Source: Bdellovibrionales bacterium (GTDB taxonomy: Bacteria; Bdellovibrionota; UBA1018). From it: a stretch of DNA of 64,000 nucleotides. Positions 1 through 64,000 of this stretch are shown here, one piece after another. The notes under the pieces are model-generated. The model was not told where the DNA came from, made no database searches, and saw nothing but the letters and a program-made list of their open reading frames with translations. The position numbers and the translations under genes were made by a program. Position 1 is the stretch's first letter. The number at the start of each line of letters is the position of its first letter. The stretch is taken from assembly GCA_947380295.1 (NCBI GenBank), contig CANCQK010000009.1, positions 37,460 through 101,459 of the forward strand, in the 5' to 3' direction.

Positions 1-2
1 CC

Positions 3-170
3 CGCAATCAGGCTATTGTAAAGGCCAGGGAAGCTCGGATCGCCTTGGAGAAAGCCGCCAAGCATTTCGACTCAGTCGATGTAGAAATGACTAAAAATAC
101 GATCCATTCTGAAGCACTGGAATACTATCAAACCTTAAGAGGGCAAGCTAATAAGCGGCAACGTCGGTGA
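3..170 (+). CDS. C-terminal fragment of an unidentified protein; the ORF is open to the window edge
   Basis: The frame is open from position 3 to a TGA at 168-170 and the translation has coiled-coil character. I recognise no domain. Confidence 0.25.
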   Translation, partial: RNQAIVKAREARIALEKAAKHFDSVDVEMTKNTIHSEALEYYQTLRGQANKRQRR

Positions 171-203
171 TAGAAGCAGTAAGTAGAATAAAGGACGGAG
201 CCC

Positions 204-1055
204 CTAGGATGACATGGCCTGCTTCAAGTACTCTACGAATGCCGGACGCTGTTCGAAGGGGAGTCCGTGGCCTGCGTTGGCGAATTCGACAAACCTCACG
301 GAGGGGTAGTTTGCAAAGATTTTGCGTTCACTCTCAAACTCTTCATGGGTCCAGACGAGACTGTTTTGGCCGCGTAGGACGTGGATCGGGATATTCCGCT
401 CGGCGAGTTCTTTGACCCACTCGCGGACGGAGGCGTCTCGTGCAGCAATGATGGTTTGAATTAAAGCACTGTGATCGAATGGGAAGTGGACGCGATGAGA
501 GGCGTCACGGACTGAGACCGCCATCAAATACTGCGCAATCGATGGGTCAGGGCAGTAAGTCTGCATGAACTCACGTGCGGCTTCGCGATTTTCAAAACTC
601 TCGGGAAGAACTCGGATAAATTGAGCCAGTCCTTCGCCTAGGCCGCCGCCTGCAACGCCTGAGAAACCGAGGTCAATCAGCACGATCCCTTGGATCCAGT
701 CTGGGCGAAGGTGAGCTGCGGCAACAGCGGTACGAACGCCCATGGAGTGACCCACGAGCCAAGTCGGATGAAAATGGAGTTCGTCCAAAGTCTCGACGAC
801 ATCCTTTCCGTAGTCGAGGGGAGTATAACTGGGCTGAATTCTTCCACCTGGAAGATGGGGGATCTGACTCTTTCCATGTCCGCGCTGGTCTGGGGCGAGG
901 ATTTCGAATTGGTCTTCTAGTCCCGCAGCGATGGGCCTCCAGAGAGCTCCGGTGCCGCCCATGCCGTGGAGAAACACGATCTTGTTAGATTGAGGATTTG
1001 GTACGACCTGAGGGTGGGACTGAGGGCGGTGCCAAAGTTGGTAAGCCAATTTCAT
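204..1055 (-). CDS. alpha/beta-fold hydrolase
   Basis: 283 aa. It has an HGMGG oxyanion motif and a GHSMG nucleophile elbow. It overlaps the uvrA stop by 4 bp (ATGA), so the two are probably co-transcribed. Confidence 0.8.
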   Translation of the reverse strand: MKLAYQLWHRPQSHPQVVPNPQSNKIVFLHGMGGTGALWRPIAAGLEDQFEILAPDQRGHGKSQIPHLPGGRIQPSYTPLDYGKDVVETLDELHFHPTWLVGHSMGVRTAVAAAHLRPDWIQGIVLIDLGFSGVAGGGLGEGLAQFIRVLPESFENREAAREFMQTYCPDPSIAQYLMAVSVRDASHRVHFPFDHSALIQTIIAARDASVREWVKELAERNIPIHVLRGQNSLVWTHEEFESERKIFANYPSVRFVEFANAGHGLPFEQRPAFVEYLKQAMSS

Positions 1056-3940
1056 GCTAAAATTCCTAAATGTTCACGGAGCATTTTTCCGGTGATCGAT
1101 TGAGGATGAGCCATCAATCGCTCGGGTGATCCCTCGCCGATCAGATCACCTCCATGAGTCCCGCCTCCTGGGCCCAGGTCAATGACCCAGTCCGCTTGAG
1201 CAATTACATCGAGGTGATGCTCGATCATCACAACGCTGTGTTTAGCCTCGACCAGATCATGAAAAACACGCATTAATTTTTTCACGTCCTCAAGATGGAG
1301 TCCTGTGGTTGGTTCATCAAAAATATAGAGTAGATTTTGAGCGGTCTTATCATCGAGGGTGGCAGCGATTTTCAGACGCTGAGATTCTCCGCCTGAGAGC
1401 GTCGCTCCAGACTGACCTAATTGGAGGTAGCCAAGTCCGACATCTCTGAGGGCTCTTAGCTTTTTGACTAGCGCGGGTTGATCATGAAAAAGTTCAAGTG
1501 CTTCGTCTACTGTAGCTTGTAGCACTTGGTCAACGTTCTTGCCTCGGTAGGTGACTTCGAGGACGTTCTTTTTAAATCGCTTACCCTCGCACTCTTCGCA
1601 GGGGAGTTTTACTTCTGCCATAAAGTGCATATCCAGGGTAATTTCTCCCTCACCTTTACAAACTGGGCATCTGCCTCCGTCCACATTGAAGGAGAAGAAC
1701 TGAGGCGTGAACCCACGTCTGAGCGCCATGCTTTGGTTGGCGAAAAGCTTTCGGATCTCATCCCAAGCCTTGAGATAAGTCGCAGGGTTAGATCGGGAGC
1801 TTCGTCCAATAGCGGACTGGTCGAGCAAGACGACCCCTCCCAGCTGTTCTGCTCCATAGAGTCGGTCGTACCGACCTACCGGTTCTGTGGTCTGGTAAAA
1901 AAGCTTTGATAAAGCTTGGAATAGGACCTTGTGGACGAGTGTACTTTTGCCCGAGCCCGATACACCAGTGACTACGACTAAACGATCGAGTGGGATCTGA
2001 ACTTCGATGTTTTTGAGGTTGTTTTCCTGGCAACCTAGGAGCTTAATCCACCGCTTTGGAGCTGGGCGTGGTTTGGTCTCGCGAATGAGTTTACTGGTCC
2101 CGTCGAGGTACCTGCCCGTGAGTGATTCAGGGTTTTGTGTGAGTTCCTTGGCTGTTCCCTGGGCCACGAGTTGGCCTCCGTGCCGACCTGCTCCAGGGCC
2201 AAGCTCAACCAGCCAGTCTGCGGCCTTCATCATTTCGAGGTCGTGCTCGACTACGACCACGGAGTTGCCTTGGTCTCGCAGTCTTTGAAGCACTCGAATG
2301 AGTCGAGCGGTATCTGCAGCGTGCAGACCAATCGAAGGTTCGTCCAGTACATAAAGAGTTCCGCAGAGGCCATTGCCGAGTTGGGTGGCAAGATTGATCC
2401 GTTGGAACTCGCCCCCTGAGAGGGTCTTGGTTTGTCTCCCGAGTGTGAGGTAACCTACTCCTACTTCTTGGAGGAAATGAAGGCGTCGTTCGACCTGATT
2501 GAAAATCTCGCTCGCGATTTTTCGCTCTTTTGCCGAGAGAGTCAGATTCTTGATCCAATCACTGGCCTCATCTACCGAGGAGTTCAAAACGTCTGCAATG
2601 GATTTGCCGCCGACTTGCACGGCGAGTGCTTCGGGTTTGAGGCGCGAACCGTTACATTCTGTGCAGAGAGTTTGGCTTTGATAGCGACGGATGAAGACGC
2701 GGATATGAAGCTTGTATTTCCATCGTTTGAGTTCTTCAAAGCATTCAATGATCCCTGGAAAAGTTGAATCATTGGGGTCGCCCTGCCAGAGGAGTTTTTT
2801 CTCCGAAGTCGTGAGATCTCGGTATCTTTTTGCGATTGAGATGCCGTGCCGCTCGGCGAATCGAAAAAGGTCTCGTTGCCAGTCTGCGTGCGAGGGCTTG
2901 GAAAGGGGGTCTATCGCTCCTTTGGCGATCGTTTTTCCAGGGTCGGGGACGATGAGGGATTCATCCAAATCTAGGGTGAAGCCGAAGCCGCTACATTTTG
3001 AGCAGGCTCCGACCGGACTATTAAATGAAAAAAGGTGGGGCTCTGGCAGGCGGTGTTCTCGGCCGCAGTGAGTGCAGGCATAGCCGGCTTGAAAGGTTTG
3101 GGACGCATTTTCAATGCCTGGGGTCAAATCTAAAAAACGGACTTTCCCATGTCCGATATTTAGAGCTTGTTGAATTGAGTCCAAGAGGCGGCCTCGGGCA
3201 TCTTCGTCTAGGGATTCCTGACTGATTTTAAGGCGATCGACCACCAAAAAAATCTCAGACGAAGGGTCTAGTTCGAGGAGGTGTCCAGGCGGCCTCTCGT
3301 CGAGATCCAGAACCTCTGGCTCGCCTTGCTTCGGCTGGATCAAAAGACGTTGGTAGCCTTGCTCTTTGAGTGTTTGAATCAGGGCTTCGGTTAATGCTTG
3401 GGTTTGACTCGGCTTGGCTTTGGCCTTTGTTTTTTTTGAGGTTTTGGCCTTCGTATCTTGGGGCTGCAATCCAAAGAGTGGCGCTAGGATATAAGCTTTT
3501 CGTTTGGGAATCCAAGTCTTAGCCCATTCTAGGATGCTTTGTGAGTTGACCGGTTGTACTGACTGTCTACAATTTAGACAGTGGGTCTGTCCGATTTTCG
3601 CAAAAAGGATTCGTAGGTAATCGACTAGTTCAGTTTGTGTTGCAACCGTGCTCCGCGAATTGAGAACCGAGTTTTTTTGCTCCAAGGCGATCGACGGCGG
3701 AATATTCTCGACTGAGTCTAAGTCAGGCTTCGGCATTTTCTCAAGGAATTGGCGGGTGTACGTCGATAGGCTCTCGACGTACCGTCTTTGTCCTTCGGCA
3801 TAAAGCGTATCGAAGGCGAGTGAGCTCTTTCCGCTTCCTGAAAGTCCGGTGATGACCGAAAGCTTTCGAAATGGAAATTCAACGGTAATTGCTTTCAAAT
3901 TGTTCTGTCGAACTCGGTTCAAACGGATGGATCGTTGCAT
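1052..3940 (-). CDS. uvrA: excinuclease ABC subunit UvrA
   Basis: 962 aa. The N-terminus reads ...LSVITGLSGSGKSSLAFDTLYAEGQRRYVESLSTYTRQFL. It has two ABC ATPase modules, a zinc-finger CxxC pair, and two LSGGE/Q signature motifs. Confidence 0.97.
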   Translation of the reverse strand: MQRSIRLNRVRQNNLKAITVEFPFRKLSVITGLSGSGKSSLAFDTLYAEGQRRYVESLSTYTRQFLEKMPKPDLDSVENIPPSIALEQKNSVLNSRSTVATQTELVDYLRILFAKIGQTHCLNCRQSVQPVNSQSILEWAKTWIPKRKAYILAPLFGLQPQDTKAKTSKKTKAKAKPSQTQALTEALIQTLKEQGYQRLLIQPKQGEPEVLDLDERPPGHLLELDPSSEIFLVVDRLKISQESLDEDARGRLLDSIQQALNIGHGKVRFLDLTPGIENASQTFQAGYACTHCGREHRLPEPHLFSFNSPVGACSKCSGFGFTLDLDESLIVPDPGKTIAKGAIDPLSKPSHADWQRDLFRFAERHGISIAKRYRDLTTSEKKLLWQGDPNDSTFPGIIECFEELKRWKYKLHIRVFIRRYQSQTLCTECNGSRLKPEALAVQVGGKSIADVLNSSVDEASDWIKNLTLSAKERKIASEIFNQVERRLHFLQEVGVGYLTLGRQTKTLSGGEFQRINLATQLGNGLCGTLYVLDEPSIGLHAADTARLIRVLQRLRDQGNSVVVVEHDLEMMKAADWLVELGPGAGRHGGQLVAQGTAKELTQNPESLTGRYLDGTSKLIRETKPRPAPKRWIKLLGCQENNLKNIEVQIPLDRLVVVTGVSGSGKSTLVHKVLFQALSKLFYQTTEPVGRYDRLYGAEQLGGVVLLDQSAIGRSSRSNPATYLKAWDEIRKLFANQSMALRRGFTPQFFSFNVDGGRCPVCKGEGEITLDMHFMAEVKLPCEECEGKRFKKNVLEVTYRGKNVDQVLQATVDEALELFHDQPALVKKLRALRDVGLGYLQLGQSGATLSGGESQRLKIAATLDDKTAQNLLYIFDEPTTGLHLEDVKKLMRVFHDLVEAKHSVVMIEHHLDVIAQADWVIDLGPGGGTHGGDLIGEGSPERLMAHPQSITGKMLREHLGILA

Positions 3941-3962
3941 GATTGTCTAGAGGTTTGTCAGA

Positions 3963-3979
3963 TGTCTAAAAGTTAGACA
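3963..3979. promoter_or_regulatory. 17-bp perfect palindrome TGTCTAaaagtTAGACA in the uvrA 5' leader; candidate operator
   Basis: Read directly from the sequence. It lies 23-40 nt upstream of the uvrA start codon, and a second copy with the same half-sites sits at 3558-3576. Confidence 0.4.
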
Positions 3980-4190
3980 AGTTCCAAATCAGTTTTCTGG
4001 TCACTTGAAAATCAAAGTCTTTAAAAATCAGAGTGTTACCTGGGTAACTGAGGTTGGCACTGCTCTTGCTCATGCAGCCGGGCCTAGAGCATTGAAGCTC
4101 GGGTAGGAGCACGCTGGACCAGACGTCTAGCAGGCTCCTTTTAATATTAGGATAATTTTTAAGACTTGAGTAGTAAAGCGAGGAATAACC

Positions 4191-4463
4191 ATGCAGAAAT
4201 TCATCTATTTTTGTGGTGGATTGATGATTGGCGTAATGATTTTATCGATCTCTAAAGCATCCGTACCTCCTGCTGGTGCTGCTATTGATCAGCGACTTTC
4301 TGAAATTCGGGTTCCGAAAGAAGGAAAGATCGACTTCGATGCAAGTATCAAGGAGTTGAGTCAGGAAGAAAGTCGATTCAAAGAGAAGCTCCCAACCTTC
4401 AGAGACTCGTCGCGTCTCGAAGGTCCAATGAAGCGAATTGCCGCGAAAAAATACCGGCACTAG
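4191..4463 (+). CDS. small secreted hypothetical protein
   Basis: 90 aa with an N-terminal hydrophobic signal-like segment. I recognise no domain. Confidence 0.4.
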   Translation: MQKFIYFCGGLMIGVMILSISKASVPPAGAAIDQRLSEIRVPKEGKIDFDASIKELSQEESRFKEKLPTFRDSSRLEGPMKRIAAKKYRH

Positions 4464-4586
4464 CTTCTATTAATCGTGAGTGAGTAGGCGATTCAGCGGC
4501 TCTTCTGAAGGCTAATTCTTGGCTGACAAGAAGCTAGTCCTTACTCGCTCACGACTAAAAATTTAACGACAGATTTCTGGAAGAAT

Positions 4587-5243
4587 TTGCTCAACTGGTT
4601 TAGAAGCACTTCAGAAATGAGAAATTTCCTAAGAAGTTTTACAGCACGGGTGGTTTATTTTTTTGGGTTTGCTGTTTTTTCGATGAATATCGATCTTGCA
4701 GCTCGAACGCAAGGTCAGGCGTTTGCAATGGAACGTGAAGGGGGTGCTGAGCACGGGAATCAGTCAGAAATTGATCCTCAGCTCGGGCCTAGTCGGATTT
4801 TTAAGGAACTGGGGGCGACGTTTGATACCCCTTCGTGGGCTGAAAAAAGGCAAACTTTGGTTTGGAGTGGGGTTGCCCCTGCTTGGATGACTCAACCGGA
4901 AGCTCACCAGTTTTGCATAAATCGTGGCGGTCGCCTGCCGTCCCGAGAGGATTTTTGGGCGCTGATGCGATATTTAGGGATAAGTGACCCTGAGCACGAA
5001 CACAGCTCCGATGGTGGGCTATTTTTAGCCAGTTATAAAAGTCATTTGATGCCGACTGTTGGTGACAACTGGTATTGGTCAAGCTCGGAACTCTCTGAAT
5101 CACGGGAGTTCGCCTATACTTTTTACAGCCCAGGTGGCTCGATCGGTTTAGCAGATTTGAGACGTAGGCTTGCCGTTCGATGTGTCTATGATCTCTGGCA
5201 GAAAACTAAGCGACGACATTTAGAGCCTGAACTCATCCCGTAA
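4587..5243 (+). CDS. secreted DUF1566-like (Lcl C-terminal domain) protein
   Basis: It has a signal/TM segment and a C-terminal region ...NWYWSSSE...FYSPGGSIG... that resembles DUF1566. The true start may be the second Met at 4617. Confidence 0.5.
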   Translation: MLNWFRSTSEMRNFLRSFTARVVYFFGFAVFSMNIDLAARTQGQAFAMEREGGAEHGNQSEIDPQLGPSRIFKELGATFDTPSWAEKRQTLVWSGVAPAWMTQPEAHQFCINRGGRLPSREDFWALMRYLGISDPEHEHSSDGGLFLASYKSHLMPTVGDNWYWSSSELSESREFAYTFYSPGGSIGLADLRRRLAVRCVYDLWQKTKRRHLEPELIP

Positions 5244-5245
5244 CC

Positions 5246-6112
5246 TTAATAGGTCGGTGGTAAGCCGATCGCGAGCTTGACAGCTAAGTACTCAGGATGA
5301 GGGGCGCCTGAGCTTGTTCTGATAGTCAGCGGCGGCTCTGCCCACGTCTGGTTGCGAAAGTGCTCGGGCAAGTGCTCGGATAAGACCATCGCAAACAGTC
5401 CAATGAGGGGTTTTTCGCCTTCTTTAAAAACAATATCTCGTCGACGGATGATTGAGAGTCCTGCCGCTTGAGCCGCGTCGAGGACTCGTTGATTCTGTTC
5501 GTCTGGGTTGACGGGGAAAACACAGGCAAATACGCCGCCCCAGTTGAGGTGGCGAGAAGCGGTTTGACAATAGTCGGCGATGGTACCGCGAACCTCAAAT
5601 CGACAAGCTACTTTCTGCGGGTGGTCGCCCAGAATCCCTGCATCGAGGGGGAAATAAGGTGGGCTGCCTAAGATCAGGTCAAATTTTTCATCTGCGCGCA
5701 GAATATTGGGATCCCGTAAATCTCCGTGGCGGATTTCGTAGCGACTTTCGAGTTGGTTGAATTTCGCCGATTTTCGAGCTAGTTGAACACTGATGTCTTG
5801 TGCTTCAATCGTCACGAATTGAGCGCCTTGGAGTCTCCATGCGGCGGTCATACCAACTGATCCAATTCCGCTCCCTAGGTCAAGGACGCGACTTGCACTC
5901 GGACACCAAGTGGTTCCGTACCAAGCTGCGAGGACATCGTCGGTTGAGTAGCGATGTCCTTTTTTGAGCTGGAAAATACGGTAGTGTCCCGATAAGGCGT
6001 CTAAAGTCTCGTCCGGAGTCGCTTGAAGAAGCGGGTCAGTAGAGGGTTCGATTACGGGTCCAGGCTTGGCCCAGCCTTTGAAATAGGGAGATGAGTTAAA
6101 TTCAGGTTTCAC
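5246..6112 (-). CDS. class I SAM-dependent methyltransferase with an xPPY motif, of the N6-adenine/N5-glutamine methyltransferase type
   Basis: It carries a DLGSGIGSVG SAM-binding motif and LILGSPPYF, which matches the (D/N/S)PPY motif. It is divergent from the desaturase gene. Confidence 0.7.
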   Translation of the reverse strand: MKPEFNSSPYFKGWAKPGPVIEPSTDPLLQATPDETLDALSGHYRIFQLKKGHRYSTDDVLAAWYGTTWCPSASRVLDLGSGIGSVGMTAAWRLQGAQFVTIEAQDISVQLARKSAKFNQLESRYEIRHGDLRDPNILRADEKFDLILGSPPYFPLDAGILGDHPQKVACRFEVRGTIADYCQTASRHLNWGGVFACVFPVNPDEQNQRVLDAAQAAGLSIIRRRDIVFKEGEKPLIGLFAMVLSEHLPEHFRNQTWAEPPLTIRTSSGAPHPEYLAVKLAIGLPPTY

Positions 6113-6190
6113 GTTTGGTTCTTTCGTTTTTTAAAATCGCATTATACTATTGTTCGCAGAATTAGTAAAAACTGTTTTTCAACTAAGATT

Positions 6191-7234
6191 GTGAGGGTTT
6201 CTTCTGTGAGCGCAGCAAATAGACAGTCTTTCAAAATGATTCAGGTAGATTACCCTGAACCCCACTTGGCAAGAACCCAGCAAATTCTAAAAAATCATCC
6301 AGAAGTCAAAAAGTTAATCGGAAACACTCCTTCGACCTCCTTGTATATTTTGGGGATTGTAGCGCTTCAAATTGCCTGCGCAGTGTTTTTTGCAGATCAA
6401 CCCTGGTGGTTGATTCTGCTCGGGACCTACACGGTTGGAGCGGTTGCTAATCATGCCCTTTGGGTTTTGATTCATGAATGCACACACAATCTCGTCTTCA
6501 AGGGCGATCTAGCTAATAGTTTGATGCAGATCTTTGCTAATCTGCCGATTATTTTTCCTTCTGCAATTTCGTTCCGGATTTTTCACATTAAGCACCACCT
6601 TTATCAAGGTGAGTTGGACCGCGACGCGGATTTGCCAAGGCCATTCGAAGTTCAGTCGGTGGGGAACTCGACCCTTAAAAAGTCCCTGTGGTATCTTTGT
6701 TATTTTGTGTCTCAGCTGATTCGAGTTCCCTACTTGAAGGGGATTGAGTTAGTGAATCGCTGGGTTGCTTTGAACTACGTGGTTGAGCTCTCTTTCTTGT
6801 TTGCAATGACTTACTTTTTTGGCTGGGGTGCTTTGGCTTACTTGATTGGTTCAAGTGTATTTTCAATCGGCTTGCATCCCGTGGGTGCTCGTTGGATTCA
6901 AGAGCATTACGTTCTTTTTCAAAAGCAGGAAACTTACTCTTACTATGGACCTCTCAATCGCTTAGCATTCAACGTGGGGTATCATAACGAGCATCACGAC
7001 ATGATGCGGGTCCCATGGTCCCGACTTCCCCAGTTAAAGGCGTTAGCGCCAGAGATGTATGATACTCTTTTTTATCATACATCTTGGTCTAAGCTCTTGT
7101 TTCAGTTCTTAACTGATCCAAAATTAGGGCTTTTCAGCCGTGTGACTCGCTTACCAGCAACGCGATCGAAGGAAACATCTAAGCCCGCGCAGAGATCAGC
7201 GCCATCTGAGCGAGTCCTTCAGCCTCAACTCTAG
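6191..7234 (+). CDS. sphingolipid (dihydroceramide) delta-4 desaturase, DEGS1-like
   Basis: The N-terminal YPEPH...IL..HPEVKKL segment matches the Lipid_DES region. The three histidine boxes HECTHN, HIKHHLYQG and HNEHHD align with human DES1 (HEIAHN, HMDHHRYLG, HNEHHD). The start is a GTG at 6191; an ATG at 6236 is the alternative. Confidence 0.85.
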   Translation: MRVSSVSAANRQSFKMIQVDYPEPHLARTQQILKNHPEVKKLIGNTPSTSLYILGIVALQIACAVFFADQPWWLILLGTYTVGAVANHALWVLIHECTHNLVFKGDLANSLMQIFANLPIIFPSAISFRIFHIKHHLYQGELDRDADLPRPFEVQSVGNSTLKKSLWYLCYFVSQLIRVPYLKGIELVNRWVALNYVVELSFLFAMTYFFGWGALAYLIGSSVFSIGLHPVGARWIQEHYVLFQKQETYSYYGPLNRLAFNVGYHNEHHDMMRVPWSRLPQLKALAPEMYDTLFYHTSWSKLLFQFLTDPKLGLFSRVTRLPATRSKETSKPAQRSAPSERVLQPQL

Positions 7235-7277
7235 CGAGTCGCTGGCGAAGCAGCGAGTGATCTGGTATTGATGCGAT

Positions 7278-9200
7278 GTGATTCACATCCAAAATATCAG
7301 TAAGCAGTACGGTTCTAAGGTTCTTTTAGAGGGAGCGAGCGCTCAATTAGGGCATCGCTCCCGTGTTGCTTTAATCGGTCCAAATGGAGCCGGTAAAAGT
7401 ACTTTGATCCGGATGCTTTTAAGCCAGGAAGCACCAGACGACGGCAAAATTACCCGAGCTTCCCACCTAGCGATCGGCTACCTGGCTCAGGATCTCCCTC
7501 GGCTGAGCGGAAAAACAGTGCTGTCCGAAGTGATGCGGATGGACGGGCGGCGAGAAGAGCTTTTTGAGACAAAAGAAGAGCTTGAATTAGCCTTATCCGA
7601 AAATCCCCACGATGCAGAGGTGTTAGAACGCTATGGCCGAATCCTAGAGGAAGTAGAGCACCTGGATGAAGCCCGTTTAGAAGCTCGAGCCAAGCAAATT
7701 TTAAGCGGAATTGGATTCCAAGAACGGGACTATGATCGCGAGCTGACTGAGTTTAGCGGCGGCTGGTTGATGCGTGTCGCGCTTGCGCGAATTCTACTCA
7801 TGGACCCTGATCTTCTACTTTTAGATGAACCCACCAATCACCTAGATTTAGAGTCTCTGCTTTGGCTCGAAAATTTTCTGAGGCGCTTTCGGGGCGCTCT
7901 GCTCATGATCAGTCATGATCGAGCGTTTCTTAATCGTCTCGTCGAGGAGGTTTGGGAAATTGACCAGAGCCAGTTGATTTCTTATCGGGGGGACCTCGAT
8001 TCGTATCGTGCGCAGAAGGCCGAGCGTTTGGCTGTGTTGGAAGCACAGTACGAAGGCCAGCAGTCTAAAATCGCCGAAATTGAGAAGTTTGTCGCTCGCT
8101 TTGGAGCAAAAGCAACGAAAGCGCGCCAGGCACAGAGCCGGTTAAAACAGCTCGATAAAATGGACCTCATCGAGCTGCCTGAGGCAAGGTCGTCGATTCG
8201 ATTTCGGTTTCCGCCTGCACCTGACAGTGGACGAGAAGTCATCAGTCTTCAAGGGTTGGGAATGAACTATGGGGATCATCTGATTTTCAAGGACGTCAAT
8301 TGGACCCTTCAGAGGGGTTCGAGAGTGGCTATTGTGGGCGTCAACGGAGCAGGCAAGACTACGCTTCTTAAGCTCCTGACCGGAAAGGCCAGTCCCACTC
8401 AGGGGCGAGTCAAGCTTGGACATGGAGTTCAGGTGGGTTATTACGCCCAGCTTCAGGCAGAGAGTTTGGATTTAAAAAAGACAATCCTTCAAGAATTAGA
8501 AGCGGTGGCTCCCGAAATGCCGATGAGTCAAGTTCGCGGGATCGCGGGCGCATTTTTATTTTCGGGTGATCAAGTTGAGAAGAAATGTGGTGTGCTGTCG
8601 GGAGGCGAAAAAGCTCGTGTGGCCTTAGCTAAGCTCCTGCTATCCCCCTCAAACTTTCTGATTCTCGATGAGCCCACCAATCACCTGGATATCGAGTCCA
8701 AAGAAATCTTGCTCGAAGCCCTCAGAAACTATAGTGGTACTCTCTGTATTGTCTCTCATGATCGGGAGTTTATGGGGCCTTTGGTGGATTCGGTTCTTGA
8801 GCTAGTGCCGAGTTCCACGCGTGCACAGGGGACCCAAATCATTCAGCTTTTGGGAGCCTATGATGATTACCTGCGAAAGAAGCAGGAGCAGATCCTAGCT
8901 GCCGAACCTGCTGAGTCCCGATCCACGAAGATTGCCCCCGCTCCGGATTCTAAAGAAAATAAGGGTCCATCAAATAATCAGATTAAGAGCTGGGAGCGAG
9001 AAATGCTCAAAATCGAAGGAGAGATTTCGAAACTCGAGCTTCGCCAGCAAGATCTTCATCAAGTTCTTGGGGATGTGGCTACCTACCAAGATAAAGCCCG
9101 ATCTTTTCAGTTAATTGAGGAGCAAAAGGGATTAGAGCAAAGTTTGACTGAAAAGCTTGCACGCTGGGAAGAATTGAGTCTGCTTCTAGAGAAGGCCTGA
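7278..9200 (+). CDS. ABC-F family ATPase (Uup/EttA-like, tandem ABC domains, no TM)
   Basis: It has two Walker A motifs (GPNGAGKST and GVNGAGKTT), two signature motifs (FSGGWLMRVALA and LSGGEKARVALA), and a C-terminal coiled coil as in Uup. Confidence 0.9.
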   Translation: MIHIQNISKQYGSKVLLEGASAQLGHRSRVALIGPNGAGKSTLIRMLLSQEAPDDGKITRASHLAIGYLAQDLPRLSGKTVLSEVMRMDGRREELFETKEELELALSENPHDAEVLERYGRILEEVEHLDEARLEARAKQILSGIGFQERDYDRELTEFSGGWLMRVALARILLMDPDLLLLDEPTNHLDLESLLWLENFLRRFRGALLMISHDRAFLNRLVEEVWEIDQSQLISYRGDLDSYRAQKAERLAVLEAQYEGQQSKIAEIEKFVARFGAKATKARQAQSRLKQLDKMDLIELPEARSSIRFRFPPAPDSGREVISLQGLGMNYGDHLIFKDVNWTLQRGSRVAIVGVNGAGKTTLLKLLTGKASPTQGRVKLGHGVQVGYYAQLQAESLDLKKTILQELEAVAPEMPMSQVRGIAGAFLFSGDQVEKKCGVLSGGEKARVALAKLLLSPSNFLILDEPTNHLDIESKEILLEALRNYSGTLCIVSHDREFMGPLVDSVLELVPSSTRAQGTQIIQLLGAYDDYLRKKQEQILAAEPAESRSTKIAPAPDSKENKGPSNNQIKSWEREMLKIEGEISKLELRQQDLHQVLGDVATYQDKARSFQLIEEQKGLEQSLTEKLARWEELSLLLEKA

Positions 9201-9274
9201 CAAAAACCTAACGCTTTTTTTATTTATTGCAGAATCCTTTTAGGGGAAGATGGATGAAAAGAGCGAGGTAAAGT

Positions 9275-10492
9275 ATGACTTTCTTGGTCTACTTGTGTTT
9301 TTTGCTATGGGTCACGGTTGTGGGATTCACGATCTGGGGAACCCTGTTAGCGTTGAAGTTGATCAAAAAAGATCAAACTGAGGGTGATTTAAGGTTTGAG
9401 AGCGGTGTGACTTACCGACCTCCAGTGTCGATTCTCAAGCCACTTAAAAATCTTGAGAATGGGGTCAGTGAGTGTGTTGAGAGTTTTTTTCGGCTCGACT
9501 ACCCAAAGTACGAGCTGATTTTTTGCTTTACGAGTGAGGCAGACCCCGGGTACCCCCTCATTCAAGAGTTCATTTGCAACTATCCCAGTGTGGATGCCAA
9601 GGTTTTGGTCGGTGAGGGGAAAATCGGTTTTAATCCAAAAATAGATAACTTAATCAAAGGGTACCAGCAGGCTAAGTATGATTGGGTCCTGATTAGTGAT
9701 GGGAATGTTCTCGCGAAGCCTCACTATTTGAGCAAACTCGTTACTGCGATCAGTCCAGGGGTGGGGTTGATTACATCAAACATCAAGGGGTTGAATCCGA
9801 AGAGTTTGGGTGGTCGATTGGAAAGTCTTATTTTAAATACCCACTTCACTCGTTGGAATGCAGTGCTGAATGCTTTTAGATTTCCAGCCATCTCAGGCAA
9901 AGCGATGCTTTTTCAAAAGTCTGTGGCGAGTCGATTCGGTGGTTTAGCGAGTCTTGCGAATTACTTGGCTGAGGATTTTATTTTTGGGGAAAAGGTGAGA
10001 GCGTTAGGGATGCGAGTGGTTTTAACCACTGAAATGGTCCATCAAAACATTGGGGATCAATCCGTTCATTCTTATTGGGATCGCCACCTTCGTTGGGGAC
10101 GAATTCGGAAGTCACTTTCGCCATTCGGTTTTATAGTTGAAATATTGATAAATTCTTTTATTTCTGGTTTACTGGGAGCATGGGCGCTCAATCATCGATT
10201 TGGCCTTTCTCCACTCATTTTTCTCTCGATTCATCTCTGCATGTGGCTGATTCTCGATCTGGTTTTAGTTCAGGCAATCGAGGGGGGGATTTTCATTGGA
10301 GATCCCCTGATTTGGCTTGCACGAGAACTCTCAGTCTTTCCTCAGTGGGTTGCCGTCGGGACGAGCAATGGAGTCAATTGGCGAGGTCAAAGCTTCCGAA
10401 TTGGCAGCCAAACTCAACTTGCGCCCCTAGAGTACGGAGATCTCAGTGAAGGATTTGACGCAAGCCTTTCTTTGGGGGGCAGCCACCAGTAG
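9275..10492 (+). CDS. ceramide glucosyltransferase-like GT21 glycosyltransferase (UGCG homolog)
   Basis: VSILKPLKNLENG..FFRLDYPKYELIFC...VDAKVLVGEGKIGFNPKIDNL...KYDWVLISDGNVL aligns closely with human UGCG ([61 protein letters not shown]). It also has an AEDF motif, a RW..R motif and an N-terminal TM. Confidence 0.85.
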   Translation: MTFLVYLCFLLWVTVVGFTIWGTLLALKLIKKDQTEGDLRFESGVTYRPPVSILKPLKNLENGVSECVESFFRLDYPKYELIFCFTSEADPGYPLIQEFICNYPSVDAKVLVGEGKIGFNPKIDNLIKGYQQAKYDWVLISDGNVLAKPHYLSKLVTAISPGVGLITSNIKGLNPKSLGGRLESLILNTHFTRWNAVLNAFRFPAISGKAMLFQKSVASRFGGLASLANYLAEDFIFGEKVRALGMRVVLTTEMVHQNIGDQSVHSYWDRHLRWGRIRKSLSPFGFIVEILINSFISGLLGAWALNHRFGLSPLIFLSIHLCMWLILDLVLVQAIEGGIFIGDPLIWLARELSVFPQWVAVGTSNGVNWRGQSFRIGSQTQLAPLEYGDLSEGFDASLSLGGSHQ

Positions 10493-11789
10493 TCATCAAA
10501 TTGAGGGCTACAATGACAAAAATGATTGGTGGGCTTGGGAAAATCAGGGAAAAATTGAAACGGGTGAGCGATCAGGTCCTTGTACTGATCATTTGAATCG
10601 GTTTCGAGAGGACCTTCGACTTGCAGCTGATTTGGGTCTGAATTCTTATCGTTTTTCAATAGAGTGGTCACGGCTTGAGCCTCAAGAGGGTCAATGGAGT
10701 GATGAGGCTTTTGACTGGTATTTTGAACTCATTGAAGAATGCGAGCGACTCGGGCTTGAACCTATGCTGACTCTTCATCATTTTACCTTGCCTCTTTGGA
10801 TGGCAGAGCAGGGTGGCTTTGCTTGGGAGCGATCGCCTGAGCTCTTCGGTAAAATGACTCGAAAAGTCGTAGAGCGGCTCGGCTCTAAAGTCGCACTTTG
10901 GTGCACGCTCAATGAACCGATGGTTTTGACTGTGGGTTCGTACTTGGGCAAGTTCATGCCTCCTGCTATTTATGATCCTGAGAAGGCTCGAATGGCACTT
11001 TACCACATGCTCAAGTCTCATGTGATTGCCTATGATCTGATTCATCGTGAGATCCCTGCGCGAAAAGGACGCTGGAAAGACAATCCCGTTCAAGTCGGCA
11101 TCGCTCATAATATGATCGACTTTACGGTCACACGATCCGGGAGCATCATTGAGACTTGGTTGGCTGAACAGCTCCATCAGTTTTACAATATGACTTGGTT
11201 GGACGCGATTACCGGTAGAGCCCAGCGTTTTAGGTTCCCGTTGCTTCTGACGCAGGCCCCCATAGTGAGTGAGGCGCTGGGAAGAGTGACCGTCGACTAC
11301 TTGGGTATTAATTATTATACTCGTGCTCAGGTTGAGTTTGCTCCCAAATGGAATGGTTTGCCTGTGAATATCGGCTTTGCCAAGCCAGGAGAGCCCGCGT
11401 CCGATTTGGGTTGGTCCATTCATCCGCTGGGATTCCAGAAGATGTTGAAAATTGCAGGGCAATATCGCCTGCCGGTTTACGTGACTGAAAACGGGATTGC
11501 CGATCGAACAGATGCCTTAAGACCCGGGTATCTGAAGGATCATCTGCGGTCCATGATCAAGGCGCAGCAGGAGGGGGTTGATCTACGAGGGTATTACTAT
11601 TGGTCTCTTCTAGATAATTTTGAATGGATTAAAGGCTTTGGACCTCGATTTGGACTATTTCAGGTGGATTATCAAAATTTTGCAAGAACGAAAACCCATA
11701 GCGCTGAGCTGTATCAAAAGCTCATTGAAGCTCATCGACGTCAAGGCGGCGATCCGAGTTCGCTCGGTGTTCTGCTCGAATCTTTGTAA
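10446..11789 (+). CDS. GH1 beta-glucosidase
   Basis: It has FLWGAATSSHQIEGY at the N-terminus, the acid/base TLNEP motif and the nucleophile YVTENG motif. It overlaps the 3' end of the GT21 gene by 47 nt. Confidence 0.92.
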   Translation: MKDLTQAFLWGAATSSHQIEGYNDKNDWWAWENQGKIETGERSGPCTDHLNRFREDLRLAADLGLNSYRFSIEWSRLEPQEGQWSDEAFDWYFELIEECERLGLEPMLTLHHFTLPLWMAEQGGFAWERSPELFGKMTRKVVERLGSKVALWCTLNEPMVLTVGSYLGKFMPPAIYDPEKARMALYHMLKSHVIAYDLIHREIPARKGRWKDNPVQVGIAHNMIDFTVTRSGSIIETWLAEQLHQFYNMTWLDAITGRAQRFRFPLLLTQAPIVSEALGRVTVDYLGINYYTRAQVEFAPKWNGLPVNIGFAKPGEPASDLGWSIHPLGFQKMLKIAGQYRLPVYVTENGIADRTDALRPGYLKDHLRSMIKAQQEGVDLRGYYYWSLLDNFEWIKGFGPRFGLFQVDYQNFARTKTHSAELYQKLIEAHRRQGGDPSSLGVLLESL

Positions 11790-11887
11790 AGAATTGAGTT
11801 TGAGCCCGATTGGGTCAAATCTCCAAAGTGAATCAACTGTGCGGCATTCAGATTTACAAAAAATCAATTGGGGAACATACTTTGAAT

Positions 11888-12820
11888 GTCATGAGTGGGA
11901 ACAGTAAAAAAATCGGACTACTTGGTGGGTTGGGGTGCATTCTTTTTGTGGGTTGCGTCGCCAGGGTTTATGCTGGGAACCCAGAAGAGCTGAAAAAGTC
12001 GCTTCATTACCGAAAAGTTTTGGAGCAGATTTGGGCCCATTGGCCGCCTCAGTTTGAAGAGATTAAACAAAAGGAGGCTCGACAAATTCCCGGTGTTCAT
12101 GCTCGTGCGTGGGAAACCTCTGGAGATCCCGACTATATTGGACTTCAAAAGAAAATGCTGATTCAAGCTCCCATCGAACGAGTCGATGAAATCGTCTGTG
12201 ACTTCGAGCATTATTCCGAACTTTTTCCAGAATTTAAGGACGTAAAGGTAATTAATCGGGGGAAAAGTGAATGGGTCACGCACTGGGTTCGGCCGATCCC
12301 ATTTCCCTTTGTTCCCGATGTCTACTATGAAACCGCTTACCAAACAGACCGATCGCAGTCGGATCGAAAAGTTTTTAAAATTAAACTGAAAGAAAGTAAT
12401 CGAGTTTGGGTGAGTGACGACCTCTTGGTTTTGGATCGTAGGGGGCCTTCGCAAACCGAGTTTAGCGTTCTGAGTTTTTTCGAAGCTGATTGGGGTCCTG
12501 TTCGAATTCTAGGGATGTCCAAAATTTGGAAAGATAGCATTGAAGGATCTATTCTTTCGGACCTCTCTTTTAAACTGAAGGCCGAGCACCCCGACTGGTC
12601 ACCCGAGAAGATTAAAACTGAAAGAGTTAAATTGGTTCCCGACCATTATGTGGATGATGTTTTTGACCAAAGGCAGATCTTTGCGGTTGAAAAACTCATT
12701 CCTAGCCTAAAACCGAATGCCGTCGTGCCTCAGGTTGAGCACCCACCTTCGCCAAGTCCAAGTCCAACTCCACGCCCTTCGGCGGTGCCGTCTTCTGATT
12801 CGCCAAGCCCGTCCCCTTGA
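11888..12820 (+). CDS. secreted hypothetical protein with a Pro/Ser-rich C-terminal tail
   Basis: A signal peptide MSGNSKKIGLLGGLGCILFVGCVARVYA is present if the internal Met is used as the start. The C-terminus is HPPSPSPSPTPRPSAVPSSDSPSPSP. I recognise no domain, and a lipid-binding fold is only speculation. Confidence 0.45.
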   Translation, partial: VMSGNSKKIGLLGGLGCILFVGCVARVYAGNPEELKKSLHYRKVLEQIWAHWPPQFEEIKQKEARQIPGVHARAWETSGDPDYIGLQKKMLIQAPIERVDEIVCDFEHYSELFPEFKDVKVINRGKSEWVTHWVRPIPFPFVPDVYYETAYQTDRSQSDRKVFKIKLKESNRVWVSDDLLVLDRRGPSQTEFSVLSFFEADWGPVRILGMSKIWKDSIEGSILSDLSFKLKAEHPDWSPEKIKTERVKLVPDHYVDDVFDQRQIFAVEKLIPSLKPNAVVPQVEHPPSPSPSPTPRPSAVPSSDSPSPSP

Positions 12821-12884
12821 CTAATTGCGAAAGATTTGCAATAAGCTCTTGCAAGTCATTTGCATTTTAATCAAAGGAATCTGT

Positions 12885-15377
12885 ATGCGGCTCTTGTCGA
12901 AGTTCTCCCGATCAACGGTGCTGGTTGTTTTATCTATTCTTCTGGGTGGTGGCTTTGAAAATCGCGCCCACGCAACAGTGGATGGTACGGTTTCAGGGGT
13001 TGTCACTGCGCCAGGAAAAGAAGGCACTCAACTCACTGTTAAGCTTACTAATTTGAGCGGTCGCGAAGTGACTGAAACTCAAGTTCAAGCAGGTCAGGAA
13101 TATCAGTTTTTCCCAGTTAAATTGGGAGATTATGAGTTGACGCTGTGTTCGGGTTCGTTCTGTTCCGAACCTCAGTTCGTTCACGTAGCCTCCGGTAGTG
13201 ATATTCATGAGAATCTATCTTTAGAGCCTGCTCCTGCGGCTTCGCCGAGCCCTCAGGGTGCCATGGTTTTGAATGTTCGTGCTAAGAGAAAGCTCGTTCA
13301 AAATATTTCAACGGGGACTCAGTTTGAGCTGAATCAAAACGAAGTGAAGCAGCTTCCTCAAGGGAGCGAGGCCAGTCTTCCAAAATTGATTGCTTCCACC
13401 ACTGCAGGGGTGGTTCCGGGATCTTTTGGTCATCTTTATTTTCGCGGTAATCATGCAACGATTCAATATCAGCTCGACGGAATTCAAATGCCTGACTCAC
13501 CGTCCAGTTCGTTTGGTCAAACCTTTAGTCCGCGCAATATTGACCGGATGGAAGTCATTACGGGTGGGATTCCTGCTGAGTTCGGACAGCGCCTTAGCGC
13601 GGTGGTGAATGTCGTGACTAAGTCAGGTCCTGAAAAGCCTGAAGGGGAGATGGAGCTGAATTACGGTTCCTACAATACCTTTTCTCCTCACATTATGTAT
13701 GGTGGATCTAACGAACGGGGCGACTTAAAGTATTTTTTTAGTTTGAACTACAATCAAACCGACCGCGGGATTGATACTCCCAATCCGGAGTCTCTTGATA
13801 ACCAAAGACAGGGTGGATCTGAATCAGTACATAATCGATCCACGGGGAACGGTGAGTTTGTTAAGCTAGATTGGCAGCTGAGCAATATCGATAAACTCAG
13901 CCTGATCTTGAATCACTCTTATAGCTTTTACCAGATTCCTAACTACCCAACTTCGTTCGATCCTGCGACCAATAGCGCAGCCAGGAATGGGTATTTCAGT
14001 ACAGATACGAGCTATGTTGATAATTTTGGGAATTCTCCTGAAGCCCATGGGAGTCACACTCATCCTCTTTTTATTTACTCCCCGGCAGATAACACTCAGG
14101 CAGAGAGAAATGCTTATGCTCAATTCATTTGGAAACATACGATCGATAGTCGATCCTATTTTCAGCTAGCGCCGTACTATAAATATTCTTCGATTGTGAA
14201 TACGGCTGATTCTGCAGGGGATTTCTATGAAAGAACGATGCCAAATCCGGTGACGGATGCAGACCCAGTTTCATTCTCTCAGAACCGCCACTCGAACAGT
14301 TTAGGGCTCAAAGGAGACTATTCTTTTCGTCTTCAGGATGATCATTTACTGAAAACTGGATTTCAACTGCAGCAAACCGAGGTGGCAGGGTCCTACCAGT
14401 TTCAGAAGTATAACAAGTCACCCGTATCTAATTCTGATCCGATGTCAGGAACCTTCGAGAGTATCTACCTTCAAGATGATTTCACGATTCATCGTGAGAA
14501 AGGGACAGTAGCAAATCACTTGGTGCTGAATGCCGGGATTCGATTTGATGCAGCTCAGTTTAGCTTCTCTGGAGCTAGCCCGACGGATTACGCGTTTCAG
14601 CCTAGAATTGGTTTGAACTACATGTTGGATGAGTCCACTCGTTTTCATGTTTTTTATGGGAGATTGTTTCAGCCTGCTCCCGTCGAAAATCTAAGGAGTT
14701 CGTTTCGTGGAGATGAATATAAGGATGTGCCTTACGATATTAAGGCGGAGAAAGCCAACTTTTATGAGGCCGGTGTCGCTCGCCAGATTTTTGGTCAACA
14801 AGTGGCTGGCTTGAACGTTTTCTATAAAAACGGGGTGAACTTCCTGGATGAAGGACAGTTGCTGAGGACTCCAATTGCACAGCCGTTCAATTTTGCTGAA
14901 GGATATGTCTACGGGGCTGAGTTCAGTTTAAAAGGGCAGATCGACTCAGATTGGTCTAACTACATTAATTATTCCTACTTAATTGCCAAGGCGAGAAGCA
15001 TTAGCGGGGGCGTTTGGGCTAACGATCACGGTTCAAGTGATGATTATCAAAATATGGACCACTCTCAGATGCACACCGCCAACGCAGGTCTGACTTACTC
15101 GAAAAAGGGCTTTTGGTGGACGGGGCAAGCCCTCTTTGGAAGTGGCCTCTGGACTGGGGAGACGAATGACGTCCCTCTGCAGTCCCACCTCACCTTTGAT
15201 ACGACGGTGGGCTATGACTTTGCTGAGAAGCTCTCCGGGTGGGGTAAATGGAAAGCCTCGGTCGATCTCCTGAATATCCTGGATAACCGATATCCGATCA
15301 CCATTGCTAATAACTTCAATGGTTCTCGATACGCCGCCGGAAGACAGGTTTTTGTTCGATTAACTCGAGCGTTTTAA
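12885..15377 (+). CDS. TonB-dependent outer-membrane receptor with an N-terminal carboxypeptidase-regulatory-like domain
   Basis: It has a signal peptide, a CarboxypepD_reg-like beta-sandwich (TVDGTVSGVVT...GDYELTL), a plug region and a long beta-barrel. The C-terminus ends ...FVRLTRAF with a terminal Phe. Confidence 0.85.
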   Translation: MRLLSKFSRSTVLVVLSILLGGGFENRAHATVDGTVSGVVTAPGKEGTQLTVKLTNLSGREVTETQVQAGQEYQFFPVKLGDYELTLCSGSFCSEPQFVHVASGSDIHENLSLEPAPAASPSPQGAMVLNVRAKRKLVQNISTGTQFELNQNEVKQLPQGSEASLPKLIASTTAGVVPGSFGHLYFRGNHATIQYQLDGIQMPDSPSSSFGQTFSPRNIDRMEVITGGIPAEFGQRLSAVVNVVTKSGPEKPEGEMELNYGSYNTFSPHIMYGGSNERGDLKYFFSLNYNQTDRGIDTPNPESLDNQRQGGSESVHNRSTGNGEFVKLDWQLSNIDKLSLILNHSYSFYQIPNYPTSFDPATNSAARNGYFSTDTSYVDNFGNSPEAHGSHTHPLFIYSPADNTQAERNAYAQFIWKHTIDSRSYFQLAPYYKYSSIVNTADSAGDFYERTMPNPVTDADPVSFSQNRHSNSLGLKGDYSFRLQDDHLLKTGFQLQQTEVAGSYQFQKYNKSPVSNSDPMSGTFESIYLQDDFTIHREKGTVANHLVLNAGIRFDAAQFSFSGASPTDYAFQPRIGLNYMLDESTRFHVFYGRLFQPAPVENLRSSFRGDEYKDVPYDIKAEKANFYEAGVARQIFGQQVAGLNVFYKNGVNFLDEGQLLRTPIAQPFNFAEGYVYGAEFSLKGQIDSDWSNYINYSYLIAKARSISGGVWANDHGSSDDYQNMDHSQMHTANAGLTYSKKGFWWTGQALFGSGLWTGETNDVPLQSHLTFDTTVGYDFAEKLSGWGKWKASVDLLNILDNRYPITIANNFNGSRYAAGRQVFVRLTRAF

Positions 15378-15425
15378 CATGGTATGCGGTTGAGCTGAAG
15401 CTCTAGATGTGCGATAAGGACCGAT

Positions 15426-16148
15426 ATGGGCGCTCAATGGAAACACGCAGGTAGGATCGAAAACTCGTCTAAACGAGGGGCATTATTTGGCAAGTTGGTG
15501 AAGGAAATCACCGTAGCGGCTAAAGTGGGTGATCCTAGCCCAGAAAATAACGCCCGGCTCAGAGCAGCGGTTGAGTCGGCTCGCAAAGCTTCAGTGCCTC
15601 GAGATACGATCGAGAGGGCTATTAAAAAGGGCGCAGGCCTTTTGGATGAGCAAGTTCAATACGAACTCATCACTTACGAGGGTTTTACTCCTCATCGCGT
15701 TCCAGTGATCGTTGAGTGCCTTACTGAGAATAAGAATCGGACTGCAGCTGATATTCGAGTCTTGTTTCGAAAGGGTCAACTCGGTGCGATGGGTGCCGTG
15801 ACCTGGATGTTTGACCGTCTGGGCGTCGTAGAGGCAACTCATGCTAATAAAACTCAGGACCTAGAAGAGGTCGCCATTGAGGCAGGGGCTCAAAACTTTG
15901 AACCCCTCGAGGCATTCGAAGTTCAGGATGGCCAAATTGGAGGCCGCTTTTTCTGCGATCCAACTGACCTGGACGCCGTGAGTAAGTACTTGGTCAAGGC
16001 AGGGTGGGTCGTGACGCTCTCCGAAATGAACTACATTGCTAAAAATTTCACCGAAATTTCCCCAGACCAGAAGAAAGAAGTGACAGACTTTTTGACTGCC
16101 ATCGATGATCACGATGACGTCCATCGTGTTTATACAGCTATTCAGTAA
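15426..16148 (+). CDS. YebC/PmpR family DNA-binding transcriptional regulator
   Basis: 240 aa. It has the MGAQWKHAGR...NSSKRGALFGKL...NARLRAAVE N-terminal hallmark of the YebC family. Confidence 0.9.
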   Translation: MGAQWKHAGRIENSSKRGALFGKLVKEITVAAKVGDPSPENNARLRAAVESARKASVPRDTIERAIKKGAGLLDEQVQYELITYEGFTPHRVPVIVECLTENKNRTAADIRVLFRKGQLGAMGAVTWMFDRLGVVEATHANKTQDLEEVAIEAGAQNFEPLEAFEVQDGQIGGRFFCDPTDLDAVSKYLVKAGWVVTLSEMNYIAKNFTEISPDQKKEVTDFLTAIDDHDDVHRVYTAIQ

Positions 16149-16554
16149 GAATCGATTTTCTTGTCCATCAACTATTTTAGTGGTACTCATTGAAGTGAGT
16201 GTGTGCTGATTTGCGACTTGAAATTTATTTAGTTGTTAATTTTATTACTGCATGCTCTAAGTGTTCTGAGTGGTTAGTATTTATAGAATAAAGTTCTGAC
16301 CTTTTGGGCGGGAAGGGAGCGCTTGGCAGGTGTCTTGGGGGATGTTGAGGCTTGCCAAGTGAAACGGCGCTCAGCACCAGGCGCTCTCATTTAATTTCAA
16401 TTCAAAATCTTTTGCATTTAAGTTTAAAATTTTTCTCAGTAAAAAAAACATTCTTAAATGATTTATTTTCTTTGGAAATTAAGTCGTTCGATCTTATAGA
16501 ATAAGTAAGCACTTGAGTGCTGTGGTTTGATCGAAGGATCTGCGGGGGGACTTC

Positions 16555-18135
16555 ATGAAATTAGCTACATTCTTCAATAGGATGACTTGTGTTATTGCTT
16601 GGGCCACAATCGTACTGGCTTGTAGCCCTAGTGGACCAGTCAGGCGCGCCAGTCAGGTTGATTCTCGGCTTAATCATCTCTCTCAGTCTTCTTATGTTAG
16701 AGTTCAATCCTCTCATTTGCCTCGCGGCGGAGATTTCGAACGAATTGAGTCTACGCAGGGTCTCGAAGGTTGGCTCGGGCCTCAGGCGGCAAAGTCAGTA
16801 CAGGGGCTTTTTTTAAATATCTCGCCTCCTGGCGCAGCTCTCGGGGCTGTTTCTGCTTCCCCTTCTCGGCAAGATCCTGATTATTACTACCATTGGGTTC
16901 GAGATTCGTCTCTCGTTATGGGAGTGGTTCTGGACTTGTATGAAGGGTCTTCTAGTGTGCAAGATCGAGATTTTATTTTAAAAACCATGGAACAATACGT
17001 GGATTTCTCTCGACTCAATCAGATCACTCCAAATCTGTCGGGAGGAGTGGGGGAGCCCAAGTATAATGTAAATGGAACGGCATTTACCGGAGAATGGGGA
17101 AGGCCTCAGAACGATGGTCCGGCTCTCCGTGCCGTGACTTTGATTCGCTTCGCAAAGCTTCTCTTAGCAGCAGGGAATCAAGAGAGCTACGTTCGTTCTA
17201 AGCTTTACGACGGTTTTATTCCAAGTGAGTCCTTAATTAAGACGGACCTCGAGTTCGTTTCCCATCATTGGCGGGATAGTTGTTTTGACCTTTGGGAAGA
17301 TACGAAGGGGATTCACTTTTACGCTCGTATGGTTCAGCGTCGTGCCTTGGTTGATGGCGCCGAGCTGGCTGACTTTTTAGGAGATGGTCGTGCTGCGGTC
17401 TGGTACCGGTCTCAGGCGCGAGCCATCGAAGTAGAGATTCTGAAGCATTGGGATTCGGAGCGAGGCTATTTTGTTGAGACTCTGAACTGGGATGGTGGAA
17501 ACTCGAATAAGGCTAGCGGATTAGATGTGGCAGTGGTTCTTGCTGTTCTTCACGGGAGGACGTCAGATGGGTTTTTATCCCCTGGGAACGATCTCGTGGT
17601 GGCGTCGGCTGAAAAGCTCCGTGAGGTCTTCAAAAACAGCTACGCGGTCAATCTGAATTCGAGTATGGGTGTTGCGATTGGTCGCTATCCCGAGGATTCA
17701 TACGACGGTTTGGCAGTGGGGGGGCGTCCTGGGAATCCTTGGGTGCTTTCTACTTTTGCCTTTGCCGAGCTGAATTATCGAATTGCTCAAGAGTGGGGCG
17801 CTCAGGGGAGGGTGGATGTCACTGGGTTGAATCTCCCTTATCTTCGCGCGGTTTTGGGTGACTCTGCTTTAGGTAAGCGTTGGCTTAGGAGTGGAGGATA
17901 TTTGGAGCGTGGTCAGGCAGATTTTGATCTCCTGATGAATCGAATTCGCGAAGTAGGGGATTCCTACATGGTGCGAGTGAAATACCATACGCCACGAGAT
18001 GGGGCCCTGGCTGAGCAGTTTAATCGGGATACGGGGTTTATGCAGGGCGCGCGCGATTTGGCTTGGAGCTACGCGAGTTTCATCACGGCTTTAGGTGAAA
18101 GAAGTCGCCTTCTGAATCACTCGTTAAATCGTTAA
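16555..18135 (+). CDS. secreted GH15 glucoamylase-like glycoside hydrolase
   Basis: It has a signal peptide and the FDLWED catalytic motif (the DLWEE type), followed by an (alpha/alpha)6 fold region. Confidence 0.8.
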   Translation: MKLATFFNRMTCVIAWATIVLACSPSGPVRRASQVDSRLNHLSQSSYVRVQSSHLPRGGDFERIESTQGLEGWLGPQAAKSVQGLFLNISPPGAALGAVSASPSRQDPDYYYHWVRDSSLVMGVVLDLYEGSSSVQDRDFILKTMEQYVDFSRLNQITPNLSGGVGEPKYNVNGTAFTGEWGRPQNDGPALRAVTLIRFAKLLLAAGNQESYVRSKLYDGFIPSESLIKTDLEFVSHHWRDSCFDLWEDTKGIHFYARMVQRRALVDGAELADFLGDGRAAVWYRSQARAIEVEILKHWDSERGYFVETLNWDGGNSNKASGLDVAVVLAVLHGRTSDGFLSPGNDLVVASAEKLREVFKNSYAVNLNSSMGVAIGRYPEDSYDGLAVGGRPGNPWVLSTFAFAELNYRIAQEWGAQGRVDVTGLNLPYLRAVLGDSALGKRWLRSGGYLERGQADFDLLMNRIREVGDSYMVRVKYHTPRDGALAEQFNRDTGFMQGARDLAWSYASFITALGERSRLLNHSLNR

Positions 18136-18188
18136 ATTGGGCGATTTTTCTTGCAAACCACAGGTATTTAAACTATCCCATACGACCT

Positions 18189-18404
18189 ATGGCAACTCCG
18201 AAAAAGAAAATATCACGTAGTCGAAGAAACATGCGCCGTTTTGCGGGTGGCAACAAACTGGATGTGACCACAGTCGTGACCAGTCCGATCAACCAAGAGT
18301 TGACCCGCCCTCATCGCATTACCCGCGCCTTGTTGGCTAGTGGCCGCTACCTCGAAGCTACTGCTAGCTTCCAGAAGCGCCAGAAGCAAGCCCCTCAGGC
18401 TTAG
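18189..18404 (+). CDS. rpmF: 50S ribosomal protein bL32
   Basis: MATPKKKISRSRRNMRR... aligns with bL32 MAVQQNKPTRSKRGMRRSH. This is a Cys-less variant. Confidence 0.75.
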   Translation: MATPKKKISRSRRNMRRFAGGNKLDVTTVVTSPINQELTRPHRITRALLASGRYLEATASFQKRQKQAPQA

Positions 18405-18438
18405 TTTCGCCTCGCTTGAGGATTAAGTTCAGTGACGC

Positions 18439-18477
18439 TCCGGAAAAGCCCAGTGCTTTTCTGGAGTGTTCTATTTT
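18439..18477. terminator. bidirectional rho-independent terminator between rpmF and the convergent cysteine-repeat gene
   Basis: tccggaaaagc-ccagt-gcttttctgga forms an 11-bp stem with one G-U pair, followed by gtgttctatttt. Confidence 0.6.
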
Positions 18478-19006
18478 AAGGCGTTGGTGTGTTTTCGGTG
18501 CAAAGGTTGACCAGCTGATCCCATGTGAGTCCACTGTTGGCGTGGCTTGCGAAACACGAAAAAGACTCCTCAGAGCTTGAGTTTGCACAAAGGTTGATCC
18601 TTTGATCCAAGGTGATGGGGAAGCCTGCCGTATGGTCGAAGCATTGGATTGGGTAGGTGGTCGTTGCTGTTGTGCAGAGCTTGATGATCTGGTCAAATGT
18701 GATTCCTTTTCCTAAAGAGCTAAAAAAACAGCGTGCTGGAGCGTCGGAGGATGCTGCTTGGCAGAGGGTAATTTGCTGGTCTGCAGTTAAGCCTAGTGGA
18801 TAGGCTTGAGCAAAGCACCTGAGCGGCGCGTCACTTTTTGCGCCTGAGCATAGACGTACCCTTTGCTTAATGGTCAGAGGTAGGCGGCTACTTTCGGTGA
18901 AGCACTCCCACCGATCATTAGTGAGTCCCAGATTTGAAGTCAGGGCTACGGCGATCGTGACCGTGGTCAAGTAGAGAGGCCTTGAGAGTTTCTTTTTTAG
19001 TGCCAT
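18476..19006 (-). CDS. secreted cysteine-repeat protein with five ~29-aa CF...LC repeats
   Basis: It has a signal/TM segment followed by five tandem repeats of the form CF-x(6-8)-[LI]T-x-[DK]Q-x-[IV]-x-LC-x(8-9). I do not recognise the family. Confidence 0.5.
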   Translation of the reverse strand: MALKKKLSRPLYLTTVTIAVALTSNLGLTNDRWECFTESSRLPLTIKQRVRLCSGAKSDAPLRCFAQAYPLGLTADQQITLCQAASSDAPARCFFSSLGKGITFDQIIKLCTTATTTYPIQCFDHTAGFPITLDQRINLCANSSSEESFSCFASHANSGLTWDQLVNLCTENTPTP

Positions 19007-19094
19007 GGTTTGCTTTGATTCCATTCAGGGGGATTCCAGCAAAGATTAGGCCGGCCATAACTTTTCCTGTTCAGTGCGTCTGGTTGAAGATGCG

Positions 19095-20300
19095 TTAAAT
19101 TACTTGTCCTGCAGCCCAGCCCGAGGCCCAGGCCCATTGGAAGTTGTATCCGCCCAGCCAGCCCGTAACGTCGACGACTTCTCCGATGAAATAAAGGCCG
19201 GGAACCTTCTTGGCTTCCATGGTTTTGGATGAAAGCTCGTCTGTGCTTACTCCACCGCGGGTGACTTCCGCCTTGCTGTAGCCTACGGTTCCAGCGGGAC
19301 GAATTTCCCAGCGATGCAGCTTTTCGCAGAATGTTTCGAGGTCTCGATCGCTGATTCTGACTAGAGGTTCATCCCCAGGTAGAGCGAGTTCACAGAGTTT
19401 TTGAGCCAAGCGCGATGGAATCGCTTCGGAAAGTAGGTTTCTCGCGAGAGTTCTGCTTCCCGCTCTTTTTTGATGAGAGAGCCAAGTTAAACTATTTCGG
19501 CCCGGTAAGAAATCGACCCAAATCGATTCTCCTGGGTGCCAATGAAGTGAGGCTTGGAGAGCTGCTGGGCCGCTCAATCCGGCGTGGGTGAATAAAATGT
19601 TTTCTCGAAAAGTAATGGAAGACTTGCAGGTGACTGTGCAGTCTACTGCGAGTCCGCTTAAGTCGCTCCAGGAGTGAGGTCCCTGAGACGGTAGAGTGAA
19701 TCCGTCGAGAGCGGGTGCTGTCGCTACGCAGGTCAATTTAAACTGCTTGGCGATTTGATAGCCCAAGCCTGTGGCTCCGATCTTAGGAATGGAGAGACCG
19801 CCGGTTGCTACGACCAGGCTTTGGCAGGTGAATGTTCCCTTGGCTGATTTAATTTCAAACCTGGGGCGGTCAGACTCTATTTTAGAGATGCTGTCGATTT
19901 TGCAATCTAAAAGGAATTGAACGCCTGCATCGTCACATTCCGATTTTAATAATTTAACAATATCTTGTGCCGTTCGGTCGCAAAAAAGCTGTCCCAGTTT
20001 TTTCTCGTGGAACGGGATTCGATGCTTTTTGATGAGAGTGATAAAATCCTCAGGGGTATATCGCGAAAAAGCCGACTTACAAAAGTGAGAGTTCTCGGAC
20101 ACGTAATTTTGAGCGCTTGCGCCAATATTAGTAAAATTGCAGCGTCCACCGCCAGAAATAAGGATTTTTCCGCCAATTTTTTTCGCATGATCCATGATGA
20201 GAACTTTGCGTCCTCGCTGTCCTGCTTGCATTCCGCACATCATGCCCGCGCCGCCACCGCCGAGGATGATGACGTCAAAATTACTGTGAGAGTGTTCCAT
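19095..20300 (-). CDS. NAD(P)/FAD-dependent oxidoreductase, HI0933/BaiN flavoprotein family
   Basis: It has the FAD-binding motif DVIILGGGGAGMMCG and reads ...GGKILISGGGRCNFTN, which is typical of the TIGR00275 family. Confidence 0.85.
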   Translation of the reverse strand: MEHSHSNFDVIILGGGGAGMMCGMQAGQRGRKVLIMDHAKKIGGKILISGGGRCNFTNIGASAQNYVSENSHFCKSAFSRYTPEDFITLIKKHRIPFHEKKLGQLFCDRTAQDIVKLLKSECDDAGVQFLLDCKIDSISKIESDRPRFEIKSAKGTFTCQSLVVATGGLSIPKIGATGLGYQIAKQFKLTCVATAPALDGFTLPSQGPHSWSDLSGLAVDCTVTCKSSITFRENILFTHAGLSGPAALQASLHWHPGESIWVDFLPGRNSLTWLSHQKRAGSRTLARNLLSEAIPSRLAQKLCELALPGDEPLVRISDRDLETFCEKLHRWEIRPAGTVGYSKAEVTRGGVSTDELSSKTMEAKKVPGLYFIGEVVDVTGWLGGYNFQWAWASGWAAGQVI

Positions 20301-20564
20301 GAACCGGCTTTTAGCATACTTAGTGAGAAAAATGGACTTGGATTAGTAAAATACCTAACAAATAGATAAAATCTGTGGTAGTGTCCCGCAGACTTGGTCT
20401 TTTAAGATCAAGAGGAGTTAAATTCAATTAACGCCTCAATAACGGCTCGATCGGCTGATCTCGTGAAGGTTTTAGAGAAACCTCGGAAATACTCAGCCCA
20501 CCCCAGGCGAGTTAAAATCCGGCTAGAAAAACACTAGTCACTAGTCAAAAGAAACGAGAATGTT

Positions 20565-22079
20565 TTGCAATCCTTTCAAGAACTCAATGTTAGTGCTCCA
20601 TTATTACAAGCGATCCAGGAACTCGGATACGTTACCCCTAGTCCTATTCAAGCCCAAGCGCTGCCTATCCTTCTGGGCGCACCAACCGATTTTTTGGGTT
20701 TGGCTGCTACTGGAACGGGTAAGACTGCCGCTTTCGCAATTCCTTTGATTGAGCGGATTGATCCTTCGATCCACGCTGTTCAGGCAATAGTGCTTTGCCC
20801 GACTCGTGAATTGGCCATTCAGGTCGCTCAGCAGATTGACCTCATCGGTAAGATTAAGGGCGTCAAAGCCCTTCCAGTCTACGGTGGCGCAGGCTACGGC
20901 GATCAGCTGAAAGGCCTCAAGAGAGGTCCTGCTGTTGTCGTTGGAACCCCGGGACGTATCGTCGATCACTTAGATCGTGGCACCATGAAGCTCGATCAGG
21001 TCGAGCTAGTCGTTTTAGATGAAGCTGACGAAATGATTTCCATGGGCTTTAAAGAAGATTTAGAATTTATTCTGGGACATGTTCCTCCGGGGATGTCTAA
21101 TACTTGGCTTTTCTCAGCAACAATGAGCCCGGGTGTCCGAAAAGTAGCAGACGAGTACCTTCGTCAACCACAGCAAGTCCAGGTGAATCGGACTGAGATG
21201 CTCCCTGCCACGATTGAGCAACTCTACTTTTGCACTCAAGAGTCCAATAAGCCTGAGATTCTTTGTAAGTTGATTGAATCTGCAGACGCTTTCTACGGGA
21301 TTATTTTCTGTCAGACGAAAAGTCTCGTGATTGATCTCACTCAATACCTCCGCGGACGGAGCTATTCTGTCGACTGTTTGCATGGTGACATGGATCAGTC
21401 TGCACGTGAGCGAGTGATGAAGTCTTTTCGCGATAAGAAAGTGAACGTCCTGGTGTGTACCGATGTTGCTTCTCGCGGTCTAGACGTTCAAGGGATTACC
21501 CATGTTTTGAATTACTCGATTCCACGAGAAATGGACTCTTATGTCCATCGAATTGGTCGTACTGGACGAAGTGGTCAGTCTGGTTTTGCAATGAGTCTTG
21601 TGACCCCTGCACAGCGTGGGCTCATTCATCGGATTGAGAAATTCACTCAGCGAAAAATGAAGGAAGGTAAGATTCCTACTCGCAAAGAAGTTGCGATGAG
21701 AAAAGTAGGTAATCTTGTTGAGCCTTTCCGTGGCCAAGTTAATTTCCCTAAAGCGATTGATCTTTTGGATGCTAGTTGGAAAGAGGAACTTGCTGGAAAA
21801 ACTGTTGAAGAAATTACAGGACGATTCCTTTGCCTGCTTTATCCGGAACTTTTTGCTGCTGATCGTGCCAAAGAAAAAGAAGAAAGTGCTCAACCTCAGC
21901 AATTTTCGATTCAGCGCAACTCTGAACGTGATGGTGGTGGTCGCTCTAGCCGTCCGGATCGACGCGACCGTGATCGTCAACCCGGTGGCGAAGGTCGTGA
22001 TCGACGCGGTGGTGACTCCCGATCAGCTAAACCTCACCGTGGACACCGCGGTTTTGGACGCGGCCCAAAAAGAAGCTAG
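20565..22079 (+). CDS. DEAD-box ATP-dependent RNA helicase with an Arg/Gly/Asp-rich C-terminal tail
   Basis: It carries the Q-motif, AATGTGKT, DEAD, SAT and HRIGRTGR motifs. The C-terminus is GGGRSSRPDRRDRDRQPGGEGRDRRGG... Confidence 0.92.
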   Translation: MQSFQELNVSAPLLQAIQELGYVTPSPIQAQALPILLGAPTDFLGLAATGTGKTAAFAIPLIERIDPSIHAVQAIVLCPTRELAIQVAQQIDLIGKIKGVKALPVYGGAGYGDQLKGLKRGPAVVVGTPGRIVDHLDRGTMKLDQVELVVLDEADEMISMGFKEDLEFILGHVPPGMSNTWLFSATMSPGVRKVADEYLRQPQQVQVNRTEMLPATIEQLYFCTQESNKPEILCKLIESADAFYGIIFCQTKSLVIDLTQYLRGRSYSVDCLHGDMDQSARERVMKSFRDKKVNVLVCTDVASRGLDVQGITHVLNYSIPREMDSYVHRIGRTGRSGQSGFAMSLVTPAQRGLIHRIEKFTQRKMKEGKIPTRKEVAMRKVGNLVEPFRGQVNFPKAIDLLDASWKEELAGKTVEEITGRFLCLLYPELFAADRAKEKEESAQPQQFSIQRNSERDGGGRSSRPDRRDRDRQPGGEGRDRRGGDSRSAKPHRGHRGFGRGPKRS

Positions 22080-22103
22080 TTTTTATTAAGTTCAATGGGT
22101 GAA

Positions 22104-22136
22104 GCCATAAATGGAAGCAGAGCTTCCGTTTATGGC
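22104..22136. terminator. bidirectional hairpin terminator between the convergent helicase and motB-like genes
   Basis: gccataaatggaagc-aga-gcttccgtttatggc forms a 15-bp stem with one G-U pair. It overlaps the motB-like stop codon. Confidence 0.6.
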
Positions 22137-22918
22137 GTGCCCAGGGGCTCGATAGTCAGGGTGACTCTTCTGGCGAGTGGATTACCTCGATCATTTGTAT
22201 GATTTTGCGTCGATTTTTTCGCCTTTTTCTCCATATTTGTATTTTCAGTTTTAGGTGAATTTTTCCCGTAGTTTGATTCTCCAAAGCCTGCCAGTCGAAT
22301 TCGATTGAGGGGGATGCCGAGTCCAGTGAGATACTCGGCCGTGTGGAGAGCACGAATCGTAGAGAGCTCGAGATTATTCTTATAGTCCACATGAAAGCTT
22401 CTTACGGGTTTGTCGTCTGTGAAGGCACGAATTAGAATCTGGTATTCTGAGGCAAACGGTTTGAATGCGGGAGCAAACTGACGCAGCGCGGATTTGCCTT
22501 TATCGCTCAGTTGGGTGCTCGCAAATTTAAAAAATGAAATTTGTTCGAAGTTAATCACCATTTGAGAACCGATCGGTTCTACAGACCAGGTGGTGGGTTG
22601 TTTTTTTACATTTTGCGTGTTTTGGATGAGTTGATCATCCGGTCTTCTTTCTGTAACCGGACGCACAGGAGTTGCAACCTTCGGGTGTGCAGCGTGTTCA
22701 AGCTTTGTTTTCAACTGGAGCATGAGATCCTGCTTGAGGCGATGAGTAGTATCGCCTTGACCACCCGACGTTGCACTGAAAAACAGGATAAAAAAAGTAA
22801 CCAGGAGAGTGATCATATCTCCATAGGAAATGGCCCAGCTCCCGTCAGTATCTGCCTCAATTGACTCCTCAATGTGCAGGTGCCTCCGGCTTAAAGTCCC
22901 TCCCTGGATTCTGCTCAT
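22130..22918 (-). CDS. MotB-like protein with an OmpA-type peptidoglycan-binding C-terminal domain
   Basis: It has an N-terminal TM with a conserved Asp (YGDMITLLVTFF) and a C-terminal OmpA-like domain (...ALHTAEYL...RIRLAGFGES). Its stop overlaps the motA-like start by 4 bp. Confidence 0.8.
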   Translation of the reverse strand: MSRIQGGTLSRRHLHIEESIEADTDGSWAISYGDMITLLVTFFILFFSATSGGQGDTTHRLKQDLMLQLKTKLEHAAHPKVATPVRPVTERRPDDQLIQNTQNVKKQPTTWSVEPIGSQMVINFEQISFFKFASTQLSDKGKSALRQFAPAFKPFASEYQILIRAFTDDKPVRSFHVDYKNNLELSTIRALHTAEYLTGLGIPLNRIRLAGFGESNYGKNSPKTENTNMEKKAKKSTQNHTNDRGNPLARRVTLTIEPLGTP

Positions 22919-23727
22919 GCCGCTTCTCCCGATGGGCTTGCATCAGTTTTCCAACTCTTACGATCCTGAGGTTCAAAGTGAGAGTTCAGGATTTCAAGTG
23001 CCTCGAAAATAGGAGTGCGTTCACAGGCAAGGATAATACTCTCTAAAGCAAATTCGCCCTCTTGCTTCTCTTCCATTGCTACCTTGAGAATTCGTTCACC
23101 CGCAGGTCCAATGACTAGATTCGCGAACAAAATGCCATAGAAAGTAGCAATCAGGGCAACTCCCATTCTCATTCCAACTTCTCGGGGGTCGCGCGATTCA
23201 CCCAAGCTTCTCATGAGGCTAACTAGACCAAGAATCGTTCCCATGAGTCCGAAGGCTGGAGGATACTTGGAGAGGCCTCTCAGGGTTTGAGCAAGCTGTG
23301 AGCTGCGCTGATAGTGTTTCTGGATTCGCTCAACTAAGATTTGTTCGATCAGATCTCGTGAAAAACCCAAGGTGATGAGGTCGTAGCCTTCTTTGAGTAA
23401 TTGCGCAAAATAGTCCTGTCTGTGAGAAGGGACCTTCTCGTCGTTAAAAGAAACCGCATGACGTCCCTCGACCGCCTCAACTAATTTAAAACCTTGATCG
23501 AGTAAAACCTTGTGATCCCGAGAGCCCAGCCAAAACACTCGCCAAAAGAGTCTCAACAGCTCCGGATAAGAGCGAGCAGGAATAGTCATTGCCGTAACCG
23601 CGATCGTACCTCCAAGCACCATGCTCAGGGCAATTACGTCAAAATAGTTGCTTGCTTCTTGATGAAGGTGGAAAATTGAAAAAACGATGCTGAAAAAAGC
23701 GATCAAGAGGCCAAGGATATAGCTCAT
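22915..23727 (-). CDS. MotA/TolQ/ExbB family proton-channel protein
   Basis: 270 aa with multiple TM helices and a C-terminal region typical of MotA/TolQ (...LVSLMRSLGE...GMRMGVALIATFYGILFANLV...). Confidence 0.8.
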   Translation of the reverse strand: MSYILGLLIAFFSIVFSIFHLHQEASNYFDVIALSMVLGGTIAVTAMTIPARSYPELLRLFWRVFWLGSRDHKVLLDQGFKLVEAVEGRHAVSFNDEKVPSHRQDYFAQLLKEGYDLITLGFSRDLIEQILVERIQKHYQRSSQLAQTLRGLSKYPPAFGLMGTILGLVSLMRSLGESRDPREVGMRMGVALIATFYGILFANLVIGPAGERILKVAMEEKQEGEFALESIILACERTPIFEALEILNSHFEPQDRKSWKTDASPSGEAA

Positions 23728-24431
23728 TAATTAGCTCCTTTGGCTCGCTCCGGCCGAGTGGCCGTATCGAAGTCTGAAAGTTTTTCAACCATTCTGGATA
23801 CGATCCGGTTTTCGGGTTGAATGAATTGAGCCTTTTTGTAGTAATCCAGCGCCTGCTTATAGTCTTTTTGGAGGTAGTAAGTGTTTGCTAGCAGGATGTA
23901 GAGCGTGGGAATGCCCGTGAAACGAGTGATTAAGGTTTTTAGGAGATTTTGCCCTTCAGTATATTCTTTTTTCATCAGTAACTTTTGGGACTCAGCTACG
24001 CCCTGAGCAATATCGTTGAGTTGATTGTCTTGGAGTTGGCAAGTTTGAGCGATTTTGAGTTCTTTGAGGTGGATGGAGAGCTTGGAGTTAGGGCCAAGGT
24101 TGTTACTGGGAATGATGAGAAGCTCGGGTGTGTAGCCGTCCTTAGTAAACTCAATCTGAGCATTGTTCATGAACACCTCAGGGTGCTCAGCGCTTTTGAT
24201 GTTCAGTGGAGTTTTCCCGAGTGAAATGGGAGACTCTCCTGGGCGGATTAAGGACATTTCTGCGGCTACTGGGTCAGAATCGAAACGGACCTGAGAGGTG
24301 GAGCAGGCTGAGACCATTAATGTCATTCCTGCAATCCAGACCCAACCGGATTCTCGCAGTGCAGAGGTTCTCTGCGGTGTTTTCGCCAGAGATTTCTTTT
24401 CCCGATTGATTTTGGGGGTAATTGACATCAT
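23727..24431 (-). CDS. TPR-repeat lipoprotein co-transcribed with the motA/motB-like pair
   Basis: It has a lipobox (LMVSAC) after the signal segment and C-terminal TPR-like repeats (LLANTYYLQKDYKQALDYYKKAQ). Its stop overlaps the motA-like start by 1 bp. Confidence 0.6.
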   Translation of the reverse strand: MMSITPKINREKKSLAKTPQRTSALRESGWVWIAGMTLMVSACSTSQVRFDSDPVAAEMSLIRPGESPISLGKTPLNIKSAEHPEVFMNNAQIEFTKDGYTPELLIIPSNNLGPNSKLSIHLKELKIAQTCQLQDNQLNDIAQGVAESQKLLMKKEYTEGQNLLKTLITRFTGIPTLYILLANTYYLQKDYKQALDYYKKAQFIQPENRIVSRMVEKLSDFDTATRPERAKGAN

Positions 24432-24637
24432 TTCTTCTGCTCTCCCGTTATGGGACTTGTCGACCCATTTAAGGTTGTTCTTTAGTTATTTTACCCGAAT
24501 TTTGACTCAGTCTTGATCGTGATTGGTGCCAGGAGTTTGACTGGGGTGAGTTCGTAGAAAATCGGGACTAGAAATTGGGTGCAGTTTAGGGTAGATGTGG
24601 GGTTTCTTAGAAAATTTTGAAATAAGGATTTTGAGTT

Positions 24638-24850
24638 ATGACAACAGAAACACAAACCCAGGCAGCAGGTCAGCAAAACAAAGGCGCTCAATTGAATGCT
24701 CGACGCAAAAAGAAAGCTGAAGGTCGCAAAAAGCGCGTCCTCAAGTTGCAATCAGACCGCGCTGTGGCTAAAACTTACTTTGACAGCAAAGCTAAGCGTG
24801 CTGCTGACAAAAAATCAGCTTTCCGCAAGAAAAAGACCAGAAAGAAGTAA
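24638..24850 (+). CDS. small lysine-rich basic protein (histone H1/Hc1-like composition)
   Basis: 70 aa, very K/R/A-rich (e.g. RRKKKAEGRKKRVLK... and KKSAFRKKKTRKK). A good RBS (taaggatt) sits upstream. It lies 3 nt before the next gene. Confidence 0.5.
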   Translation: MTTETQTQAAGQQNKGAQLNARRKKKAEGRKKRVLKLQSDRAVAKTYFDSKAKRAADKKSAFRKKKTRKK

Positions 24851-24853
24851 TTC

Positions 24854-25390
24854 ATGCGCTTAAATGAGGCTGCAGAGTCCTTGGCCAAGTGGGTGGCAGG
24901 ACCCTTAGCTAAAAAGGTACCTTCGAAGTATCGGGATACTTTTTACCTCAGGGCGTTTGGGCTGCTTAAGGTCCCAGTTCTTTTTTTCATCTCCCCGTCG
25001 GTGATGGAGCTTTCAGAAGCGCGGTGCGTGGTGAAGGTCCCTCTGAACAAGAGGACCAAGAACCACCTCAACTCCATGTATTTTGGGGTACTCGCCGCTG
25101 GCGCAGACTGCGCGGGCGGCTTGATCGCGATGCGTCAAATTCAAGAAGAAGGCAATTTGGTCTCCTTAGTTTTTAAGGACTTCCAGGCCAGCTTTCTGAA
25201 ACGTGCTGAAGGCGATGTGCTTTTTACCTGCGAAGATGGCGAAGCCATCCGTAAGCTAGTCCAAAAGGCAACCGAGTCAGGTGAACGTGAAAATATGCCT
25301 GTCCGCGTAACAGCCACGGTACCTTCTAAGCTGGGCTCCGAACCAGTGGCCGAATTTACCCTGACTCTTTCGCTAAAGCGTAAAAAATAG
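24854..25390 (+). CDS. DUF4442-like (hotdog/thioesterase-fold) protein
   Basis: 178 aa. The motif pattern (...YFGVLAAGADCAGGLIAM...LFTCEDGEAIRKL...) resembles DUF4442. I assigned it from memory. Confidence 0.45.
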   Translation: MRLNEAAESLAKWVAGPLAKKVPSKYRDTFYLRAFGLLKVPVLFFISPSVMELSEARCVVKVPLNKRTKNHLNSMYFGVLAAGADCAGGLIAMRQIQEEGNLVSLVFKDFQASFLKRAEGDVLFTCEDGEAIRKLVQKATESGERENMPVRVTATVPSKLGSEPVAEFTLTLSLKRKK

Positions 25391-25418
25391 CTTCTTTTAA
25401 CAGGGATTAAGAAAACAA

Positions 25419-25449
25419 AGGGCTCCGGCAAAACCGGGGCCTTTTTTTT
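25419..25449 (+). terminator. rho-independent terminator
   Basis: gggctccgg-caaaa-ccggggcc is followed by T8. It sits immediately after the 24854..25390 gene. Confidence 0.75.
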
Positions 25450-25532
25450 GCCCAAATTGTCCAGAGTGAAGGAAAATGCTGTGGATCTCTAAAGATTTGG
25501 ATCCCGCGCCGCTCCGTCAAACTTATCCAAAC

Positions 25533-26198
25533 CTATCCACATAGCAATTGGTGTTGACTTCCTGTTTCCACGATGCTGGTTACAAAAACCGGATATACCG
25601 ATCTTCGCAGAGCCGTCATCTCCGCAGGCGTAATTTCCCGAAGAGCTTTCGGTACTGGATTTAAATTCATTGCAGCATTCAGGTCTCGGTCCATCGTGAG
25701 GCCACACTCACACCTGTAGGTCCGTTCGGATAAGCTCAGAGCTTCCTTCACGTCTCCGCAGCTACTGCATTTTTTAGAGGATGGGAAAAAGCGTGGATGA
25801 ATCATGACTGCAGCCCCTCGCCACTCAGCTTTATAGGTCAGTTGCCTACGAAACTCTCCCAGGCCCACATAGAATGAGTCGTGAGATTTACCCTTCTTTT
25901 TGAATCTGGGTTTGCCGCCCAGCTTTTTAAAAAATCGCTTCCAAGCACCTTGTAAGTCCAAAAAGGGCTGCTGAGATGCATACTTGGTGACCTCGTAGGT
26001 CCAGGGAAACTCAGATTCCTTGATCGCGTTGAATTGCTTTTTGAGAGCCATACCCGAGGGCTTCTGGCCAGACTTGAACTGCTGATCCCACTCCGCCAAT
26101 CCCCAATTCCATGCAAAACGAGCCACACCACAGGCCTTTTTGAAGTAGGTCATCTGGGTGTTGTTGGCTTTCAATTTGATTTTGTGGGCGATTTGCAT
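25533..26198 (-). mobile_element. tnpB: IS200/IS605-family tnpB (OrfB) with an in-frame internal deletion; degenerate, and predicted nuclease-dead
   Basis: The N-terminus (KIKLKANNTQ...ACGVARFAWNWGLAEW...GKPRFKKKGKSHDSFYV) matches the TnpB N-terminus up to the FPKFKKKG block. It then joins directly to the C-terminus (GLGEFRRQLTYKAEW...SSKKCSSCG...YRCECGLTMDRDLNAAMNL), which is the zinc finger plus RuvC-III. The roughly 170 aa covering RuvC-I/II are absent. Confidence 0.75.
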
Positions 26199-26512
26199 AA
26201 AGAGTTTTGCTTGGTCAGTTAAAGTCTCAACCTGCGAAAAACTAACTCCGCAAAAAACTAAAAGCAAGCGCCTCTCAGGAGACGTCCCACTTAATTTGCG
26301 ACTTTTTTGCGAAGTGTCCGACTTTCGGTCGCTCCATCACAATTGCTCTCTTTTGGACCGCTTTATATGGCGCTGGGTTAACATAATATTCGTCGATCTT
26401 AGGTCCCAACCAGAGCTCTGCTCAAAACTTACTCATTTTGATCAATTTTAGATAGGTTTAGATAGGTTTTATAGGAACTGTTTCTAACCCCAAAAGCATT
26501 TTCTGAAGCGCT

Positions 26513-27136
26513 TTATTTGGGGAGTCTCGCTAGAAAGTCGTCCCTCGAAATTACTTTTGCGCCCAACTTTTCCATATGCGGAGTCATCACTTGAATATCC
26601 ATCCAAGTCAGTCCCTGGGCTTGAAGGAACTTAACGAGATGGAGAAGGGCGATCTTCGAGGCATTGGGAGCCCGATGAAACATGCTCTCTGCGGAGAAGA
26701 CGCCGTTTACGAGCACGCCATAGATTCCACCCATGAGAGTCTGATCCTGCCACACCTCAACGCTGTGGGCGTAGCCGAGTTCATGAAACCGGGAGTATGC
26801 CCTGAGCATCTCTGGAGTAATCCAAGTCCCCTCCTGGCCAGGCCGAGGGGCGTCTGCGCAGGCGAGGATGACTTGTTGAAACGCTCGGTTTAAGGTGAGA
26901 CGAAATAGGGTCGTTCGGATCGCCTTCTTGAGCGAGCGAGGGATGTGAATCTGACCGAATTCAAGAATCGCACGCTCGGGCGGACAAAACCAGGCGAGTG
27001 GAAGCCCATCGATTGGCCAGGGGAAAAGTCCTGATCGATAAGCAAGGAGAAGGCTTTCTGGTTCAAGGTCTCCTCCTAGGGCAACAATTCCTTCAGGTGT
27101 CGATTCGCGGGGGTCTGGAAATCTCAGGATAGCCAT
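26513..27136 (-). CDS. aat: leucyl/phenylalanyl-tRNA--protein transferase
   Basis: GGDLEPESLLLAYRSGLFPWP...EGTWITPEMLRAYSRFHELGYAHSVEVW...GGIYGV...SAESMFHRAPNASKIALL aligns with E. coli Aat. I chose the start at Met28 of the ORF so that it does not overlap otsA. Confidence 0.88.
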   Translation of the reverse strand: MAILRFPDPRESTPEGIVALGGDLEPESLLLAYRSGLFPWPIDGLPLAWFCPPERAILEFGQIHIPRSLKKAIRTTLFRLTLNRAFQQVILACADAPRPGQEGTWITPEMLRAYSRFHELGYAHSVEVWQDQTLMGGIYGVLVNGVFSAESMFHRAPNASKIALLHLVKFLQAQGLTWMDIQVMTPHMEKLGAKVISRDDFLARLPK

Positions 27137-27144
27137 TTTCGTTT

Positions 27145-28662
27145 TTAGCTCGCTTGAGCCAGAGTACTGGGCGTTGCTGGGCCTGTCAATAGTGCCCGGA
27201 TCTGAAGAGTTGCCCAATGAAACGCATTTTGCGATTGAATTTTCTCTTTCATTGCCAGCATCCGTCGGGCTCGCTCAGCCACCGGCAGCTCGATCGCAGT
27301 TGCAATTGAATCAGCCAGTTCTTCGATGGAGTAGGGGTTAATGATTAGTGCCTCCGTGAGTTCCCGACTCGCACCGGTGAACTTACTCAGAATCAGAGCC
27401 CCTCGTTCGGCGGCCTGGCACCAGACATACTCCTTCGCGACGAGATTCATTCCATCGTGGAGGGAGGTCACCAAACAAAGATCACCCATTTGATAGAAAT
27501 ACTGGATCTCGCCCCATTCGTGGTGTTCAGGGAGAAATACAATGGGTTGATAGCTTTCGGATCCAAAACGCGTATTCACTCGTTCCACTGCTTGATGGAG
27601 TTGATCCGAGAGTGCACGGTAAGCAGGAATATGGGTTCTGCTCGGCGAACCCATCTGAACTAGACTGAGACGCCCTCGATAGTGAGGGTATTTTTCGAGA
27701 AGACGTTCAATGGCCTCGACCCTCTCTACGAGTCCCTTCGTGTAGTCGAGGCGATCGACTCCCACTGCGACAATCTCGGCTTGAATGCCATACCTAGCTT
27801 TCAGTTGATGGATTTCCTGCTGATTGAGCGTCCGGACGGGTGACGGATCAATTCCGATGGGAAATGCACGGATCAATGTCTCATGCTGATCCATCGTGAC
27901 TGAGAACTTTTCCCAGTCAATGCGAGCCTCTAAATATCGATTACAAGTCTCTAGAAAATTATTACAGTGATACTGGGTATGAAACCCGATGACATCTGAG
28001 CCTAGCATTCCGTGGAGGAGCTCTTGGTTCCATGGGCAAATTCCAAAAGTCTCGGGATTAGGCCAAGGAATATGCCAAAAGAGTCCTACCCGGGGTCTTT
28101 GAGTGGCTGCAGAGAATCGTCGCTTGAGGAATCGCGGCAAGAGGGCGAAGTGATAGTCTTGAATCAGGATGAGGGAGTTTTTTCCTGAACTTTCAGGTGG
28201 AAGTGCCCATGCAAAGCGTTGATTCACTGCTTGATAATGTTCCCAATCGGAGAGTCGAAAGATGGGTCTAGTGTGGGCTAGGTGACAAAGAGGCCAGAGA
28301 CCTTCGTTGGCAAAACCGTAATAGTAGCCTAACTCTTCTTCTCGGGAGAGAGCAACCCGCCTCAGCGTGTAGGTGGGGTGAGAGGGTGGGACCTGAATTT
28401 CGCCGCGTTCATTTGCAGTTTCAAAGTCAGCGCTACCACTAGCGTGAGCAATCCAAAGCCCTCCGAATTGCCGGAGGATCGGTTCTAACGCAGTCACGAG
28501 TCCGCTTGCGGGACGAATGACCTCGATCTGTTCGCCGCGTCGTTGATGAATGTACGGTTCACGATTTGAGATCACGATGAGTTTGTGGTCTTGCATGCTC
28601 TCTCGCAATGAGCGCAGCCACGGCAATTCGTCAGGGCGTGTTGGGTTTTCATGGTGTTTCAT
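27145..28662 (-). CDS. otsA: alpha,alpha-trehalose-phosphate synthase (GT20)
   Basis: 505 aa. It has GT20 signatures including ...GFFLHIPWP-type motifs (FWHIPWPNPE) and VGVDRLDYTKG. Confidence 0.85.
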   Translation of the reverse strand: MKHHENPTRPDELPWLRSLRESMQDHKLIVISNREPYIHQRRGEQIEVIRPASGLVTALEPILRQFGGLWIAHASGSADFETANERGEIQVPPSHPTYTLRRVALSREEELGYYYGFANEGLWPLCHLAHTRPIFRLSDWEHYQAVNQRFAWALPPESSGKNSLILIQDYHFALLPRFLKRRFSAATQRPRVGLFWHIPWPNPETFGICPWNQELLHGMLGSDVIGFHTQYHCNNFLETCNRYLEARIDWEKFSVTMDQHETLIRAFPIGIDPSPVRTLNQQEIHQLKARYGIQAEIVAVGVDRLDYTKGLVERVEAIERLLEKYPHYRGRLSLVQMGSPSRTHIPAYRALSDQLHQAVERVNTRFGSESYQPIVFLPEHHEWGEIQYFYQMGDLCLVTSLHDGMNLVAKEYVWCQAAERGALILSKFTGASRELTEALIINPYSIEELADSIATAIELPVAERARRMLAMKEKIQSQNAFHWATLQIRALLTGPATPSTLAQAS

Positions 28663-28783
28663 GCTTGGCTTTCGGAGGGTGCAACCGATGTGCCGGTAGA
28701 TTTCTGAGTTGGTTTTAATGCTTTGGCTCTTCCCTTGCTGTTCAAGAACTTAGAATCAAAATAGAAACAGGAGATCTCGAGGT

Positions 28784-30574
28784 ATGTCACAGTTAGACTT
28801 TGGTCTTATTGGAAATTGTCAGATCTCGGCTTTGGTCGATCGTAACGCAAAAGTCATTTGGTGCTGTATGCCTCGTCTTGATTCTCCGAGTGTTTTCGCT
28901 GCTTTGCTCGATGAGAGCAAAGGGGGAGATTGGATCATTGAGCCAGGATCATCAGGGCCTGCTGTTAAGTGGAGTTCGCGGCAGTATTACCTGCGAAATA
29001 CTAATATTTTGGTCACTCATTTTACTCTTGATGACGGCTCTCAGTTTGAGGTTCTTGATTTTGCGCCTCGCTACCGGCGTGGCGATCAGTATCATCATCC
29101 AGCCCAGCTCGTGAGGATCGTGAGACCGATTCAGGGGCTGCCGCAGGTCGTGGTAAAATGTCGGCCTCGCTTTGATTATGGTCGTGAGGATCCACGAGTT
29201 TACCTTCTTTCATCGAGTGTTAAATTTGAATTTCACGATGCCTCGGTCTATTTGGCCACGGATGCGCCCTTGTCCTATGTTTTAAGTGGGGTGCCGTTTC
29301 AACTGAAGGAGTCAAAACGATTTGTCTTTTCTTTTGGCGAACCTTTTGAGGGAACTTTTCGGTTCGAGTTAGAGGAGCAACTTGAACGGACCGCAGACTA
29401 CTGGAGGTCATGGGTAAAGCATTGTAATATTCCATTTGAATTTCAAAACGAGGTGATCCGATCTGCGTTAACACTCAAACTTCATATCTATGAGGATACG
29501 GGTGCGATCATAGCGGCGACAACCACCTCCATTCCTGAGGGACCGGAGAAAGGTCGAACCTGGGATTACCGGTATTGCTGGTTGCGCGACGCGTACTTTG
29601 TTGTGACTGCGTTGAATCGCTTAGGTCAGTTCGAAGAGATGGAGGCATTTATTTCGTATTTGCAGAATATCTGTGCTTCAGAACCGTCAGGTATCCTTCA
29701 ACCCGTCTACGGGATTGACGGAAAGAAAGATCTTTTGGAACGAGAGATCAGTGAACTTCGAGGGTTCAAAGGTCTGGGGCCGGTGCGAGTCGGAAATGCA
29801 GCTTATAAAATGGATCAGCACGATGTGTACGGCGAAATGGTTCTCGCCATCACGCCTATGTTTTTTGATCGAAGATTGGATCGGATCGATTTAGATCAAG
29901 CTCTAAAGAATGTACGGCAACTGGTTGAGCAGGCCATTCGGTGTTTTGATCTTCCTGACGCAGGAATTTGGGAGTTTCGCGGGGAGAAGAAACACTCCGT
30001 TTTTTCTAAGCTGATGAACTGGGCCGCAGTGGACCGAGGTGTTAGAATTGCTGCTAAACTGGGGCGAAATGAGCTGGTCAGCGAATGGGGGCCACATAAA
30101 GAAAGAATGCGATTGGATCTGGATCGGGGGGGGTGGAACGAAACAGTGGGATTCTACACTCAGAGCTATGGCGGAGATAGTCCGGATGCCGCAAATCTGC
30201 TTTTGCCAGCCGTCAATTTCATCTCATTTCGAGATGAACGATTTCAGCGCATGATCGGTTCATATGACAAGATTCTGCGCGTTGGCCGGGGCGTTTATCG
30301 CTACCGCACTCCCGATGATTTCGGTACCCCGAGAACTACATTTACCGTGTGTGCGTTTTGGATGGCCGACGCGCTTTGGGGCGCTGGTAGGAAATCTGAG
30401 GCGAGAGATCTTTTTTCATCAGTGATTCATCACGCGAACCATCTCGGCCTATTGTCCGAGGATATGGACCCTGAGACAGGAGAACTTTGGGGAAACTTTC
30501 CTCAAACCTATTCGCACGTCGGACTGATTAACACGGCAATGCGAATTTCCCGGAGTTGGGATGAGGCTTGCTGA
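28784..30574 (+). CDS. GH15 family glycoside hydrolase (bacterial trehalase/glucoamylase-related)
   Basis: The N-terminus FGLIGNCQISALVDRNAKVIWCCMPRLDSPSVFAALLD is typical of bacterial GH15 trehalase-like proteins. It is divergent from otsA. Confidence 0.8.
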   Translation: MSQLDFGLIGNCQISALVDRNAKVIWCCMPRLDSPSVFAALLDESKGGDWIIEPGSSGPAVKWSSRQYYLRNTNILVTHFTLDDGSQFEVLDFAPRYRRGDQYHHPAQLVRIVRPIQGLPQVVVKCRPRFDYGREDPRVYLLSSSVKFEFHDASVYLATDAPLSYVLSGVPFQLKESKRFVFSFGEPFEGTFRFELEEQLERTADYWRSWVKHCNIPFEFQNEVIRSALTLKLHIYEDTGAIIAATTTSIPEGPEKGRTWDYRYCWLRDAYFVVTALNRLGQFEEMEAFISYLQNICASEPSGILQPVYGIDGKKDLLEREISELRGFKGLGPVRVGNAAYKMDQHDVYGEMVLAITPMFFDRRLDRIDLDQALKNVRQLVEQAIRCFDLPDAGIWEFRGEKKHSVFSKLMNWAAVDRGVRIAAKLGRNELVSEWGPHKERMRLDLDRGGWNETVGFYTQSYGGDSPDAANLLLPAVNFISFRDERFQRMIGSYDKILRVGRGVYRYRTPDDFGTPRTTFTVCAFWMADALWGAGRKSEARDLFSSVIHHANHLGLLSEDMDPETGELWGNFPQTYSHVGLINTAMRISRSWDEAC

Positions 30575-30655
30575 CTGCTCGATGTGTTAAGCCGCCTGGC
30601 ACCTCGGTTGCACTTCATCTGAGAGACGAACCAAATCAGCCTAGCGAGGATAAAA

Positions 30656-31150
30656 ATGATGAAATCCTTTCGAACACTTGTCTTATTGGCCGGCGTTTTG
30701 AGTGTCATGGTTTCTGGCGTAACCACTGCTTCTGCTCACGGTGGTGCTGCTCACGCAGGCGCCCGCTCGAGTTTACATGGGATTATTGATCCTGAATTAT
30801 TTGGTCCCTTTGGAGGATTAGGCTTTGGCCCGGGTCTACTCGGTTTTGGTATTAATCCATTTTACGGACCCTTTCCGGGGATTGGTTTGCCCCTAGGACT
30901 TCCTCGGATGGGTCTGCCTCTGCCTGGTGCATTGCCTTATGGACCGATGGCTTGGGGTGGGCTGGGTGCATATGGTGCATATGGTGCTTATGGTTATCCC
31001 GGGGTTGCCGCTCCTGCGGTCGCGACCTATGGTCAAAAAGGGATGACTAATGCAGGTCAAAAGGCCGGTCAAAAAGCAGGCCAAAAAGCAGGTCAGAAGA
31101 CTGCTGCAGCCGGACAAAAAGCAGGCCAAAAAGCAGGTCAGAAAGCCTAA
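30656..31150 (+). CDS. secreted Gly/Pro-rich low-complexity protein with a C-terminal (AGQK)n repeat
   Basis: It has a signal peptide, then GF/GP/GL-rich segments, YGA x3, and seven tandem AGQK tetrapeptides at the C-terminus. Confidence 0.5.
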   Translation: MMKSFRTLVLLAGVLSVMVSGVTTASAHGGAAHAGARSSLHGIIDPELFGPFGGLGFGPGLLGFGINPFYGPFPGIGLPLGLPRMGLPLPGALPYGPMAWGGLGAYGAYGAYGYPGVAAPAVATYGQKGMTNAGQKAGQKAGQKAGQKTAAAGQKAGQKAGQKA

Positions 31151-31174
31151 GAGTGTTTCTAGGGTTGCCTATTG

Positions 31175-31213
31175 GGATGGGGTCAATTAGCCCCATCCCT
31201 GCCTTTTGTTGGG
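31175..31213 (+). terminator. rho-independent terminator
   Basis: ggatgggg-tcaattag-ccccatcc is a perfect 8-bp stem followed by ctgccttttgttggg. Confidence 0.6.
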
Positions 31214-31261
31214 TGCTCATTTTGGTTGCTGCACCAGTGGGTTTCAGTTACCTGTTAATGA

Positions 31262-32113
31262 ATGAAAACTTCGCTACGTTCCTCGCTGAACACTCAACAG
31301 ATGGAATGGGAATGTCTCTCCGGAACCGACTCTCAGGCTCCACTGTCGAGGGAGGCTTGGAGCAAGGCCTGTCGGTTTCATCCTCTGAGTCAAGATCAGG
31401 TACTCCATGAAGTAAAAAACAAGGTGAGTCTGGCAGGTCGGCCAATTGTGCTCTTGGATCTTGATTCTACTCTCTACCAGGTTGAACCGCGCAGTTATCA
31501 AATCCTCAAGGAGTGGGCCCGATCTTCGGAATCTCAAGCTTTTCCCAAAGTGCAGGGGGCGTTTCATCGCTTTCTAGAAAGTCATGTTGGCTACTCCGTT
31601 CAAGATACACTCTCACAGTTGGGAATTGAGTTGAATCATCCCGAAGGGGCGGGCTCCTATCAATCGAGCAAGCAATTTTGGTCTGACCGATTTTTTCATA
31701 ATGAGTGGCTGAAATGGGATCGCCCCTATCCGGGTGCGGTTCAATATGTTCAGGCGCTTCATGGGTTGGGGGCTCAGCTAGTCTACCTCACGGGACGGGA
31801 TGAAGAGAGAATGCGTGAGGGAACAGTTGCCAACCTCGCTCGAGATGGGTTTCCATGGGGTCATTCTTCGACTCAACTTTGGATGAAGCCTTCCAAGATC
31901 ATGAACGATTTGGTTTTTAAGAAAAATGCAGCTGAGCGGTTGCATTCTTTAGGTGTGCTCATCGCCTCCTTCGAGAATGAACCTCACAACGTGGCTGGGC
32001 TGCAAAACCTTTATCCCGAGGCGATGCATGTCTGGATGGATACCCTTTGCAGTGATCACCCAGCGCCTATTTGCCAAGGGCTCTACCGGATTCAAAGTTT
32101 TGAGTTGTTTTGA
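31262..32113 (+). CDS. HAD-superfamily hydrolase-like protein
   Basis: It has a DLDSTLY motif I (DxDxT) and a later GRDE... region. The true start is uncertain. I have not established that it is a trehalose-6-phosphate phosphatase. Confidence 0.5.
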   Translation: MKTSLRSSLNTQQMEWECLSGTDSQAPLSREAWSKACRFHPLSQDQVLHEVKNKVSLAGRPIVLLDLDSTLYQVEPRSYQILKEWARSSESQAFPKVQGAFHRFLESHVGYSVQDTLSQLGIELNHPEGAGSYQSSKQFWSDRFFHNEWLKWDRPYPGAVQYVQALHGLGAQLVYLTGRDEERMREGTVANLARDGFPWGHSSTQLWMKPSKIMNDLVFKKNAAERLHSLGVLIASFENEPHNVAGLQNLYPEAMHVWMDTLCSDHPAPICQGLYRIQSFELF

Positions 32114-32178
32114 TTTGGCCGAGAAAGCTTTAAGAAGGTCAAAATTCATGTTAAAGCTCCTAGCTAAGGTTCATCAAA

Positions 32179-33138
32179 ATGGTTTTAGATTGGCTGCCGA
32201 AAGAAACAAAACAAGCGATTGAAAATTTAGATCTGGGCTTGAGTGTTTACTCAGTGCCGGAGATCGATATTTTGCTGAGCAAAACCGTACTTTTTCGTGG
32301 AAAAAAGTTCAGGCCAACCCTCTGTTTTCTGATGAGCCAGACGTTTGGTGTGGACCTCGACCGCTCCCAACCCTACGCTCGTGCTGCGGAATTTGTTCAT
32401 GCAGCAACTTTGGCTCATGACGATGTGATCGACGAGAGTCCTACTCGGCGCCATCGACCAACCTTGAATGCACGATCCTCAAATGCTCGAGCCGTGCTTG
32501 CTGGAGATCTACTTTTAGCTCGTGTGATGGCTGAGCTCTCCGCGCTTGGTGAAATTGAGATCATTGAAGATCTCGCCAACACGGTCGAGGAACTCGTCAG
32601 TGGAGAATGGCTCCAGCTCGAAGCTCGAAGCATTGCCCGGGTCAATCGAATTCATTTGGAGACGGTTGCAAAGAAAAAAACTGCCAGCTTAATGTCTTGG
32701 TGCTGCGCCACTGCGGCTCGGTTGGCAGGAAAAAGTCAGTCCTGGGTTGCGCTTGCACGGCAATTCGGTGAGTCACTAGGAATTGCCTTTCAGATGATTG
32801 ATGACATCATCGATTACGATCCAGCGGGCGAAAAGCCTTTTGCTCAAGATGTGCGAGAAGGCCTAGTCAATTTTGTGACCCTTGAAATGCTGGAGTCAAA
32901 ACCTTCTCTCTTAGAGCCTTTGCAAAAGATCTTGGGTGCAGTCCCTGAAGGTGTTCAGTGGCCGTGGCAGCCTTCTGATCTAGAGCGGGCCTCAGCTCAG
33001 GTTCGTGCTCGGGCGGATGCTAAGTTGGAAGTCGCCGGCCAGATTCTCGATCAACTCTCTCAATTGCCCAATTCAAACCCGGATGCTGTTCAAGCGCTGA
33101 GATCGATTCTTGTTTATCTGAGAGAGAGAGTTCGGTGA
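32179..33138 (+). CDS. polyprenyl diphosphate synthase (trans-isoprenyl diphosphate synthase family)
   Basis: FARM LAHDDVIDES and SARM MIDDIIDYD are both present. Confidence 0.88.
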   Translation: MVLDWLPKETKQAIENLDLGLSVYSVPEIDILLSKTVLFRGKKFRPTLCFLMSQTFGVDLDRSQPYARAAEFVHAATLAHDDVIDESPTRRHRPTLNARSSNARAVLAGDLLLARVMAELSALGEIEIIEDLANTVEELVSGEWLQLEARSIARVNRIHLETVAKKKTASLMSWCCATAARLAGKSQSWVALARQFGESLGIAFQMIDDIIDYDPAGEKPFAQDVREGLVNFVTLEMLESKPSLLEPLQKILGAVPEGVQWPWQPSDLERASAQVRARADAKLEVAGQILDQLSQLPNSNPDAVQALRSILVYLRERVR

Positions 33139-34229
33139 TTCCGGGAATCATCAGTTTCAAAAAAAACTCCGACGAACTCAAATCTGCTTTATGGGAGGGC
33201 ACGCTTTCGATTGAGGGCCAACTCTGTCGGCTCATCCCCCGTGAAGTCTTGTTTGTTCCTAGCTTGGAAGCGCCAGGTGCAGTGGGTTCGGTGGTTTTCG
33301 AGGTCAATCCAGAGAGTCAGTTCGTCCGCCCCAGTCGGTGGAAAATCGTCGTTCAAGCTATTCGTCCTCTCGCATTGGGAATGAGCGTCTTTCCATTTCT
33401 TGTCGTCCTTGCAAACGGCGGGTGGGAACTCGGGTTGGATTTTTCCCGAGTTTCGGCCGTTGTTCTTTTTTTCGTCATTCTATTGGTTCAGGTTTCAGTT
33501 CATCTTTCTAATGATGTTCAAGATCACCTTCGGTTGGTGGATCGACCTGGGATGGTCGGTGGAAGTGGTATAATTCAAAGAGGCTGGGGAAGTGCCCGGA
33601 TCTTGAGCGCTTGGAGTGCGGTTTTAGCTCTTTCTGCGTTTCAGCTGTGTTTTCGTTTGATTCATCAAGATTCTCTTGGCTTGTACGTTCTGGGAGCGAT
33701 TGGGTTTTTAGGAGCGGTTCAATTTTCCTCCCCTCCTTTTTCATTGAAGTATCGTAGCTGGGGTGATGCAGTCATTTTTTTACTCGGAGGCCCAGTTTTG
33801 GTCCTAGGCGTAGCACAGCTTCTGTTTCATCGTTGGGACTGGACGGACTTCAGTCTCGGTCTTTTCTTTGGCGGATCTGCCTGGGCTGTTTTTCACTCCA
33901 AGCGACTCCAGTCGTTTGAGTCAGATCAGCAGGGTGGTGTATCAAACTGGGCAACACTGCTGGGCTTTAAACGTTCGCGTCACTTTTTGGTCATGCTTTA
34001 CGGATTAACTTATTTATCCCTTCTGGGGGGAGTGATTTGGACGGAGCTTCCTGCTCGTGTTCTCTGCGCATCCCTTTTAGCCTTACCCCTGATTTTTCGG
34101 CAGGTGTCAAAAGTCTATCGGGCCTCTGGTCCCGTTTCCGTCTATTTGGGTCAACTGAGATCCGAAGGCCTTGTAATCCAATTTTGTTTAGGGACACTTG
34201 CTCTATTAGGTTTCTTATTAAAATTCTGA
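33135..34229 (+). CDS. UbiA-family integral-membrane prenyltransferase-like protein
   Basis: It has multiple TM helices and an NDVQDHLRLVD Asp-rich motif. It overlaps the polyprenyl synthase stop by 4 bp. The N-terminal roughly 70 aa may not be translated. Confidence 0.55.
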   Translation: MIPGIISFKKNSDELKSALWEGTLSIEGQLCRLIPREVLFVPSLEAPGAVGSVVFEVNPESQFVRPSRWKIVVQAIRPLALGMSVFPFLVVLANGGWELGLDFSRVSAVVLFFVILLVQVSVHLSNDVQDHLRLVDRPGMVGGSGIIQRGWGSARILSAWSAVLALSAFQLCFRLIHQDSLGLYVLGAIGFLGAVQFSSPPFSLKYRSWGDAVIFLLGGPVLVLGVAQLLFHRWDWTDFSLGLFFGGSAWAVFHSKRLQSFESDQQGGVSNWATLLGFKRSRHFLVMLYGLTYLSLLGGVIWTELPARVLCASLLALPLIFRQVSKVYRASGPVSVYLGQLRSEGLVIQFCLGTLALLGFLLKF

Positions 34230-34256
34230 TATGATTCATTCCTAAGGAGATCACCT

Positions 34257-35999
34257 ATGGAATCAAATCAAAAGACCATGAGTTTTATGCGCTCCCTTTG
34301 TCAGGGCGAAATTGAACAAGACATTATCTATCCGTTCCCAAAGGTGAAAAACTCTGAAAGAGAAGTCCTCACCGGTATTTTTTCAACGATCGAAAGCTGG
34401 CTCAAAGACAAGGGCAATGATTTTAGAAAATGGGACCGAGCTGGAGAGATGCCCCCTGAGTTTCTACAAGAAATGAGGGAGATGGGGATGTTCAGTTTGA
34501 TCGTCCCTGAAGAATTTGGCGGTCTAGGGCTGAGTAGCACGGGATATTCGCGAACGCTCCAAGAGCTCGCAAAATATGATGGATCGGTTGCGATCACCGT
34601 CGGAGCTCATAGCTCCATCGGGATGAGAGGTTTGCTCCTTTTTGGTACTCCTGAGCAAAAAGAAAAATATTATTCCAAACTTGCGACGGGCGAAATGATC
34701 GCTGCGTTCTGTTTGACCGAGCCAGGCGCTGGATCGGATGCCGCCTCGATTAAAACCAGAGCAGTTCAAGAGGGTGATCACTGGGTTTTGAACGGGGAAA
34801 AGCTTTGGATTACCAACGGAGGTATTGCTGATTTTTTCACCGTTTTTGCGAAGACGGATGGCTCAGAGGGGCAAATCACGGCGTTTATTGTAACGCGAGA
34901 CTTAGGTGGTGTGAGTTGCGGGCCACATGAGGACAAAATGGGCCTCCGCGCTAGTTCGACGACCACGGTGATCTTGGACAATGTTCGAGTTCCTAAAGAA
35001 AACGTTCTGGGCGAAGTCGGCAAGGGATTTAAAGTGGCGATGAAAGTCCTGAACTCCGGTCGTACGGGTTTGGGTGGCGGTACCGTGGGAGGGATGAAGA
35101 GACTCATTGAACTCTCCACAAAGCAGGCTAAAGAGCGATCCCAATTTGGTAAGAAAATTGCCGAATATGGCCTGATTAAACAGAAAATCGGTCACATGGT
35201 CGTTGAGTGCTACGCGACCGAGGCGCTGGTTGCATTGGTTGCTGGCTTGGTGGACCAAGGCTACGAGGACTACGCAGTCGAAGCGGCCATTAGCAAAGTC
35301 TTTGGGACTGAATGTCTTTGGAGAACGGCTGATGAGGCTCTTCAAATTGCAGGTGGCAATGGATACATGTGCGACTTCCCTTATGAGAGAGTCGTAAGAG
35401 ACAGTCGAATTAACCGAATCTTCGAGGGGACCAACGATATTCTCAGACTGTTCATCGCCTTGACTGCGATGAACGACGTTGGCAAGCAACTCTCAGAGCT
35501 CAAGGGGTCGCTCGAGGGAATCTTTAATGACCCAATTAAGGGATTTGGTGTGCTTTCGGATTACGGGCTTCGTAGGTTCTCACAGGCGACGGGTGTCGGT
35601 GGGGCTAAGAAGACCTTTACTCAGGCTCATCCGCGATTGAAAGAGCAGACTGCGATCTTTGAGGATGGTGTTCGTGATTTAGCTACCGCTGCAGATCGGA
35701 TTCTTCGTAAACACGGCAAGGGGATCATCGGCAAACAGTTTGCTACTAAGAGACTGGCCGATATTATGATTGATCTCTTCGCTCTGGCGGCTGTGATTAG
35801 CCGTGTGAGTACTGCGATCTATGAAAAGGGAGAGATCGTTGCTGAGAAGGAGATCGAAATTCTCACAGTGTTTGCAGGTCAAGTGCGTCGACGAACCAAA
35901 TCAAATTTCGGCAAGATCGATGATAATGATGATGAGTTGATTAAGTCACTTGCGAATCATGCGTTAGATCATGAGAAGTTCATCTGGGATAACGTTTGA
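34257..35999 (+). CDS. acyl-CoA dehydrogenase (long form)
   Basis: It has an ACAD N/M/C architecture with ...CLTEPGAGSDAASIKT... and ...QIAGGNGYM..., and a strong RBS (aaggaga). Confidence 0.88.
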   Translation: MESNQKTMSFMRSLCQGEIEQDIIYPFPKVKNSEREVLTGIFSTIESWLKDKGNDFRKWDRAGEMPPEFLQEMREMGMFSLIVPEEFGGLGLSSTGYSRTLQELAKYDGSVAITVGAHSSIGMRGLLLFGTPEQKEKYYSKLATGEMIAAFCLTEPGAGSDAASIKTRAVQEGDHWVLNGEKLWITNGGIADFFTVFAKTDGSEGQITAFIVTRDLGGVSCGPHEDKMGLRASSTTTVILDNVRVPKENVLGEVGKGFKVAMKVLNSGRTGLGGGTVGGMKRLIELSTKQAKERSQFGKKIAEYGLIKQKIGHMVVECYATEALVALVAGLVDQGYEDYAVEAAISKVFGTECLWRTADEALQIAGGNGYMCDFPYERVVRDSRINRIFEGTNDILRLFIALTAMNDVGKQLSELKGSLEGIFNDPIKGFGVLSDYGLRRFSQATGVGGAKKTFTQAHPRLKEQTAIFEDGVRDLATAADRILRKHGKGIIGKQFATKRLADIMIDLFALAAVISRVSTAIYEKGEIVAEKEIEILTVFAGQVRRRTKSNFGKIDDNDDELIKSLANHALDHEKFIWDNV

Positions 36000-36140
36000 T
36001 TTTTAGTCGGTAGTCACAGGACTGCGATTCGAGATGATGCCAATGCCTTGCCGAGGGTGCGGAGTTTAGAGAAGTCTTGGAAACTGCTCTGCAACCCTCG
36101 AAGGGCTGGCTGTATCCCGGGGGCTAGAAAAGTGACTGAG

Positions 36141-37094
36141 TCACCACTTAAAGAGACGCCATCTAGATGCTTTCTGGATCAAGCGAACTACTTCTGAATG
36201 ACCGTGCAGTCTCGCAAGCTCTAATGCATTCTTGCCTTCCTGATCAACTCTACCAGTTTCAGCACCTCGGGAGATCAACAGACTCACTATTGATGCCATC
36301 CCACCCTGGGCAGCTGCCATCAGCGGAGTATAGCCACGCTGATCTGCCTGATTTTCGGCGGCGCCAAAATTTAGAAGCATCTTTGCGGTCGCCTCTTGCC
36401 CACGAGAGATCGACATCAAGAGTGGACTTCGGCCCGAACTATCCGTTTGATTAACCAGGGCCCCTGCCTCGATGAGTCGCTGTGCTAATTGAGTGTGTCC
36501 GTGAGCTACTGCCTCAATTAAGAGTGAAGTCCCATAAGTCAGATCGCCAATATGAAACTCAGATTTCTTTGCTTCTAAAAAATAAAAAAGACTTTTAGCA
36601 TCTCCTGCCGCAGTCAACGAGGCAAGTAGGTTAGGCCCCACAACCAACCCCTCCGTTAGAGTCCCCCAATGTGCGGGATAATCAGCTCCCAAAACATGCC
36701 CTTTGCAGCCACCCCTAGAGGTATCGCACGACTCAATATAGGTAATATCCATTGCAGCACTAAAAATTGGTTCTGCCTGATACCAGCCATCGCCACTTCC
36801 GTCGCGCCTCATGCTATTTACTATTTTTAAATCTTGATTACATCGACGCTCTTGACCCGAACCACAGCAAATTCTCCGAGTTCCAGTAACTACAACGGTA
36901 TGTCCCGCAATACAAACACCTGATGTATCAGTATTTTTGCAATAACTTAAAATTAACGGCTTCTTTTTCGAGAGTAAATGCTTGATCTCTGATTCAAGCA
37001 ATCTTTCACGTGTCATAGGACCAGTTGCTCTTTTGACTTGACTCAGTAGGGGGTCTGAAATATCAAAAATTTTGACTTGATACTCTGGTAGCAC
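36141..37094 (-). CDS. ankyrin-repeat protein with a Cys-rich N-terminal region
   Basis: The C-terminal half carries at least four ANK repeats (...GRSPLLMSISRGQEATAKMLLNFGA..., ...GYTPLMAAAQGGMASIVSLLISRGA..., ...GKNALELARLHGHSEVVRLI). The N-terminal roughly 170 aa are Cys-rich and unassigned. Confidence 0.7.
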   Translation of the reverse strand: MLPEYQVKIFDISDPLLSQVKRATGPMTRERLLESEIKHLLSKKKPLILSYCKNTDTSGVCIAGHTVVVTGTRRICCGSGQERRCNQDLKIVNSMRRDGSGDGWYQAEPIFSAAMDITYIESCDTSRGGCKGHVLGADYPAHWGTLTEGLVVGPNLLASLTAAGDAKSLFYFLEAKKSEFHIGDLTYGTSLLIEAVAHGHTQLAQRLIEAGALVNQTDSSGRSPLLMSISRGQEATAKMLLNFGAAENQADQRGYTPLMAAAQGGMASIVSLLISRGAETGRVDQEGKNALELARLHGHSEVVRLIQKASRWRLFKW

Positions 37095-37455
37095 TACCTC
37101 ATCTTTGAAGTAGATTTCTTTCAGTAAAAGATAAGAAAGGCTTTTTCCATTAAAGTAAAATCAGAATCGATTTCTTCTATTTTTTGAATTTCTAAGTTTT
37201 TACAGCGTGGACCTTCTAATGAATGGATCATTAAGCCTGCAAAGCAATTAGAAGAAAGCCAAAGATAAAAAGAACAAGCAAAAATATTTTTTTCAAATTG
37301 AGTGGTAGAGTAAGTAGTTTTCATAGACTAAAATAGAATCAATGACCGAACATTTGGTCACTATCACAAAGAGCCTAAACAGAAAACCCCTGGGAGCTTG
37401 CCTATGCAGGAATCTTGCAGGGATGGAGCCCCATGGCGCTTTTTTCCATTCGTTT

Positions 37456-37896
37456 TTACGCGTAATGAAAATCCATCGAGACCTGAACGTCAGGATGTAG
37501 GCTCTTGTGCACTGGGCAGTGATGTGCAGCGTTCTCGAGTTTTTTGCGGTGATCGGGCGAGAGTTCTTTCGCGAGATAAATCTGGACGGGGAGTCGAGCA
37601 ATGCGACGAGGCTGAGGGTTCATTTCTTTTTGAACTTCGGCGCGCGCACCTTCAATTGAAATTCCGTCTCGCTCAGCGACGATTGCCATCGTGGTCAGAA
37701 TACAGCTTACCAGAGCAGCGCCGACGAGGTCTGTGGGGGAAAATCTTTCACCTTTACCTTGATTGTCCTTGGGTGCATCAGTCTCAATTTGAGAACCTGA
37801 CGGACCGTGAACGAGTTCGCAGTGTTTTTCGCCGGTGTATTTGACAGACATTTTTACCATTGTGGGTGCTCCGTGGACTGTAATTACTAGTCCCAA
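37456..37896 (-). CDS. OsmC/Ohr family peroxiredoxin-like protein
   Basis: 146 aa with the OsmC-fold pattern ...SPTDLVGAALVSCILTT...HHCPVHKSL. Confidence 0.8.
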   Translation of the reverse strand: MGLVITVHGAPTMVKMSVKYTGEKHCELVHGPSGSQIETDAPKDNQGKGERFSPTDLVGAALVSCILTTMAIVAERDGISIEGARAEVQKEMNPQPRRIARLPVQIYLAKELSPDHRKKLENAAHHCPVHKSLHPDVQVSMDFHYA

Positions 37897-37984
37897 GGAG
37901 CAATCTAAGACAAGAAGAAAATGAAAAAAACCCTGGCTACAGTGGGGTAGTCAGGGTTTAAATCGGCTAAAATTATTCTAATAA

Positions 37985-38308
37985 TTACTCGCCGTGAACG
38001 ATAGTGCACATATTCCCGTAAAAGCCGCCCACATTAAAGGTGGATGCTTCAACGCTGGATACGGTCTTGATCCCGGCTTCTTTTTTAGCAGTAGCGATGC
38101 TGCTGTCGCCTTGCACAAAAATTCCGAGGAGGTTCGTTACGCACGCTTTACCGGTTTTTGAAGATCCTGCTGCATTGGTCACAGCTAGGGTTTCTGTGGT
38201 GTTGCCGATAAATGCGTAACCCGTTCGGGTGTTCATTCCGGTGGTTGCGCAGCCTGAAAGAGCGATCATTGCAATACTGGAGGCAATCAACAAAGATACG
38301 TGCTTCAT
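37985..38308 (-). CDS. small lipoprotein
   Basis: It has a signal peptide plus lipobox (ALSGC). It is 107 aa and I recognise no domain. Confidence 0.45.
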   Translation of the reverse strand: MKHVSLLIASSIAMIALSGCATTGMNTRTGYAFIGNTTETLAVTNAAGSSKTGKACVTNLLGIFVQGDSSIATAKKEAGIKTVSSVEASTFNVGGFYGNMCTIVHGE

Positions 38309-38423
38309 AGGTATTCCTTAACGATTTGATTACTTATTGTAATCTGTTTTTTAGATTTACTGCTAAGGGTAATGTTACTGAATGAATATTTGAATTTCTA
38401 TAAATTTCTAGTCCAAAAGAATT

Positions 38424-39077
38424 TTACGGACTGGAGGGGGCAAAGCTTTCTGGGGCGCTTTTCTTGCATTCCAGTGTACCGATTGAGTGACTATAGATCC
38501 TCTCGAGGAGAGGGAACTCAGATAAAGAAATTTCATTTCTGAGCGCATTATAGCACTGAGGGATGAGGAATAGATCAGCTAGGGTAACTGTGTCGCCAAT
38601 AGAAAATTTTCCCGCGCTGGTTTGAGCGACGGTTTCGTAGGCTTGAAGCCCTTTTCTAATCCAAAATTGGTTCCACTGGAGCTTTTGAGTTGGATCAGTC
38701 GAAAATTTTTCAACCACATTGGGATTTTGCAAGGGCTGCGTATCTGAATTGATGATCTGTGCGAGTTGCCGAATTCGAGCGCGCTGATAGATGTCCCCGG
38801 TAATTAAAGCAGGTTGCGGGTAGAGCTCCTCTAGAAACTCTAAAATAGCCGTAGATTCAGTCAGCAGCCAAGAATTCTTTTCTTTTTGAAGAACTTCAAG
38901 CACTGGGACGTATCCCAGAGGGTTGCGTTGGAGGTGATCCGGCTGGTCCGACTCATTCGTCAGTAAATTGATCGGTACGAGTTCACACTTAATCCCTTTG
39001 ATGGCTAGTGCCCAGCGGACTCGCCAGCTGCTGGATGATCTCCAGTAGTGGTAGAGCTTGAATTGAGGCCCACTCAA
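38424..39077 (-). CDS. maiA: maleylacetoacetate isomerase / zeta-class glutathione S-transferase
   Basis: LYHYWRSSSSWRVRWALAIKG matches the GST-zeta SSCSWRVRIAL motif. Confidence 0.8.
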   Translation of the reverse strand: MSGPQFKLYHYWRSSSSWRVRWALAIKGIKCELVPINLLTNESDQPDHLQRNPLGYVPVLEVLQKEKNSWLLTESTAILEFLEELYPQPALITGDIYQRARIRQLAQIINSDTQPLQNPNVVEKFSTDPTQKLQWNQFWIRKGLQAYETVAQTSAGKFSIGDTVTLADLFLIPQCYNALRNEISLSEFPLLERIYSHSIGTLECKKSAPESFAPSSP

Positions 39078-40051
39078 ATTTCAGCTCCACAAATTCGATT
39101 CTTGAGTTTCCCTAATGCGTCGACCTCTAGGATGACTTCATCTCCTGGTTTGAGCCAGAGATTATTGGTGATTTTAGAGCCGTTGAGTTCTAATAAACAA
39201 CCTGTGCCGACGGTTCCTGAGCCGATAACTTCGCCTGGGTGCAGAGTGACCCCATAGCTGGCACGCTCGATGATCTGTGCAAAGGTCCAAGTCATATCCT
39301 GAAGATTTCCTTCAGAGAGCTGTTTACCGTTGACGAACGCCTTCATTTTGAGTGAATGGCGCTCTCCGTTTGGGCTGGGGATAGCAAAGTTTTTTAGCTC
39401 ATCGCGTGTGACTAAGATGGGGCCGAGGGAGGTGGCGAAATCTTTACCTTTTGCTGGGCCTAGGTTGAGCTTCATCTCCTCCATTTGGAGGTGGCGGGCT
39501 GACCAGTCGTTCATAATCATGTAGCCAAAAATGCAGTCATCCGCTTGGCTGGCTGCAACATTTCTGCATTCTTTACCGATGACGATGGCAACTTCGAGTT
39601 CGAAATCGAGCTGATTTTGGGCCATTTTTTGAACTGTCACGTCCCCCGGTCCGGTGACTGCAAGGTGATTAGTAAAGTAAAAAGTGGGGAATTGGTCAAA
39701 TTCAGGAATCATTGGCAAGCCACGATTTTTTCGGGCGGCTTCAACATGTTGTCGAAAGGCGTAACCGTCGCGCATCGATACGGGCCGCGGGATCGGGGAA
39801 ATAATTTGGACGGATTCTTCGGGCTGAATCAGTGCTGAGCTGAGTTTGCCTTCTGTGTGGGCTTTGAGAACGGCCTGCAAAAGTGGGATTGCAAGGTCCT
39901 GATTTTCAATGAGTTCAAGGACCGTACTCGGGGTGAATTCTGAGCTCAGTTTGAGCTCCTGAAGTGCTCCAGCTGCGTCTAGGATTTTACCTTGGCTAAA
40001 AAGCCCGACTTTTTGCCGCTTTTTCGAATCCAAATAGGTCACTAGCTTCAC
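39074..40051 (-). CDS. fumarylacetoacetate hydrolase (FAH) family protein
   Basis: It has an FAH-fold C-terminal region. It overlaps maiA by 4 bp. I moved the start to the GTG at 40051 (VKLVTYLD...) so that it avoids the HU terminator hairpin. Confidence 0.75.
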   Translation of the reverse strand: MKLVTYLDSKKRQKVGLFSQGKILDAAGALQELKLSSEFTPSTVLELIENQDLAIPLLQAVLKAHTEGKLSSALIQPEESVQIISPIPRPVSMRDGYAFRQHVEAARKNRGLPMIPEFDQFPTFYFTNHLAVTGPGDVTVQKMAQNQLDFELEVAIVIGKECRNVAASQADDCIFGYMIMNDWSARHLQMEEMKLNLGPAKGKDFATSLGPILVTRDELKNFAIPSPNGERHSLKMKAFVNGKQLSEGNLQDMTWTFAQIIERASYGVTLHPGEVIGSGTVGTGCLLELNGSKITNNLWLKPGDEVILEVDALGKLKNRICGAEI

Positions 40052-40059
40052 GGAAAACC

Positions 40060-40108
40060 CCCCGGAAAATAGGATAGCCACGCCTCTCTCTAAGAGAAAA
40101 AGCGTGGC
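40060..40108 (-). terminator. hairpin terminator downstream of the HU-like gene
   Basis: gccacgc-(18 nt)-gcgtggc at 40077-40108 is followed on the minus strand by a T-rich tract (tatcctattttcc). Confidence 0.5.
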
Positions 40109-40117
40109 ACTCAAAAA

Positions 40118-40471
40118 CTACCAGTTGCGCTTGTTGGCGAAGGTATCTTTCAATGAACGAGGAAATGACCAGCGAGGCTTTTTGGAGGCAGGACGTGCCT
40201 TGATTTCCATGCTATCGCCGGTGAAAGGGTTAACGCCCTTGCCCGCTTTGCGAGCTTTAACTTCTTTACGAACGAGAGCACCGATTACAGGAAATCGGAT
40301 GCGTTCGCCAGATGCAGCTGCCTTGGCGCCGTTGTTAAAGGCTGCTTCAACGCAGGCTTTCAGATCAGACCTTTTGATGCGAACTTGACCTTTACGAGTT
40401 ACTTCAGCAGTTTTCAAAACGCCTTCGTAAACTTCATTGATAAAGGAATATTTTGTTTTTTTCTTAGCCAT
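40118..40471 (-). CDS. HU/IHF-family DNA-binding protein with a C-terminal extension
   Basis: ...RIRFPVIGALVRKEVKARKAGKGVNPFTGDSMEIKARP... is an HU beta-arm signature. I chose the start at the internal Met (MAKKKTKYSF). Confidence 0.7.
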   Translation of the reverse strand: MAKKKTKYSFINEVYEGVLKTAEVTRKGQVRIKRSDLKACVEAAFNNGAKAAASGERIRFPVIGALVRKEVKARKAGKGVNPFTGDSMEIKARPASKKPRWSFPRSLKDTFANKRNW

Positions 40472-40557
40472 TTGATTCTCCTCAAAGTTGGTTTTAAGTT
40501 TAAATTCAAAAGTGATCAAGCTATTTTCTTCAAAAGATACAAGAAAAGGGCTATTTT

Positions 40558-41361
40558 TCAAACGATTTCTTTTGTTGCCACTAATTTCAGCCCGATGCGA
40601 TCGGTGGTTTTTTTGATGATTTTGACCACTTCTTCTGGGTCGTCTGAAACGTGGATGAAGTTAAGTTCTTCCTTTGTTGATGCGCCATTTTTTACAATGG
40701 TATTGTCAAGCCAGTGAGTAAAACCATTCCAATAGTCTTTACCCATTAAAATTACCGGGAAATCGTAGAGTTTTCCTGTTTGGATGAGAGTGACCGCTTC
40801 ACTGAACTCATCTAAAGTTCCCAGGCCTCCAGGCAAAATGACGAACGCGTAGGAGTACTTGATGAGCATGACTTTTCGCACAAAAAAGTAGTAAAAATTG
40901 ACCACCTGATCCAAGTAGCGATTTGGCTTTTGCTCCCGCGGGAGCACAATTGCACAGCCGACGCTCTTTCCATTGACTGATTTTGCGCCTCGGTTGGCTG
41001 CTTCCATGATGCCAGGACCTCCGCCGGTCATGACCGTATAGCCTTCTCGACCGAGGGCTGCGCCAACTTTTAAGCCCAAGTCGTAGTAGGGGTGTCCCTC
41101 ATTGAATCGCGCAGATCCATAAACAGTGACGGCTGGGCCGATGTGATACAGAGCACGTGTGCCGCGGAAAAACTCTGCAAAGATCCGAATGAGACGAATG
41201 AGCTCCTCAGTGCGAGAGTGTCTGCCTGCCAGATATTGAGCTTCTTGGTGTCTCTGACCTTCGAGCAGGGCTAGGCGCTTGACTTGAGAGCGGGGGCGAA
41301 AGACTTCTTTCCATAAGGATATCATCAAGTATTCATCGCATATCCTGCGGTGCTGCGCCAC
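40558..41361 (-). CDS. LOG family protein (cytokinin riboside 5'-monophosphate phosphoribohydrolase-like, TIGR00730)
   Basis: It has GGGPGIMEA and VILPGGLGTLDEFSE motifs. The start may be an internal Met. Confidence 0.85.
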   Translation of the reverse strand: MAQHRRICDEYLMISLWKEVFRPRSQVKRLALLEGQRHQEAQYLAGRHSRTEELIRLIRIFAEFFRGTRALYHIGPAVTVYGSARFNEGHPYYDLGLKVGAALGREGYTVMTGGGPGIMEAANRGAKSVNGKSVGCAIVLPREQKPNRYLDQVVNFYYFFVRKVMLIKYSYAFVILPGGLGTLDEFSEAVTLIQTGKLYDFPVILMGKDYWNGFTHWLDNTIVKNGASTKEELNFIHVSDDPEEVVKIIKKTTDRIGLKLVATKEIV

Positions 41362-41442
41362 TTCTCAAATCAGGGTGTCTCGGGTCCTGATTGTAAGAAA
41401 TATTGGATAAATATCGTCGGAAATGATAAAATCTGCCCCGCT

Positions 41443-43344
41443 ATGAAAGTTTTACTTTTAACGCCTCCCATGACTCAGCTAAACACTCCTTACCCTGCAA
41501 CGGCTTACTTGACCGGTTTTTTAAAAAAGCAGGGTTACTCAGTCTTTCAGGCTGATCCAGCGCTGGAGCTCGTTCTGAGGCTACTTTCCAAAGCCGGGTT
41601 GGGTCAAATTCGCCAACAGATCAACCAGGCGAAGACTCCTAACTTAGCGAAATCGGTAGTCTTTTTTCTAGAGAATGTGGATCAGTATATAGCTACTATT
41701 GAGCCCGTGATTGAGTTCCTGCAAGGGAGAAATCCGAGTCTTGCATTGCGAATTGTGACTCGTGCTTTTTTGCCCGAAGGCGCTAGATTTCTCGCCGTTC
41801 GGGAGGGGATGTCCTCGGACGATCCTGATCCGATGGCTTGGGCGTTTGGATCTCTCGGCGTGCAGGATCGAGCAAAATTCCTCGCAAGTCTCTATATTGA
41901 CGACTTGGCAGATGTCATTCGAGAGGGAATAGATCCCAAGTTTGAGTTCTCTCGCTATGGGGAAAAACTAGCTGCCAGCGTCCCCACTTTTGATCCTTTG
42001 CGATCGGCGCTTTTAGATTCAACTACAATAGTAGATCAAAATTTGGATCTTATTACCGAAGAACTCATTGCCAAGCACCAGCCTGATGTTGTGGGTCTTA
42101 CGGTTCCCTTTCCTGGAAATGTTTACGGAGCTTTTCGAATCGCTAAAAAAATTAGGGAAATTGCTCCTTCAGTTAAGATTCTTATGGGTGGGGGCTACGT
42201 CAACACTGAGCTGCGGCAGCTCTCCGACCCCCGCGTATTTGATTTTGTGGATTTTATCACCTTGGATGATGGTGAAAGACCGATCCTTTGTTTGTTGGAA
42301 CATTTGAAGGGACAACGGCCTTCTGATCAACTGTTTCGAACGTTTCAGCGAGTTGATGGCAAGGTAGTTTTTGTCAGTCACGCATCCCATCATGATATTC
42401 CCCATCGCGATACCGGCACCCCGTCTTATGAAGGTTTACCTTTAGACCGTTACCTATCTATTTTTGAAATGCTCAACCCGACTCATCGAATGTGGTCGGA
42501 TGGACGCTGGAACAAGCTCACTCTTGCTCATGGTTGCTATTGGAAAAAGTGCAGTTTTTGTGACACCAACCTGGATTATATTGGCCGCTATGACCCAGCA
42601 TCCGCAGATCTCCTCGTCGACCGGATTGAGGAAATGATTGCTCAGACGGGAGAGCGGGGATTTCATTTCGTAGATGAGGCTGCACCCCCTGCAGTGCTTC
42701 GAGCTATGGCTGAGAGGCTGATTGCACGTAATGTGGTGATTACCTGGTGGGGGAATTTCCGCTTTGAGAAAGTCTATACCCCCGAACTCACTCAGCTCTT
42801 GGCTCAGTCGGGCTGCGTGGCAATTACTGGAGGATTAGAGGTTGCCTCGGATCGGCTTCTGAAACTCATGAATAAGGGCGTTACCGTTGAACAGGTCGCT
42901 CGCGTGACTCGCGCATTTACCGATGCGGGAGTTATGGTGCATGCCTACTTGATGTACGGCTTTCCTACTCAAACTGTGCAGGAGAGCGTCGATTCTCTGG
43001 AGCGTGTGAGACAACTTTTTGCGATGGGCTGCATTCAGTCTGCCTACTGGCATCGTTTTTCAGTGACCGCTCATAGTGAGATTGGAAAAAATCCTGAAAA
43101 ATTTGGAATTCGAATCTTACCTGAACCTGAGGTGAGCTTTGCCCGTAATGACCTCGCTTTTGAAGACACAACCGGATGCGATCATGACTTCATCGGTGAG
43201 GGACTCCGTAAGGCGATTTACAATTACATGCATGGCGCTGGACTCGATATGGATGTACGAATTTGGTTCGGTAAAAAGGGTTCAAAATTCAGCGTCCCAG
43301 CGCCCAAGGTGCCTCTACGTCTCATTGAGAAGGCTCTTTCTTGA
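41443..43344 (+). CDS. B12-binding-domain radical SAM protein
   Basis: It has an N-terminal MKVLLLTPPM... Rossmann-like B12-binding-type region and a Cys cluster AHGCYWKKCSFCD (C-x4-C-x2-C with the typical SFC ending). I chose the start at the internal Met to avoid overlapping the LOG start. Confidence 0.7.
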   Translation: MKVLLLTPPMTQLNTPYPATAYLTGFLKKQGYSVFQADPALELVLRLLSKAGLGQIRQQINQAKTPNLAKSVVFFLENVDQYIATIEPVIEFLQGRNPSLALRIVTRAFLPEGARFLAVREGMSSDDPDPMAWAFGSLGVQDRAKFLASLYIDDLADVIREGIDPKFEFSRYGEKLAASVPTFDPLRSALLDSTTIVDQNLDLITEELIAKHQPDVVGLTVPFPGNVYGAFRIAKKIREIAPSVKILMGGGYVNTELRQLSDPRVFDFVDFITLDDGERPILCLLEHLKGQRPSDQLFRTFQRVDGKVVFVSHASHHDIPHRDTGTPSYEGLPLDRYLSIFEMLNPTHRMWSDGRWNKLTLAHGCYWKKCSFCDTNLDYIGRYDPASADLLVDRIEEMIAQTGERGFHFVDEAAPPAVLRAMAERLIARNVVITWWGNFRFEKVYTPELTQLLAQSGCVAITGGLEVASDRLLKLMNKGVTVEQVARVTRAFTDAGVMVHAYLMYGFPTQTVQESVDSLERVRQLFAMGCIQSAYWHRFSVTAHSEIGKNPEKFGIRILPEPEVSFARNDLAFEDTTGCDHDFIGEGLRKAIYNYMHGAGLDMDVRIWFGKKGSKFSVPAPKVPLRLIEKALS

Positions 43345-43437
43345 TACGAATTTTGTGTAAAAAATTGAATTATCCTATTATCCTGGTTTAAGTGTGAAGC
43401 AGTAGTGTCGATTGTTCAAAAACTATAAGGGGGAACT

Positions 43438-43806
43438 ATGGGGATTCGTTTGGATCGCATCGCAAGAGCGACTCTTTTTGCGTTGGTTACTTTGACTGCT
43501 TGTTCTACGGCTAAAACTCGAATTTTTCCAAAGGAAGGGGGCAACTACATGATGGTTGCAAGTGGTCCTTCTGAGTCAGACGCCTTTGACGAGTCCCTGA
43601 AGAGGTCTCAAGAGCATTGCGAAAAAATGGGCAAACACTTTGTTATGGTCGATCAAAAGTCTGAATATCAAGGTGCTGATAAGACTACCAAAGCAGTGGC
43701 GAGTGTAGCGAATACGCTCTTATCTGGTGGCAATCACACCTATACCGTTGGGCAGGGTAACACTAATGACGATTATAAAATTACCATGAATTTTAAGTGT
43801 CAATAA
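43438..43806 (+). CDS. small lipoprotein
   Basis: It has a signal peptide plus lipobox (LTAC). It is 122 aa. Confidence 0.45.
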   Translation: MGIRLDRIARATLFALVTLTACSTAKTRIFPKEGGNYMMVASGPSESDAFDESLKRSQEHCEKMGKHFVMVDQKSEYQGADKTTKAVASVANTLLSGGNHTYTVGQGNTNDDYKITMNFKCQ

Positions 43807-43844
43807 CTTGACCTGCTCCGAGCTCTCCTAAAAAAGCCCTCAGC

Positions 43845-44684
43845 CTATTTTCTTAAGCCAATTTCCAGGAGTCGCTGACCCAGATATTCTGCAGCTGTCA
43901 GGCTCGGGCTCAATGGGACGTCCCCTCGAGGATGCAGAAAAAGAGGCAGGGAATATCGAGAGGTCTTCGCTGCTTCGCCGCAAGGGTTGATTACTCGATG
44001 AGTGGTGGATTTGTAGTGCCCGTCTGTAGCGAGTTGGAGCATGTCTCCTGCATTAACAATGATATTGCCTGGTTCACACGGGACAGCAAGCCAGTTGCCC
44101 CGAGTATCCTTGACTTCAAGGCCGGGGGCGGTGGCTGCCGGGAGGAGAGTTATTAAATTAATATCCTCATGAGCTGCAGAGCGCACCGCCCCCGGTTCCA
44201 GATCCTTAGGTAGGGGAGGGTAGTGCAAAATTCGAAAGAGAGTTGATTCGCTCTCTTGGATCATGTCTGAGAGAGGCATTGAAAGTTTTTTTTTCACCTC
44301 TTCCGGGGTTTCCTTTTGGAGCCAGCTCAGGAGTTTCGAGGCCATTTCGATCAGGAGCCATCTGAGTTGGAGAGTTGCAGGACCCACTGACTCGGGGAGA
44401 GGTGTCTTGGTGTAGATTTGAAAAAACTCTTTTAAGTCTTTTGCGGACGAGTCTTTGGCATTTTCAGAGCGAAACGGAAAATAGCCAGACTGATTCGCAG
44501 CGTCAAATCGAAAGTCGAACTTCGATGGACTTTCAAAGAACTTTGCCCAGTCCTGATAGACCGTATCGAGCAGTGATTTTGAGATGCCGTGGGAGCTGAT
44601 GACGGCAAAGCCCGTTTCCCTGAGCGAGCGTGCAAATTCCTGTGGAGCCCCTGGGTCCCGATAGTCAATTTTCTTGATATCCAT
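43845..44684 (-). CDS. 2OG-Fe(II) oxygenase superfamily protein (isopenicillin-N-synthase-like)
   Basis: It has an HxD...H iron-binding triad (AAHEDINLITLL ... HYKSTTHRV). Confidence 0.7.
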   Translation of the reverse strand: MDIKKIDYRDPGAPQEFARSLRETGFAVISSHGISKSLLDTVYQDWAKFFESPSKFDFRFDAANQSGYFPFRSENAKDSSAKDLKEFFQIYTKTPLPESVGPATLQLRWLLIEMASKLLSWLQKETPEEVKKKLSMPLSDMIQESESTLFRILHYPPLPKDLEPGAVRSAAHEDINLITLLPAATAPGLEVKDTRGNWLAVPCEPGNIIVNAGDMLQLATDGHYKSTTHRVINPCGEAAKTSRYSLPLFLHPRGDVPLSPSLTAAEYLGQRLLEIGLRK

Positions 44685-44757
44685 GACGACCTCCTGATGA
44701 GAACTCGATGAGATCCGAATTTTTCATCCATGTAAAGGCTGTTGAATCGGTTTTTGT

Positions 44758-45057
44758 CTAGTTGGCGTTGGACGATTCTTTGACGGCGATTGCTTCTAGA
44801 GCCCTTCGCTTGGATTCTGCTTCGCGAATGGGGCCATTTTTGGTCAGGAACTCTTTTTTTCGGGTGACATTCGTGGTGCGAGCATCGGCGATCAGATCTT
44901 CAATTGCTTTGAGTTCATCCTCGAGTTCCCACTTGGAGAGGAGCATTAAAGAGAGCTCCTCGTGCGTATCAGGGGATTTCATGCTTTCATGGACTTTGAG
45001 TTTATGACGGATCCCCAAAGATCGCTGAATGAGTTCTAATTTTCGATTTTTGTCCAT
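44758..45057 (-). CDS. small coiled-coil protein (DUF465/YdcH-like)
   Basis: It is about 100 aa, charged and helical. The start is at an internal Met. Confidence 0.35.
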   Translation of the reverse strand: MDKNRKLELIQRSLGIRHKLKVHESMKSPDTHEELSLMLLSKWELEDELKAIEDLIADARTTNVTRKKEFLTKNGPIREAESKRRALEAIAVKESSNAN

Positions 45058-45239
45058 ACAGCATCGCTCCACTGAAATTGAATTCACTACCCCAGCGAAC
45101 GATAACTAAAATATTAGGGGTTGTAAACGTCAAAGCTGACGGCCAATGGGGAAGCGCATGCTTCAGAGGTCTTGGATATTTGATCTCAATCGGAAAAGCT
45201 CAAGCGCCCTCAATCCAGTGTTTTTAGAGATTGAGAACC

Positions 45240-45272
45240 TGGCTGCTTGAGCGCAGAGCAATCAAGCAGCCA
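45240..45272 (-). terminator. stem-loop 18 nt downstream of the acnA stop (11-bp stem, no clear U-tract)
   Basis: tgctgcttga-gcgcagagcaa-tcaagcagca. Confidence 0.4.
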
Positions 45273-45290
45273 AGTTTCTTCATTTAGGAA

Positions 45291-48095
45291 TTATTTAAGT
45301 GACTGGCGTAGGACGTAAGGCAAGATTCCACCGTGCTTAAAGTACTCAAGTTCATTTGGAGTGTCGATGCGAACTTGAGTGGTTAAGGTTCGGGATTTGC
45401 CGCTTTCGTCGGTGACCTTGACTTCGAGTTTCTGGCCAACTTGAAGAGCTCCAAGTCCCAGAATTTCAAAAGTTTCAGTTCCTGTGAGTCCGAGTGTCTG
45501 AGCAGACTCGCCCGGTAGGTATTGCAGAGGCAAGATTCCCATTCCAACTAAGTTGGAGCGGTGAATTCGCTCAAAGCTCTCGGCGATCACAGCTTGGATT
45601 CCTAAAAGCTTAGGACCTTTGGCAGCCCAGTCACGAGAGGACCCAGTGCCATACTCCTTGCCTGCGAGCACGATCAACGAAACCCCATCGGCTTGGTACT
45701 GCATTGAAGCATCGTAGATGCTCATTTGCTTGCCGGTAGGAAGATGGCGGGTGACGCCGCCTTCAATTCCGGGCACCAAGAAATTCTTCAAGCGGATATT
45801 GGCAAACGTCCCTCGGACCATGACTTCATGGTTTCCGCGTCGCGCGCCGTAGGAGTTGAAGTCCTTGGGTTGTACGCCCAGTTCGACCAGGTACTTACCA
45901 GCAGGTGTAGATTTCCCAATTGAGCCGGCAGGTGAAATATGGTCCGTCGTGACTGAGTCTCCCAAGTGGGCCAGAACCCGGGCACTTCGGATATCCTTAA
46001 GCGCTGCAGGTTGTGCCGTGATTCCTTCGAAAAATGGCGGTTCCTTGATGTAAGTCGAGGAGGAATCCCATTTATACAGGTCTCCCGTTGGGATCTGCAG
46101 CTTTTGCCATTCTTCAGAGCCAGTAAAAACGTCAGCATAGCTCTTGGTGAACTGAGCAGCAGTCACGTGCTGTTGGACTGCTTGAGCAACTTCTTGTGAG
46201 GTTGGCCAAATGTCCTTGAGATAAACGGGTTGGCCCTTGGAGTCTGCACCCAGCGGGTCAGTTGCCAAGTTCATGTTGATGTTTCCAGCTAAGGCGTAAG
46301 CCACGACCAGAGGTGGAGAGGCCAGGTAGTTGGCTCGGACGTGTGGATTGACTCGGCCTTCGAAGTTTCTGTTTCCAGAGAGAACAGAAACGACTGCTAA
46401 ATCACCGTCGGTGACTGCTTTAGCAATCGGATCAGGCAGTGGTCCGCTGTTTCCAATGCAGGTGGTGCAGCCATAGCCGACTAAGTTGAACTTGAGCTGC
46501 TCCAGGTAAGTGAGCAAGCCGGCTTCAGCCAGGTAGTCGGTGACTACTTTGGAGCCGGGAGCTAAACTGGTTTTCACCCAAGGTCTCACTTTTAAGCCCT
46601 TTTCGACGGCTTTCTTAGCGAGCAAGCCTGCAGCCATCAAAACGCTTGGATTTGAGGTATTGGTGCAGCTGGTGATTGCTGCAATGACGACCGATCCGTG
46701 ACAGAGGTTGAATTGCGCTGGCATTTCTTGGACTGCGACGGTTTTCCCGAGGAGCCCGAGTGAAGCATCAGGGTGAGCCGATGCAAGCTCAGGAGGAGTG
46801 GTGCCGCCTTGGGTAGGTTGGTCCACCCAAGCGGACTGAGCTTGAGTGTCGCCATCCTTGAGTTGGTTTTGGAAAAGAGTCAGCATGGATTGACGGAATG
46901 ACTTCCGGGCTTGGCCTAATGCGACGCGGTCTTGAGGTCGCGCCGGACCTGCAAGGCTGGGTTCGACTTTGGAGAGGTCAAGTTCCAGGTGGTCTGAGTA
47001 CTCGGGCTCGGCTTGTCCGGCTTGGTACCATAGGCCTTGCTCTTTAAAGTACGCCTCGACCAGAGCAACGGAATTTCCACGTCCGGTGAGTCGGAGGTAG
47101 TCTGTCGTGACAGAGTCCACAGGGAAAATCCCGAGAGTTGCACCGTACTCAGGAGCCATATTGGCCAACGTCGCTCGGTCCGCAAGGGAGAGCTGACTGA
47201 GGCCGGGGCCGTAGAATTCAACAAACTTGCCCACTACGCCTTTTTTGCGAAGCATCTGAGTGACCATTAAAACCAAGTCAGTCGCGGTGGTGCCTGCTGC
47301 CATTTGTCCGGAGAGTTTGAACCCAACGACATGTGGGATCAACATGGAGCAAGGCTGTCCGAGGAGCGCAGCCTCCGCTTCGATGCCACCGACGCCCCAA
47401 CCGAGGCAGCCGAGTCCATTGATCATCGTGGTGTGAGAGTCCGTGCCGACGAGAGTGTCTGGATAAACCCATTCTTCACTGCCCTTCTTGGAGGTCATTG
47501 CAACGTGGGCAAGGTATTCCAAGTTGACTTGGTGGACGATCCCGGTGTCGGGCGGTACGACTCTAAAATTTTGGAATGCTTTTTGGCCCCACTTGAGAAA
47601 CTGGTAACGCTCAGAGTTTCTTTCAAACTCAAGTTCGGCGTTGATGTGAAACGCGTCAGCTGTGCCATAGGCATCGACTTGGACCGAATGGTCGATGACC
47701 AAGTCGGCGGGCTGAAGTGGGTTGATGAGATTGGCATCACCGCCCAGTTTTTTAAGGGCTGCGCGCATTGCGGCTAAATCTGCAACTGCAGGAACCCCTG
47801 TGAAATCCTGGAGAAGGACTCGGGCTGGCATGAATTGAATTTCATCGTTTGGAGTGGCTTTGGAGTTCCATCGAGCCAGTGCTTCGATGTCTTTCTTTTT
47901 AACTGCGACGCCGTCTTCTTGGCGGAGTAAGTTTTCAAGCAAAATTTTTAGCGAGAAGGGGAGTCTTGCTAGATCTGTTTTTGTGGCCTGAGCAAAATTC
48001 TTCAGGGAGTGGTAGTGGTAGTTTTTGCCTCCGACGGAGAGCGTGGCTTTTGTGCCAAAACTGTTCAAGTTCTGAGTCGTATTCTGCGTTGACAT
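45291..48095 (-). CDS. acnA: aconitate hydratase A
   Basis: The N-terminus MSTQNTTQ...[10 protein letters not shown]...[14 protein letters not shown] aligns with E. coli AcnA, and the protein is about 934 aa. The upstream in-frame extension of the ORF is probably not translated. Confidence 0.95.
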
Positions 48096-48222
48096 GATCA
48101 CCTCGTTTTTTGTCCATGAAACACTAGCGAACCGCTGGTTAAATCGCAAGCAAAACCGGCCGCAATTGATGGGTTGCATAATGAGCGATTTTCTGGCCTA
48201 ATTTCGCCTGGAGAACACCCGC

Positions 48223-49062
48223 ATGAACTGGCTACAAATCATCTTACTTTCCCTTGTGCAAGGCGCTGCAGAGCTCCTGCCTGTCTCAAGTTCGGCTCAC
48301 GTCATTGTGGCGGAGAAGATGATGGGTCTCGATCCGTCGAGCCCTGCGATGACCTTTCTCCTAGTGATGCTCCATACGGGGACTATGGGTGCCGTGTTGC
48401 TGTATTTCTGGCCCCGGTGGAAAAAGTTGGACCGCGAGTTTTTTAAAAGGGTTCTGGTCGCCACAGCTGTGACCGGTGTGATTGGTTTGGCCCTTAAAAA
48501 AGGGATTGAAGTGGTGATTTTGGAGAAACTTCTCGGGCATGAAAAAGGGGAGATCGAATCGCTTTTTAAGAGTCTGCCCTTGATCGGAGCCGCCCTTCTA
48601 GGGGTGGGCCTATTGATTACTTGGACTGGAATGCGCGAGCCAAACCCGTCAAAAAAGGGAAAAGCGCTAAACCTGGCTCACTCAGTTTGGATCGGCATGA
48701 TTCAAGGTCTTTGCTTACCTTTTCGTGGATTTTCCCGATCGGGCTCGACCATTTCTACCGGAATGCTTTTAGGCGTTTCTCGCCCTCTCGCTGAAGACTT
48801 TAGTTTTGCCTTGGCGGTGGTTCTGACTCCTCCTGTGGTACTGAAAGAACTGTATCGACTGATGAAATCCACCACTTCTGACGTCCATTGGAGTGAGATG
48901 GTCACTCCCGGGTTGATTGGGATGTTTTTTAGCTTTTTCGCCGGGTATTTTGCATTACGTTGGCTCTCCAGTTGGCTGGAATCCGGTCGTTGGAAGTATT
49001 TCGGCTTTTATTGTATTATGGCGTCGTGTGGTGTTTTTGCCTTAGTTTGGATGGGCTTCTAG
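48223..49062 (+). CDS. uppP: undecaprenyl-diphosphatase (BacA/UppP)
   Basis: It has the MNWLQIILLSLVQGAAELLPVSSSAHV motif, which is the classic UppP N-terminus, and multiple TM helices. Confidence 0.92.
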   Translation: MNWLQIILLSLVQGAAELLPVSSSAHVIVAEKMMGLDPSSPAMTFLLVMLHTGTMGAVLLYFWPRWKKLDREFFKRVLVATAVTGVIGLALKKGIEVVILEKLLGHEKGEIESLFKSLPLIGAALLGVGLLITWTGMREPNPSKKGKALNLAHSVWIGMIQGLCLPFRGFSRSGSTISTGMLLGVSRPLAEDFSFALAVVLTPPVVLKELYRLMKSTTSDVHWSEMVTPGLIGMFFSFFAGYFALRWLSSWLESGRWKYFGFYCIMASCGVFALVWMGF

Positions 49063-49162
49063 CAACCGGTTTGGGAGTTGACAACCGAGAAATCGAAACC
49101 ATGTTTAGGGTTAAAGTCCCTGTGAGTGGCATGAGCTGCCTCTTGTTAAAAAGGAGTTAAGT

Positions 49163-50083
49163 ATGGCGTGGTTAAAAAGAATCGTCCTGTTCATGGCTGT
49201 CAACCTCTTGGTTGTCGTCACACTCTCGCTGGTATTGAATGTTTTGGGCATTCAGCCCTATCTGACAGCCAGAGGGATTGATTACGGAAATTTGATGGCC
49301 TTTTGTCTGGTTTGGGGGATGGGCGGTGCTCTGATCTCTTTGGCGCTCTCTCGAGTGATGGCAAAATGGATGATGGGCGTTCAGGTTATTGACCCGAATA
49401 CCCGCGACCCTGAACTTCAACGTCTAGTTCAAACAGTCTATCAACTCGCTCGATCCGCTCATCTTTCTGGAATGCCAGAAGTGGGTATCTATGAATCCCC
49501 TGAAATTAACGCCTTTGCGACCGGCCCTACTCAGTCTCGCTCCTTGGTTGCCGTTTCCTCTGGTTTGTTGAATCGCATGCGCTACGAAGAACTCGAGGGC
49601 GTTCTGGGTCACGAAATCTCCCACATCGCGAATGGCGATATGGTCACCATGACCCTCCTTCAAGGGATCGTAAACGCCTTTGCTATGTTCCTGTCTCGAG
49701 TCATAGCATTTGCCATCTCTCAAGCGATGAGAGGCGACCGTGACGACCGAGACCGTGGAATGTCACCGTTTTTGTCTGCGATGGTTCAGATGGCCCTTGA
49801 GGTCGTTTTCATGCTTCTTGGCTCCATCGTGATCGCTTGGTTCTCTCGCTACCGAGAATTTAAAGCAGACGCGGGGGGGGCAAAGCTCGCTGGTCGGGAA
49901 AATATGATCCAGGCATTGGAAGCTCTGCGCCGGACATTTGAGGGGGTGGAACCAGCAGGTGCTCAGCCTGCAACGCTTCAGAACCTCAAAATCTCGAACC
50001 GTCCCGGAGGCGTCATGGCGCTCTTCTCCTCTCATCCTCCGTTGGAAGAGCGGATCGCCCGACTCCAGTCGGCCCGCTTTTAA
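49163..50083 (+). CDS. htpX: M48 zinc metalloprotease HtpX
   Basis: It has the HEISH zinc motif and TM helices, and ends ...FSSHPPLEERIARLQ. The RBS is aaaaggag. Confidence 0.9.
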   Translation: MAWLKRIVLFMAVNLLVVVTLSLVLNVLGIQPYLTARGIDYGNLMAFCLVWGMGGALISLALSRVMAKWMMGVQVIDPNTRDPELQRLVQTVYQLARSAHLSGMPEVGIYESPEINAFATGPTQSRSLVAVSSGLLNRMRYEELEGVLGHEISHIANGDMVTMTLLQGIVNAFAMFLSRVIAFAISQAMRGDRDDRDRGMSPFLSAMVQMALEVVFMLLGSIVIAWFSRYREFKADAGGAKLAGRENMIQALEALRRTFEGVEPAGAQPATLQNLKISNRPGGVMALFSSHPPLEERIARLQSARF

Positions 50084-50107
50084 GTCTGGGTTTTGAGTCA
50101 TTTTGTA

Positions 50108-50165
50108 GTACTTTGGACCGTAGTCAAAATTGCAATGCAGTAATTTATACTAGGGTCCAAAGTAC
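50108..50165. repeat. long stem-loop (perfect 12-bp inverted repeat, 34-nt loop) between convergent htpX and the 50170..51540 gene
   Basis: gtactttggacc...(34 nt)...ggtccaaagtac. Confidence 0.6.
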
Positions 50166-50169
50166 TTCA

Positions 50170-51540
50170 TCAGAAAAGAAGTCTTTGGGCGTCCAATATT
50201 TCACGGACTTCGGCGTGGTTCGGAGTAGAGGCTATCTTTCTTACCTCCTCCCACAAGGAATACTCTAATGGTAGAAACTTGAACAACCTGAGGTCAGTTT
50301 GATCATGTAGCAAACGGCTCAGAAGTGCGGCGTTATTTTGCTTCACTGCTAATAGCAAAGCCAAGTTGAAGATGCTTTTCTGATGAATAAAGAAGTCAGA
50401 AACGCTTACTTTCTGCGCATTGATTAACTCTAAAACTGCACTGGAATCATCTCGATTCAGAGCGAGCATGAGAAGTCGGTGTGACGAAAAGACGCTCCAC
50501 AAGGAATAGGGTTGGTTCCTGATCTCTTGTGCAATCCACTGGATCGATTCTCTGAAAACTTTTGAGTCAAGGTGCCCAAACGTCCATCTAGAGACATTCT
50601 GAGTTCGGTAAGTTTCCAGGACTCGGCTAGCCTCGGGTGAAGGCGCTTGATTTTGTGCTTCGGTTTCTATCTGAATTACCGTGTGTTCCTCTGAGGGTAC
50701 GGGCATAGGAGTTTGAAGGACAGGATTTTGTAAAAATTGGGGTTGTGATGCAATCCAGTCTAGAATCTCTATGTAGAGAGGGATCGTAGGAAAGAGTTGT
50801 CTCCATTCGCCATTCGCAGTCAGAGTCATATCGTAAGGGAATGTCCCAAAACCTTCGCTTTCTAGTTCGTGTTTGAAACGAGATTCCACCTTTTTGCCCA
50901 AAGTTGAAAATTGCGTACTCCAGGGTCGGAGGTCCACACACCTGTCCAATCGGAATTGATTAGCTAGCCAAGAACTCCCGTGAATTCCTGCGCAGCCAGT
51001 CGCGATGAGCGTAGGGTATACCCAGGGTTGCTCATTGAAATTTAACGCAGAATTTAAACTGATTCCCGTAATTGCCGTGAGGACCCCTCCCGCCATGCCG
51101 AGAAAACAAGTGGAGAAATAGTGATTTCGATCCCAATGGACGAGAACGCTTCGCATGCGTGAATTCAGTATCTCGAGTTCCTTTTTTAGAAGATCGGACT
51201 CCACGGGTGAGATGGGCTGGTGGCGTCGAATCAGATCCAAAGCCTCAAGGCGGTAGGAGATTAATTCAGGAGAGCTCATATCTTGAAGCGCAACTTGCAG
51301 GGATTCGACCCCTTTAAGGATGTTAGATTCGGACAGTCCTTTAGGATTGAGAAAAAGAGACTGTTTGGAGGTTCTCGGCTCCGAGGCTACCTGGAGCAGT
51401 AGAGCTTGATATCGGTCCAAAGTAGCCCGGATCTGATCAGGACTTAAAGGAATTGCGAAGCTGGCTTTAGGGTAAAGAGTTATCGACCCGAGGATGAATA
51501 GAGCCGGAAAAAAGACTGAAGTGAGTTTAAGTTTTTTCAC
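50170..51540 (-). CDS. hypothetical secreted/membrane protein
   Basis: A GTG start gives the signal peptide VKKLKLTSVFFPALFILGSITLYPKASFA. Internal hydrophobic segments are present. I recognise no domain. Confidence 0.45.
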   Translation of the reverse strand: MKKLKLTSVFFPALFILGSITLYPKASFAIPLSPDQIRATLDRYQALLLQVASEPRTSKQSLFLNPKGLSESNILKGVESLQVALQDMSSPELISYRLEALDLIRRHQPISPVESDLLKKELEILNSRMRSVLVHWDRNHYFSTCFLGMAGGVLTAITGISLNSALNFNEQPWVYPTLIATGCAGIHGSSWLANQFRLDRCVDLRPWSTQFSTLGKKVESRFKHELESEGFGTFPYDMTLTANGEWRQLFPTIPLYIEILDWIASQPQFLQNPVLQTPMPVPSEEHTVIQIETEAQNQAPSPEASRVLETYRTQNVSRWTFGHLDSKVFRESIQWIAQEIRNQPYSLWSVFSSHRLLMLALNRDDSSAVLELINAQKVSVSDFFIHQKSIFNLALLLAVKQNNAALLSRLLHDQTDLRLFKFLPLEYSLWEEVRKIASTPNHAEVREILDAQRLLF

Positions 51541-51891
51541 AGGCGGAAAGCTAAGCCGTAAGTTTAAGAAAAACAAGTCTTTTTGAGGAGTTCGGGCAGG
51601 TGGCTGCAGGTGGCTACAGGGACGGAGCCACAATACGTCTCAGGTTCAGCACTTAGCCGACTCGGCGTTCTAAATTCAGTTTGTATAAATTTCTTAGGCA
51701 AATGAGTCAGACAAAGAAGCGAGAATTCGACTGGCGGGATCTGCTTGATTCTAGATAAATCCGCAATCCTTGGGTTTTTTATGAAGATAGTCGCAATTTT
51801 GATGTCGTCTTATAGAATTTGGACGCGCCAAGGCATTGTCCCATCTGGAGCCGAGGAAAAGTAGGCTGGATTGAGTTTCGAGGCGGTCCAC

Positions 51892-52611
51892 TTAGGTCGG
51901 TGAAGCTCGGGCACTGACTTGAGATCTAGCGAAAAGCTGTTCCTTCAGATGGGTTTCCATTTTTCTGACCCACAGGGCATCACCAATGAAGTGGCTCAAG
52001 AACTGGGTCCAGCTGACAGTAAATTGCTCAAGGTATTTGCGAAAGAGGACCCGATAAGCTCGCTGCCTCTCTTCGGGTGTATTTCCTAGGTCGACATACC
52101 ACTCAGGAGGCGTGAGGTGTTTGGTCCATTCATCAACTATCCCATGGGCGTAAAAGCGGTAGGAGTTCCAGAAGAAATGCCTGAGTTTCTCGAGTTTCAC
52201 CATTCCAGCACGGATTGGGTTTGCCTCGATGTAAAAATGAACCCTCATTTCTGATTCAGTACCGCCAATCAGAGGAGTCTTCGGGCGTTCATTGGCAACT
52301 TTGCCCGAGCGGTTAAATGCTCGGTTGAATCGCATTCCAAAAGTGCCGTGAGCAACTCGCATGAAGTGAGAGAGCTTGGAGGCTCCGTTTCTGTAACTCA
52401 TTTGTTGGTGAACGTGGTTACTCATGAGGCAGAATGAGTGGATTTGGACCGAGTTGTCTGATCCCCGGTGTTTAAGGCCGTAAATCAGACTCTGAAAGAA
52501 CAATTCTTTTGCCCCGTTGCGCTCGAGTAGATAGGCACTGTCGTGACACTTCCAAAATAAGTGAACCATTCCGGAAGGTTGAGATAAAACTTGGTAACGG
52601 GAGATACGCAT
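51892..52611 (-). mobile_element. REP-associated tyrosine transposase (RAYT) / IS200-like Y1 transposase
   Basis: It has an HuH motif (CLMSNHVHQ), and its length of about 240 aa is typical of RAYTs. I saw no obvious flanking REP palindromes. Confidence 0.7.
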
Positions 52612-52652
52612 AATGAGTAGATCAGGTGAAAGAAGTGCGCCAACTCAAGCTC

Positions 52653-52712
52653 CGTCCCCGTTTCCTGCCACCGCTTCGTCCCCGTTTCCTGCCACCGCTT
52701 CCTGCCCCGTTG
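52653..52712. repeat. 24-bp direct tandem repeat, about 2.5 copies (cgtccccgtttcctgccaccgctt)
   Basis: Units at 52653-52676 and 52677-52700 are identical, and a partial third copy follows. It sits immediately upstream of the RAYT start. Confidence 0.8.
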
Positions 52713-52840
52713 ATTTTTTGACGCTTAACGCGGCCCCGCTGAAACCTGATAAAAAATTCCCTACTTCATATACTCGACTCCCTAAAATAAAAGACTTTCC
52801 TTGCACTAAAAAAATTGCCTGCGTAAAATTAAACTAAGTT

Positions 52841-53659
52841 ATGGAAAGCATTAATAACAGCCAAGGATTTTGGCAAAATGGGACCGCCCCGAGAGCACAA
52901 CTCCTAGGGCTTAAACTTCTTTTAATTGCGACTGCAGTTGCCTGGCTCGCTCTGGTGGGCATCGCTTGGAGCGAGGCTCAGGCTGCAACTCCTGGCTCAG
53001 AGGGGGACTCTGATGAGCCAGGACGCGAGTCTAAGTCGGATGAGTATAATTTTAGCTGGCTTGATCCCGATAAAAAAATCTATGTTCTGCAAAACCGCAA
53101 GTATGTAAAAACTGGCCACCCCATCCTCAGCGTGATGGGAGGGGGCAGTATGTCCAACTCTTACCGAAATGTTTATAGCGTGGACGGGCGATTTGCCTAC
53201 TACATGTCTGAGTGGCTGGGCATTGAGGCATTTTATACTAACTTTTTTAACAGCACGAACTCCACCTTTACGGCTCTCAGCAAGGCGTCAACGGGCATGC
53301 CGAGTATCCGAGAGATTCAGAGCCAGGTGGGCGCCATGGTTCATTTTGTTCCTTGGTACGCAAAAATAAATGTGTTCAATGCGATCCTCTATTTTGACTG
53401 GTACTTTGGAGTTGGGCTGGCAAGCATGTCGACGCAGGTTGACTTAAGACAAAACTTTTCGGCAGCTGCTAATTACTCGCCTCAATCACTTTTGGGTGTG
53501 ACCTTGAGTACTGGGAATGAATATTACTTCTCACGGAGTTTCATCTTTAGGTGGGACGTGACTGGAACAGTCTACTCAGCACCCGTGAGTGGTTTATCTG
53601 GCGAAAGTACGTTGTTTTCAAATATTAATTTTGCAGCGGGGCTAGGTTGGAGAATCTAA
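52841..53659 (+). CDS. outer-membrane beta-barrel protein (GltA/GltB-like)
   Basis: It has a signal peptide and alternating amphipathic strands. It is 272 aa and is the first gene of the Glt-like cluster. Confidence 0.5.
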   Translation: MESINNSQGFWQNGTAPRAQLLGLKLLLIATAVAWLALVGIAWSEAQAATPGSEGDSDEPGRESKSDEYNFSWLDPDKKIYVLQNRKYVKTGHPILSVMGGGSMSNSYRNVYSVDGRFAYYMSEWLGIEAFYTNFFNSTNSTFTALSKASTGMPSIREIQSQVGAMVHFVPWYAKINVFNAILYFDWYFGVGLASMSTQVDLRQNFSAAANYSPQSLLGVTLSTGNEYYFSRSFIFRWDVTGTVYSAPVSGLSGESTLFSNINFAAGLGWRI

Positions 53660-55254
53660 GTCATTCGACAGGAAGTCAGGGCTGCGCAAAAATCCTTACG
53701 GGGCTTCTGGTTGTCGGGAGCTTCCTAGGGGGTTCTTTGCCAGTGGAGGCAAACTCTCAAGCTCAGGGGCGCCAGTATCTGAATGAGGCCTCTGAGTTTT
53801 ATAAAAAAGAGGATTACTTCAAATCGGCTCGGTATGCTTTTGCCGCTCTTCAGGAGGATCCGTCCTTGCGATCGGATGCTTACGCCTGGGTGACGCAGGG
53901 CCTGATGCACGCGGGCTTGCCCAATCATGCCTCGTATTTTTTCATTCGAACCCTGCAAGAGGGAAACAAGGCTGCAATTCGATCCGTTCTCACTCAGTCC
54001 GAAGATCTCATGCTCGTGGTTGGGGCGGACTTGATTCGAAAATATATGGTGCGCCACACGACAGTCGATCAATACAATGAGACGAATCGTGGGGCTTTTT
54101 ACTATTCACTCGCGAAAGAGGCCCTTCTTGGAGGGGATTCCGTAAAAGCTCTGGAATACCTCAAGGGCATTAACTCAAGTAGCCCTCTCTGGCCCTATTC
54201 GTTGCAGTTGAGTGGTACCGCTCACGCTTTATTGGGCCAGAATTTTGAAGCCATTCGGGACTTTAAAGGGTGCGCAACGGATGCGACTCGAATCAAGAGT
54301 CGCAGGAATCTTCAGCTCCTCCACGTTGAAAATGTTGAGCACGAGGTTGCGGATTTAAAGGCGCGGTGTCAGGCGGGCGAGGCTCGGACACTCTATCAAA
54401 TGGAAAAGTTTGAAGATGCTGAGCGCGTCTTTGATTGGGTTCCCAAGGCGAGTTTTGTCTGGCCAGATATCTTATTTGAACAGGCCTGGAACTCATTTAG
54501 TCGGTCTCAACTGAATCGAACGTTGGGGCGACTCGTGTCCTATAAGAGTCCTACGCTGGGATTTGTATTCAACAGTGAAGTGGATGTGCTTAGGGCTCAA
54601 ACTTATTTAGCGCTCTGTCTTTATCGTGACGCTAATCAGGCGATTCAGGATTTTCATACAAAATACACCCCCATTGGAGAAGAGATTAAAGACTACGTCG
54701 AACGTCATTCGTCCAATCTTCCTGAGTTTTATAATCTCGGTAAAAAGGTTTTAAAGGCTCCGCTGGATTCGGATAATGGCTTTAACCACGTGATCAATCG
54801 GTTCGTGCGAGGGGCCTACTTTCAAAATCTAGTGTTTAACGATTCACAGCTGAAAAAAGAGCACGATAAAATTTGGCAATTGGATAAGGCCCAATCAGGG
54901 GTGAGTCACCAGCTGGGTCGTGGATTTCCAGGGTTTTTGGATCAAGTGAGTCACTGGCGGTCTCGAACGATCCAACTCTTGGGTGGTGCCTACGTTAAAA
55001 ATAGTTTGATGGACTATCATGCGGCGTTGATTGAAGATTTTGAGAAAATCTCTTTCATTAAGTTAGAAATGCTCAAGGATGCAAAAGAGAAACTCATGGG
55101 AGTTGAACATCCTGTGCAAGAACAACAAAGAGCCAGGGGAAATGCAAAACCCGTGCGTCGTGACGACCAGTACGAGTGGTCATTTATCGGGGAATTCTGG
55201 TTTGATGAACTGGGGGACTATGTTTTTGCCTTGGAATCCGAATGCAAGAGCTAG
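53647..55254 (+). CDS. TPR-like helical-repeat protein (GltE/AglT-like)
   Basis: It has a signal-like N-terminus and TPR-like helices (...EASEFYKKEDYFKSARYAFAAL...). Confidence 0.45.
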   Translation: MENLSHSTGSQGCAKILTGLLVVGSFLGGSLPVEANSQAQGRQYLNEASEFYKKEDYFKSARYAFAALQEDPSLRSDAYAWVTQGLMHAGLPNHASYFFIRTLQEGNKAAIRSVLTQSEDLMLVVGADLIRKYMVRHTTVDQYNETNRGAFYYSLAKEALLGGDSVKALEYLKGINSSSPLWPYSLQLSGTAHALLGQNFEAIRDFKGCATDATRIKSRRNLQLLHVENVEHEVADLKARCQAGEARTLYQMEKFEDAERVFDWVPKASFVWPDILFEQAWNSFSRSQLNRTLGRLVSYKSPTLGFVFNSEVDVLRAQTYLALCLYRDANQAIQDFHTKYTPIGEEIKDYVERHSSNLPEFYNLGKKVLKAPLDSDNGFNHVINRFVRGAYFQNLVFNDSQLKKEHDKIWQLDKAQSGVSHQLGRGFPGFLDQVSHWRSRTIQLLGGAYVKNSLMDYHAALIEDFEKISFIKLEMLKDAKEKLMGVEHPVQEQQRARGNAKPVRRDDQYEWSFIGEFWFDELGDYVFALESECKS

Positions 55255-58200
55255 GTGGACGCTTTTTGTTTTAGGAATGGCTCTGACCATTCCTCAGGTA
55301 AATAGCGGTTTTTTTTCTGTTCATTCGGCATGGGCTGCTTCTCCCTATTCGAAAAGTGAGCTCTATAGTACTGAGAAAGGCAACGAAGGAAAGATTCGAG
55401 CTCTTCGCGATGAAGAAATTGAACAACTCCGGATTGCACTCGGTCGCAGGTTGCCTGCCAATCGCCAAGCAGATATCTACTTTAGATTAGCCGAAGCCTA
55501 TCTTGAGGCTTATCGAAGCACATTCTTACTCGAGGGGCGGGCCCATGAAGCTAGACTCGAGAAGGGCATGACAGACCCAATTATTAATCGCGAGAGCTCG
55601 AGACCGTTTTTACATCGAGGAATTGAAGCGTGTGAGGAAGTTTTAAAGTTCAAAATTCGTTATGAAAAAATGGACTCCATTTATTACTTTTTGGGGTTTT
55701 ACTATGGGGAGCTGAATCAGCAGAAGGATGGAATTCCTTATTATAATAGGTTGATTGCAGAATTTCCAAAGAGTCCATTTTTAGGCGTATCTCACAAGGA
55801 AATTGGCGAATTTGAGTATAGTAATTCACAATTTCGTCAAGCTCTGCCTCATCTTGAAGTCGCGATGTCTATGGCAAGACCCGACCAAGTACCGGCAATC
55901 TTAAAAAAGATTGCCTGGTGTCATTATCGAATGAAAGATTTTGATCAAGCCATCTCCAAGATGAAGGATGTAGTGTCTCGAAGTAATGAAGACCTCAAGA
56001 AATTTGAGCCTGTGAAAATGCAGGCATTAAAGGATCTTGCCGTATTTCTTACGGAGCGTGGCCGAGTCAACGAAGCGCTCAAGTATTTTGAAGCAGAGTC
56101 TGGTGACAAGGCCTTCTATTCTAAACTTTTGGACAAACTCGGTGATCAGTATGCAGACTCGGTTGAGTATGATCAGGCCGAGTTGGTGTACGATACGATT
56201 ATCAAGACGAGCGAAGACAGTGATTCAGCTCTAAAGGCCTTTGCAAAGCTAGTTGAAATCGATATTAAGAAAAATCGATTTGATGCAGTTTTGAATCGCA
56301 TTAAAAGCTTTCCAAAGTTTGAAGTGAAGGGAAAGGACGCTCAAAACGCCCTTCAAAATCTTCGCGCATCGTTTCGAAAAATTGCAGTAGATCATCATCA
56401 AAGTTTTCGGAAAAAAGGCACTAAAAATGATCTCGTAACAGCTAGGCAATTCTATCAAGCCTATTTGGATCATTTCCTGAAATTTGAGGACGCTCATCAC
56501 GAGGCTCCGGAAATTCAAATGTACTTAGCCGAAGTGTACCGAGATCTGGGGCAGCATCAAGAAGCTGTCGAAATGTACCGGCAAGTGATTGCTTCAAAAG
56601 ATGCTCGTTACTCTAAACAAGCAGCAGCTCTCTGGGCCGGTGGACTAGCTGAACTCTTGAAAAAATCGACTGCTCAGGCGGGTGCAGTGGAGCCGTCATC
56701 TCTAGAAAAAGAGTTTGTCACCGCCTCTGATCAGCTCCGAATCACTCAGGGCGATACAGTCGAAGGTCGAGAAACTGCTCTACGCGTGGCAAAGGTATTA
56801 GCTGGTTATAAGTCGTCTCGACCCGAAGCGGTTCAACGCATCCAGGAGCTGATCCACCGGGCTCCTAGCTCTAAAGAGGCAGTGACGGCCGCCCAGCTCT
56901 GGCTCCAAATCTATATGGATCATCCTCGCGAGGAGACGCTCCCTGGTTCTCTGGGCGAGGTTGTTTCCTCGATCAAGTCGCAGCCTGAGCTCCTCAAGGC
57001 GGATCATCAGTTCAATAAAGGCCAAATTCATGCGACTCTGGAACAGCAAGATCTCAAGTCGAAAGTGGATCACATTGCCCAGCAAGAAAAAACCCAGGAC
57101 TTTTTAGGTGCAGGGCAGAGTTACGAAAAATTTGCAGCCGAAACTCAAGATCGCACCATTGCTGAGAAGGCTTTTACTAATGCGGTGAACTCCTATTTGA
57201 AGGCTCCGGATACCAAAGCGGCTCTGTCTCAGGTGATTGAAGCTTGGCTTCATCGTTATCCAGCAAGTCCGAAGGCGGTTGAACCGCTGCGAAGTATCGC
57301 AACTCATGCGATCATTGTGGGTGACTTGGATTTCTCAGTTTCAATTTTTAAAAAATTAGGAACAGAATTTAAAGAGGCTGAGTCGCTTGAGACGGCGGCC
57401 CGTGTGAGTCAAGCGATGGGCCAGGATCAACAAGCTCAGGCTCTTTGGGTGGAGCATTTAAATCGCTATCCTAGTTCTGCTCGCAAACCCGAAATTCAGT
57501 TGAATTTAGCACGTTCGCTAGAAAAATCAGGTTCAGATGGAGAGGCGAGTCGCTCCTATCGTGCCTGTGCCACCAGCGGGCATTATGTTGCTGCGGAATG
57601 CCAGGCGCGGCTAGCCGATCTTTACTTGAAAGGTCAAGACGTCGCCAAAGCGAAGGAACTCTACCGTGAGTTGGCTGGAGTCTCGGCACCTTCTAAAAAA
57701 GGGAAGGGACCGAAGAAAAAAAGTGCTCCGACGGCTCAATCCCCCTTTGTTGGGTATGCGAGGTATCAGCTCGCCGATCTGATGGAGAAAGAGGCCAGTT
57801 TTGAGCCGATGAAGTTTCCAGAGGCCCAGCTCAAAAAAGGACTTAATCAACGATTGACCTTCTTGGCGCCTCTCAGTCAGGCCTATCAAGGGGCGGTCGA
57901 GGTGGGCGGGCCTTGGGGGATTGCGGCTTTGCATCGACTCGCCCTTTGGGCGACTCAATTCGCAGATGAGGTTGACGCAATTGAAGCCCCTTCGACTCTT
58001 CAGGGTGCTGCACTTGACCGATTTAAGAAACAATTGCTCTCCGTTTCTCAGCCTTTGAGAGAAAAAGCTAAGTCAACTTGGAGTGACGCCTATGCTAAGG
58101 CTGCTTCGGGTCTTTTATTGAGTCCGGTGCTTCCTGAAATTGCAGATCGATTGGCTGACTTCAAGGCTGGCTTACCCGGAAGAGCGCAAGGATCGCGGGG

Positions 58201-58888
58201 TGGGTTTGTGCTCTCTGGTCTTCCGGCGGATGGCGGAACTGAGGGGAGTGTCGCGGCTTTGAGTCGAGTGAGATCGGGTCTGCTAAAAGACGCAAAGGAT
58301 GCGGGACTGTGGTTGGATTATGGAAATTTATTCTGGGGTGAGGGTAAGCCCCTTTTGGCTAAAATCGCCTACCAGCGTTCTCTAGCTCTGAGGTCAAAAA
58401 ATGCGGCCGCACTGAATAATTTGGCCGTGGTTCTCATGGTCAGTGAGGGTGAAGAGGATTGGATTGCTTCCAGCGAGGCTGCCGCAAGTCTTGAAGAGGC
58501 TCTGAAGGTCGATGATTTCTTTGTGGCGGCCAAAAGTAATCTGGCGAGTCTGATGAATTATTATCGCCTCTTTTCTCGAGCCAAGCTCCTTTGGGATCAG
58601 GTTCGAGTGCGTCATGCTGGCGGAGCTGCTGATTTCGGATTAGCAGTCGCGCTTCAGGGTCTGACGCAGTATGGACAGGCCGAATCTCTGTTTCAGAAGT
58701 CTTCAGGGGAGATGAGTCATTCTGCGCTGGTCGCATACCATCAGGCTGCCCAAGAATCTTTGAAGGGGGCGGCCGGAGCTGAAGAGTGTGGTTCGCTGTT
58801 GCGCAAGATGGATGAAAACGCGTTTCAAGGGTTCGAGAAAAACTCAGTTTCTTATCTGATGAAAAGGTGTGAAGCGTGGAGAAGATGA
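55220..58888 (+). CDS. very large TPR-repeat protein (GltD/AgmU-like)
   Basis: It is about 1220 aa. The signal peptide is MFLPWNPNARARWTLFVLGMALTIPQVNSGFFSVHSAWA, and TPR-like repeats run throughout. Confidence 0.55.
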   Translation: MFLPWNPNARARWTLFVLGMALTIPQVNSGFFSVHSAWAASPYSKSELYSTEKGNEGKIRALRDEEIEQLRIALGRRLPANRQADIYFRLAEAYLEAYRSTFLLEGRAHEARLEKGMTDPIINRESSRPFLHRGIEACEEVLKFKIRYEKMDSIYYFLGFYYGELNQQKDGIPYYNRLIAEFPKSPFLGVSHKEIGEFEYSNSQFRQALPHLEVAMSMARPDQVPAILKKIAWCHYRMKDFDQAISKMKDVVSRSNEDLKKFEPVKMQALKDLAVFLTERGRVNEALKYFEAESGDKAFYSKLLDKLGDQYADSVEYDQAELVYDTIIKTSEDSDSALKAFAKLVEIDIKKNRFDAVLNRIKSFPKFEVKGKDAQNALQNLRASFRKIAVDHHQSFRKKGTKNDLVTARQFYQAYLDHFLKFEDAHHEAPEIQMYLAEVYRDLGQHQEAVEMYRQVIASKDARYSKQAAALWAGGLAELLKKSTAQAGAVEPSSLEKEFVTASDQLRITQGDTVEGRETALRVAKVLAGYKSSRPEAVQRIQELIHRAPSSKEAVTAAQLWLQIYMDHPREETLPGSLGEVVSSIKSQPELLKADHQFNKGQIHATLEQQDLKSKVDHIAQQEKTQDFLGAGQSYEKFAAETQDRTIAEKAFTNAVNSYLKAPDTKAALSQVIEAWLHRYPASPKAVEPLRSIATHAIIVGDLDFSVSIFKKLGTEFKEAESLETAARVSQAMGQDQQAQALWVEHLNRYPSSARKPEIQLNLARSLEKSGSDGEASRSYRACATSGHYVAAECQARLADLYLKGQDVAKAKELYRELAGVSAPSKKGKGPKKKSAPTAQSPFVGYARYQLADLMEKEASFEPMKFPEAQLKKGLNQRLTFLAPLSQAYQGAVEVGGPWGIAALHRLALWATQFADEVDAIEAPSTLQGAALDRFKKQLLSVSQPLREKAKSTWSDAYAKAASGLLLSPVLPEIADRLADFKAGLPGRAQGSRGGFVLSGLPADGGTEGSVAALSRVRSGLLKDAKDAGLWLDYGNLFWGEGKPLLAKIAYQRSLALRSKNAAALNNLAVVLMVSEGEEDWIASSEAAASLEEALKVDDFFVAAKSNLASLMNYYRLFSRAKLLWDQVRVRHAGGAADFGLAVALQGLTQYGQAESLFQKSSGEMSHSALVAYHQAAQESLKGAAGAEECGSLLRKMDENAFQGFEKNSVSYLMKRCEAWRR

Positions 58889-59175
58889 AGGGAAAGTCGT
58901 TTAAGTCCGTGTTGATCGTAGGACCTCTTATTTTCCTGGGGATTGGTTCGCTGACGTTGAGTCAGGCCAAGGAGCAGGAGAGCGAAAAGGTTTCTCGGAC
59001 AGTTGCTGAGAAGAAGACAGTTTATGATTTTGATGCCCTTCAGATTGAGGGTGAGCTGAAAAGTCCGGGCGAATTTTATTTTCAGGTCAAACCCGAAGAA
59101 AAAATGGACTCGTTGATCAAGCGGAGAAAGAATTTTCATCGTCAGATGCTTCGCGACGTGATGTTTAGTAAATAA
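58876..59175 (+). CDS. small secreted protein of the Glt-like cluster
   Basis: 99 aa with a signal peptide. It overlaps the upstream stop by 13 nt. Confidence 0.4.
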   Translation: MEKMKGKSFKSVLIVGPLIFLGIGSLTLSQAKEQESEKVSRTVAEKKTVYDFDALQIEGELKSPGEFYFQVKPEEKMDSLIKRRKNFHRQMLRDVMFSK

Positions 59176-59206
59176 GTTCTGAGGGTGAAAGAGTGAGGGG
59201 ACTCCT

Positions 59207-61321
59207 ATGAATCAGAAGTCGACTGATGTAAATTCTGAGAAGCGCCGACCCGGCCTTGGTCCTGAAGGGACTGAGCCAAAAACGATTCTTGTACTTCGGT
59301 TGCTGTCCTCAAACCCACAAGAGCCGGAGCGGGTTCTTAAATTTGACAAAGAGCGCATTGTACTGGGCTCGGTAGTTTCGGCGGACGTTCGCCTGACAGG
59401 CGATGGAATTTCTCCGATTCACGCAGTCTTAGAGCTGAGAAAAAAATCTCCGGGTGAGGGCAAGGAAAACCCAGTAGGTGGGGTGATTTTTGATCTGGCG
59501 AGCTTGTCGGGTGTTTTTGTAAATGGCAAAAAAGTAGTGACCCAGTCCCTTCATGACCAAGACAAGATCACTCTCGGACGTTATCATTTAAAGTATTCAT
59601 TAGAAATCTACTCACCCGAGCCAGCAAAAAAGAGTCAGTCCGATCGGACTCGAGTCACTGAGGGTCGGCTCCTTTTCTTAGATCCAAAAGAAGACTTGCA
59701 GCCTCTTCTGCTCCAGGATGAGCGAGAGATCGAAGAGATTTTCGATTTTCGCCCCACCTCTAAGCGAGCCTTAGAAGTAGTGATGTCTTGGTACGGTTCC
59801 ATTCTTGATGTTGAGCACTTTGTTCATGAGAAAAAAGTGACCGTCGGAAATACGAGCGACAACGATTTTTCGATTCCACCGCTGTTGTCCTCTGCTCAGT
59901 TTCCAATGGTCATGAAAAGTCGAGGTGAAGGCTTTGTTCTGAACATCGATTCTCAGATGAAGGGAGTGATCCAGCAAAATGGCCAGCTCAGTAATCTAGA
60001 TGAGGTCCGTGGGCATGCTTCTCGCGGAACGCACGGATACGAGGTCCCCCTTGGTAGTAATGACTTTGCTAAGATTGCTATTGGCGAAGTCGATTTCTAT
60101 TTCAGTTACACGGCCGCACCACCTCGGTTGAAGCGTCGACGAATTATAGAAAAAGACGCCTTTTTTAACAAAGTTTTTGTCATCTCGATGACGATGACCG
60201 CTGCTCTCTTATTTACCTTGTTTAAAGTGCAGCTCCCTCAAAATGTCGAAGTCGAACAAATGCCTGAAAGAATTGCTACTATTTTGTATGAGCCTGAAAA
60301 ATTCATGAAAAAACCTGAGGTCCCAAAGCCAAAGCCGAAGGCACCTGAGCCAGATAAAAAAGCCGAAGCTCCAAAATTAGTAGAGCAAAAAAAGCCCCCA
60401 GTCAAACTCGAGCCAAAGGCAGTCGACCTGAAAAAGCCGGCTCCGAAAATGATCTCGGCCTCGAGTCAGGTGAAGGCTGTTCAAGCTCAAGCTAAACCAA
60501 AACCAGCACAACCCAATCGACCTGCGCCAAAGGCAGAAGGTAAAGAAGGCGAGGGGGCACGGGCCAAGGGGACAGAGGGTACCCGGGGCGAGCTGAACCA
60601 GAAGAAAACGAATATCAAAGCAAATGAACTCTCTCGGCCCACGCCAAATGGGGGAGCTTCAGGAGCCAATACGACCAGCGAAGGGAATGAAGACGGTAAT
60701 ATTGATCTTCTCAAGGGAGCAGGCGGTGCAATTGGAAACTTGCTTTCGAGCAGTACCACTCACTTAGGAAAGGGTGGCACACAGGTTAAGGGATTTGGTA
60801 ATCGCAGCACCGGTGGTTCAGGTGGTCTTGCGCTCTCTGGAAATGGTCAGGGCGGAGGAGGAACTGCTGATACCACTTTAGGGGGCCTTGGTAAAAAAGG
60901 GACCGGCGGAGGGCGAGTAGGAACTGGAAAAGGCGCAGCTGGGAGTGGTGAAGGTCTCATTGGCGCGCATTCGAAAGTTGAACTCAGAACAGATGGACCT
61001 TTCTCCGACGCAGGCGCATCGGGTAATTACGACCTGAGCGGTGTGATGAGAGCGATTAAAGAGCACTACGATGAGTTTAAACTTTGCTATAATCAAGAGC
61101 TCAATGCCGAGGCGCCTAGCTTGAAGGGTGAGATTCTGGCTGAGTGGACGATTGGAGCTAGTGGACGGGTCTCGGCAGCGGGAGTGAAGCGATCTTCATT
61201 GCACAACTCTGCTGTTGAGGGCTGTGTGATTAAAGTGCTCAAGCGAATTCAGTTTCCTCCTGTCGAAGGTGGCGGGGAACTCGGATTTACTTTTCCATTC
61301 GAGTTTAATTCGAACCATTAA
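59207..61321 (+). CDS. FHA-domain, single-TM protein with a TonB-C/AgmX-PglI-type C-terminal domain (GltG/PglI-like)
   Basis: It has an N-terminal FHA domain (...RIVLGSVVSADVRLTGDGISPIHAVLEL...GVFVNGKKV...), a TM helix, a Pro/Lys/Ala-rich linker and a Gly-rich linker, and a C-terminal TonB-C-like domain (...GEILAEWTIGASGRV...VLKRIQFPP...). Confidence 0.6.
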   Translation: MNQKSTDVNSEKRRPGLGPEGTEPKTILVLRLLSSNPQEPERVLKFDKERIVLGSVVSADVRLTGDGISPIHAVLELRKKSPGEGKENPVGGVIFDLASLSGVFVNGKKVVTQSLHDQDKITLGRYHLKYSLEIYSPEPAKKSQSDRTRVTEGRLLFLDPKEDLQPLLLQDEREIEEIFDFRPTSKRALEVVMSWYGSILDVEHFVHEKKVTVGNTSDNDFSIPPLLSSAQFPMVMKSRGEGFVLNIDSQMKGVIQQNGQLSNLDEVRGHASRGTHGYEVPLGSNDFAKIAIGEVDFYFSYTAAPPRLKRRRIIEKDAFFNKVFVISMTMTAALLFTLFKVQLPQNVEVEQMPERIATILYEPEKFMKKPEVPKPKPKAPEPDKKAEAPKLVEQKKPPVKLEPKAVDLKKPAPKMISASSQVKAVQAQAKPKPAQPNRPAPKAEGKEGEGARAKGTEGTRGELNQKKTNIKANELSRPTPNGGASGANTTSEGNEDGNIDLLKGAGGAIGNLLSSSTTHLGKGGTQVKGFGNRSTGGSGGLALSGNGQGGGGTADTTLGGLGKKGTGGGRVGTGKGAAGSGEGLIGAHSKVELRTDGPFSDAGASGNYDLSGVMRAIKEHYDEFKLCYNQELNAEAPSLKGEILAEWTIGASGRVSAAGVKRSSLHNSAVEGCVIKVLKRIQFPPVEGGGELGFTFPFEFNSNH

Positions 61322-61338
61322 ATCAGGGATAACGCATC

Positions 61339-61854
61339 ATGAAACGATCTGAACCTGTTCTCTATTTTCTTGCCGGACTCCTTGCTAGTGGAGTTGTGTA
61401 TTTTGGGGGAGTGAAATTTTTGGCACTTCAAGCAGCCAAAAAACCGCAAATGGCAGAACAGGGCTTCAGGAGATTTCTTCAAAATTCGCTTCCTGCTCTT
61501 GCTCCTAAGGCTCGAATTATACTGGATTCTGGAGTGCCTATTCGAGTTCATGCGGCATTCGGGCCCGAATGGGAGCTGAATACCAAGGCTCCTTCGTGGA
61601 TGGCGCTTTTTGAAAAGGGAGAGGGAAAATCGGAATACTCTCAGGTTTTAGAGGTCCCCCAGGACAGCATTCTCAAAAATGATTTTACCTTGGGTGAGCT
61701 CAATCTGGGTCGGAAATACCTCCTGCAAGGCAGTCTTTATCAGTGTAAGACAGGGGATCATGGGGTTTGCTCTCTCAAAAGTTACTCTTACGAGCTTGAA
61801 CCAAATCCTCCCGTGAATGGTGGTCCCGAGCGCAGAGTAGTTGATCTCAATTGA
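61339..61854 (+). CDS. small membrane/secreted protein of the Glt-like cluster
   Basis: 171 aa with an N-terminal TM. Confidence 0.4.
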   Translation: MKRSEPVLYFLAGLLASGVVYFGGVKFLALQAAKKPQMAEQGFRRFLQNSLPALAPKARIILDSGVPIRVHAAFGPEWELNTKAPSWMALFEKGEGKSEYSQVLEVPQDSILKNDFTLGELNLGRKYLLQGSLYQCKTGDHGVCSLKSYSYELEPNPPVNGGPERRVVDLN

Positions 61855-61911
61855 AATGAAAAAAGAGGGACAAGTATTTTTGTACCTGTCCCTCGGTGAA
61901 TCAGACTGAGT

Positions 61912-63975
61912 TTACTCAGCCGTGAGTTCGTTCGCTGTAGTCTGAACCTTTGGATGACTGGCGTTTTTGCTTCCCAGCATTAAACTCGCCATGAAGGCTG
62001 CTAAGACATTGCCTGAAGTTCCTTCTTGCCCACCTCCTTGAATCAGAATCTCAGGAGTGATCTTGATTCCGCCGTTAGAGACTTGCCTCATGACTTCGAT
62101 CGTCGAGAGTGAGTTTTGTCCAATCGCACGGACTTGAAGCTCATAGGACTCAGCAGTTGCCTGACCGATGGCTCGGATTTTTTCGCCTTCGGCCGATCCG
62201 ACTGCTGCAATACCAGCTGCGATTCCCTCTTGTTCCAGTCGAGTCGATTGACTTCGTCCTTCGGCAAGAATGATGGATTGTTGCTTTTGCTGGGCCGCAA
62301 TTTGGACGTCAATCTCAGCCTTGACTAAGTTGGGTTGAAGATTAGCCTGAGCCTTAATCTTCTCCATCTCGCGACGTCGGCCTTCGGCCTCTTGCTGGGC
62401 GTCATACATGGACATCTGCTGAGTTGCGACGACTTTGTCTGTCATGGTTTGCATCAATCGTTCTGGCAATTTAATTTGACAGATGAGCACGCTGACACAT
62501 TCCACATGATACTTTCGAAGTTCGTCTATCACGTGTTGTTCAGCCTTTGCTTGCTCCACGTGGCGGTCTTGCATGAATTTCATTGCTTCAGTCGAAGAGG
62601 CCTGATTTCTGAACGAGCTATCGATCAGCGGGTGAATCACATGCTCAACCAAGTTCTCAATAGTTCCAATGCGGGCAACCATGTGAGGAGCCTGTTCGGG
62701 TTGAACTCTGAGAATCACTTTAACTTCAACGGTCATCTCGAAACCATCATGCGAAACAATCGCTAATGGATCAAAAACACGCGGGGAGTTCTTATGAAGT
62801 TTTTCATCCGCCCAGTCAATCGTAATATTGGTGGTGGGAATGATATGAGACGTAAACGCGAGCTTATTGAGATAGTAAGTTCCCGGTCCTAGGACTTCCT
62901 TTTGAATCCCTCGATAGCCCGCAGGGACTACATAGCGCTCCACTCCCTTCAGCGTTTCAGAGTTCTCTGCACTCTGATAGGCCGTGGTTAGACACTCAAT
63001 CACGGGATCCTTACCAATATTCGAAACAATCGCCGCGACCTCTCCTCGTTGTACGCTCAGTACGTCATCTAGAACTACCGTGAACATCAATGGATTGATG
63101 TAATAAGTTCCTGGTCGAAGAAAGTCCAGCTGAGGACCTCGTTGCCCGCCTCTCACTAGAAAGCCTGCACCATCCTGAAAGTCAGAATGCCCGGGAACAG
63201 GTCGTGAAATATACTCAGTCGATGCCAGGGTGGCGCCGTCGTTCGCAGTGACTAGCCCTACTTTTTTAGTAGGAATCACAGTTGCTTCCTTGATCTGGAC
63301 CTGAAAAAGCTTCGGGTGAATTCGGTATCTCCCAGGTAAAAGAATCTCGAGTTGCGGACCCTTTTCGCCGCCCTTTTCAAGAAAGGCTTGAGCATTTTGA
63401 AAACAGTTGTGACCCTCGATTTTTTTGGCGAGAAGACGACCCGATTCAATAGATCCGCCATCTGTTGCGATCAACACGCCAATTTGATTATTTTCAATAT
63501 TCACGACTGGAACAGTCTGAACTCGAAAGAGATACGGGTTGATTCGGTAGATTCCAGGAGGAAGGACTTCTAGCTGAGAACCCTTTTCTCCTTGGTTTTT
63601 AAGGAACATTTCACCATCCTGAAACAGATTGTGGCCATCGACCGCGCGAGAAAAAATCCGCCCATTAGGGACCGGGACGCCATCGATTGCATCGATCAGG
63701 CCGATTTCATTTTCTTCAATGACAAGCAGAGGTTGTTTCAGTACCTTAAAAAGAAAGGGTGTTAAAAAGTGAAGTCCTGGCCCGAGGATTTTCGCGTTGA
63801 TGCCGACTTCACCTGAGAGTGCGACGACGCGCCCTTCAGGCATAGGTTTGCCGAGCCATCGGCGCTCGAGAATGGCAATCTCTTGTCCTCCGACAATGAC
63901 GATGCTGTTGAACAAAAGACCAATGCCAATTGCTGCAAGTGTGAATACGATTAACGGGAATGAAAGTTCGAACAT
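61912..63975 (-). CDS. SPFH/band-7 flotillin-like protein with five tandem N-terminal ~90-aa repeats
   Basis: It has an N-terminal TM, five modules each ending in a G/P-P-G-x-Y/H-x-[IL]-x-P-x-L-F motif, an SPFH domain and a flotillin-type EA-rich coiled coil. The RBS is aaggag. Confidence 0.75.
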   Translation of the reverse strand: MFELSFPLIVFTLAAIGIGLLFNSIVIVGGQEIAILERRWLGKPMPEGRVVALSGEVGINAKILGPGLHFLTPFLFKVLKQPLLVIEENEIGLIDAIDGVPVPNGRIFSRAVDGHNLFQDGEMFLKNQGEKGSQLEVLPPGIYRINPYLFRVQTVPVVNIENNQIGVLIATDGGSIESGRLLAKKIEGHNCFQNAQAFLEKGGEKGPQLEILLPGRYRIHPKLFQVQIKEATVIPTKKVGLVTANDGATLASTEYISRPVPGHSDFQDGAGFLVRGGQRGPQLDFLRPGTYYINPLMFTVVLDDVLSVQRGEVAAIVSNIGKDPVIECLTTAYQSAENSETLKGVERYVVPAGYRGIQKEVLGPGTYYLNKLAFTSHIIPTTNITIDWADEKLHKNSPRVFDPLAIVSHDGFEMTVEVKVILRVQPEQAPHMVARIGTIENLVEHVIHPLIDSSFRNQASSTEAMKFMQDRHVEQAKAEQHVIDELRKYHVECVSVLICQIKLPERLMQTMTDKVVATQQMSMYDAQQEAEGRRREMEKIKAQANLQPNLVKAEIDVQIAAQQKQQSIILAEGRSQSTRLEQEGIAAGIAAVGSAEGEKIRAIGQATAESYELQVRAIGQNSLSTIEVMRQVSNGGIKITPEILIQGGGQEGTSGNVLAAFMASLMLGSKNASHPKVQTTANELTAE

Positions 63976-64000
63976 AGTTGAACTCCTTTTTTAATGAGAC

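Follow-up and report, generated by a model that had tools for sequence, protein, structure and literature searches.

The Pgt enzymes of Agrobacterium tumefaciens and Mesorhizobium loti are processive glycosyltransferases of family GT21 which form di- and triglycosyl-diacylglycerol under phosphate deprivation, with a predicted Pho box, and which prefer diacylglycerol but also accept ceramide (PMC3972451, PMC8231724). No other GT21 enzymes of bacteria have been characterised. The plcP gene is often found directly upstream of such glycosyltransferase genes, marine bacteria included (PMC4796936), and in Caulobacter a glycosphingolipid is formed only under phosphate starvation (PMC6445935).

In the window analysed here (the whole 64-kb stretch of DNA) the original prediction had placed a eukaryote-like gene set for glucosylceramide, formed by three consecutive genes encoding a DEGS1-type desaturase, a UGCG-type GT21 and a GH1 beta-glucosidase. 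All three families are present at the predicted coordinates, and literature searches are compatible with a bacterial combination of DEGS and GT21 in one locus being undescribed. The expectation of a predatory bacterium was also borne out: the DNA belongs to an uncultured member of the Bacteriovoracaceae, the closest genome record being a Bacteriovoracaceae MAG with a GT21 of 96% amino-acid identity. The genes are however not consecutive. Between the desaturase and GT21 lies a gene (7278..9200, + strand) encoding an ABC-F ATPase of 640 aa, a Uup/EttA-like translation factor with two ABC_tran domains, ABC_tran_Xtn and ABC_tran_CTD, which scores 428.8 bits against the NCBIfam model for ribosomal-protection-like ABC-F proteins (cut-off 380). 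This intervening housekeeping gene is outside the lipid system and still adjoins the desaturase in relatives without GT21-GH1 at that place.

The GT21 gene (9275..10492, + strand) encodes a membrane glycosyltransferase of 405 aa from the UGCG / Pgt / HpnI family, matching PF13506 (Glyco_transf_21) with an E-value of 2.9e-44 in a profile search; a cellulose-synthase-like GT2 identity is excluded. Residues 47-376 align with residues 49-382 of human ceramide glucosyltransferase (UGCG, PDB 26qf, E 1.5e-58), covering the whole catalytic and membrane region, and the two proteins have in common the D, ED and RxxRW motifs and an N-terminal membrane anchor. D142, E233-D234 and R270-x-x-R273-W274 are invariant across a 40-sequence alignment (A1). 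The predicted likeness to UGCG and its quoted motifs thus stand, except that LKPLKG actually reads LKPLKN. Nevertheless, core identity to the human enzyme is 30%, a Rhizobiales GT21 being 33% identical, and the counterpart of the human H193 is F, not His, in the printed alignment. In the GT21 tree the window sequence, which evolves faster than its neighbours, is a long branch inside a Bdellovibrionota radiation of dozens of sequences, with animal UGCG outside.

The GH1 gene (10446..11789, + strand) encodes a retaining beta-glycosidase of 447 aa with a match to PF00232 (profile search, E 3.6e-81), the catalytic motifs TLNEP and VTENG and no signal peptide, as anticipated from its NEP and TENG motifs. 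The 47-nt overlap with the GT21 reading frame (10446-10492), also part of the original prediction, is real: the Pfam match begins at residue 4, GGAG is placed 6 nt before the GTG start and relatives share the overlap. Among proteins of solved structure the closest is 1vff, the Pyrococcus horikoshii beta-glucosidase BGPh (E 2.8e-90), a membrane-bound enzyme preferring long-alkyl glucosides. The human GH1 enzyme GBA3 hydrolyses glucosylceramide, and SFR2, the plant galactolipid:galactolipid galactosyltransferase, is a GH1 member that builds oligogalactolipids through transglycosylation. All three are retaining enzymes with both catalytic glutamates, like the window GH1, which may share such a lipid activity; its score against the generic BGL NCBIfam model (299 bits) is under the cut-off of 478.5 for canonical BGL beta-glucosidases. 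GT21 and GH1 would be a pair coupled in translation and working on the cytoplasmic side of the inner membrane, in which GT21 may move a hexose from a UDP-sugar onto a membrane lipid, giving a beta-hexosyl lipid that GH1 would then trim or extend by transglycosylation. We infer the lipid acceptor (diacylglycerol and/or ceramide) and the direction of the GH1 reaction; co-expressing a synthase with the hydrolase of what it makes would set up a futile cycle if GH1 were not a transglycosidase or an editor.

Gene order was surveyed at 80 genome loci, the denominators varying with the feature (68, 63, 60 or 51 loci). GH1 directly follows GT21 in 38 of the 60 testable Bdellovibrionota-like loci, often with overlapping frames, and this adjacency spans Bdellovibrionota families and at least three different surroundings. 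A PHP phosphoesterase gene is found upstream of GT21 in 47/63 loci, genes of the pst/phoU type lie within 10 kb of GT21 in 10/68 and pstS is immediately downstream of GH1 in 7/51. GT21-GH1 is a mobile two-gene cassette found across Bdellovibrionota, and what is conserved is PHP-GT21-GH1 with a Pho-box-like operator in front, often adjoining pstSCAB-phoU-phoBR. The desaturase, on the other hand, is found no more than 10 kb from GT21 at just one of 68 Bdellovibrionota-like loci, that of the window's own small clade. The trio is thus no conserved set of genes, and the prediction of one pathway locus is supported only in part. In relatives at 67-71% identity the neighbours of the desaturase are unchanged and GT21-GH1 is absent from that place; in one of them the pair is found on the contig of the desaturase, about 715 kb away from it and next to pho genes.

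The cassette of the window's clade is without PHP, retains the operator in a weaker form and has a START-fold protein added. Neither the PHP gene nor pst/pho genes are present in the whole 64-kb window. The added gene (11891..12820, + strand) was assigned to the START/SRPBCC fold from a weak PF03364 match and the predicted structure, and its product begins with a hydrophobic signal or anchor and has a tail rich in Pro and Ser. Just 7 homologues were found among 5.8 billion proteins, all confined to the window's clade and always after GT21-GH1 (for instance after GH1 at loci L014, L015 and L004). The AlphaFold model (pLDDT 74.9, pTM 0.70) has as best Foldseek matches the START lipid-transfer domains of ACOT11, STARD10, StAR and CERT, with E-values of 1e-8 to 1e-6. 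The following gene (12825..15377, + strand) encodes a TonB-dependent-receptor-like outer-membrane protein (Plug E 6e-6, TonB-dependent siderophore receptor model E 5e-22); it has the same position in relatives without GT21-GH1 and is a member of the conserved backbone, probably not cassette-specific.

A candidate Pho-box-like operator, TTCTAGA-gaag-GCCTGAC-aaaa-ACCTAAC (9184..9212, + strand), overlaps with the stop codon of ABC-F and ends 63 nt short of the ATG of GT21, within the 74-nt gap between the two genes. The 29-nt matrix used was built from the PHP-gene promoters of 45 Bdellovibrionota loci and has the consensus TCCTAAC-n4-TCCTAAC-n4-TCCTGAC, a triple direct repeat that usually begins 50-66 nt ahead of the PHP start codon. 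The enterobacterial Pho-box half-site is CTGTCAT, whereas that of the Bdellovibrionota operator is TCCTAAC. With a score of 18.4 the window operator is the best match in the 64 kb, both strands scanned, and 7% of window shuffles yield some match as good over the same length; the scan gave no match before the desaturase gene. L013, L015 and L004 retain two half-sites spaced by 11 nt, which are degenerate at L014, and the operator is degenerate in relatives at 58-64% identity. In 1.27 Mb there were 66 matches with a score of at least 17, compared with 2.3 in shuffles; as PHP promoters served to train the matrix, 44 of the 66 are expected by construction and 22 fall outside the training sites. 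These non-training matches precede pstS, OlsB-like N-acyltransferase genes (PF13444), a PAP2 phosphatase and a type I phosphodiesterase, and also GT21 where PHP is missing. The operator is thus also found before genes that serve phosphate scavenging or the synthesis of phosphorus-free lipids, and the repeat architecture together with these downstream genes suggests that the repeat may be bound by PhoB and under its control.

The presence of PHP-GT21-GH1 under such an operator by the pst operon points to phosphate-starvation lipid remodelling. Like the Pgt and plcP operons, the Bdellovibrionota cassette combines a bacterial GT21 with a phosphoesterase gene upstream in many genomes and Pho-box-like control, and the role of the Pgt products, beta-glycosyl membrane lipids that act as phosphorus-free substitutes, is the one we propose for its GT21. 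The upstream phosphoesterase is however of the PHP-domain and not the PlcP type, besides being missing from the window, and a GH1 within the operon is not described for Pgt. Moreover, the identity of the window GT21 to a Rhizobiales GT21 is only the 33% given above. If the acceptor is ceramide, the logic would be that of GSL-2 of Caulobacter crescentus (Sgt1/Sgt2), where a constitutive ceramide is glycosylated upon phosphate starvation; GSL-2 differs in that its first sugar is a hexuronic acid and no GH1 partner is described.

The desaturase gene (6191..7234, + strand) is, as predicted, of the DEGS1 type, with the Lipid_DES domain (PF08557, E 4.3e-9, 36.1 bits, cut-off 23), the FA_desaturase domain (PF00487, E 3e-27; both by profile search) and three His boxes, HECTH, HIKHH and HNEHHD. 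It is a homologue of sphingolipid delta-4 desaturases / C4-hydroxylases, and a generic desaturase is excluded. The longest ORF has 347 aa, but the true start is likely 6206, chosen by the gene caller, or the ATG at 6236. The protein shares with DEGS1/DEGS2 the N-terminal domain, length, collinearity and the His boxes, HNEHHD being identical, but it has only about 36% identity to human DEGS1 (300 aa, 4 gaps), and a cytochrome b5 partner is not evident. Bacterial homologues number thousands, carry the JGI label 'sphingolipid delta-4 desaturase' and include stand-alone genes in other phyla; homologues in Bdellovibrionia, Anaeromyxobacter and Gemmatimonadota are 55-84% identical, and the window sequence falls in a tight clade of bacterial sequences separate from the human enzyme. 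Annotation pipelines already apply the family names used here to bacterial homologues. Chemistry at C4 of the sphingoid base may be expected, for which sequence cannot tell a 4,5-double bond from a 4-hydroxyl product. The sphingophosphonolipids of Bacteriovorax stolpii have phytosphingosine-type bases, which would fit a hydroxylase role. Since the DEGS family takes in C4-hydroxylases (DEGS2, PMC11765627), a d18:1-like base is not implied.

These observations can be explained, with moderate confidence on our part, by two separate lipid functions placed side by side, a phosphate-starvation GT21-GH1 pair and an independent DEGS-type gene. A single eukaryote-type glucosylceramide pathway, in which dihydroceramide is desaturated at C4 and glucosylated and the product turned over by GH1, is possible but rather doubtful. 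The families do match eukaryotic DEGS, UGCG and GBA3-type GH1, Bacteriovoracaceae make sphingolipids (PMC6148460, PMC8942020) and Pgt takes ceramide (PMC3972451). In addition, the phosphoesterase that would be needed to free diacylglycerol was lost in this clade, whereas ceramide would be available as a free intermediate of biosynthesis; the fast-evolving, long-branch GT21 would agree with a switch of acceptor, and the modelled fold of the START protein after the pair has the ceramide carrier CERT among its neighbours. Against this, the linkage across a housekeeping gene is that of one small clade, the desaturase and GT21-GH1 each keep their own context elsewhere, and only GT21 has the operator. 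Moreover, characterised bacterial GT21 enzymes favour diacylglycerol, the identities of GT21 do not discriminate between UGCG and the Rhizobiales enzyme, and the DEGS family does not settle the base. No sphingoid-base synthesis genes were seen in the sequences examined, and therefore ceramide production rests on the family literature.

It is improbable that GT21 is an HpnI-type hopanoid or other non-membrane-lipid GT2-like enzyme lying by chance beside a catabolic beta-glucosidase for prey sugars. Of the NCBIfam models, HpnI fits GT21 best (202 bits, and 244 bits for a Bdellovibrio-type copy) and GH1 matches the generic BGL model, but the HpnI scores are under the curated cut-off of 310, as the BGL score is under its own, and hopanoid genes were not found in the window. 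The recurrent adjacency of the pair in several families and surroundings, the operator shared with phosphorus-free-lipid and phosphate-scavenging genes and the membrane-bound nature of 1vff also argue against it. Recent acquisition of the three genes from a eukaryote such as a protist host or prey is very improbable and unsupported. In its favour are the collinear similarity to human DEGS1 and UGCG over their full length and an animal UGCG among the 120 GT21 matches listed, near the bottom. Against it, animal UGCG lies outside the Bdellovibrionota clade, the three genes have GC and GC3 values of 0.45-0.49, in line with 0.484 for the window, the desaturase is far closer to bacterial homologues than to the human one and the flanking genes are syntenic among relatives.

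According to the two-function explanation the pair would descend from a Bdellovibrionota-wide PHP-GT21-GH1 operon, driven by the triple-repeat operator and often running into pstSCAB-phoU-phoBR, as a counterpart of the alphaproteobacterial plcP-pgt that would swap phosphorus-containing lipids for glycolipids. In the window's clade it would have been relocated, losing the phosphoesterase, keeping the weaker operator and gaining downstream a putative START-fold lipid-binding protein. The DEGS-type gene would be a stand-alone one, inherited independently and without the operator, its enzyme most likely introducing a double bond or a hydroxyl at C4 of the sphingoid base of Bacteriovoracaceae ceramide lipids. 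A glycolipid is likely made, though not necessarily eukaryote-type glucosylceramide. As Pgt glycosylates diacylglycerol under phosphate limitation and accepts ceramide, the most likely product of GT21, judged by its family and gene context, would be a phosphate-sparing beta-hexosyl membrane lipid built on ceramide or diacylglycerol.

From 6.1 to 15.4 kb the window carries a row of six plus-strand genes. The first one (6191-7234) encodes a DEGS-type desaturase (Lipid_DES, E 4.3e-9; FA_desaturase, E 3e-27) and is followed by genes for an ABC-F ATPase (7278-9200), a GT21 glycosyltransferase (9275-10492; Glyco_transf_21, E 2.9e-44), a GH1 glycosidase (10446-11789; Glyco_hydro_1, E 3.6e-81), a 336-aa protein with only a weak Polyketide_cyc match (11810-12820) and a TonB-dependent-receptor-like protein (12825-15377). 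The original prediction took the desaturase, GT21 and GH1 genes to be three consecutive members of a eukaryote-like glucosylceramide gene set. The family assignments were correct, since PF08557 and PF00487, PF13506 and PF00232 were all matched, but the genes are not consecutive, as the ABC-F gene separates the desaturase from GT21. The overlap of 47 nt between GT21 and GH1 was confirmed: the Pfam match begins at GH1 residue 4, a GGAG motif lies 6 nt before the GTG codon, and the arrangement is kept in relatives. It is created by a C-terminal extension of GT21 in the window clade, which comprises the window, the loci L013, L014 and L015 and the metagenome loci L004 and L011. The gene order of the window is also found on public contigs, and the closest genome record is a Bacteriovoracaceae metagenome-assembled genome whose GT21 shows 96% amino-acid identity. 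Promoter and terminator scans remained at background level.

In order to survey the synteny, one genome per species was scanned with the GT21 alignment and 80 loci were checked by tblastn, 68 of them Bdellovibrionota-like and 12 from other phyla. The GH1 gene lies directly 3' of GT21 in 38 of the 60 testable Bdellovibrionota-like loci, and a gene encoding a PHP-domain phosphoesterase (PHP) lies directly 5' of it in 47 of 63. Moreover, pst/phoU-type genes are placed within 10 kb of GT21 in 10 of the 68 loci and pstS is directly 3' of GH1 in 7 of 51. The desaturase was found within 10 kb of GT21 in only one of the 68, which argues against the view that the three families form a single set. Neither PHP nor GH1 adjoins GT21 in any of the 12 loci from other phyla (Acidobacteriota, Planctomycetota, Zixibacteria, Rhizobiales), four of which have pst/pho genes nearby. 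In locus L012 (identical to L041, Bdellovibrio sp. ZAP7), PHP, GT21, GH1, pstS, pstC, pstA, pstB, phoU, phoB and phoR follow each other on one strand (9253-19183). The same ten-gene array, with a triple direct repeat upstream, is present in L016, L022, L034, L039, L046 and L050.

In a relative carrying a 71%-identical desaturase, unrelated genes follow the desaturase and ABC-F genes, and on the same 1.1-Mb contig the GT21-GH1 pair is placed about 715 kb away from the desaturase. There it adjoins genes for a PHO4 phosphate transporter, a PhoU-like protein and a PhoB/PhoR-like pair, followed by a metallophosphoesterase gene. The conserved unit is the GT21-GH1 pair, and this pair moves. The reading of the locus as a glucosylceramide gene set is only partly supported, and the better-supported one is a relocated phosphate-starvation glycolipid cassette placed beside an independent sphingoid-base modifying enzyme. 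The 64-kb window contains neither a PHP or PlcP-like gene nor any pst/pho genes. Of the features of a plcP-pgt-type operon, it thus lacks the upstream phosphoesterase gene and the linkage to pst/pho. Several Bdellovibrionota have two GT21 paralogues per genome (L047/L048, L036/L064, L043/L066, L072/L087, L034/L075 and L035/L071), and in the majority of these pairs only one of the two copies is adjoined by GH1.

The phosphate connection extends to a putative operator. Most loci have upstream of PHP a triple direct repeat with an 11-nt period and the consensus TCCTAAC-n4-TCCTAAC-n4-TCCTGAC, which usually begins 50-66 nt before the PHP start codon; a CCGATAAT element follows it near the start. 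A weight matrix built from the repeat sites replaced a loose regular expression, which was uninformative. The matrix gave 66 matches with a score of at least 17 in 1.27 Mb, against 2.3 in shuffled sequence; 44 of them are training sites and the other 22 are independent. One independent match lies 42 nt before pstS, and others precede a gene for a PAP2 lipid phosphatase (L024:16601-17221) and one of the type I phosphodiesterase/alkaline-phosphatase family (L063:12471-13831, minus strand). Three more precede OlsB-like N-acyltransferase genes of the ornithine/aminolipid synthesis type (PF13444, E 1e-22 to 1e-24), located at L074:8322-9226 and L070:8180-9065 on the minus strand and at L017:2614-3449 on the plus strand. 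These are either divergent from PHP or directly 3' of GH1, and 8 of the 80 loci have an OlsB-like gene no more than 10 kb from GT21. Their position behind the same operator suggests that the regulon includes a second pathway for phosphorus-free lipids. Further independent matches lie directly before GT21 in loci without PHP, including one Zixibacteria and one Planctomycetota locus. Judged from its sequence, the element looks like a PhoB operator, with repeats spaced by a helical turn in place of the -35 element, and this putative assignment also leans on the kinds of genes downstream, namely those for phosphate uptake, scavenging and phosphorus-free lipids. The repeat can be proposed as a candidate Pho-box consensus for Bdellovibrionota.

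The best match to the matrix on either strand of the window is at 9184-9212, with a modest score of 18.4, whereas related loci have a strong motif. It runs across the ABC-F stop codon, and 63 nt separate its end from the start of GT21. As 7% of shuffles of the window yield an equally good match somewhere, it is its position that makes this site notable. Two half-sites at the canonical spacing are kept in L013, L015 and L004, and in L014 the site is degenerate. The same scan of the window gave no comparable operator before the desaturase gene. Phosphate control is therefore plausible for the GT21-GH1 pair of the window clade and unlikely for the desaturase.

GT21 matches Glyco_transf_21 with 151 bits (gathering cut-off 21.7), and its residues 47-376 align with residues 49-382 of the solved human ceramide glucosyltransferase 26qf (E 1.5e-58). 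Residues D142, E233, D234, R270, R273 and W274 are aligned with human UGCG and invariant in 40 sequences, so that the hallmarks of inverting GT-A transferases, conserved acidic residues and a (Q/R)xxRW motif, are present. HpnI, the hopanoid glucosamine glycosyltransferase (TIGR03472), was considered and rejected, the score of 202.2 bits being under the equivalog cut-off of 310. In the core, 30% of the residues are identical in human UGCG and 33% in a Rhizobiales GT21, and sequence identity therefore does not discriminate the acceptor; no UGCG structure paper giving the ceramide-contact residues was found in the literature. Within the window clade GT21 evolves faster than its neighbours, with identities of 64% (L014) and 58% (L004), compared with 80-86% for the desaturase, ABC-F and methyltransferase. 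Trees for GT21 and DEGS were made by neighbour-joining from trimmed alignments, without support values, and give coarse placement only; in that of GT21 the window clade is a long branch nested in the Bdellovibrionota radiation, with animal UGCG outside it. A transfer from a eukaryote had also been suggested, and there is no sign of a recent foreign origin: besides this nesting, the GC and GC3 of the desaturase, GT21 and GH1 genes (0.45-0.49) agree with the value of 0.484 for the window, and the flanking genes are syntenic across relatives.

The GH1 domain (273 bits) has its acid/base glutamate in TLNEP and its nucleophile glutamate in VTENG. The canonical BGL beta-glucosidase (TIGR03356 equivalog) was rejected, as 298.9 bits is under the cut-off of 478.5. 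Among solved structures, the window protein is most similar to 1vff from Pyrococcus horikoshii (E 2.8e-90; 306 bits, against 260 for the second match), a membrane-bound beta-glucosidase with a preference for long-alkyl glucosides. Among other members of GH1, GBA3 hydrolyses glucosylceramide and plant SFR2 builds oligoglycolipids by transglycosylation. No paper characterising a GT21-GH1 pair was found in the literature.

The 336-aa ORF following GH1, whose start is probably the ATG at 11891, encodes a protein with a hydrophobic N-terminus and a Pro/Ser-rich tail, for which only seven homologues were found among 5.8 billion proteins. The AlphaFold model from the eight-sequence alignment reached a pLDDT of 74.9 and a pTM of 0.70 (single-sequence prediction, pLDDT 39). 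Its best structural matches are START lipid-transfer domains (ACOT11, STARD10, StAR, MLN64 and CERT; E 1e-8 to 1e-6, TM 0.4-0.56). This predicted fold supports a lipid-related role for the block, without naming the lipid.

The desaturase matches Lipid_DES (PF08557) at residues 22-47 with 36.1 bits (gathering cut-off 23). All the histidine boxes HX3H, HX2HH and HX2HH are present (HECTH, HIKHH and HNEHH, the last within HNEHHD) and align with those of human DEGS1; across 300 residues, with four gaps, about 36% are identical (both comparisons used an approximate human sequence). Bacterial homologues number in the thousands and many were named sphingolipid delta-4 desaturase by JGI; the sources named, at 55-60% identity, include Bdellovibrionia, Anaeromyxobacter and Gemmatimonadota. 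An exhaustive search gave 410 clusters at 50% identity (E ≤1e-30). In the coarse tree of 150 representative relatives the desaturase groups tightly with bacterial sequences, separate from the clade that contains the human one, the position of eukaryotes resting on this single approximate sequence. In close relatives the desaturase gene still has a divergent methyltransferase gene beside it and, in most cases, the ABC-F gene, and in two further lineages its neighbours are unrelated and give no functional clue. The DEGS family holds both desaturases and C4-hydroxylases, DEGS2 being a hydroxylating member (PMC11765627), and the sequence alone does not tell one from the other. In two Anaeromyxobacter loci (L008 and L009:9108-11014) a DEGS homologue is divergent from an adjoining FA_hydroxylase gene (PF04116). 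This family includes fungal sphingolipid C4- and fatty-acid 2-hydroxylases, and the two genes may be a small sphingolipid-tailoring pair. No paper characterising any bacterial DEGS homologue was found in the literature, and it appears that no bacterial DEGS enzyme has been studied so far.

Some other genes of the window were also recorded. A GH15 gene (16555-18135) lies downstream of the cassette, and GH15 genes are also found 3' of phoR in L012 and 3' of YebC in L011; a further GH15/trehalase-like gene is divergent from a GT20 trehalose-6-phosphate-synthase-like gene (27145-30574). On the minus strand, a 962-aa UvrA-like protein (1052-3940) has the UvrA DNA-binding and interaction domains with weak ABC signatures, and its gene position is conserved in L004 and L011. 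An ORF at 25533-26267 (minus strand) has the IS605 OrfB helix-turn-helix together with a Cas12f1-like TNB domain. With 244 aa, against about 400 aa for full-length TnpB, it has the look of a remnant. A 317-aa protein (36141-37094, minus strand) carries ankyrin repeats, a mainly eukaryotic repeat type (Ank_2, E 3e-20).

Alphaproteobacteria, SAR11 and Caulobacter are known to exchange phospholipids for glycolipids when phosphate is scarce; to our knowledge, no such replacement has been reported from predatory Bdellovibrionota. Among bacterial GT21 enzymes, only the Pgt proteins of Agrobacterium and Mesorhizobium have been characterised. They make di- and triglycosyl-diacylglycerols under phosphate deprivation, have a predicted Pho box, and prefer diacylglycerol but accept ceramide (PMC3972451, PMC8231724). 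Genes for glycosyltransferases of this kind are often directly preceded, in marine bacteria, by the phospholipase C gene plcP (PMC4796936). In Caulobacter a glycosphingolipid is formed only under phosphate starvation, from constitutively made ceramide (PMC6445935). The Bdellovibrionota operon follows the same logic as these systems but has its own phosphoesterase, PHP, and an added GH1.

As to whether GT21 in the window clade acts on ceramide or diacylglycerol, there are arguments on both sides. Bacteriovoracaceae are sphingolipid producers, and Bacteriovorax stolpii has a characterised serine palmitoyltransferase and sphingophosphonolipids (PMC6148460, PMC8942020). Moreover, the phosphoesterase that would be needed to release diacylglycerol is lost in the window clade, the cassette has been relocated beside the desaturase, GT21 has diverged rapidly and a START-fold gene has been gained, all of which favour ceramide. 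However, the link to the desaturase is limited to this one small clade and is broken by a housekeeping gene, and neither the window nor any of the retrieved loci holds a gene for sphingoid-base synthesis. For an Spt/bCerS/CerR locus, no gene of the class I/II aminotransferase fold was found among the window ORFs of at least 150 aa, and tblastn with an approximate Spt query gave no match in 1.46 Mb (window and retrieved loci). It is a tentative and rather doubtful proposal that the acceptor of this Pho-regulon glycosyltransferase has switched to ceramide and that the DEGS, UGCG-type, GH1 and exported START genes would constitute a bacterial glucosylceramide toolkit comparable with that of eukaryotes, making beta-glucosylceramide with a C4-modified base at low phosphate and delivering it to the outer membrane.

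For predatory bacteria, neither the PHP-GT21-GH1 operon nor its operator appears to have been described so far. The analysis yields a widely conserved and specific operon of PHP phosphoesterase, GT21 and GH1, a candidate Pho-box sequence for the phylum, and a built-in glycosidase partner whose putative editing or transglycosylation role would be new for such modules. In addition, work on a single bacterial DEGS homologue would reveal the bacterial route to unsaturated or 4-hydroxylated sphingoid bases. With ceramide as the acceptor, the locus would link two eukaryote-type sphingolipid enzymes in one bacterium. The toolkit, if real, would provide the first case of a UGCG-type glucosylceramide synthase, and also of a DEGS enzyme, shown to work in a bacterium, and it would bear on whether eukaryotes inherited these enzymes from such bacteria.

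Follow-up and report, generated by a model that had tools for sequence, protein, structure and literature searches.

The 64,000-nt stretch of Bdellovibrionales DNA analysed here (the window) carries, between a DUF4442 gene and aat, what is very probably a non-autonomous IS607-family remnant of 983 bp on the reverse strand (25509..26491), and within it lies the remnant of a tnpB gene. Counted from its ATG, this ORF (25533..26198, reverse strand) encodes 221 aa; the initial annotation was right about the ORF itself and gave its length as 222 aa. An upstream TTG at 26267 would extend the product to 244 aa (25533..26267, reverse strand). The ORF contains no internal stops and no further frameshifts. 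Pfam searches of the 244-aa form returned HTH_OrfB_IS605 (PF12323) at aa 24-69 (E 9e-12) and Cas12f1-like_TNB (PF07282) at aa 137-202 (E 2.4e-21), and no match to the central OrfB_IS605 domain (PF01385), which is found at aa 160-275 in the TnpB of a full-length relative from an Oligoflexia MAG (L004). The retained parts are the N-terminal REC/HTH region, the last part of RuvC, the zinc-finger TNB domain with its CxxC...CxC signature kept as CSSC...CEC, the RuvC-III motif DRDLN and the C-terminal tail. Of the NCBIfam profiles, guided_TnpB matched the remnant in two pieces with about 200 profile positions skipped, and positions 3-109 of IS200_TnpB were followed directly by positions 317-386 of guided_TnpB. 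The IS200/IS605 TnpB model scored higher than the IS607 TnpB model, with both scores below the curated cut-offs. Alignment to full-length homologues showed one clean gap only, and 60-79% identity over the N-terminal region. A protein search led to 2252 homologues, the best 120 of which were nearly all full length (358-389 aa, about 60% identity), and the architecture of the remnant was not seen among these 120. Exact-protein look-ups gave no record for the 221-aa or the 244-aa form, nor for the aat protein.

Measured against L004 TnpB (395 aa, about 90% DNA identity to the window copy, range 89-91%), the loss amounts to exactly 522 bp or 174 codons (L004 aa 113-286), and the single alignment gap agrees with the earlier description of the ORF as a TnpB remnant with an in-frame internal deletion. 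Comparison with L004 and with two further copies, L003 and L083, placed the junction at 25863..25868 (reverse strand), where one GTGGGC copy remains of the 6-bp repeat that flanked the lost DNA. The left edge of the deletion, TATGTGGGC|GGAGATCAG (beginning GGAG after the bar), is retained in L003, the right edge, GACGTGGGC|CTGGGG, in L004 and L083, and the window junction reads TATGTGGGC|CTGG. A deletion between two such repeats is a signature of slippage or illegitimate recombination, one of which was probably the mechanism. As both GTGGGC repeats code for Val-Gly in the same codon phase, the reading frame survived the deletion. That the deletion is in frame had been regarded as unusual for simple decay, a view we do not share, because chance alone preserves the frame in one of three cases, the repeats share their phase, and sister copies carry deletions both in and out of frame.

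Residues 7-354 of L004 TnpB align to residues 9-369 of ISDra2 TnpB (E 2e-60; structures 8BF8, 8EXA and 8H1J), and via this alignment, of the kind advised in the initial annotation, the deleted block maps to N124-G299 of ISDra2. In the latter protein, WED comprises residues 1-12 and 117-176, REC 13-116, RuvC 185-326 and 360-375, and TNB 327-359; D191, E278 and D361 are catalytic, and the omega-RNA scaffold is bound by a surface of WED and RuvC (PMC10097598). By this correspondence, the window protein keeps REC, the RuvC tail, TNB and the third catalytic Asp, and it lacks the WED barrel, the greater part of the RNase H (RuvC) fold, two catalytic residues and the RNA-binding surface. In L004 numbering, the catalytic residues lost are D180 of VGVDLG and E264 of IGIEEL, leaving the Asp of DRDLN as the sole survivor of the Asp-Glu-Asp triad. 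The regions of the RuvC-I Asp and the RuvC-II Glu had already been reported as absent and the zinc finger and DRDLN as present, and with two of three catalytic residues deleted, the conclusion drawn at that time, no active RuvC nuclease, holds as well. The 221-aa product is best read as that of a pseudogene, presumably without RNA-guided activity.

The limits of the element were evident from similarity to copies at unrelated sites, which begins and ends there: L004, L083 and a further copy, L008, all stop at 25509, and the flanks differ among all copies, diverging right after ...GAGCGG. The left end (26422..26491, reverse strand) is homologous to the one upstream of tnpA in L004. It begins with GGGGTTAGAAACAG, the first four letters of which are the terminal GGGG (26491-26488, reverse strand), followed by two tandem subterminal repeats AAACCTATCT detected in an inverted repeat search (26469-26450, reverse strand) and by ATGAGTAAGTTTTGA (26436-26422, reverse strand), a remnant of the first four codons of tnpA recognised from its homology to L004. 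The L004 counterpart reads GGGGTAGAAACAG...AAACTTATCTAAAC...TTGATGGATAAGTT. A spacer of about 220 nt (26199..26421, reverse strand), 98.3% identical to L003 and missing from L004, stands in place of tnpA; a tblastn search of it with L004 TnpA gave only E 0.19 and E 1.2, too weak to claim any similarity. The right end has its own subterminal repeats, AAACTTATCC AAACCTATCC (25519..25538, forward strand), in inverted orientation to those on the left, and its last letters are ...GACGGAGCGG, i.e. ...GAGCGG. There is no target-site duplication, as the flanks TTTT| and |CGCG are not repeated. From these flanks, an empty site of the form ...GCTTTTGG(GG)CGCGGGATCC... would be expected.

GG termini, a GG target, subterminal repeats and the lack of target duplications are features of the IS607 family (PMC6188088). 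The window element shows GG at both termini (GGGG left, ...GCGG right), subterminal repeats and no target duplication. L004 is a complete element, in which a 212-aa tnpA overlaps the 395-aa tnpB. Its TnpA contains a MerR HTH and a Resolvase domain and matches the NCBIfam equivalog NF033518 (IS607 family transposase) with 219.8 bits against a cutoff of 110; the expected partner of the window tnpB is therefore a serine recombinase and not a Y1 enzyme. As this serine-recombinase TnpA with its N-terminal MerR-type HTH is present in L004 and missing from the window copy, the latter is a non-autonomous derivative. The initial annotation had noted that no Y1 tnpA accompanies the ORF, and a tnpA of any type is indeed absent from the 64-kb window; a Y1 gene as the missing partner was rejected, given the serine recombinase of the full-length relative. 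Similarly, the IS ends that it recommended searching for do exist and are of the IS607 type, with GG termini and subterminal repeats. In all probability, this Bdellovibrionota-like genome contains here an IS607-family copy that is non-autonomous and decayed recently.

The right end coincides with the end (...GAGCGG) of an omega-RNA-like scaffold at 25509..25660 (reverse strand), which overlaps the last ~40 codons of the ORF. A covariance model built from nine distant relatives only matched the 64-kb window once, at 25505-25660 (reverse strand), over its full length and with 115 bits (E 4e-24). A scan with covariance models had been suggested before and was productive, though not in the flank for which it was proposed: an omega RNA had been placed at 25391-25532, of which 25391-25508 is host DNA, and the scaffold that does exist lies at 25509-25660, in the 3' end of the ORF. 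An alignment of 13 sequences gave a consensus of 24 pairs with compensatory changes in 17 of them. In the scaffold columns 96% of the cells pair, compared with 30-47% when the partners are slid by 1-3 columns, and the covariation score was reached by none of 500 shuffles. The window scaffold forms 24/24 consensus pairs. Single-sequence folding of 25510-25700 led to a z of -0.3, and the structure emerged only from the comparative analysis. An Rfam scan of 24000-28000 (E<=10) returned no omega-RNA or intron family and weak terminator-like noise around 25350-25510. With nhmmer, distant relatives of the 3' stretch were detected downstream of further tnpB genes. Over its final ~190 nt the element shows 94-99% identity among copies, unlike the coding part, which differs by about 10% from L004, and even L002, a more distant copy with a TnpB protein of just 64% identity, keeps 77% identity over this stretch. 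For CboIS607, an IS607 element of Clostridium botulinum, an omega-RNA scaffold terminating in ...UCGG at the right end has been described (10.1101/2023.11.20.567912), and that of the window terminates in a like manner, in ...GCGG. The omega-RNA-like scaffold and the right end are thus complete and intact, both in sequence and in predicted structure. By its position only, the host flank right after the right end (5'-CGCGGGAUCCAAAUCUUUAG; 25489..25508, reverse strand) would be the place of an omega-RNA guide. Neither a second tnpB nor a second scaffold occurs in the 64-kb window, and a promoter scan found no sigma-70-like promoter in 25300-26600.

Two hairpins had been counted as parts of the omega RNA. 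The strong one, reported at 25419-25449, turned out to be the intrinsic terminator of the host DUF4442 gene (25417..25449, forward strand), which lies outside the element boundary at 25509 and has a 12-bp stem (hairpin 25417-25445) followed by U8 (-19.7 kcal/mol, z -2.6). The other, ggatc/gatcc, is no better than shuffled sequence (z -0.6 to -0.7). The insertion is confirmed by an independent assembly, of which one contig (L162) matches 24630-25537 with 100% identity and crosses the junction between host and right end. This contig breaks 29 nt inside the right end, just past the subterminal repeats, which hints at further copies in that sample. On the host side, the genome L161, whose DUF4442 protein is 89% identical, has the pair of a 70-aa gene and the DUF4442 gene with no adjoining element, and the small-gene pair, previously described as unusual, is therefore ordinary host DNA. 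L161 was also considered as a clean empty site and rejected, since its gene order differs on the aat side; it only shows that the pair is independent of the element.

Close DNA relatives of the element, closer than the best protein homologues, were found by scanning one genome per species, and a scan of metagenomes gave only one close copy, L083, with the others at most 63% identical. L003, from a Bacteriovoracaceae MAG, is 96% identical to the window over 26492-25863 and 25835-25509 and has unrelated flanks. It shares the tnpA-less left end and the spacer of the window copy, and as this form is present at two unrelated sites, it must have moved before the two copies diverged. The tnpB of L003 has a different deletion of 293 bp, by which the frame is broken, and L083 shows a third deletion of 117 bp, in frame and between GACCTAYA repeats, together with an inverted duplication; another relative, L016, is a solo 3' fragment. 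Three independent tnpB deletions are thereby known among related copies, in frame in the window and in L083 and out of frame in L003, and two in frame plus one not fit chance.

Comparison of the window copy with L003 gave dN/dS values of 0.02 for the N-terminal and 0.20 for the C-terminal part. When lineage-specific changes were polarised with L004, six synonymous and four non-synonymous changes fell on the lineage of the window copy, and 14 synonymous and two non-synonymous on that of L003, which is frameshifted and certainly dead. As the dead copy has an even lower dN/dS, the low values were inherited from intact ancestors and predate the deletions; read in this way, they would give no support to a functional mini-protein. 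The four amino-acid changes specific to the window copy are located at variable positions, and with the ORF intact, the sequence alone leaves room for some residual selection on the 221-aa mini-protein.

From these data a history of the copy can be proposed. In the ancestor, the left end would have been followed by a tnpA of the serine-recombinase type, by tnpB and by an omega RNA that terminated at the right end. The loss of tnpA was probably the first event, and the tnpA-less form would still have reached new sites, presumably moved in trans. Later, in the window copy, slippage or illegitimate recombination between the 6-bp GTGGGC repeats may have removed the 522 bp of tnpB, the frame being kept by chance, with both repeats giving Val-Gly in one phase. 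The deletion map, the boundaries, the family, the independence of the sister deletions and the conservation of the RNA structure are direct observations; the sequence of events, slippage as the mechanism and the absence of protein function are what we infer.

With scaffold and both ends fully intact, the element may, as a unit, retain some activity. It is conceivable, if somewhat unlikely, that it is a gene-dead but active non-autonomous transposon, whose ends are moved by the TnpA of another copy and whose omega RNA is loaded by a full-length TnpB from elsewhere, which would protect the copy by cutting the empty site after excision. Such activity in trans is compatible with the pseudogene reading of the protein. 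It would account for the same tnpA-less architecture at the two unrelated sites of the window and L003, reached without an own tnpA, and it is in line with the 24/24 pairs of the omega RNA and with the further copies suggested by the break of the L162 contig. The 94-99% identity of the last 190 nt, set against a coding part about 10% different from L004, points in the same direction, but the search was biased towards finding surviving 3' fragments, since one of its patterns (EITPAEMT) falls inside that region. No tnpA and no second tnpB are available within the 64-kb window, and the promoter scan of 25300-26600 found no sigma-70-like site. It seems doubtful, more so than movement in trans as such, that protein-dead copies are kept by RNA-guided homing, in which full-length TnpB from another copy would take up, in trans, an omega RNA with a guide matching the site; a variant in which the mini-protein, consisting of REC and zinc finger, interferes with full-length TnpB is less likely again.

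The 221-aa protein had also been put forward as worth testing as an RNA-guided regulator, i.e. as a selected, miniaturised and nuclease-dead protein comparable to the TldRs. An intact, in-frame ORF, an omega-RNA scaffold beside it, and the retention of the zinc finger and of the REC region, which contacts the transposon-adjacent motif (TAM), would be expected of such a protein. However, the deletion has taken away the block to which the omega RNA is bound in ISDra2 (WED and RuvC; PMC10097598), the transposon ends are intact, unlike in TldRs (10.1101/2023.11.30.569447), and the putative guide is a mere insertion flank. In addition, the element is missing from L161 despite its 89% identical DUF4442 protein, the sister copies differ in their deletions, one of which shifts the frame, and the architecture did not appear among the best 120 of 2252 homologues. 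We consider a regulatory function very improbable, and with the RNA-binding surface deleted, the ends intact and the sister deletions differing, the proposal was not upheld. An assembly artefact, with a full-length tnpB at the true locus, is hardly credible either. In its favour, related genomes carry the element repeatedly, contigs end within it (L008, L054 and L162), and no second assembly spans the deletion junction, L162 covering only that between host and right end. Against it, the two sides of the deletion junction share just 6-7 nt, far below assembler k-mer sizes, so that an assembly collapse is unlikely, and similar microhomology deletions arose independently in L003 and L083.

Beyond annotation, the significance of a recently decayed IS607-family copy is small. 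The locus would properly be annotated as a degenerate IS607-family element with a tnpB pseudogene, and not as a candidate miniature RNA-guided regulator. It also calls for caution, as the in-frame deletion, the intact ORF and the low dN/dS mimicked domestication, and recent decay explains all three. Taken together, the copies represent microhomology deletions that arose naturally within a single IS607 lineage of Bdellovibrionota, a small series in which both genes are already broken and the ends, like the omega-RNA scaffold, have so far stayed intact.

Compared with known systems, the element is closest in organisation to members of the IS607 family (IS607, IS1535 and the IS607/IStron elements of Clostridium botulinum), with which it shares GG termini, subterminal repeats of about 10 bp that are inverted between the ends, and the lack of a target duplication (PMC6188088), as well as the order of the parts, in which an omega RNA comes after tnpB and its scaffold reaches the right end with ...CGG (10.1101/2023.11.20.567912). 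Via L004, the likeness extends to a serine-recombinase tnpA with a MerR-type HTH that overlaps the start of tnpB. The window copy differs in having lost tnpA except for four codons and 174 codons of tnpB, and, from an IStron, in the lack of a group I intron, for which Rfam gave no match in 24000-28000. ISDra2 TnpB (IS200/IS605; PDB 8BF8, 8EXA and 8H1J) has the same domain order and DED triad as L004 TnpB, whereas the window protein has no equivalent of its residues 124-299 (WED barrel, RuvC-I and RuvC-II), and the partner in the window family is a serine recombinase and not a Y1 enzyme.

TldRs were inactivated by point mutations and C-terminal truncation, tending to lose the zinc finger, with fold and RNA interface kept; they form conserved clades without transposon ends and with conserved new gene partners (10.1101/2023.11.30.569447). 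The window protein resembles them as a TnpB derivative without a working RuvC site beside a guide-RNA-like scaffold. In contrast to TldRs, its core is deleted and its C-terminus kept, so that the WED barrel and the RNA interface are gone, the ends of the element are intact, and L161 has the neighbouring gene pair but no element next to it. Furthermore, the deletion is unique to the window copy, the closest copies being full length or otherwise deleted. A parallel to the retained ends, the lost transposase and the occurrence of the tnpA-less form at different sites is found in non-autonomous derivatives of TnpB-carrying transposons, namely in tnpB-only elements and in end-only elements such as PATEs. 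As much of tnpB and the whole omega-RNA scaffold are still present in the window copy, it represents an intermediate stage of decay and not a minimal end-only element.

The window was compared with L003, a tnpA-less sister copy with a frameshifted tnpB in a Bacteriovoracaceae MAG. The spacer standing in the place of tnpA (window 26199-26421, minus strand; L003 9780-10003) differed at 5/294 positions, versus 16 of the 64 synonymous sites (dS 0.30) in the adjoining N-terminal part of tnpB. From this sequence comparison, either the spacer would be under constraint or the window and L003 copies would be gene-conversion mosaics. An ORF of 44 codons lies inside the spacer (26275..26409, minus strand), for which a Pfam search gave no match, and directly past it a hairpin was detected at 26269-26284 (minus strand), in which the three differences between the window and L003 appear, judged by eye only, to preserve a stem in a shifted register.

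Positions 1-908 of L162, a contig of an independent assembly (Logan, ERR10482437) present in 3 samples, were 100% identical to window 24630-25537. This contig ends 29 nt into the right end of the element, immediately beyond the subterminal repeats, and such a break inside the right end suggests that the element is present more than once in the sample of L162.

Further matches to the element were also observed in the MAG that carries L003. At L016 (1661-1791) there is a fragment confined to the element's final 130 nt, with an internal loss of 10 nt between GGATA repeats, its detection being biased as one search pattern falls within the 3' region of the element. Similarity to the element at L054 (6870-6967) begins abruptly at the equivalent of window position 25698 and reaches the contig end, and this locus may represent another 3' fragment that has lost its 5' side.

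The neighbouring gene pair, a 70-aa lysine/arginine-rich ORF (24638-24850, plus strand) and a gene for a DUF4442 hotdog-fold protein starting 3 nt past it (24854-25390, plus strand), is conserved as a single block across related genomes (L161, with a DUF4442 protein 89% identical, L162 and other contigs). A family search with the 70-aa product gave no match. The pair has no relation to the transposon.

Decayed or possibly rearranged tnpB genes were observed elsewhere as well. At its start (1-180), the metagenome copy L083 carries a perfect inverted duplication, 80 nt long, of the part of tnpB coding for IEDLHVKGMERNSKLARAISDVG; this duplication could be a genuine rearrangement or an assembly artefact at the contig end. 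The closest N-terminal protein match was P0099 (L001 170-751; 79% identical), whose truncated tnpB codes for 193 aa and ends prematurely within the RuvC-I region; the tnpB of L001 is a further decayed copy of the same lineage.
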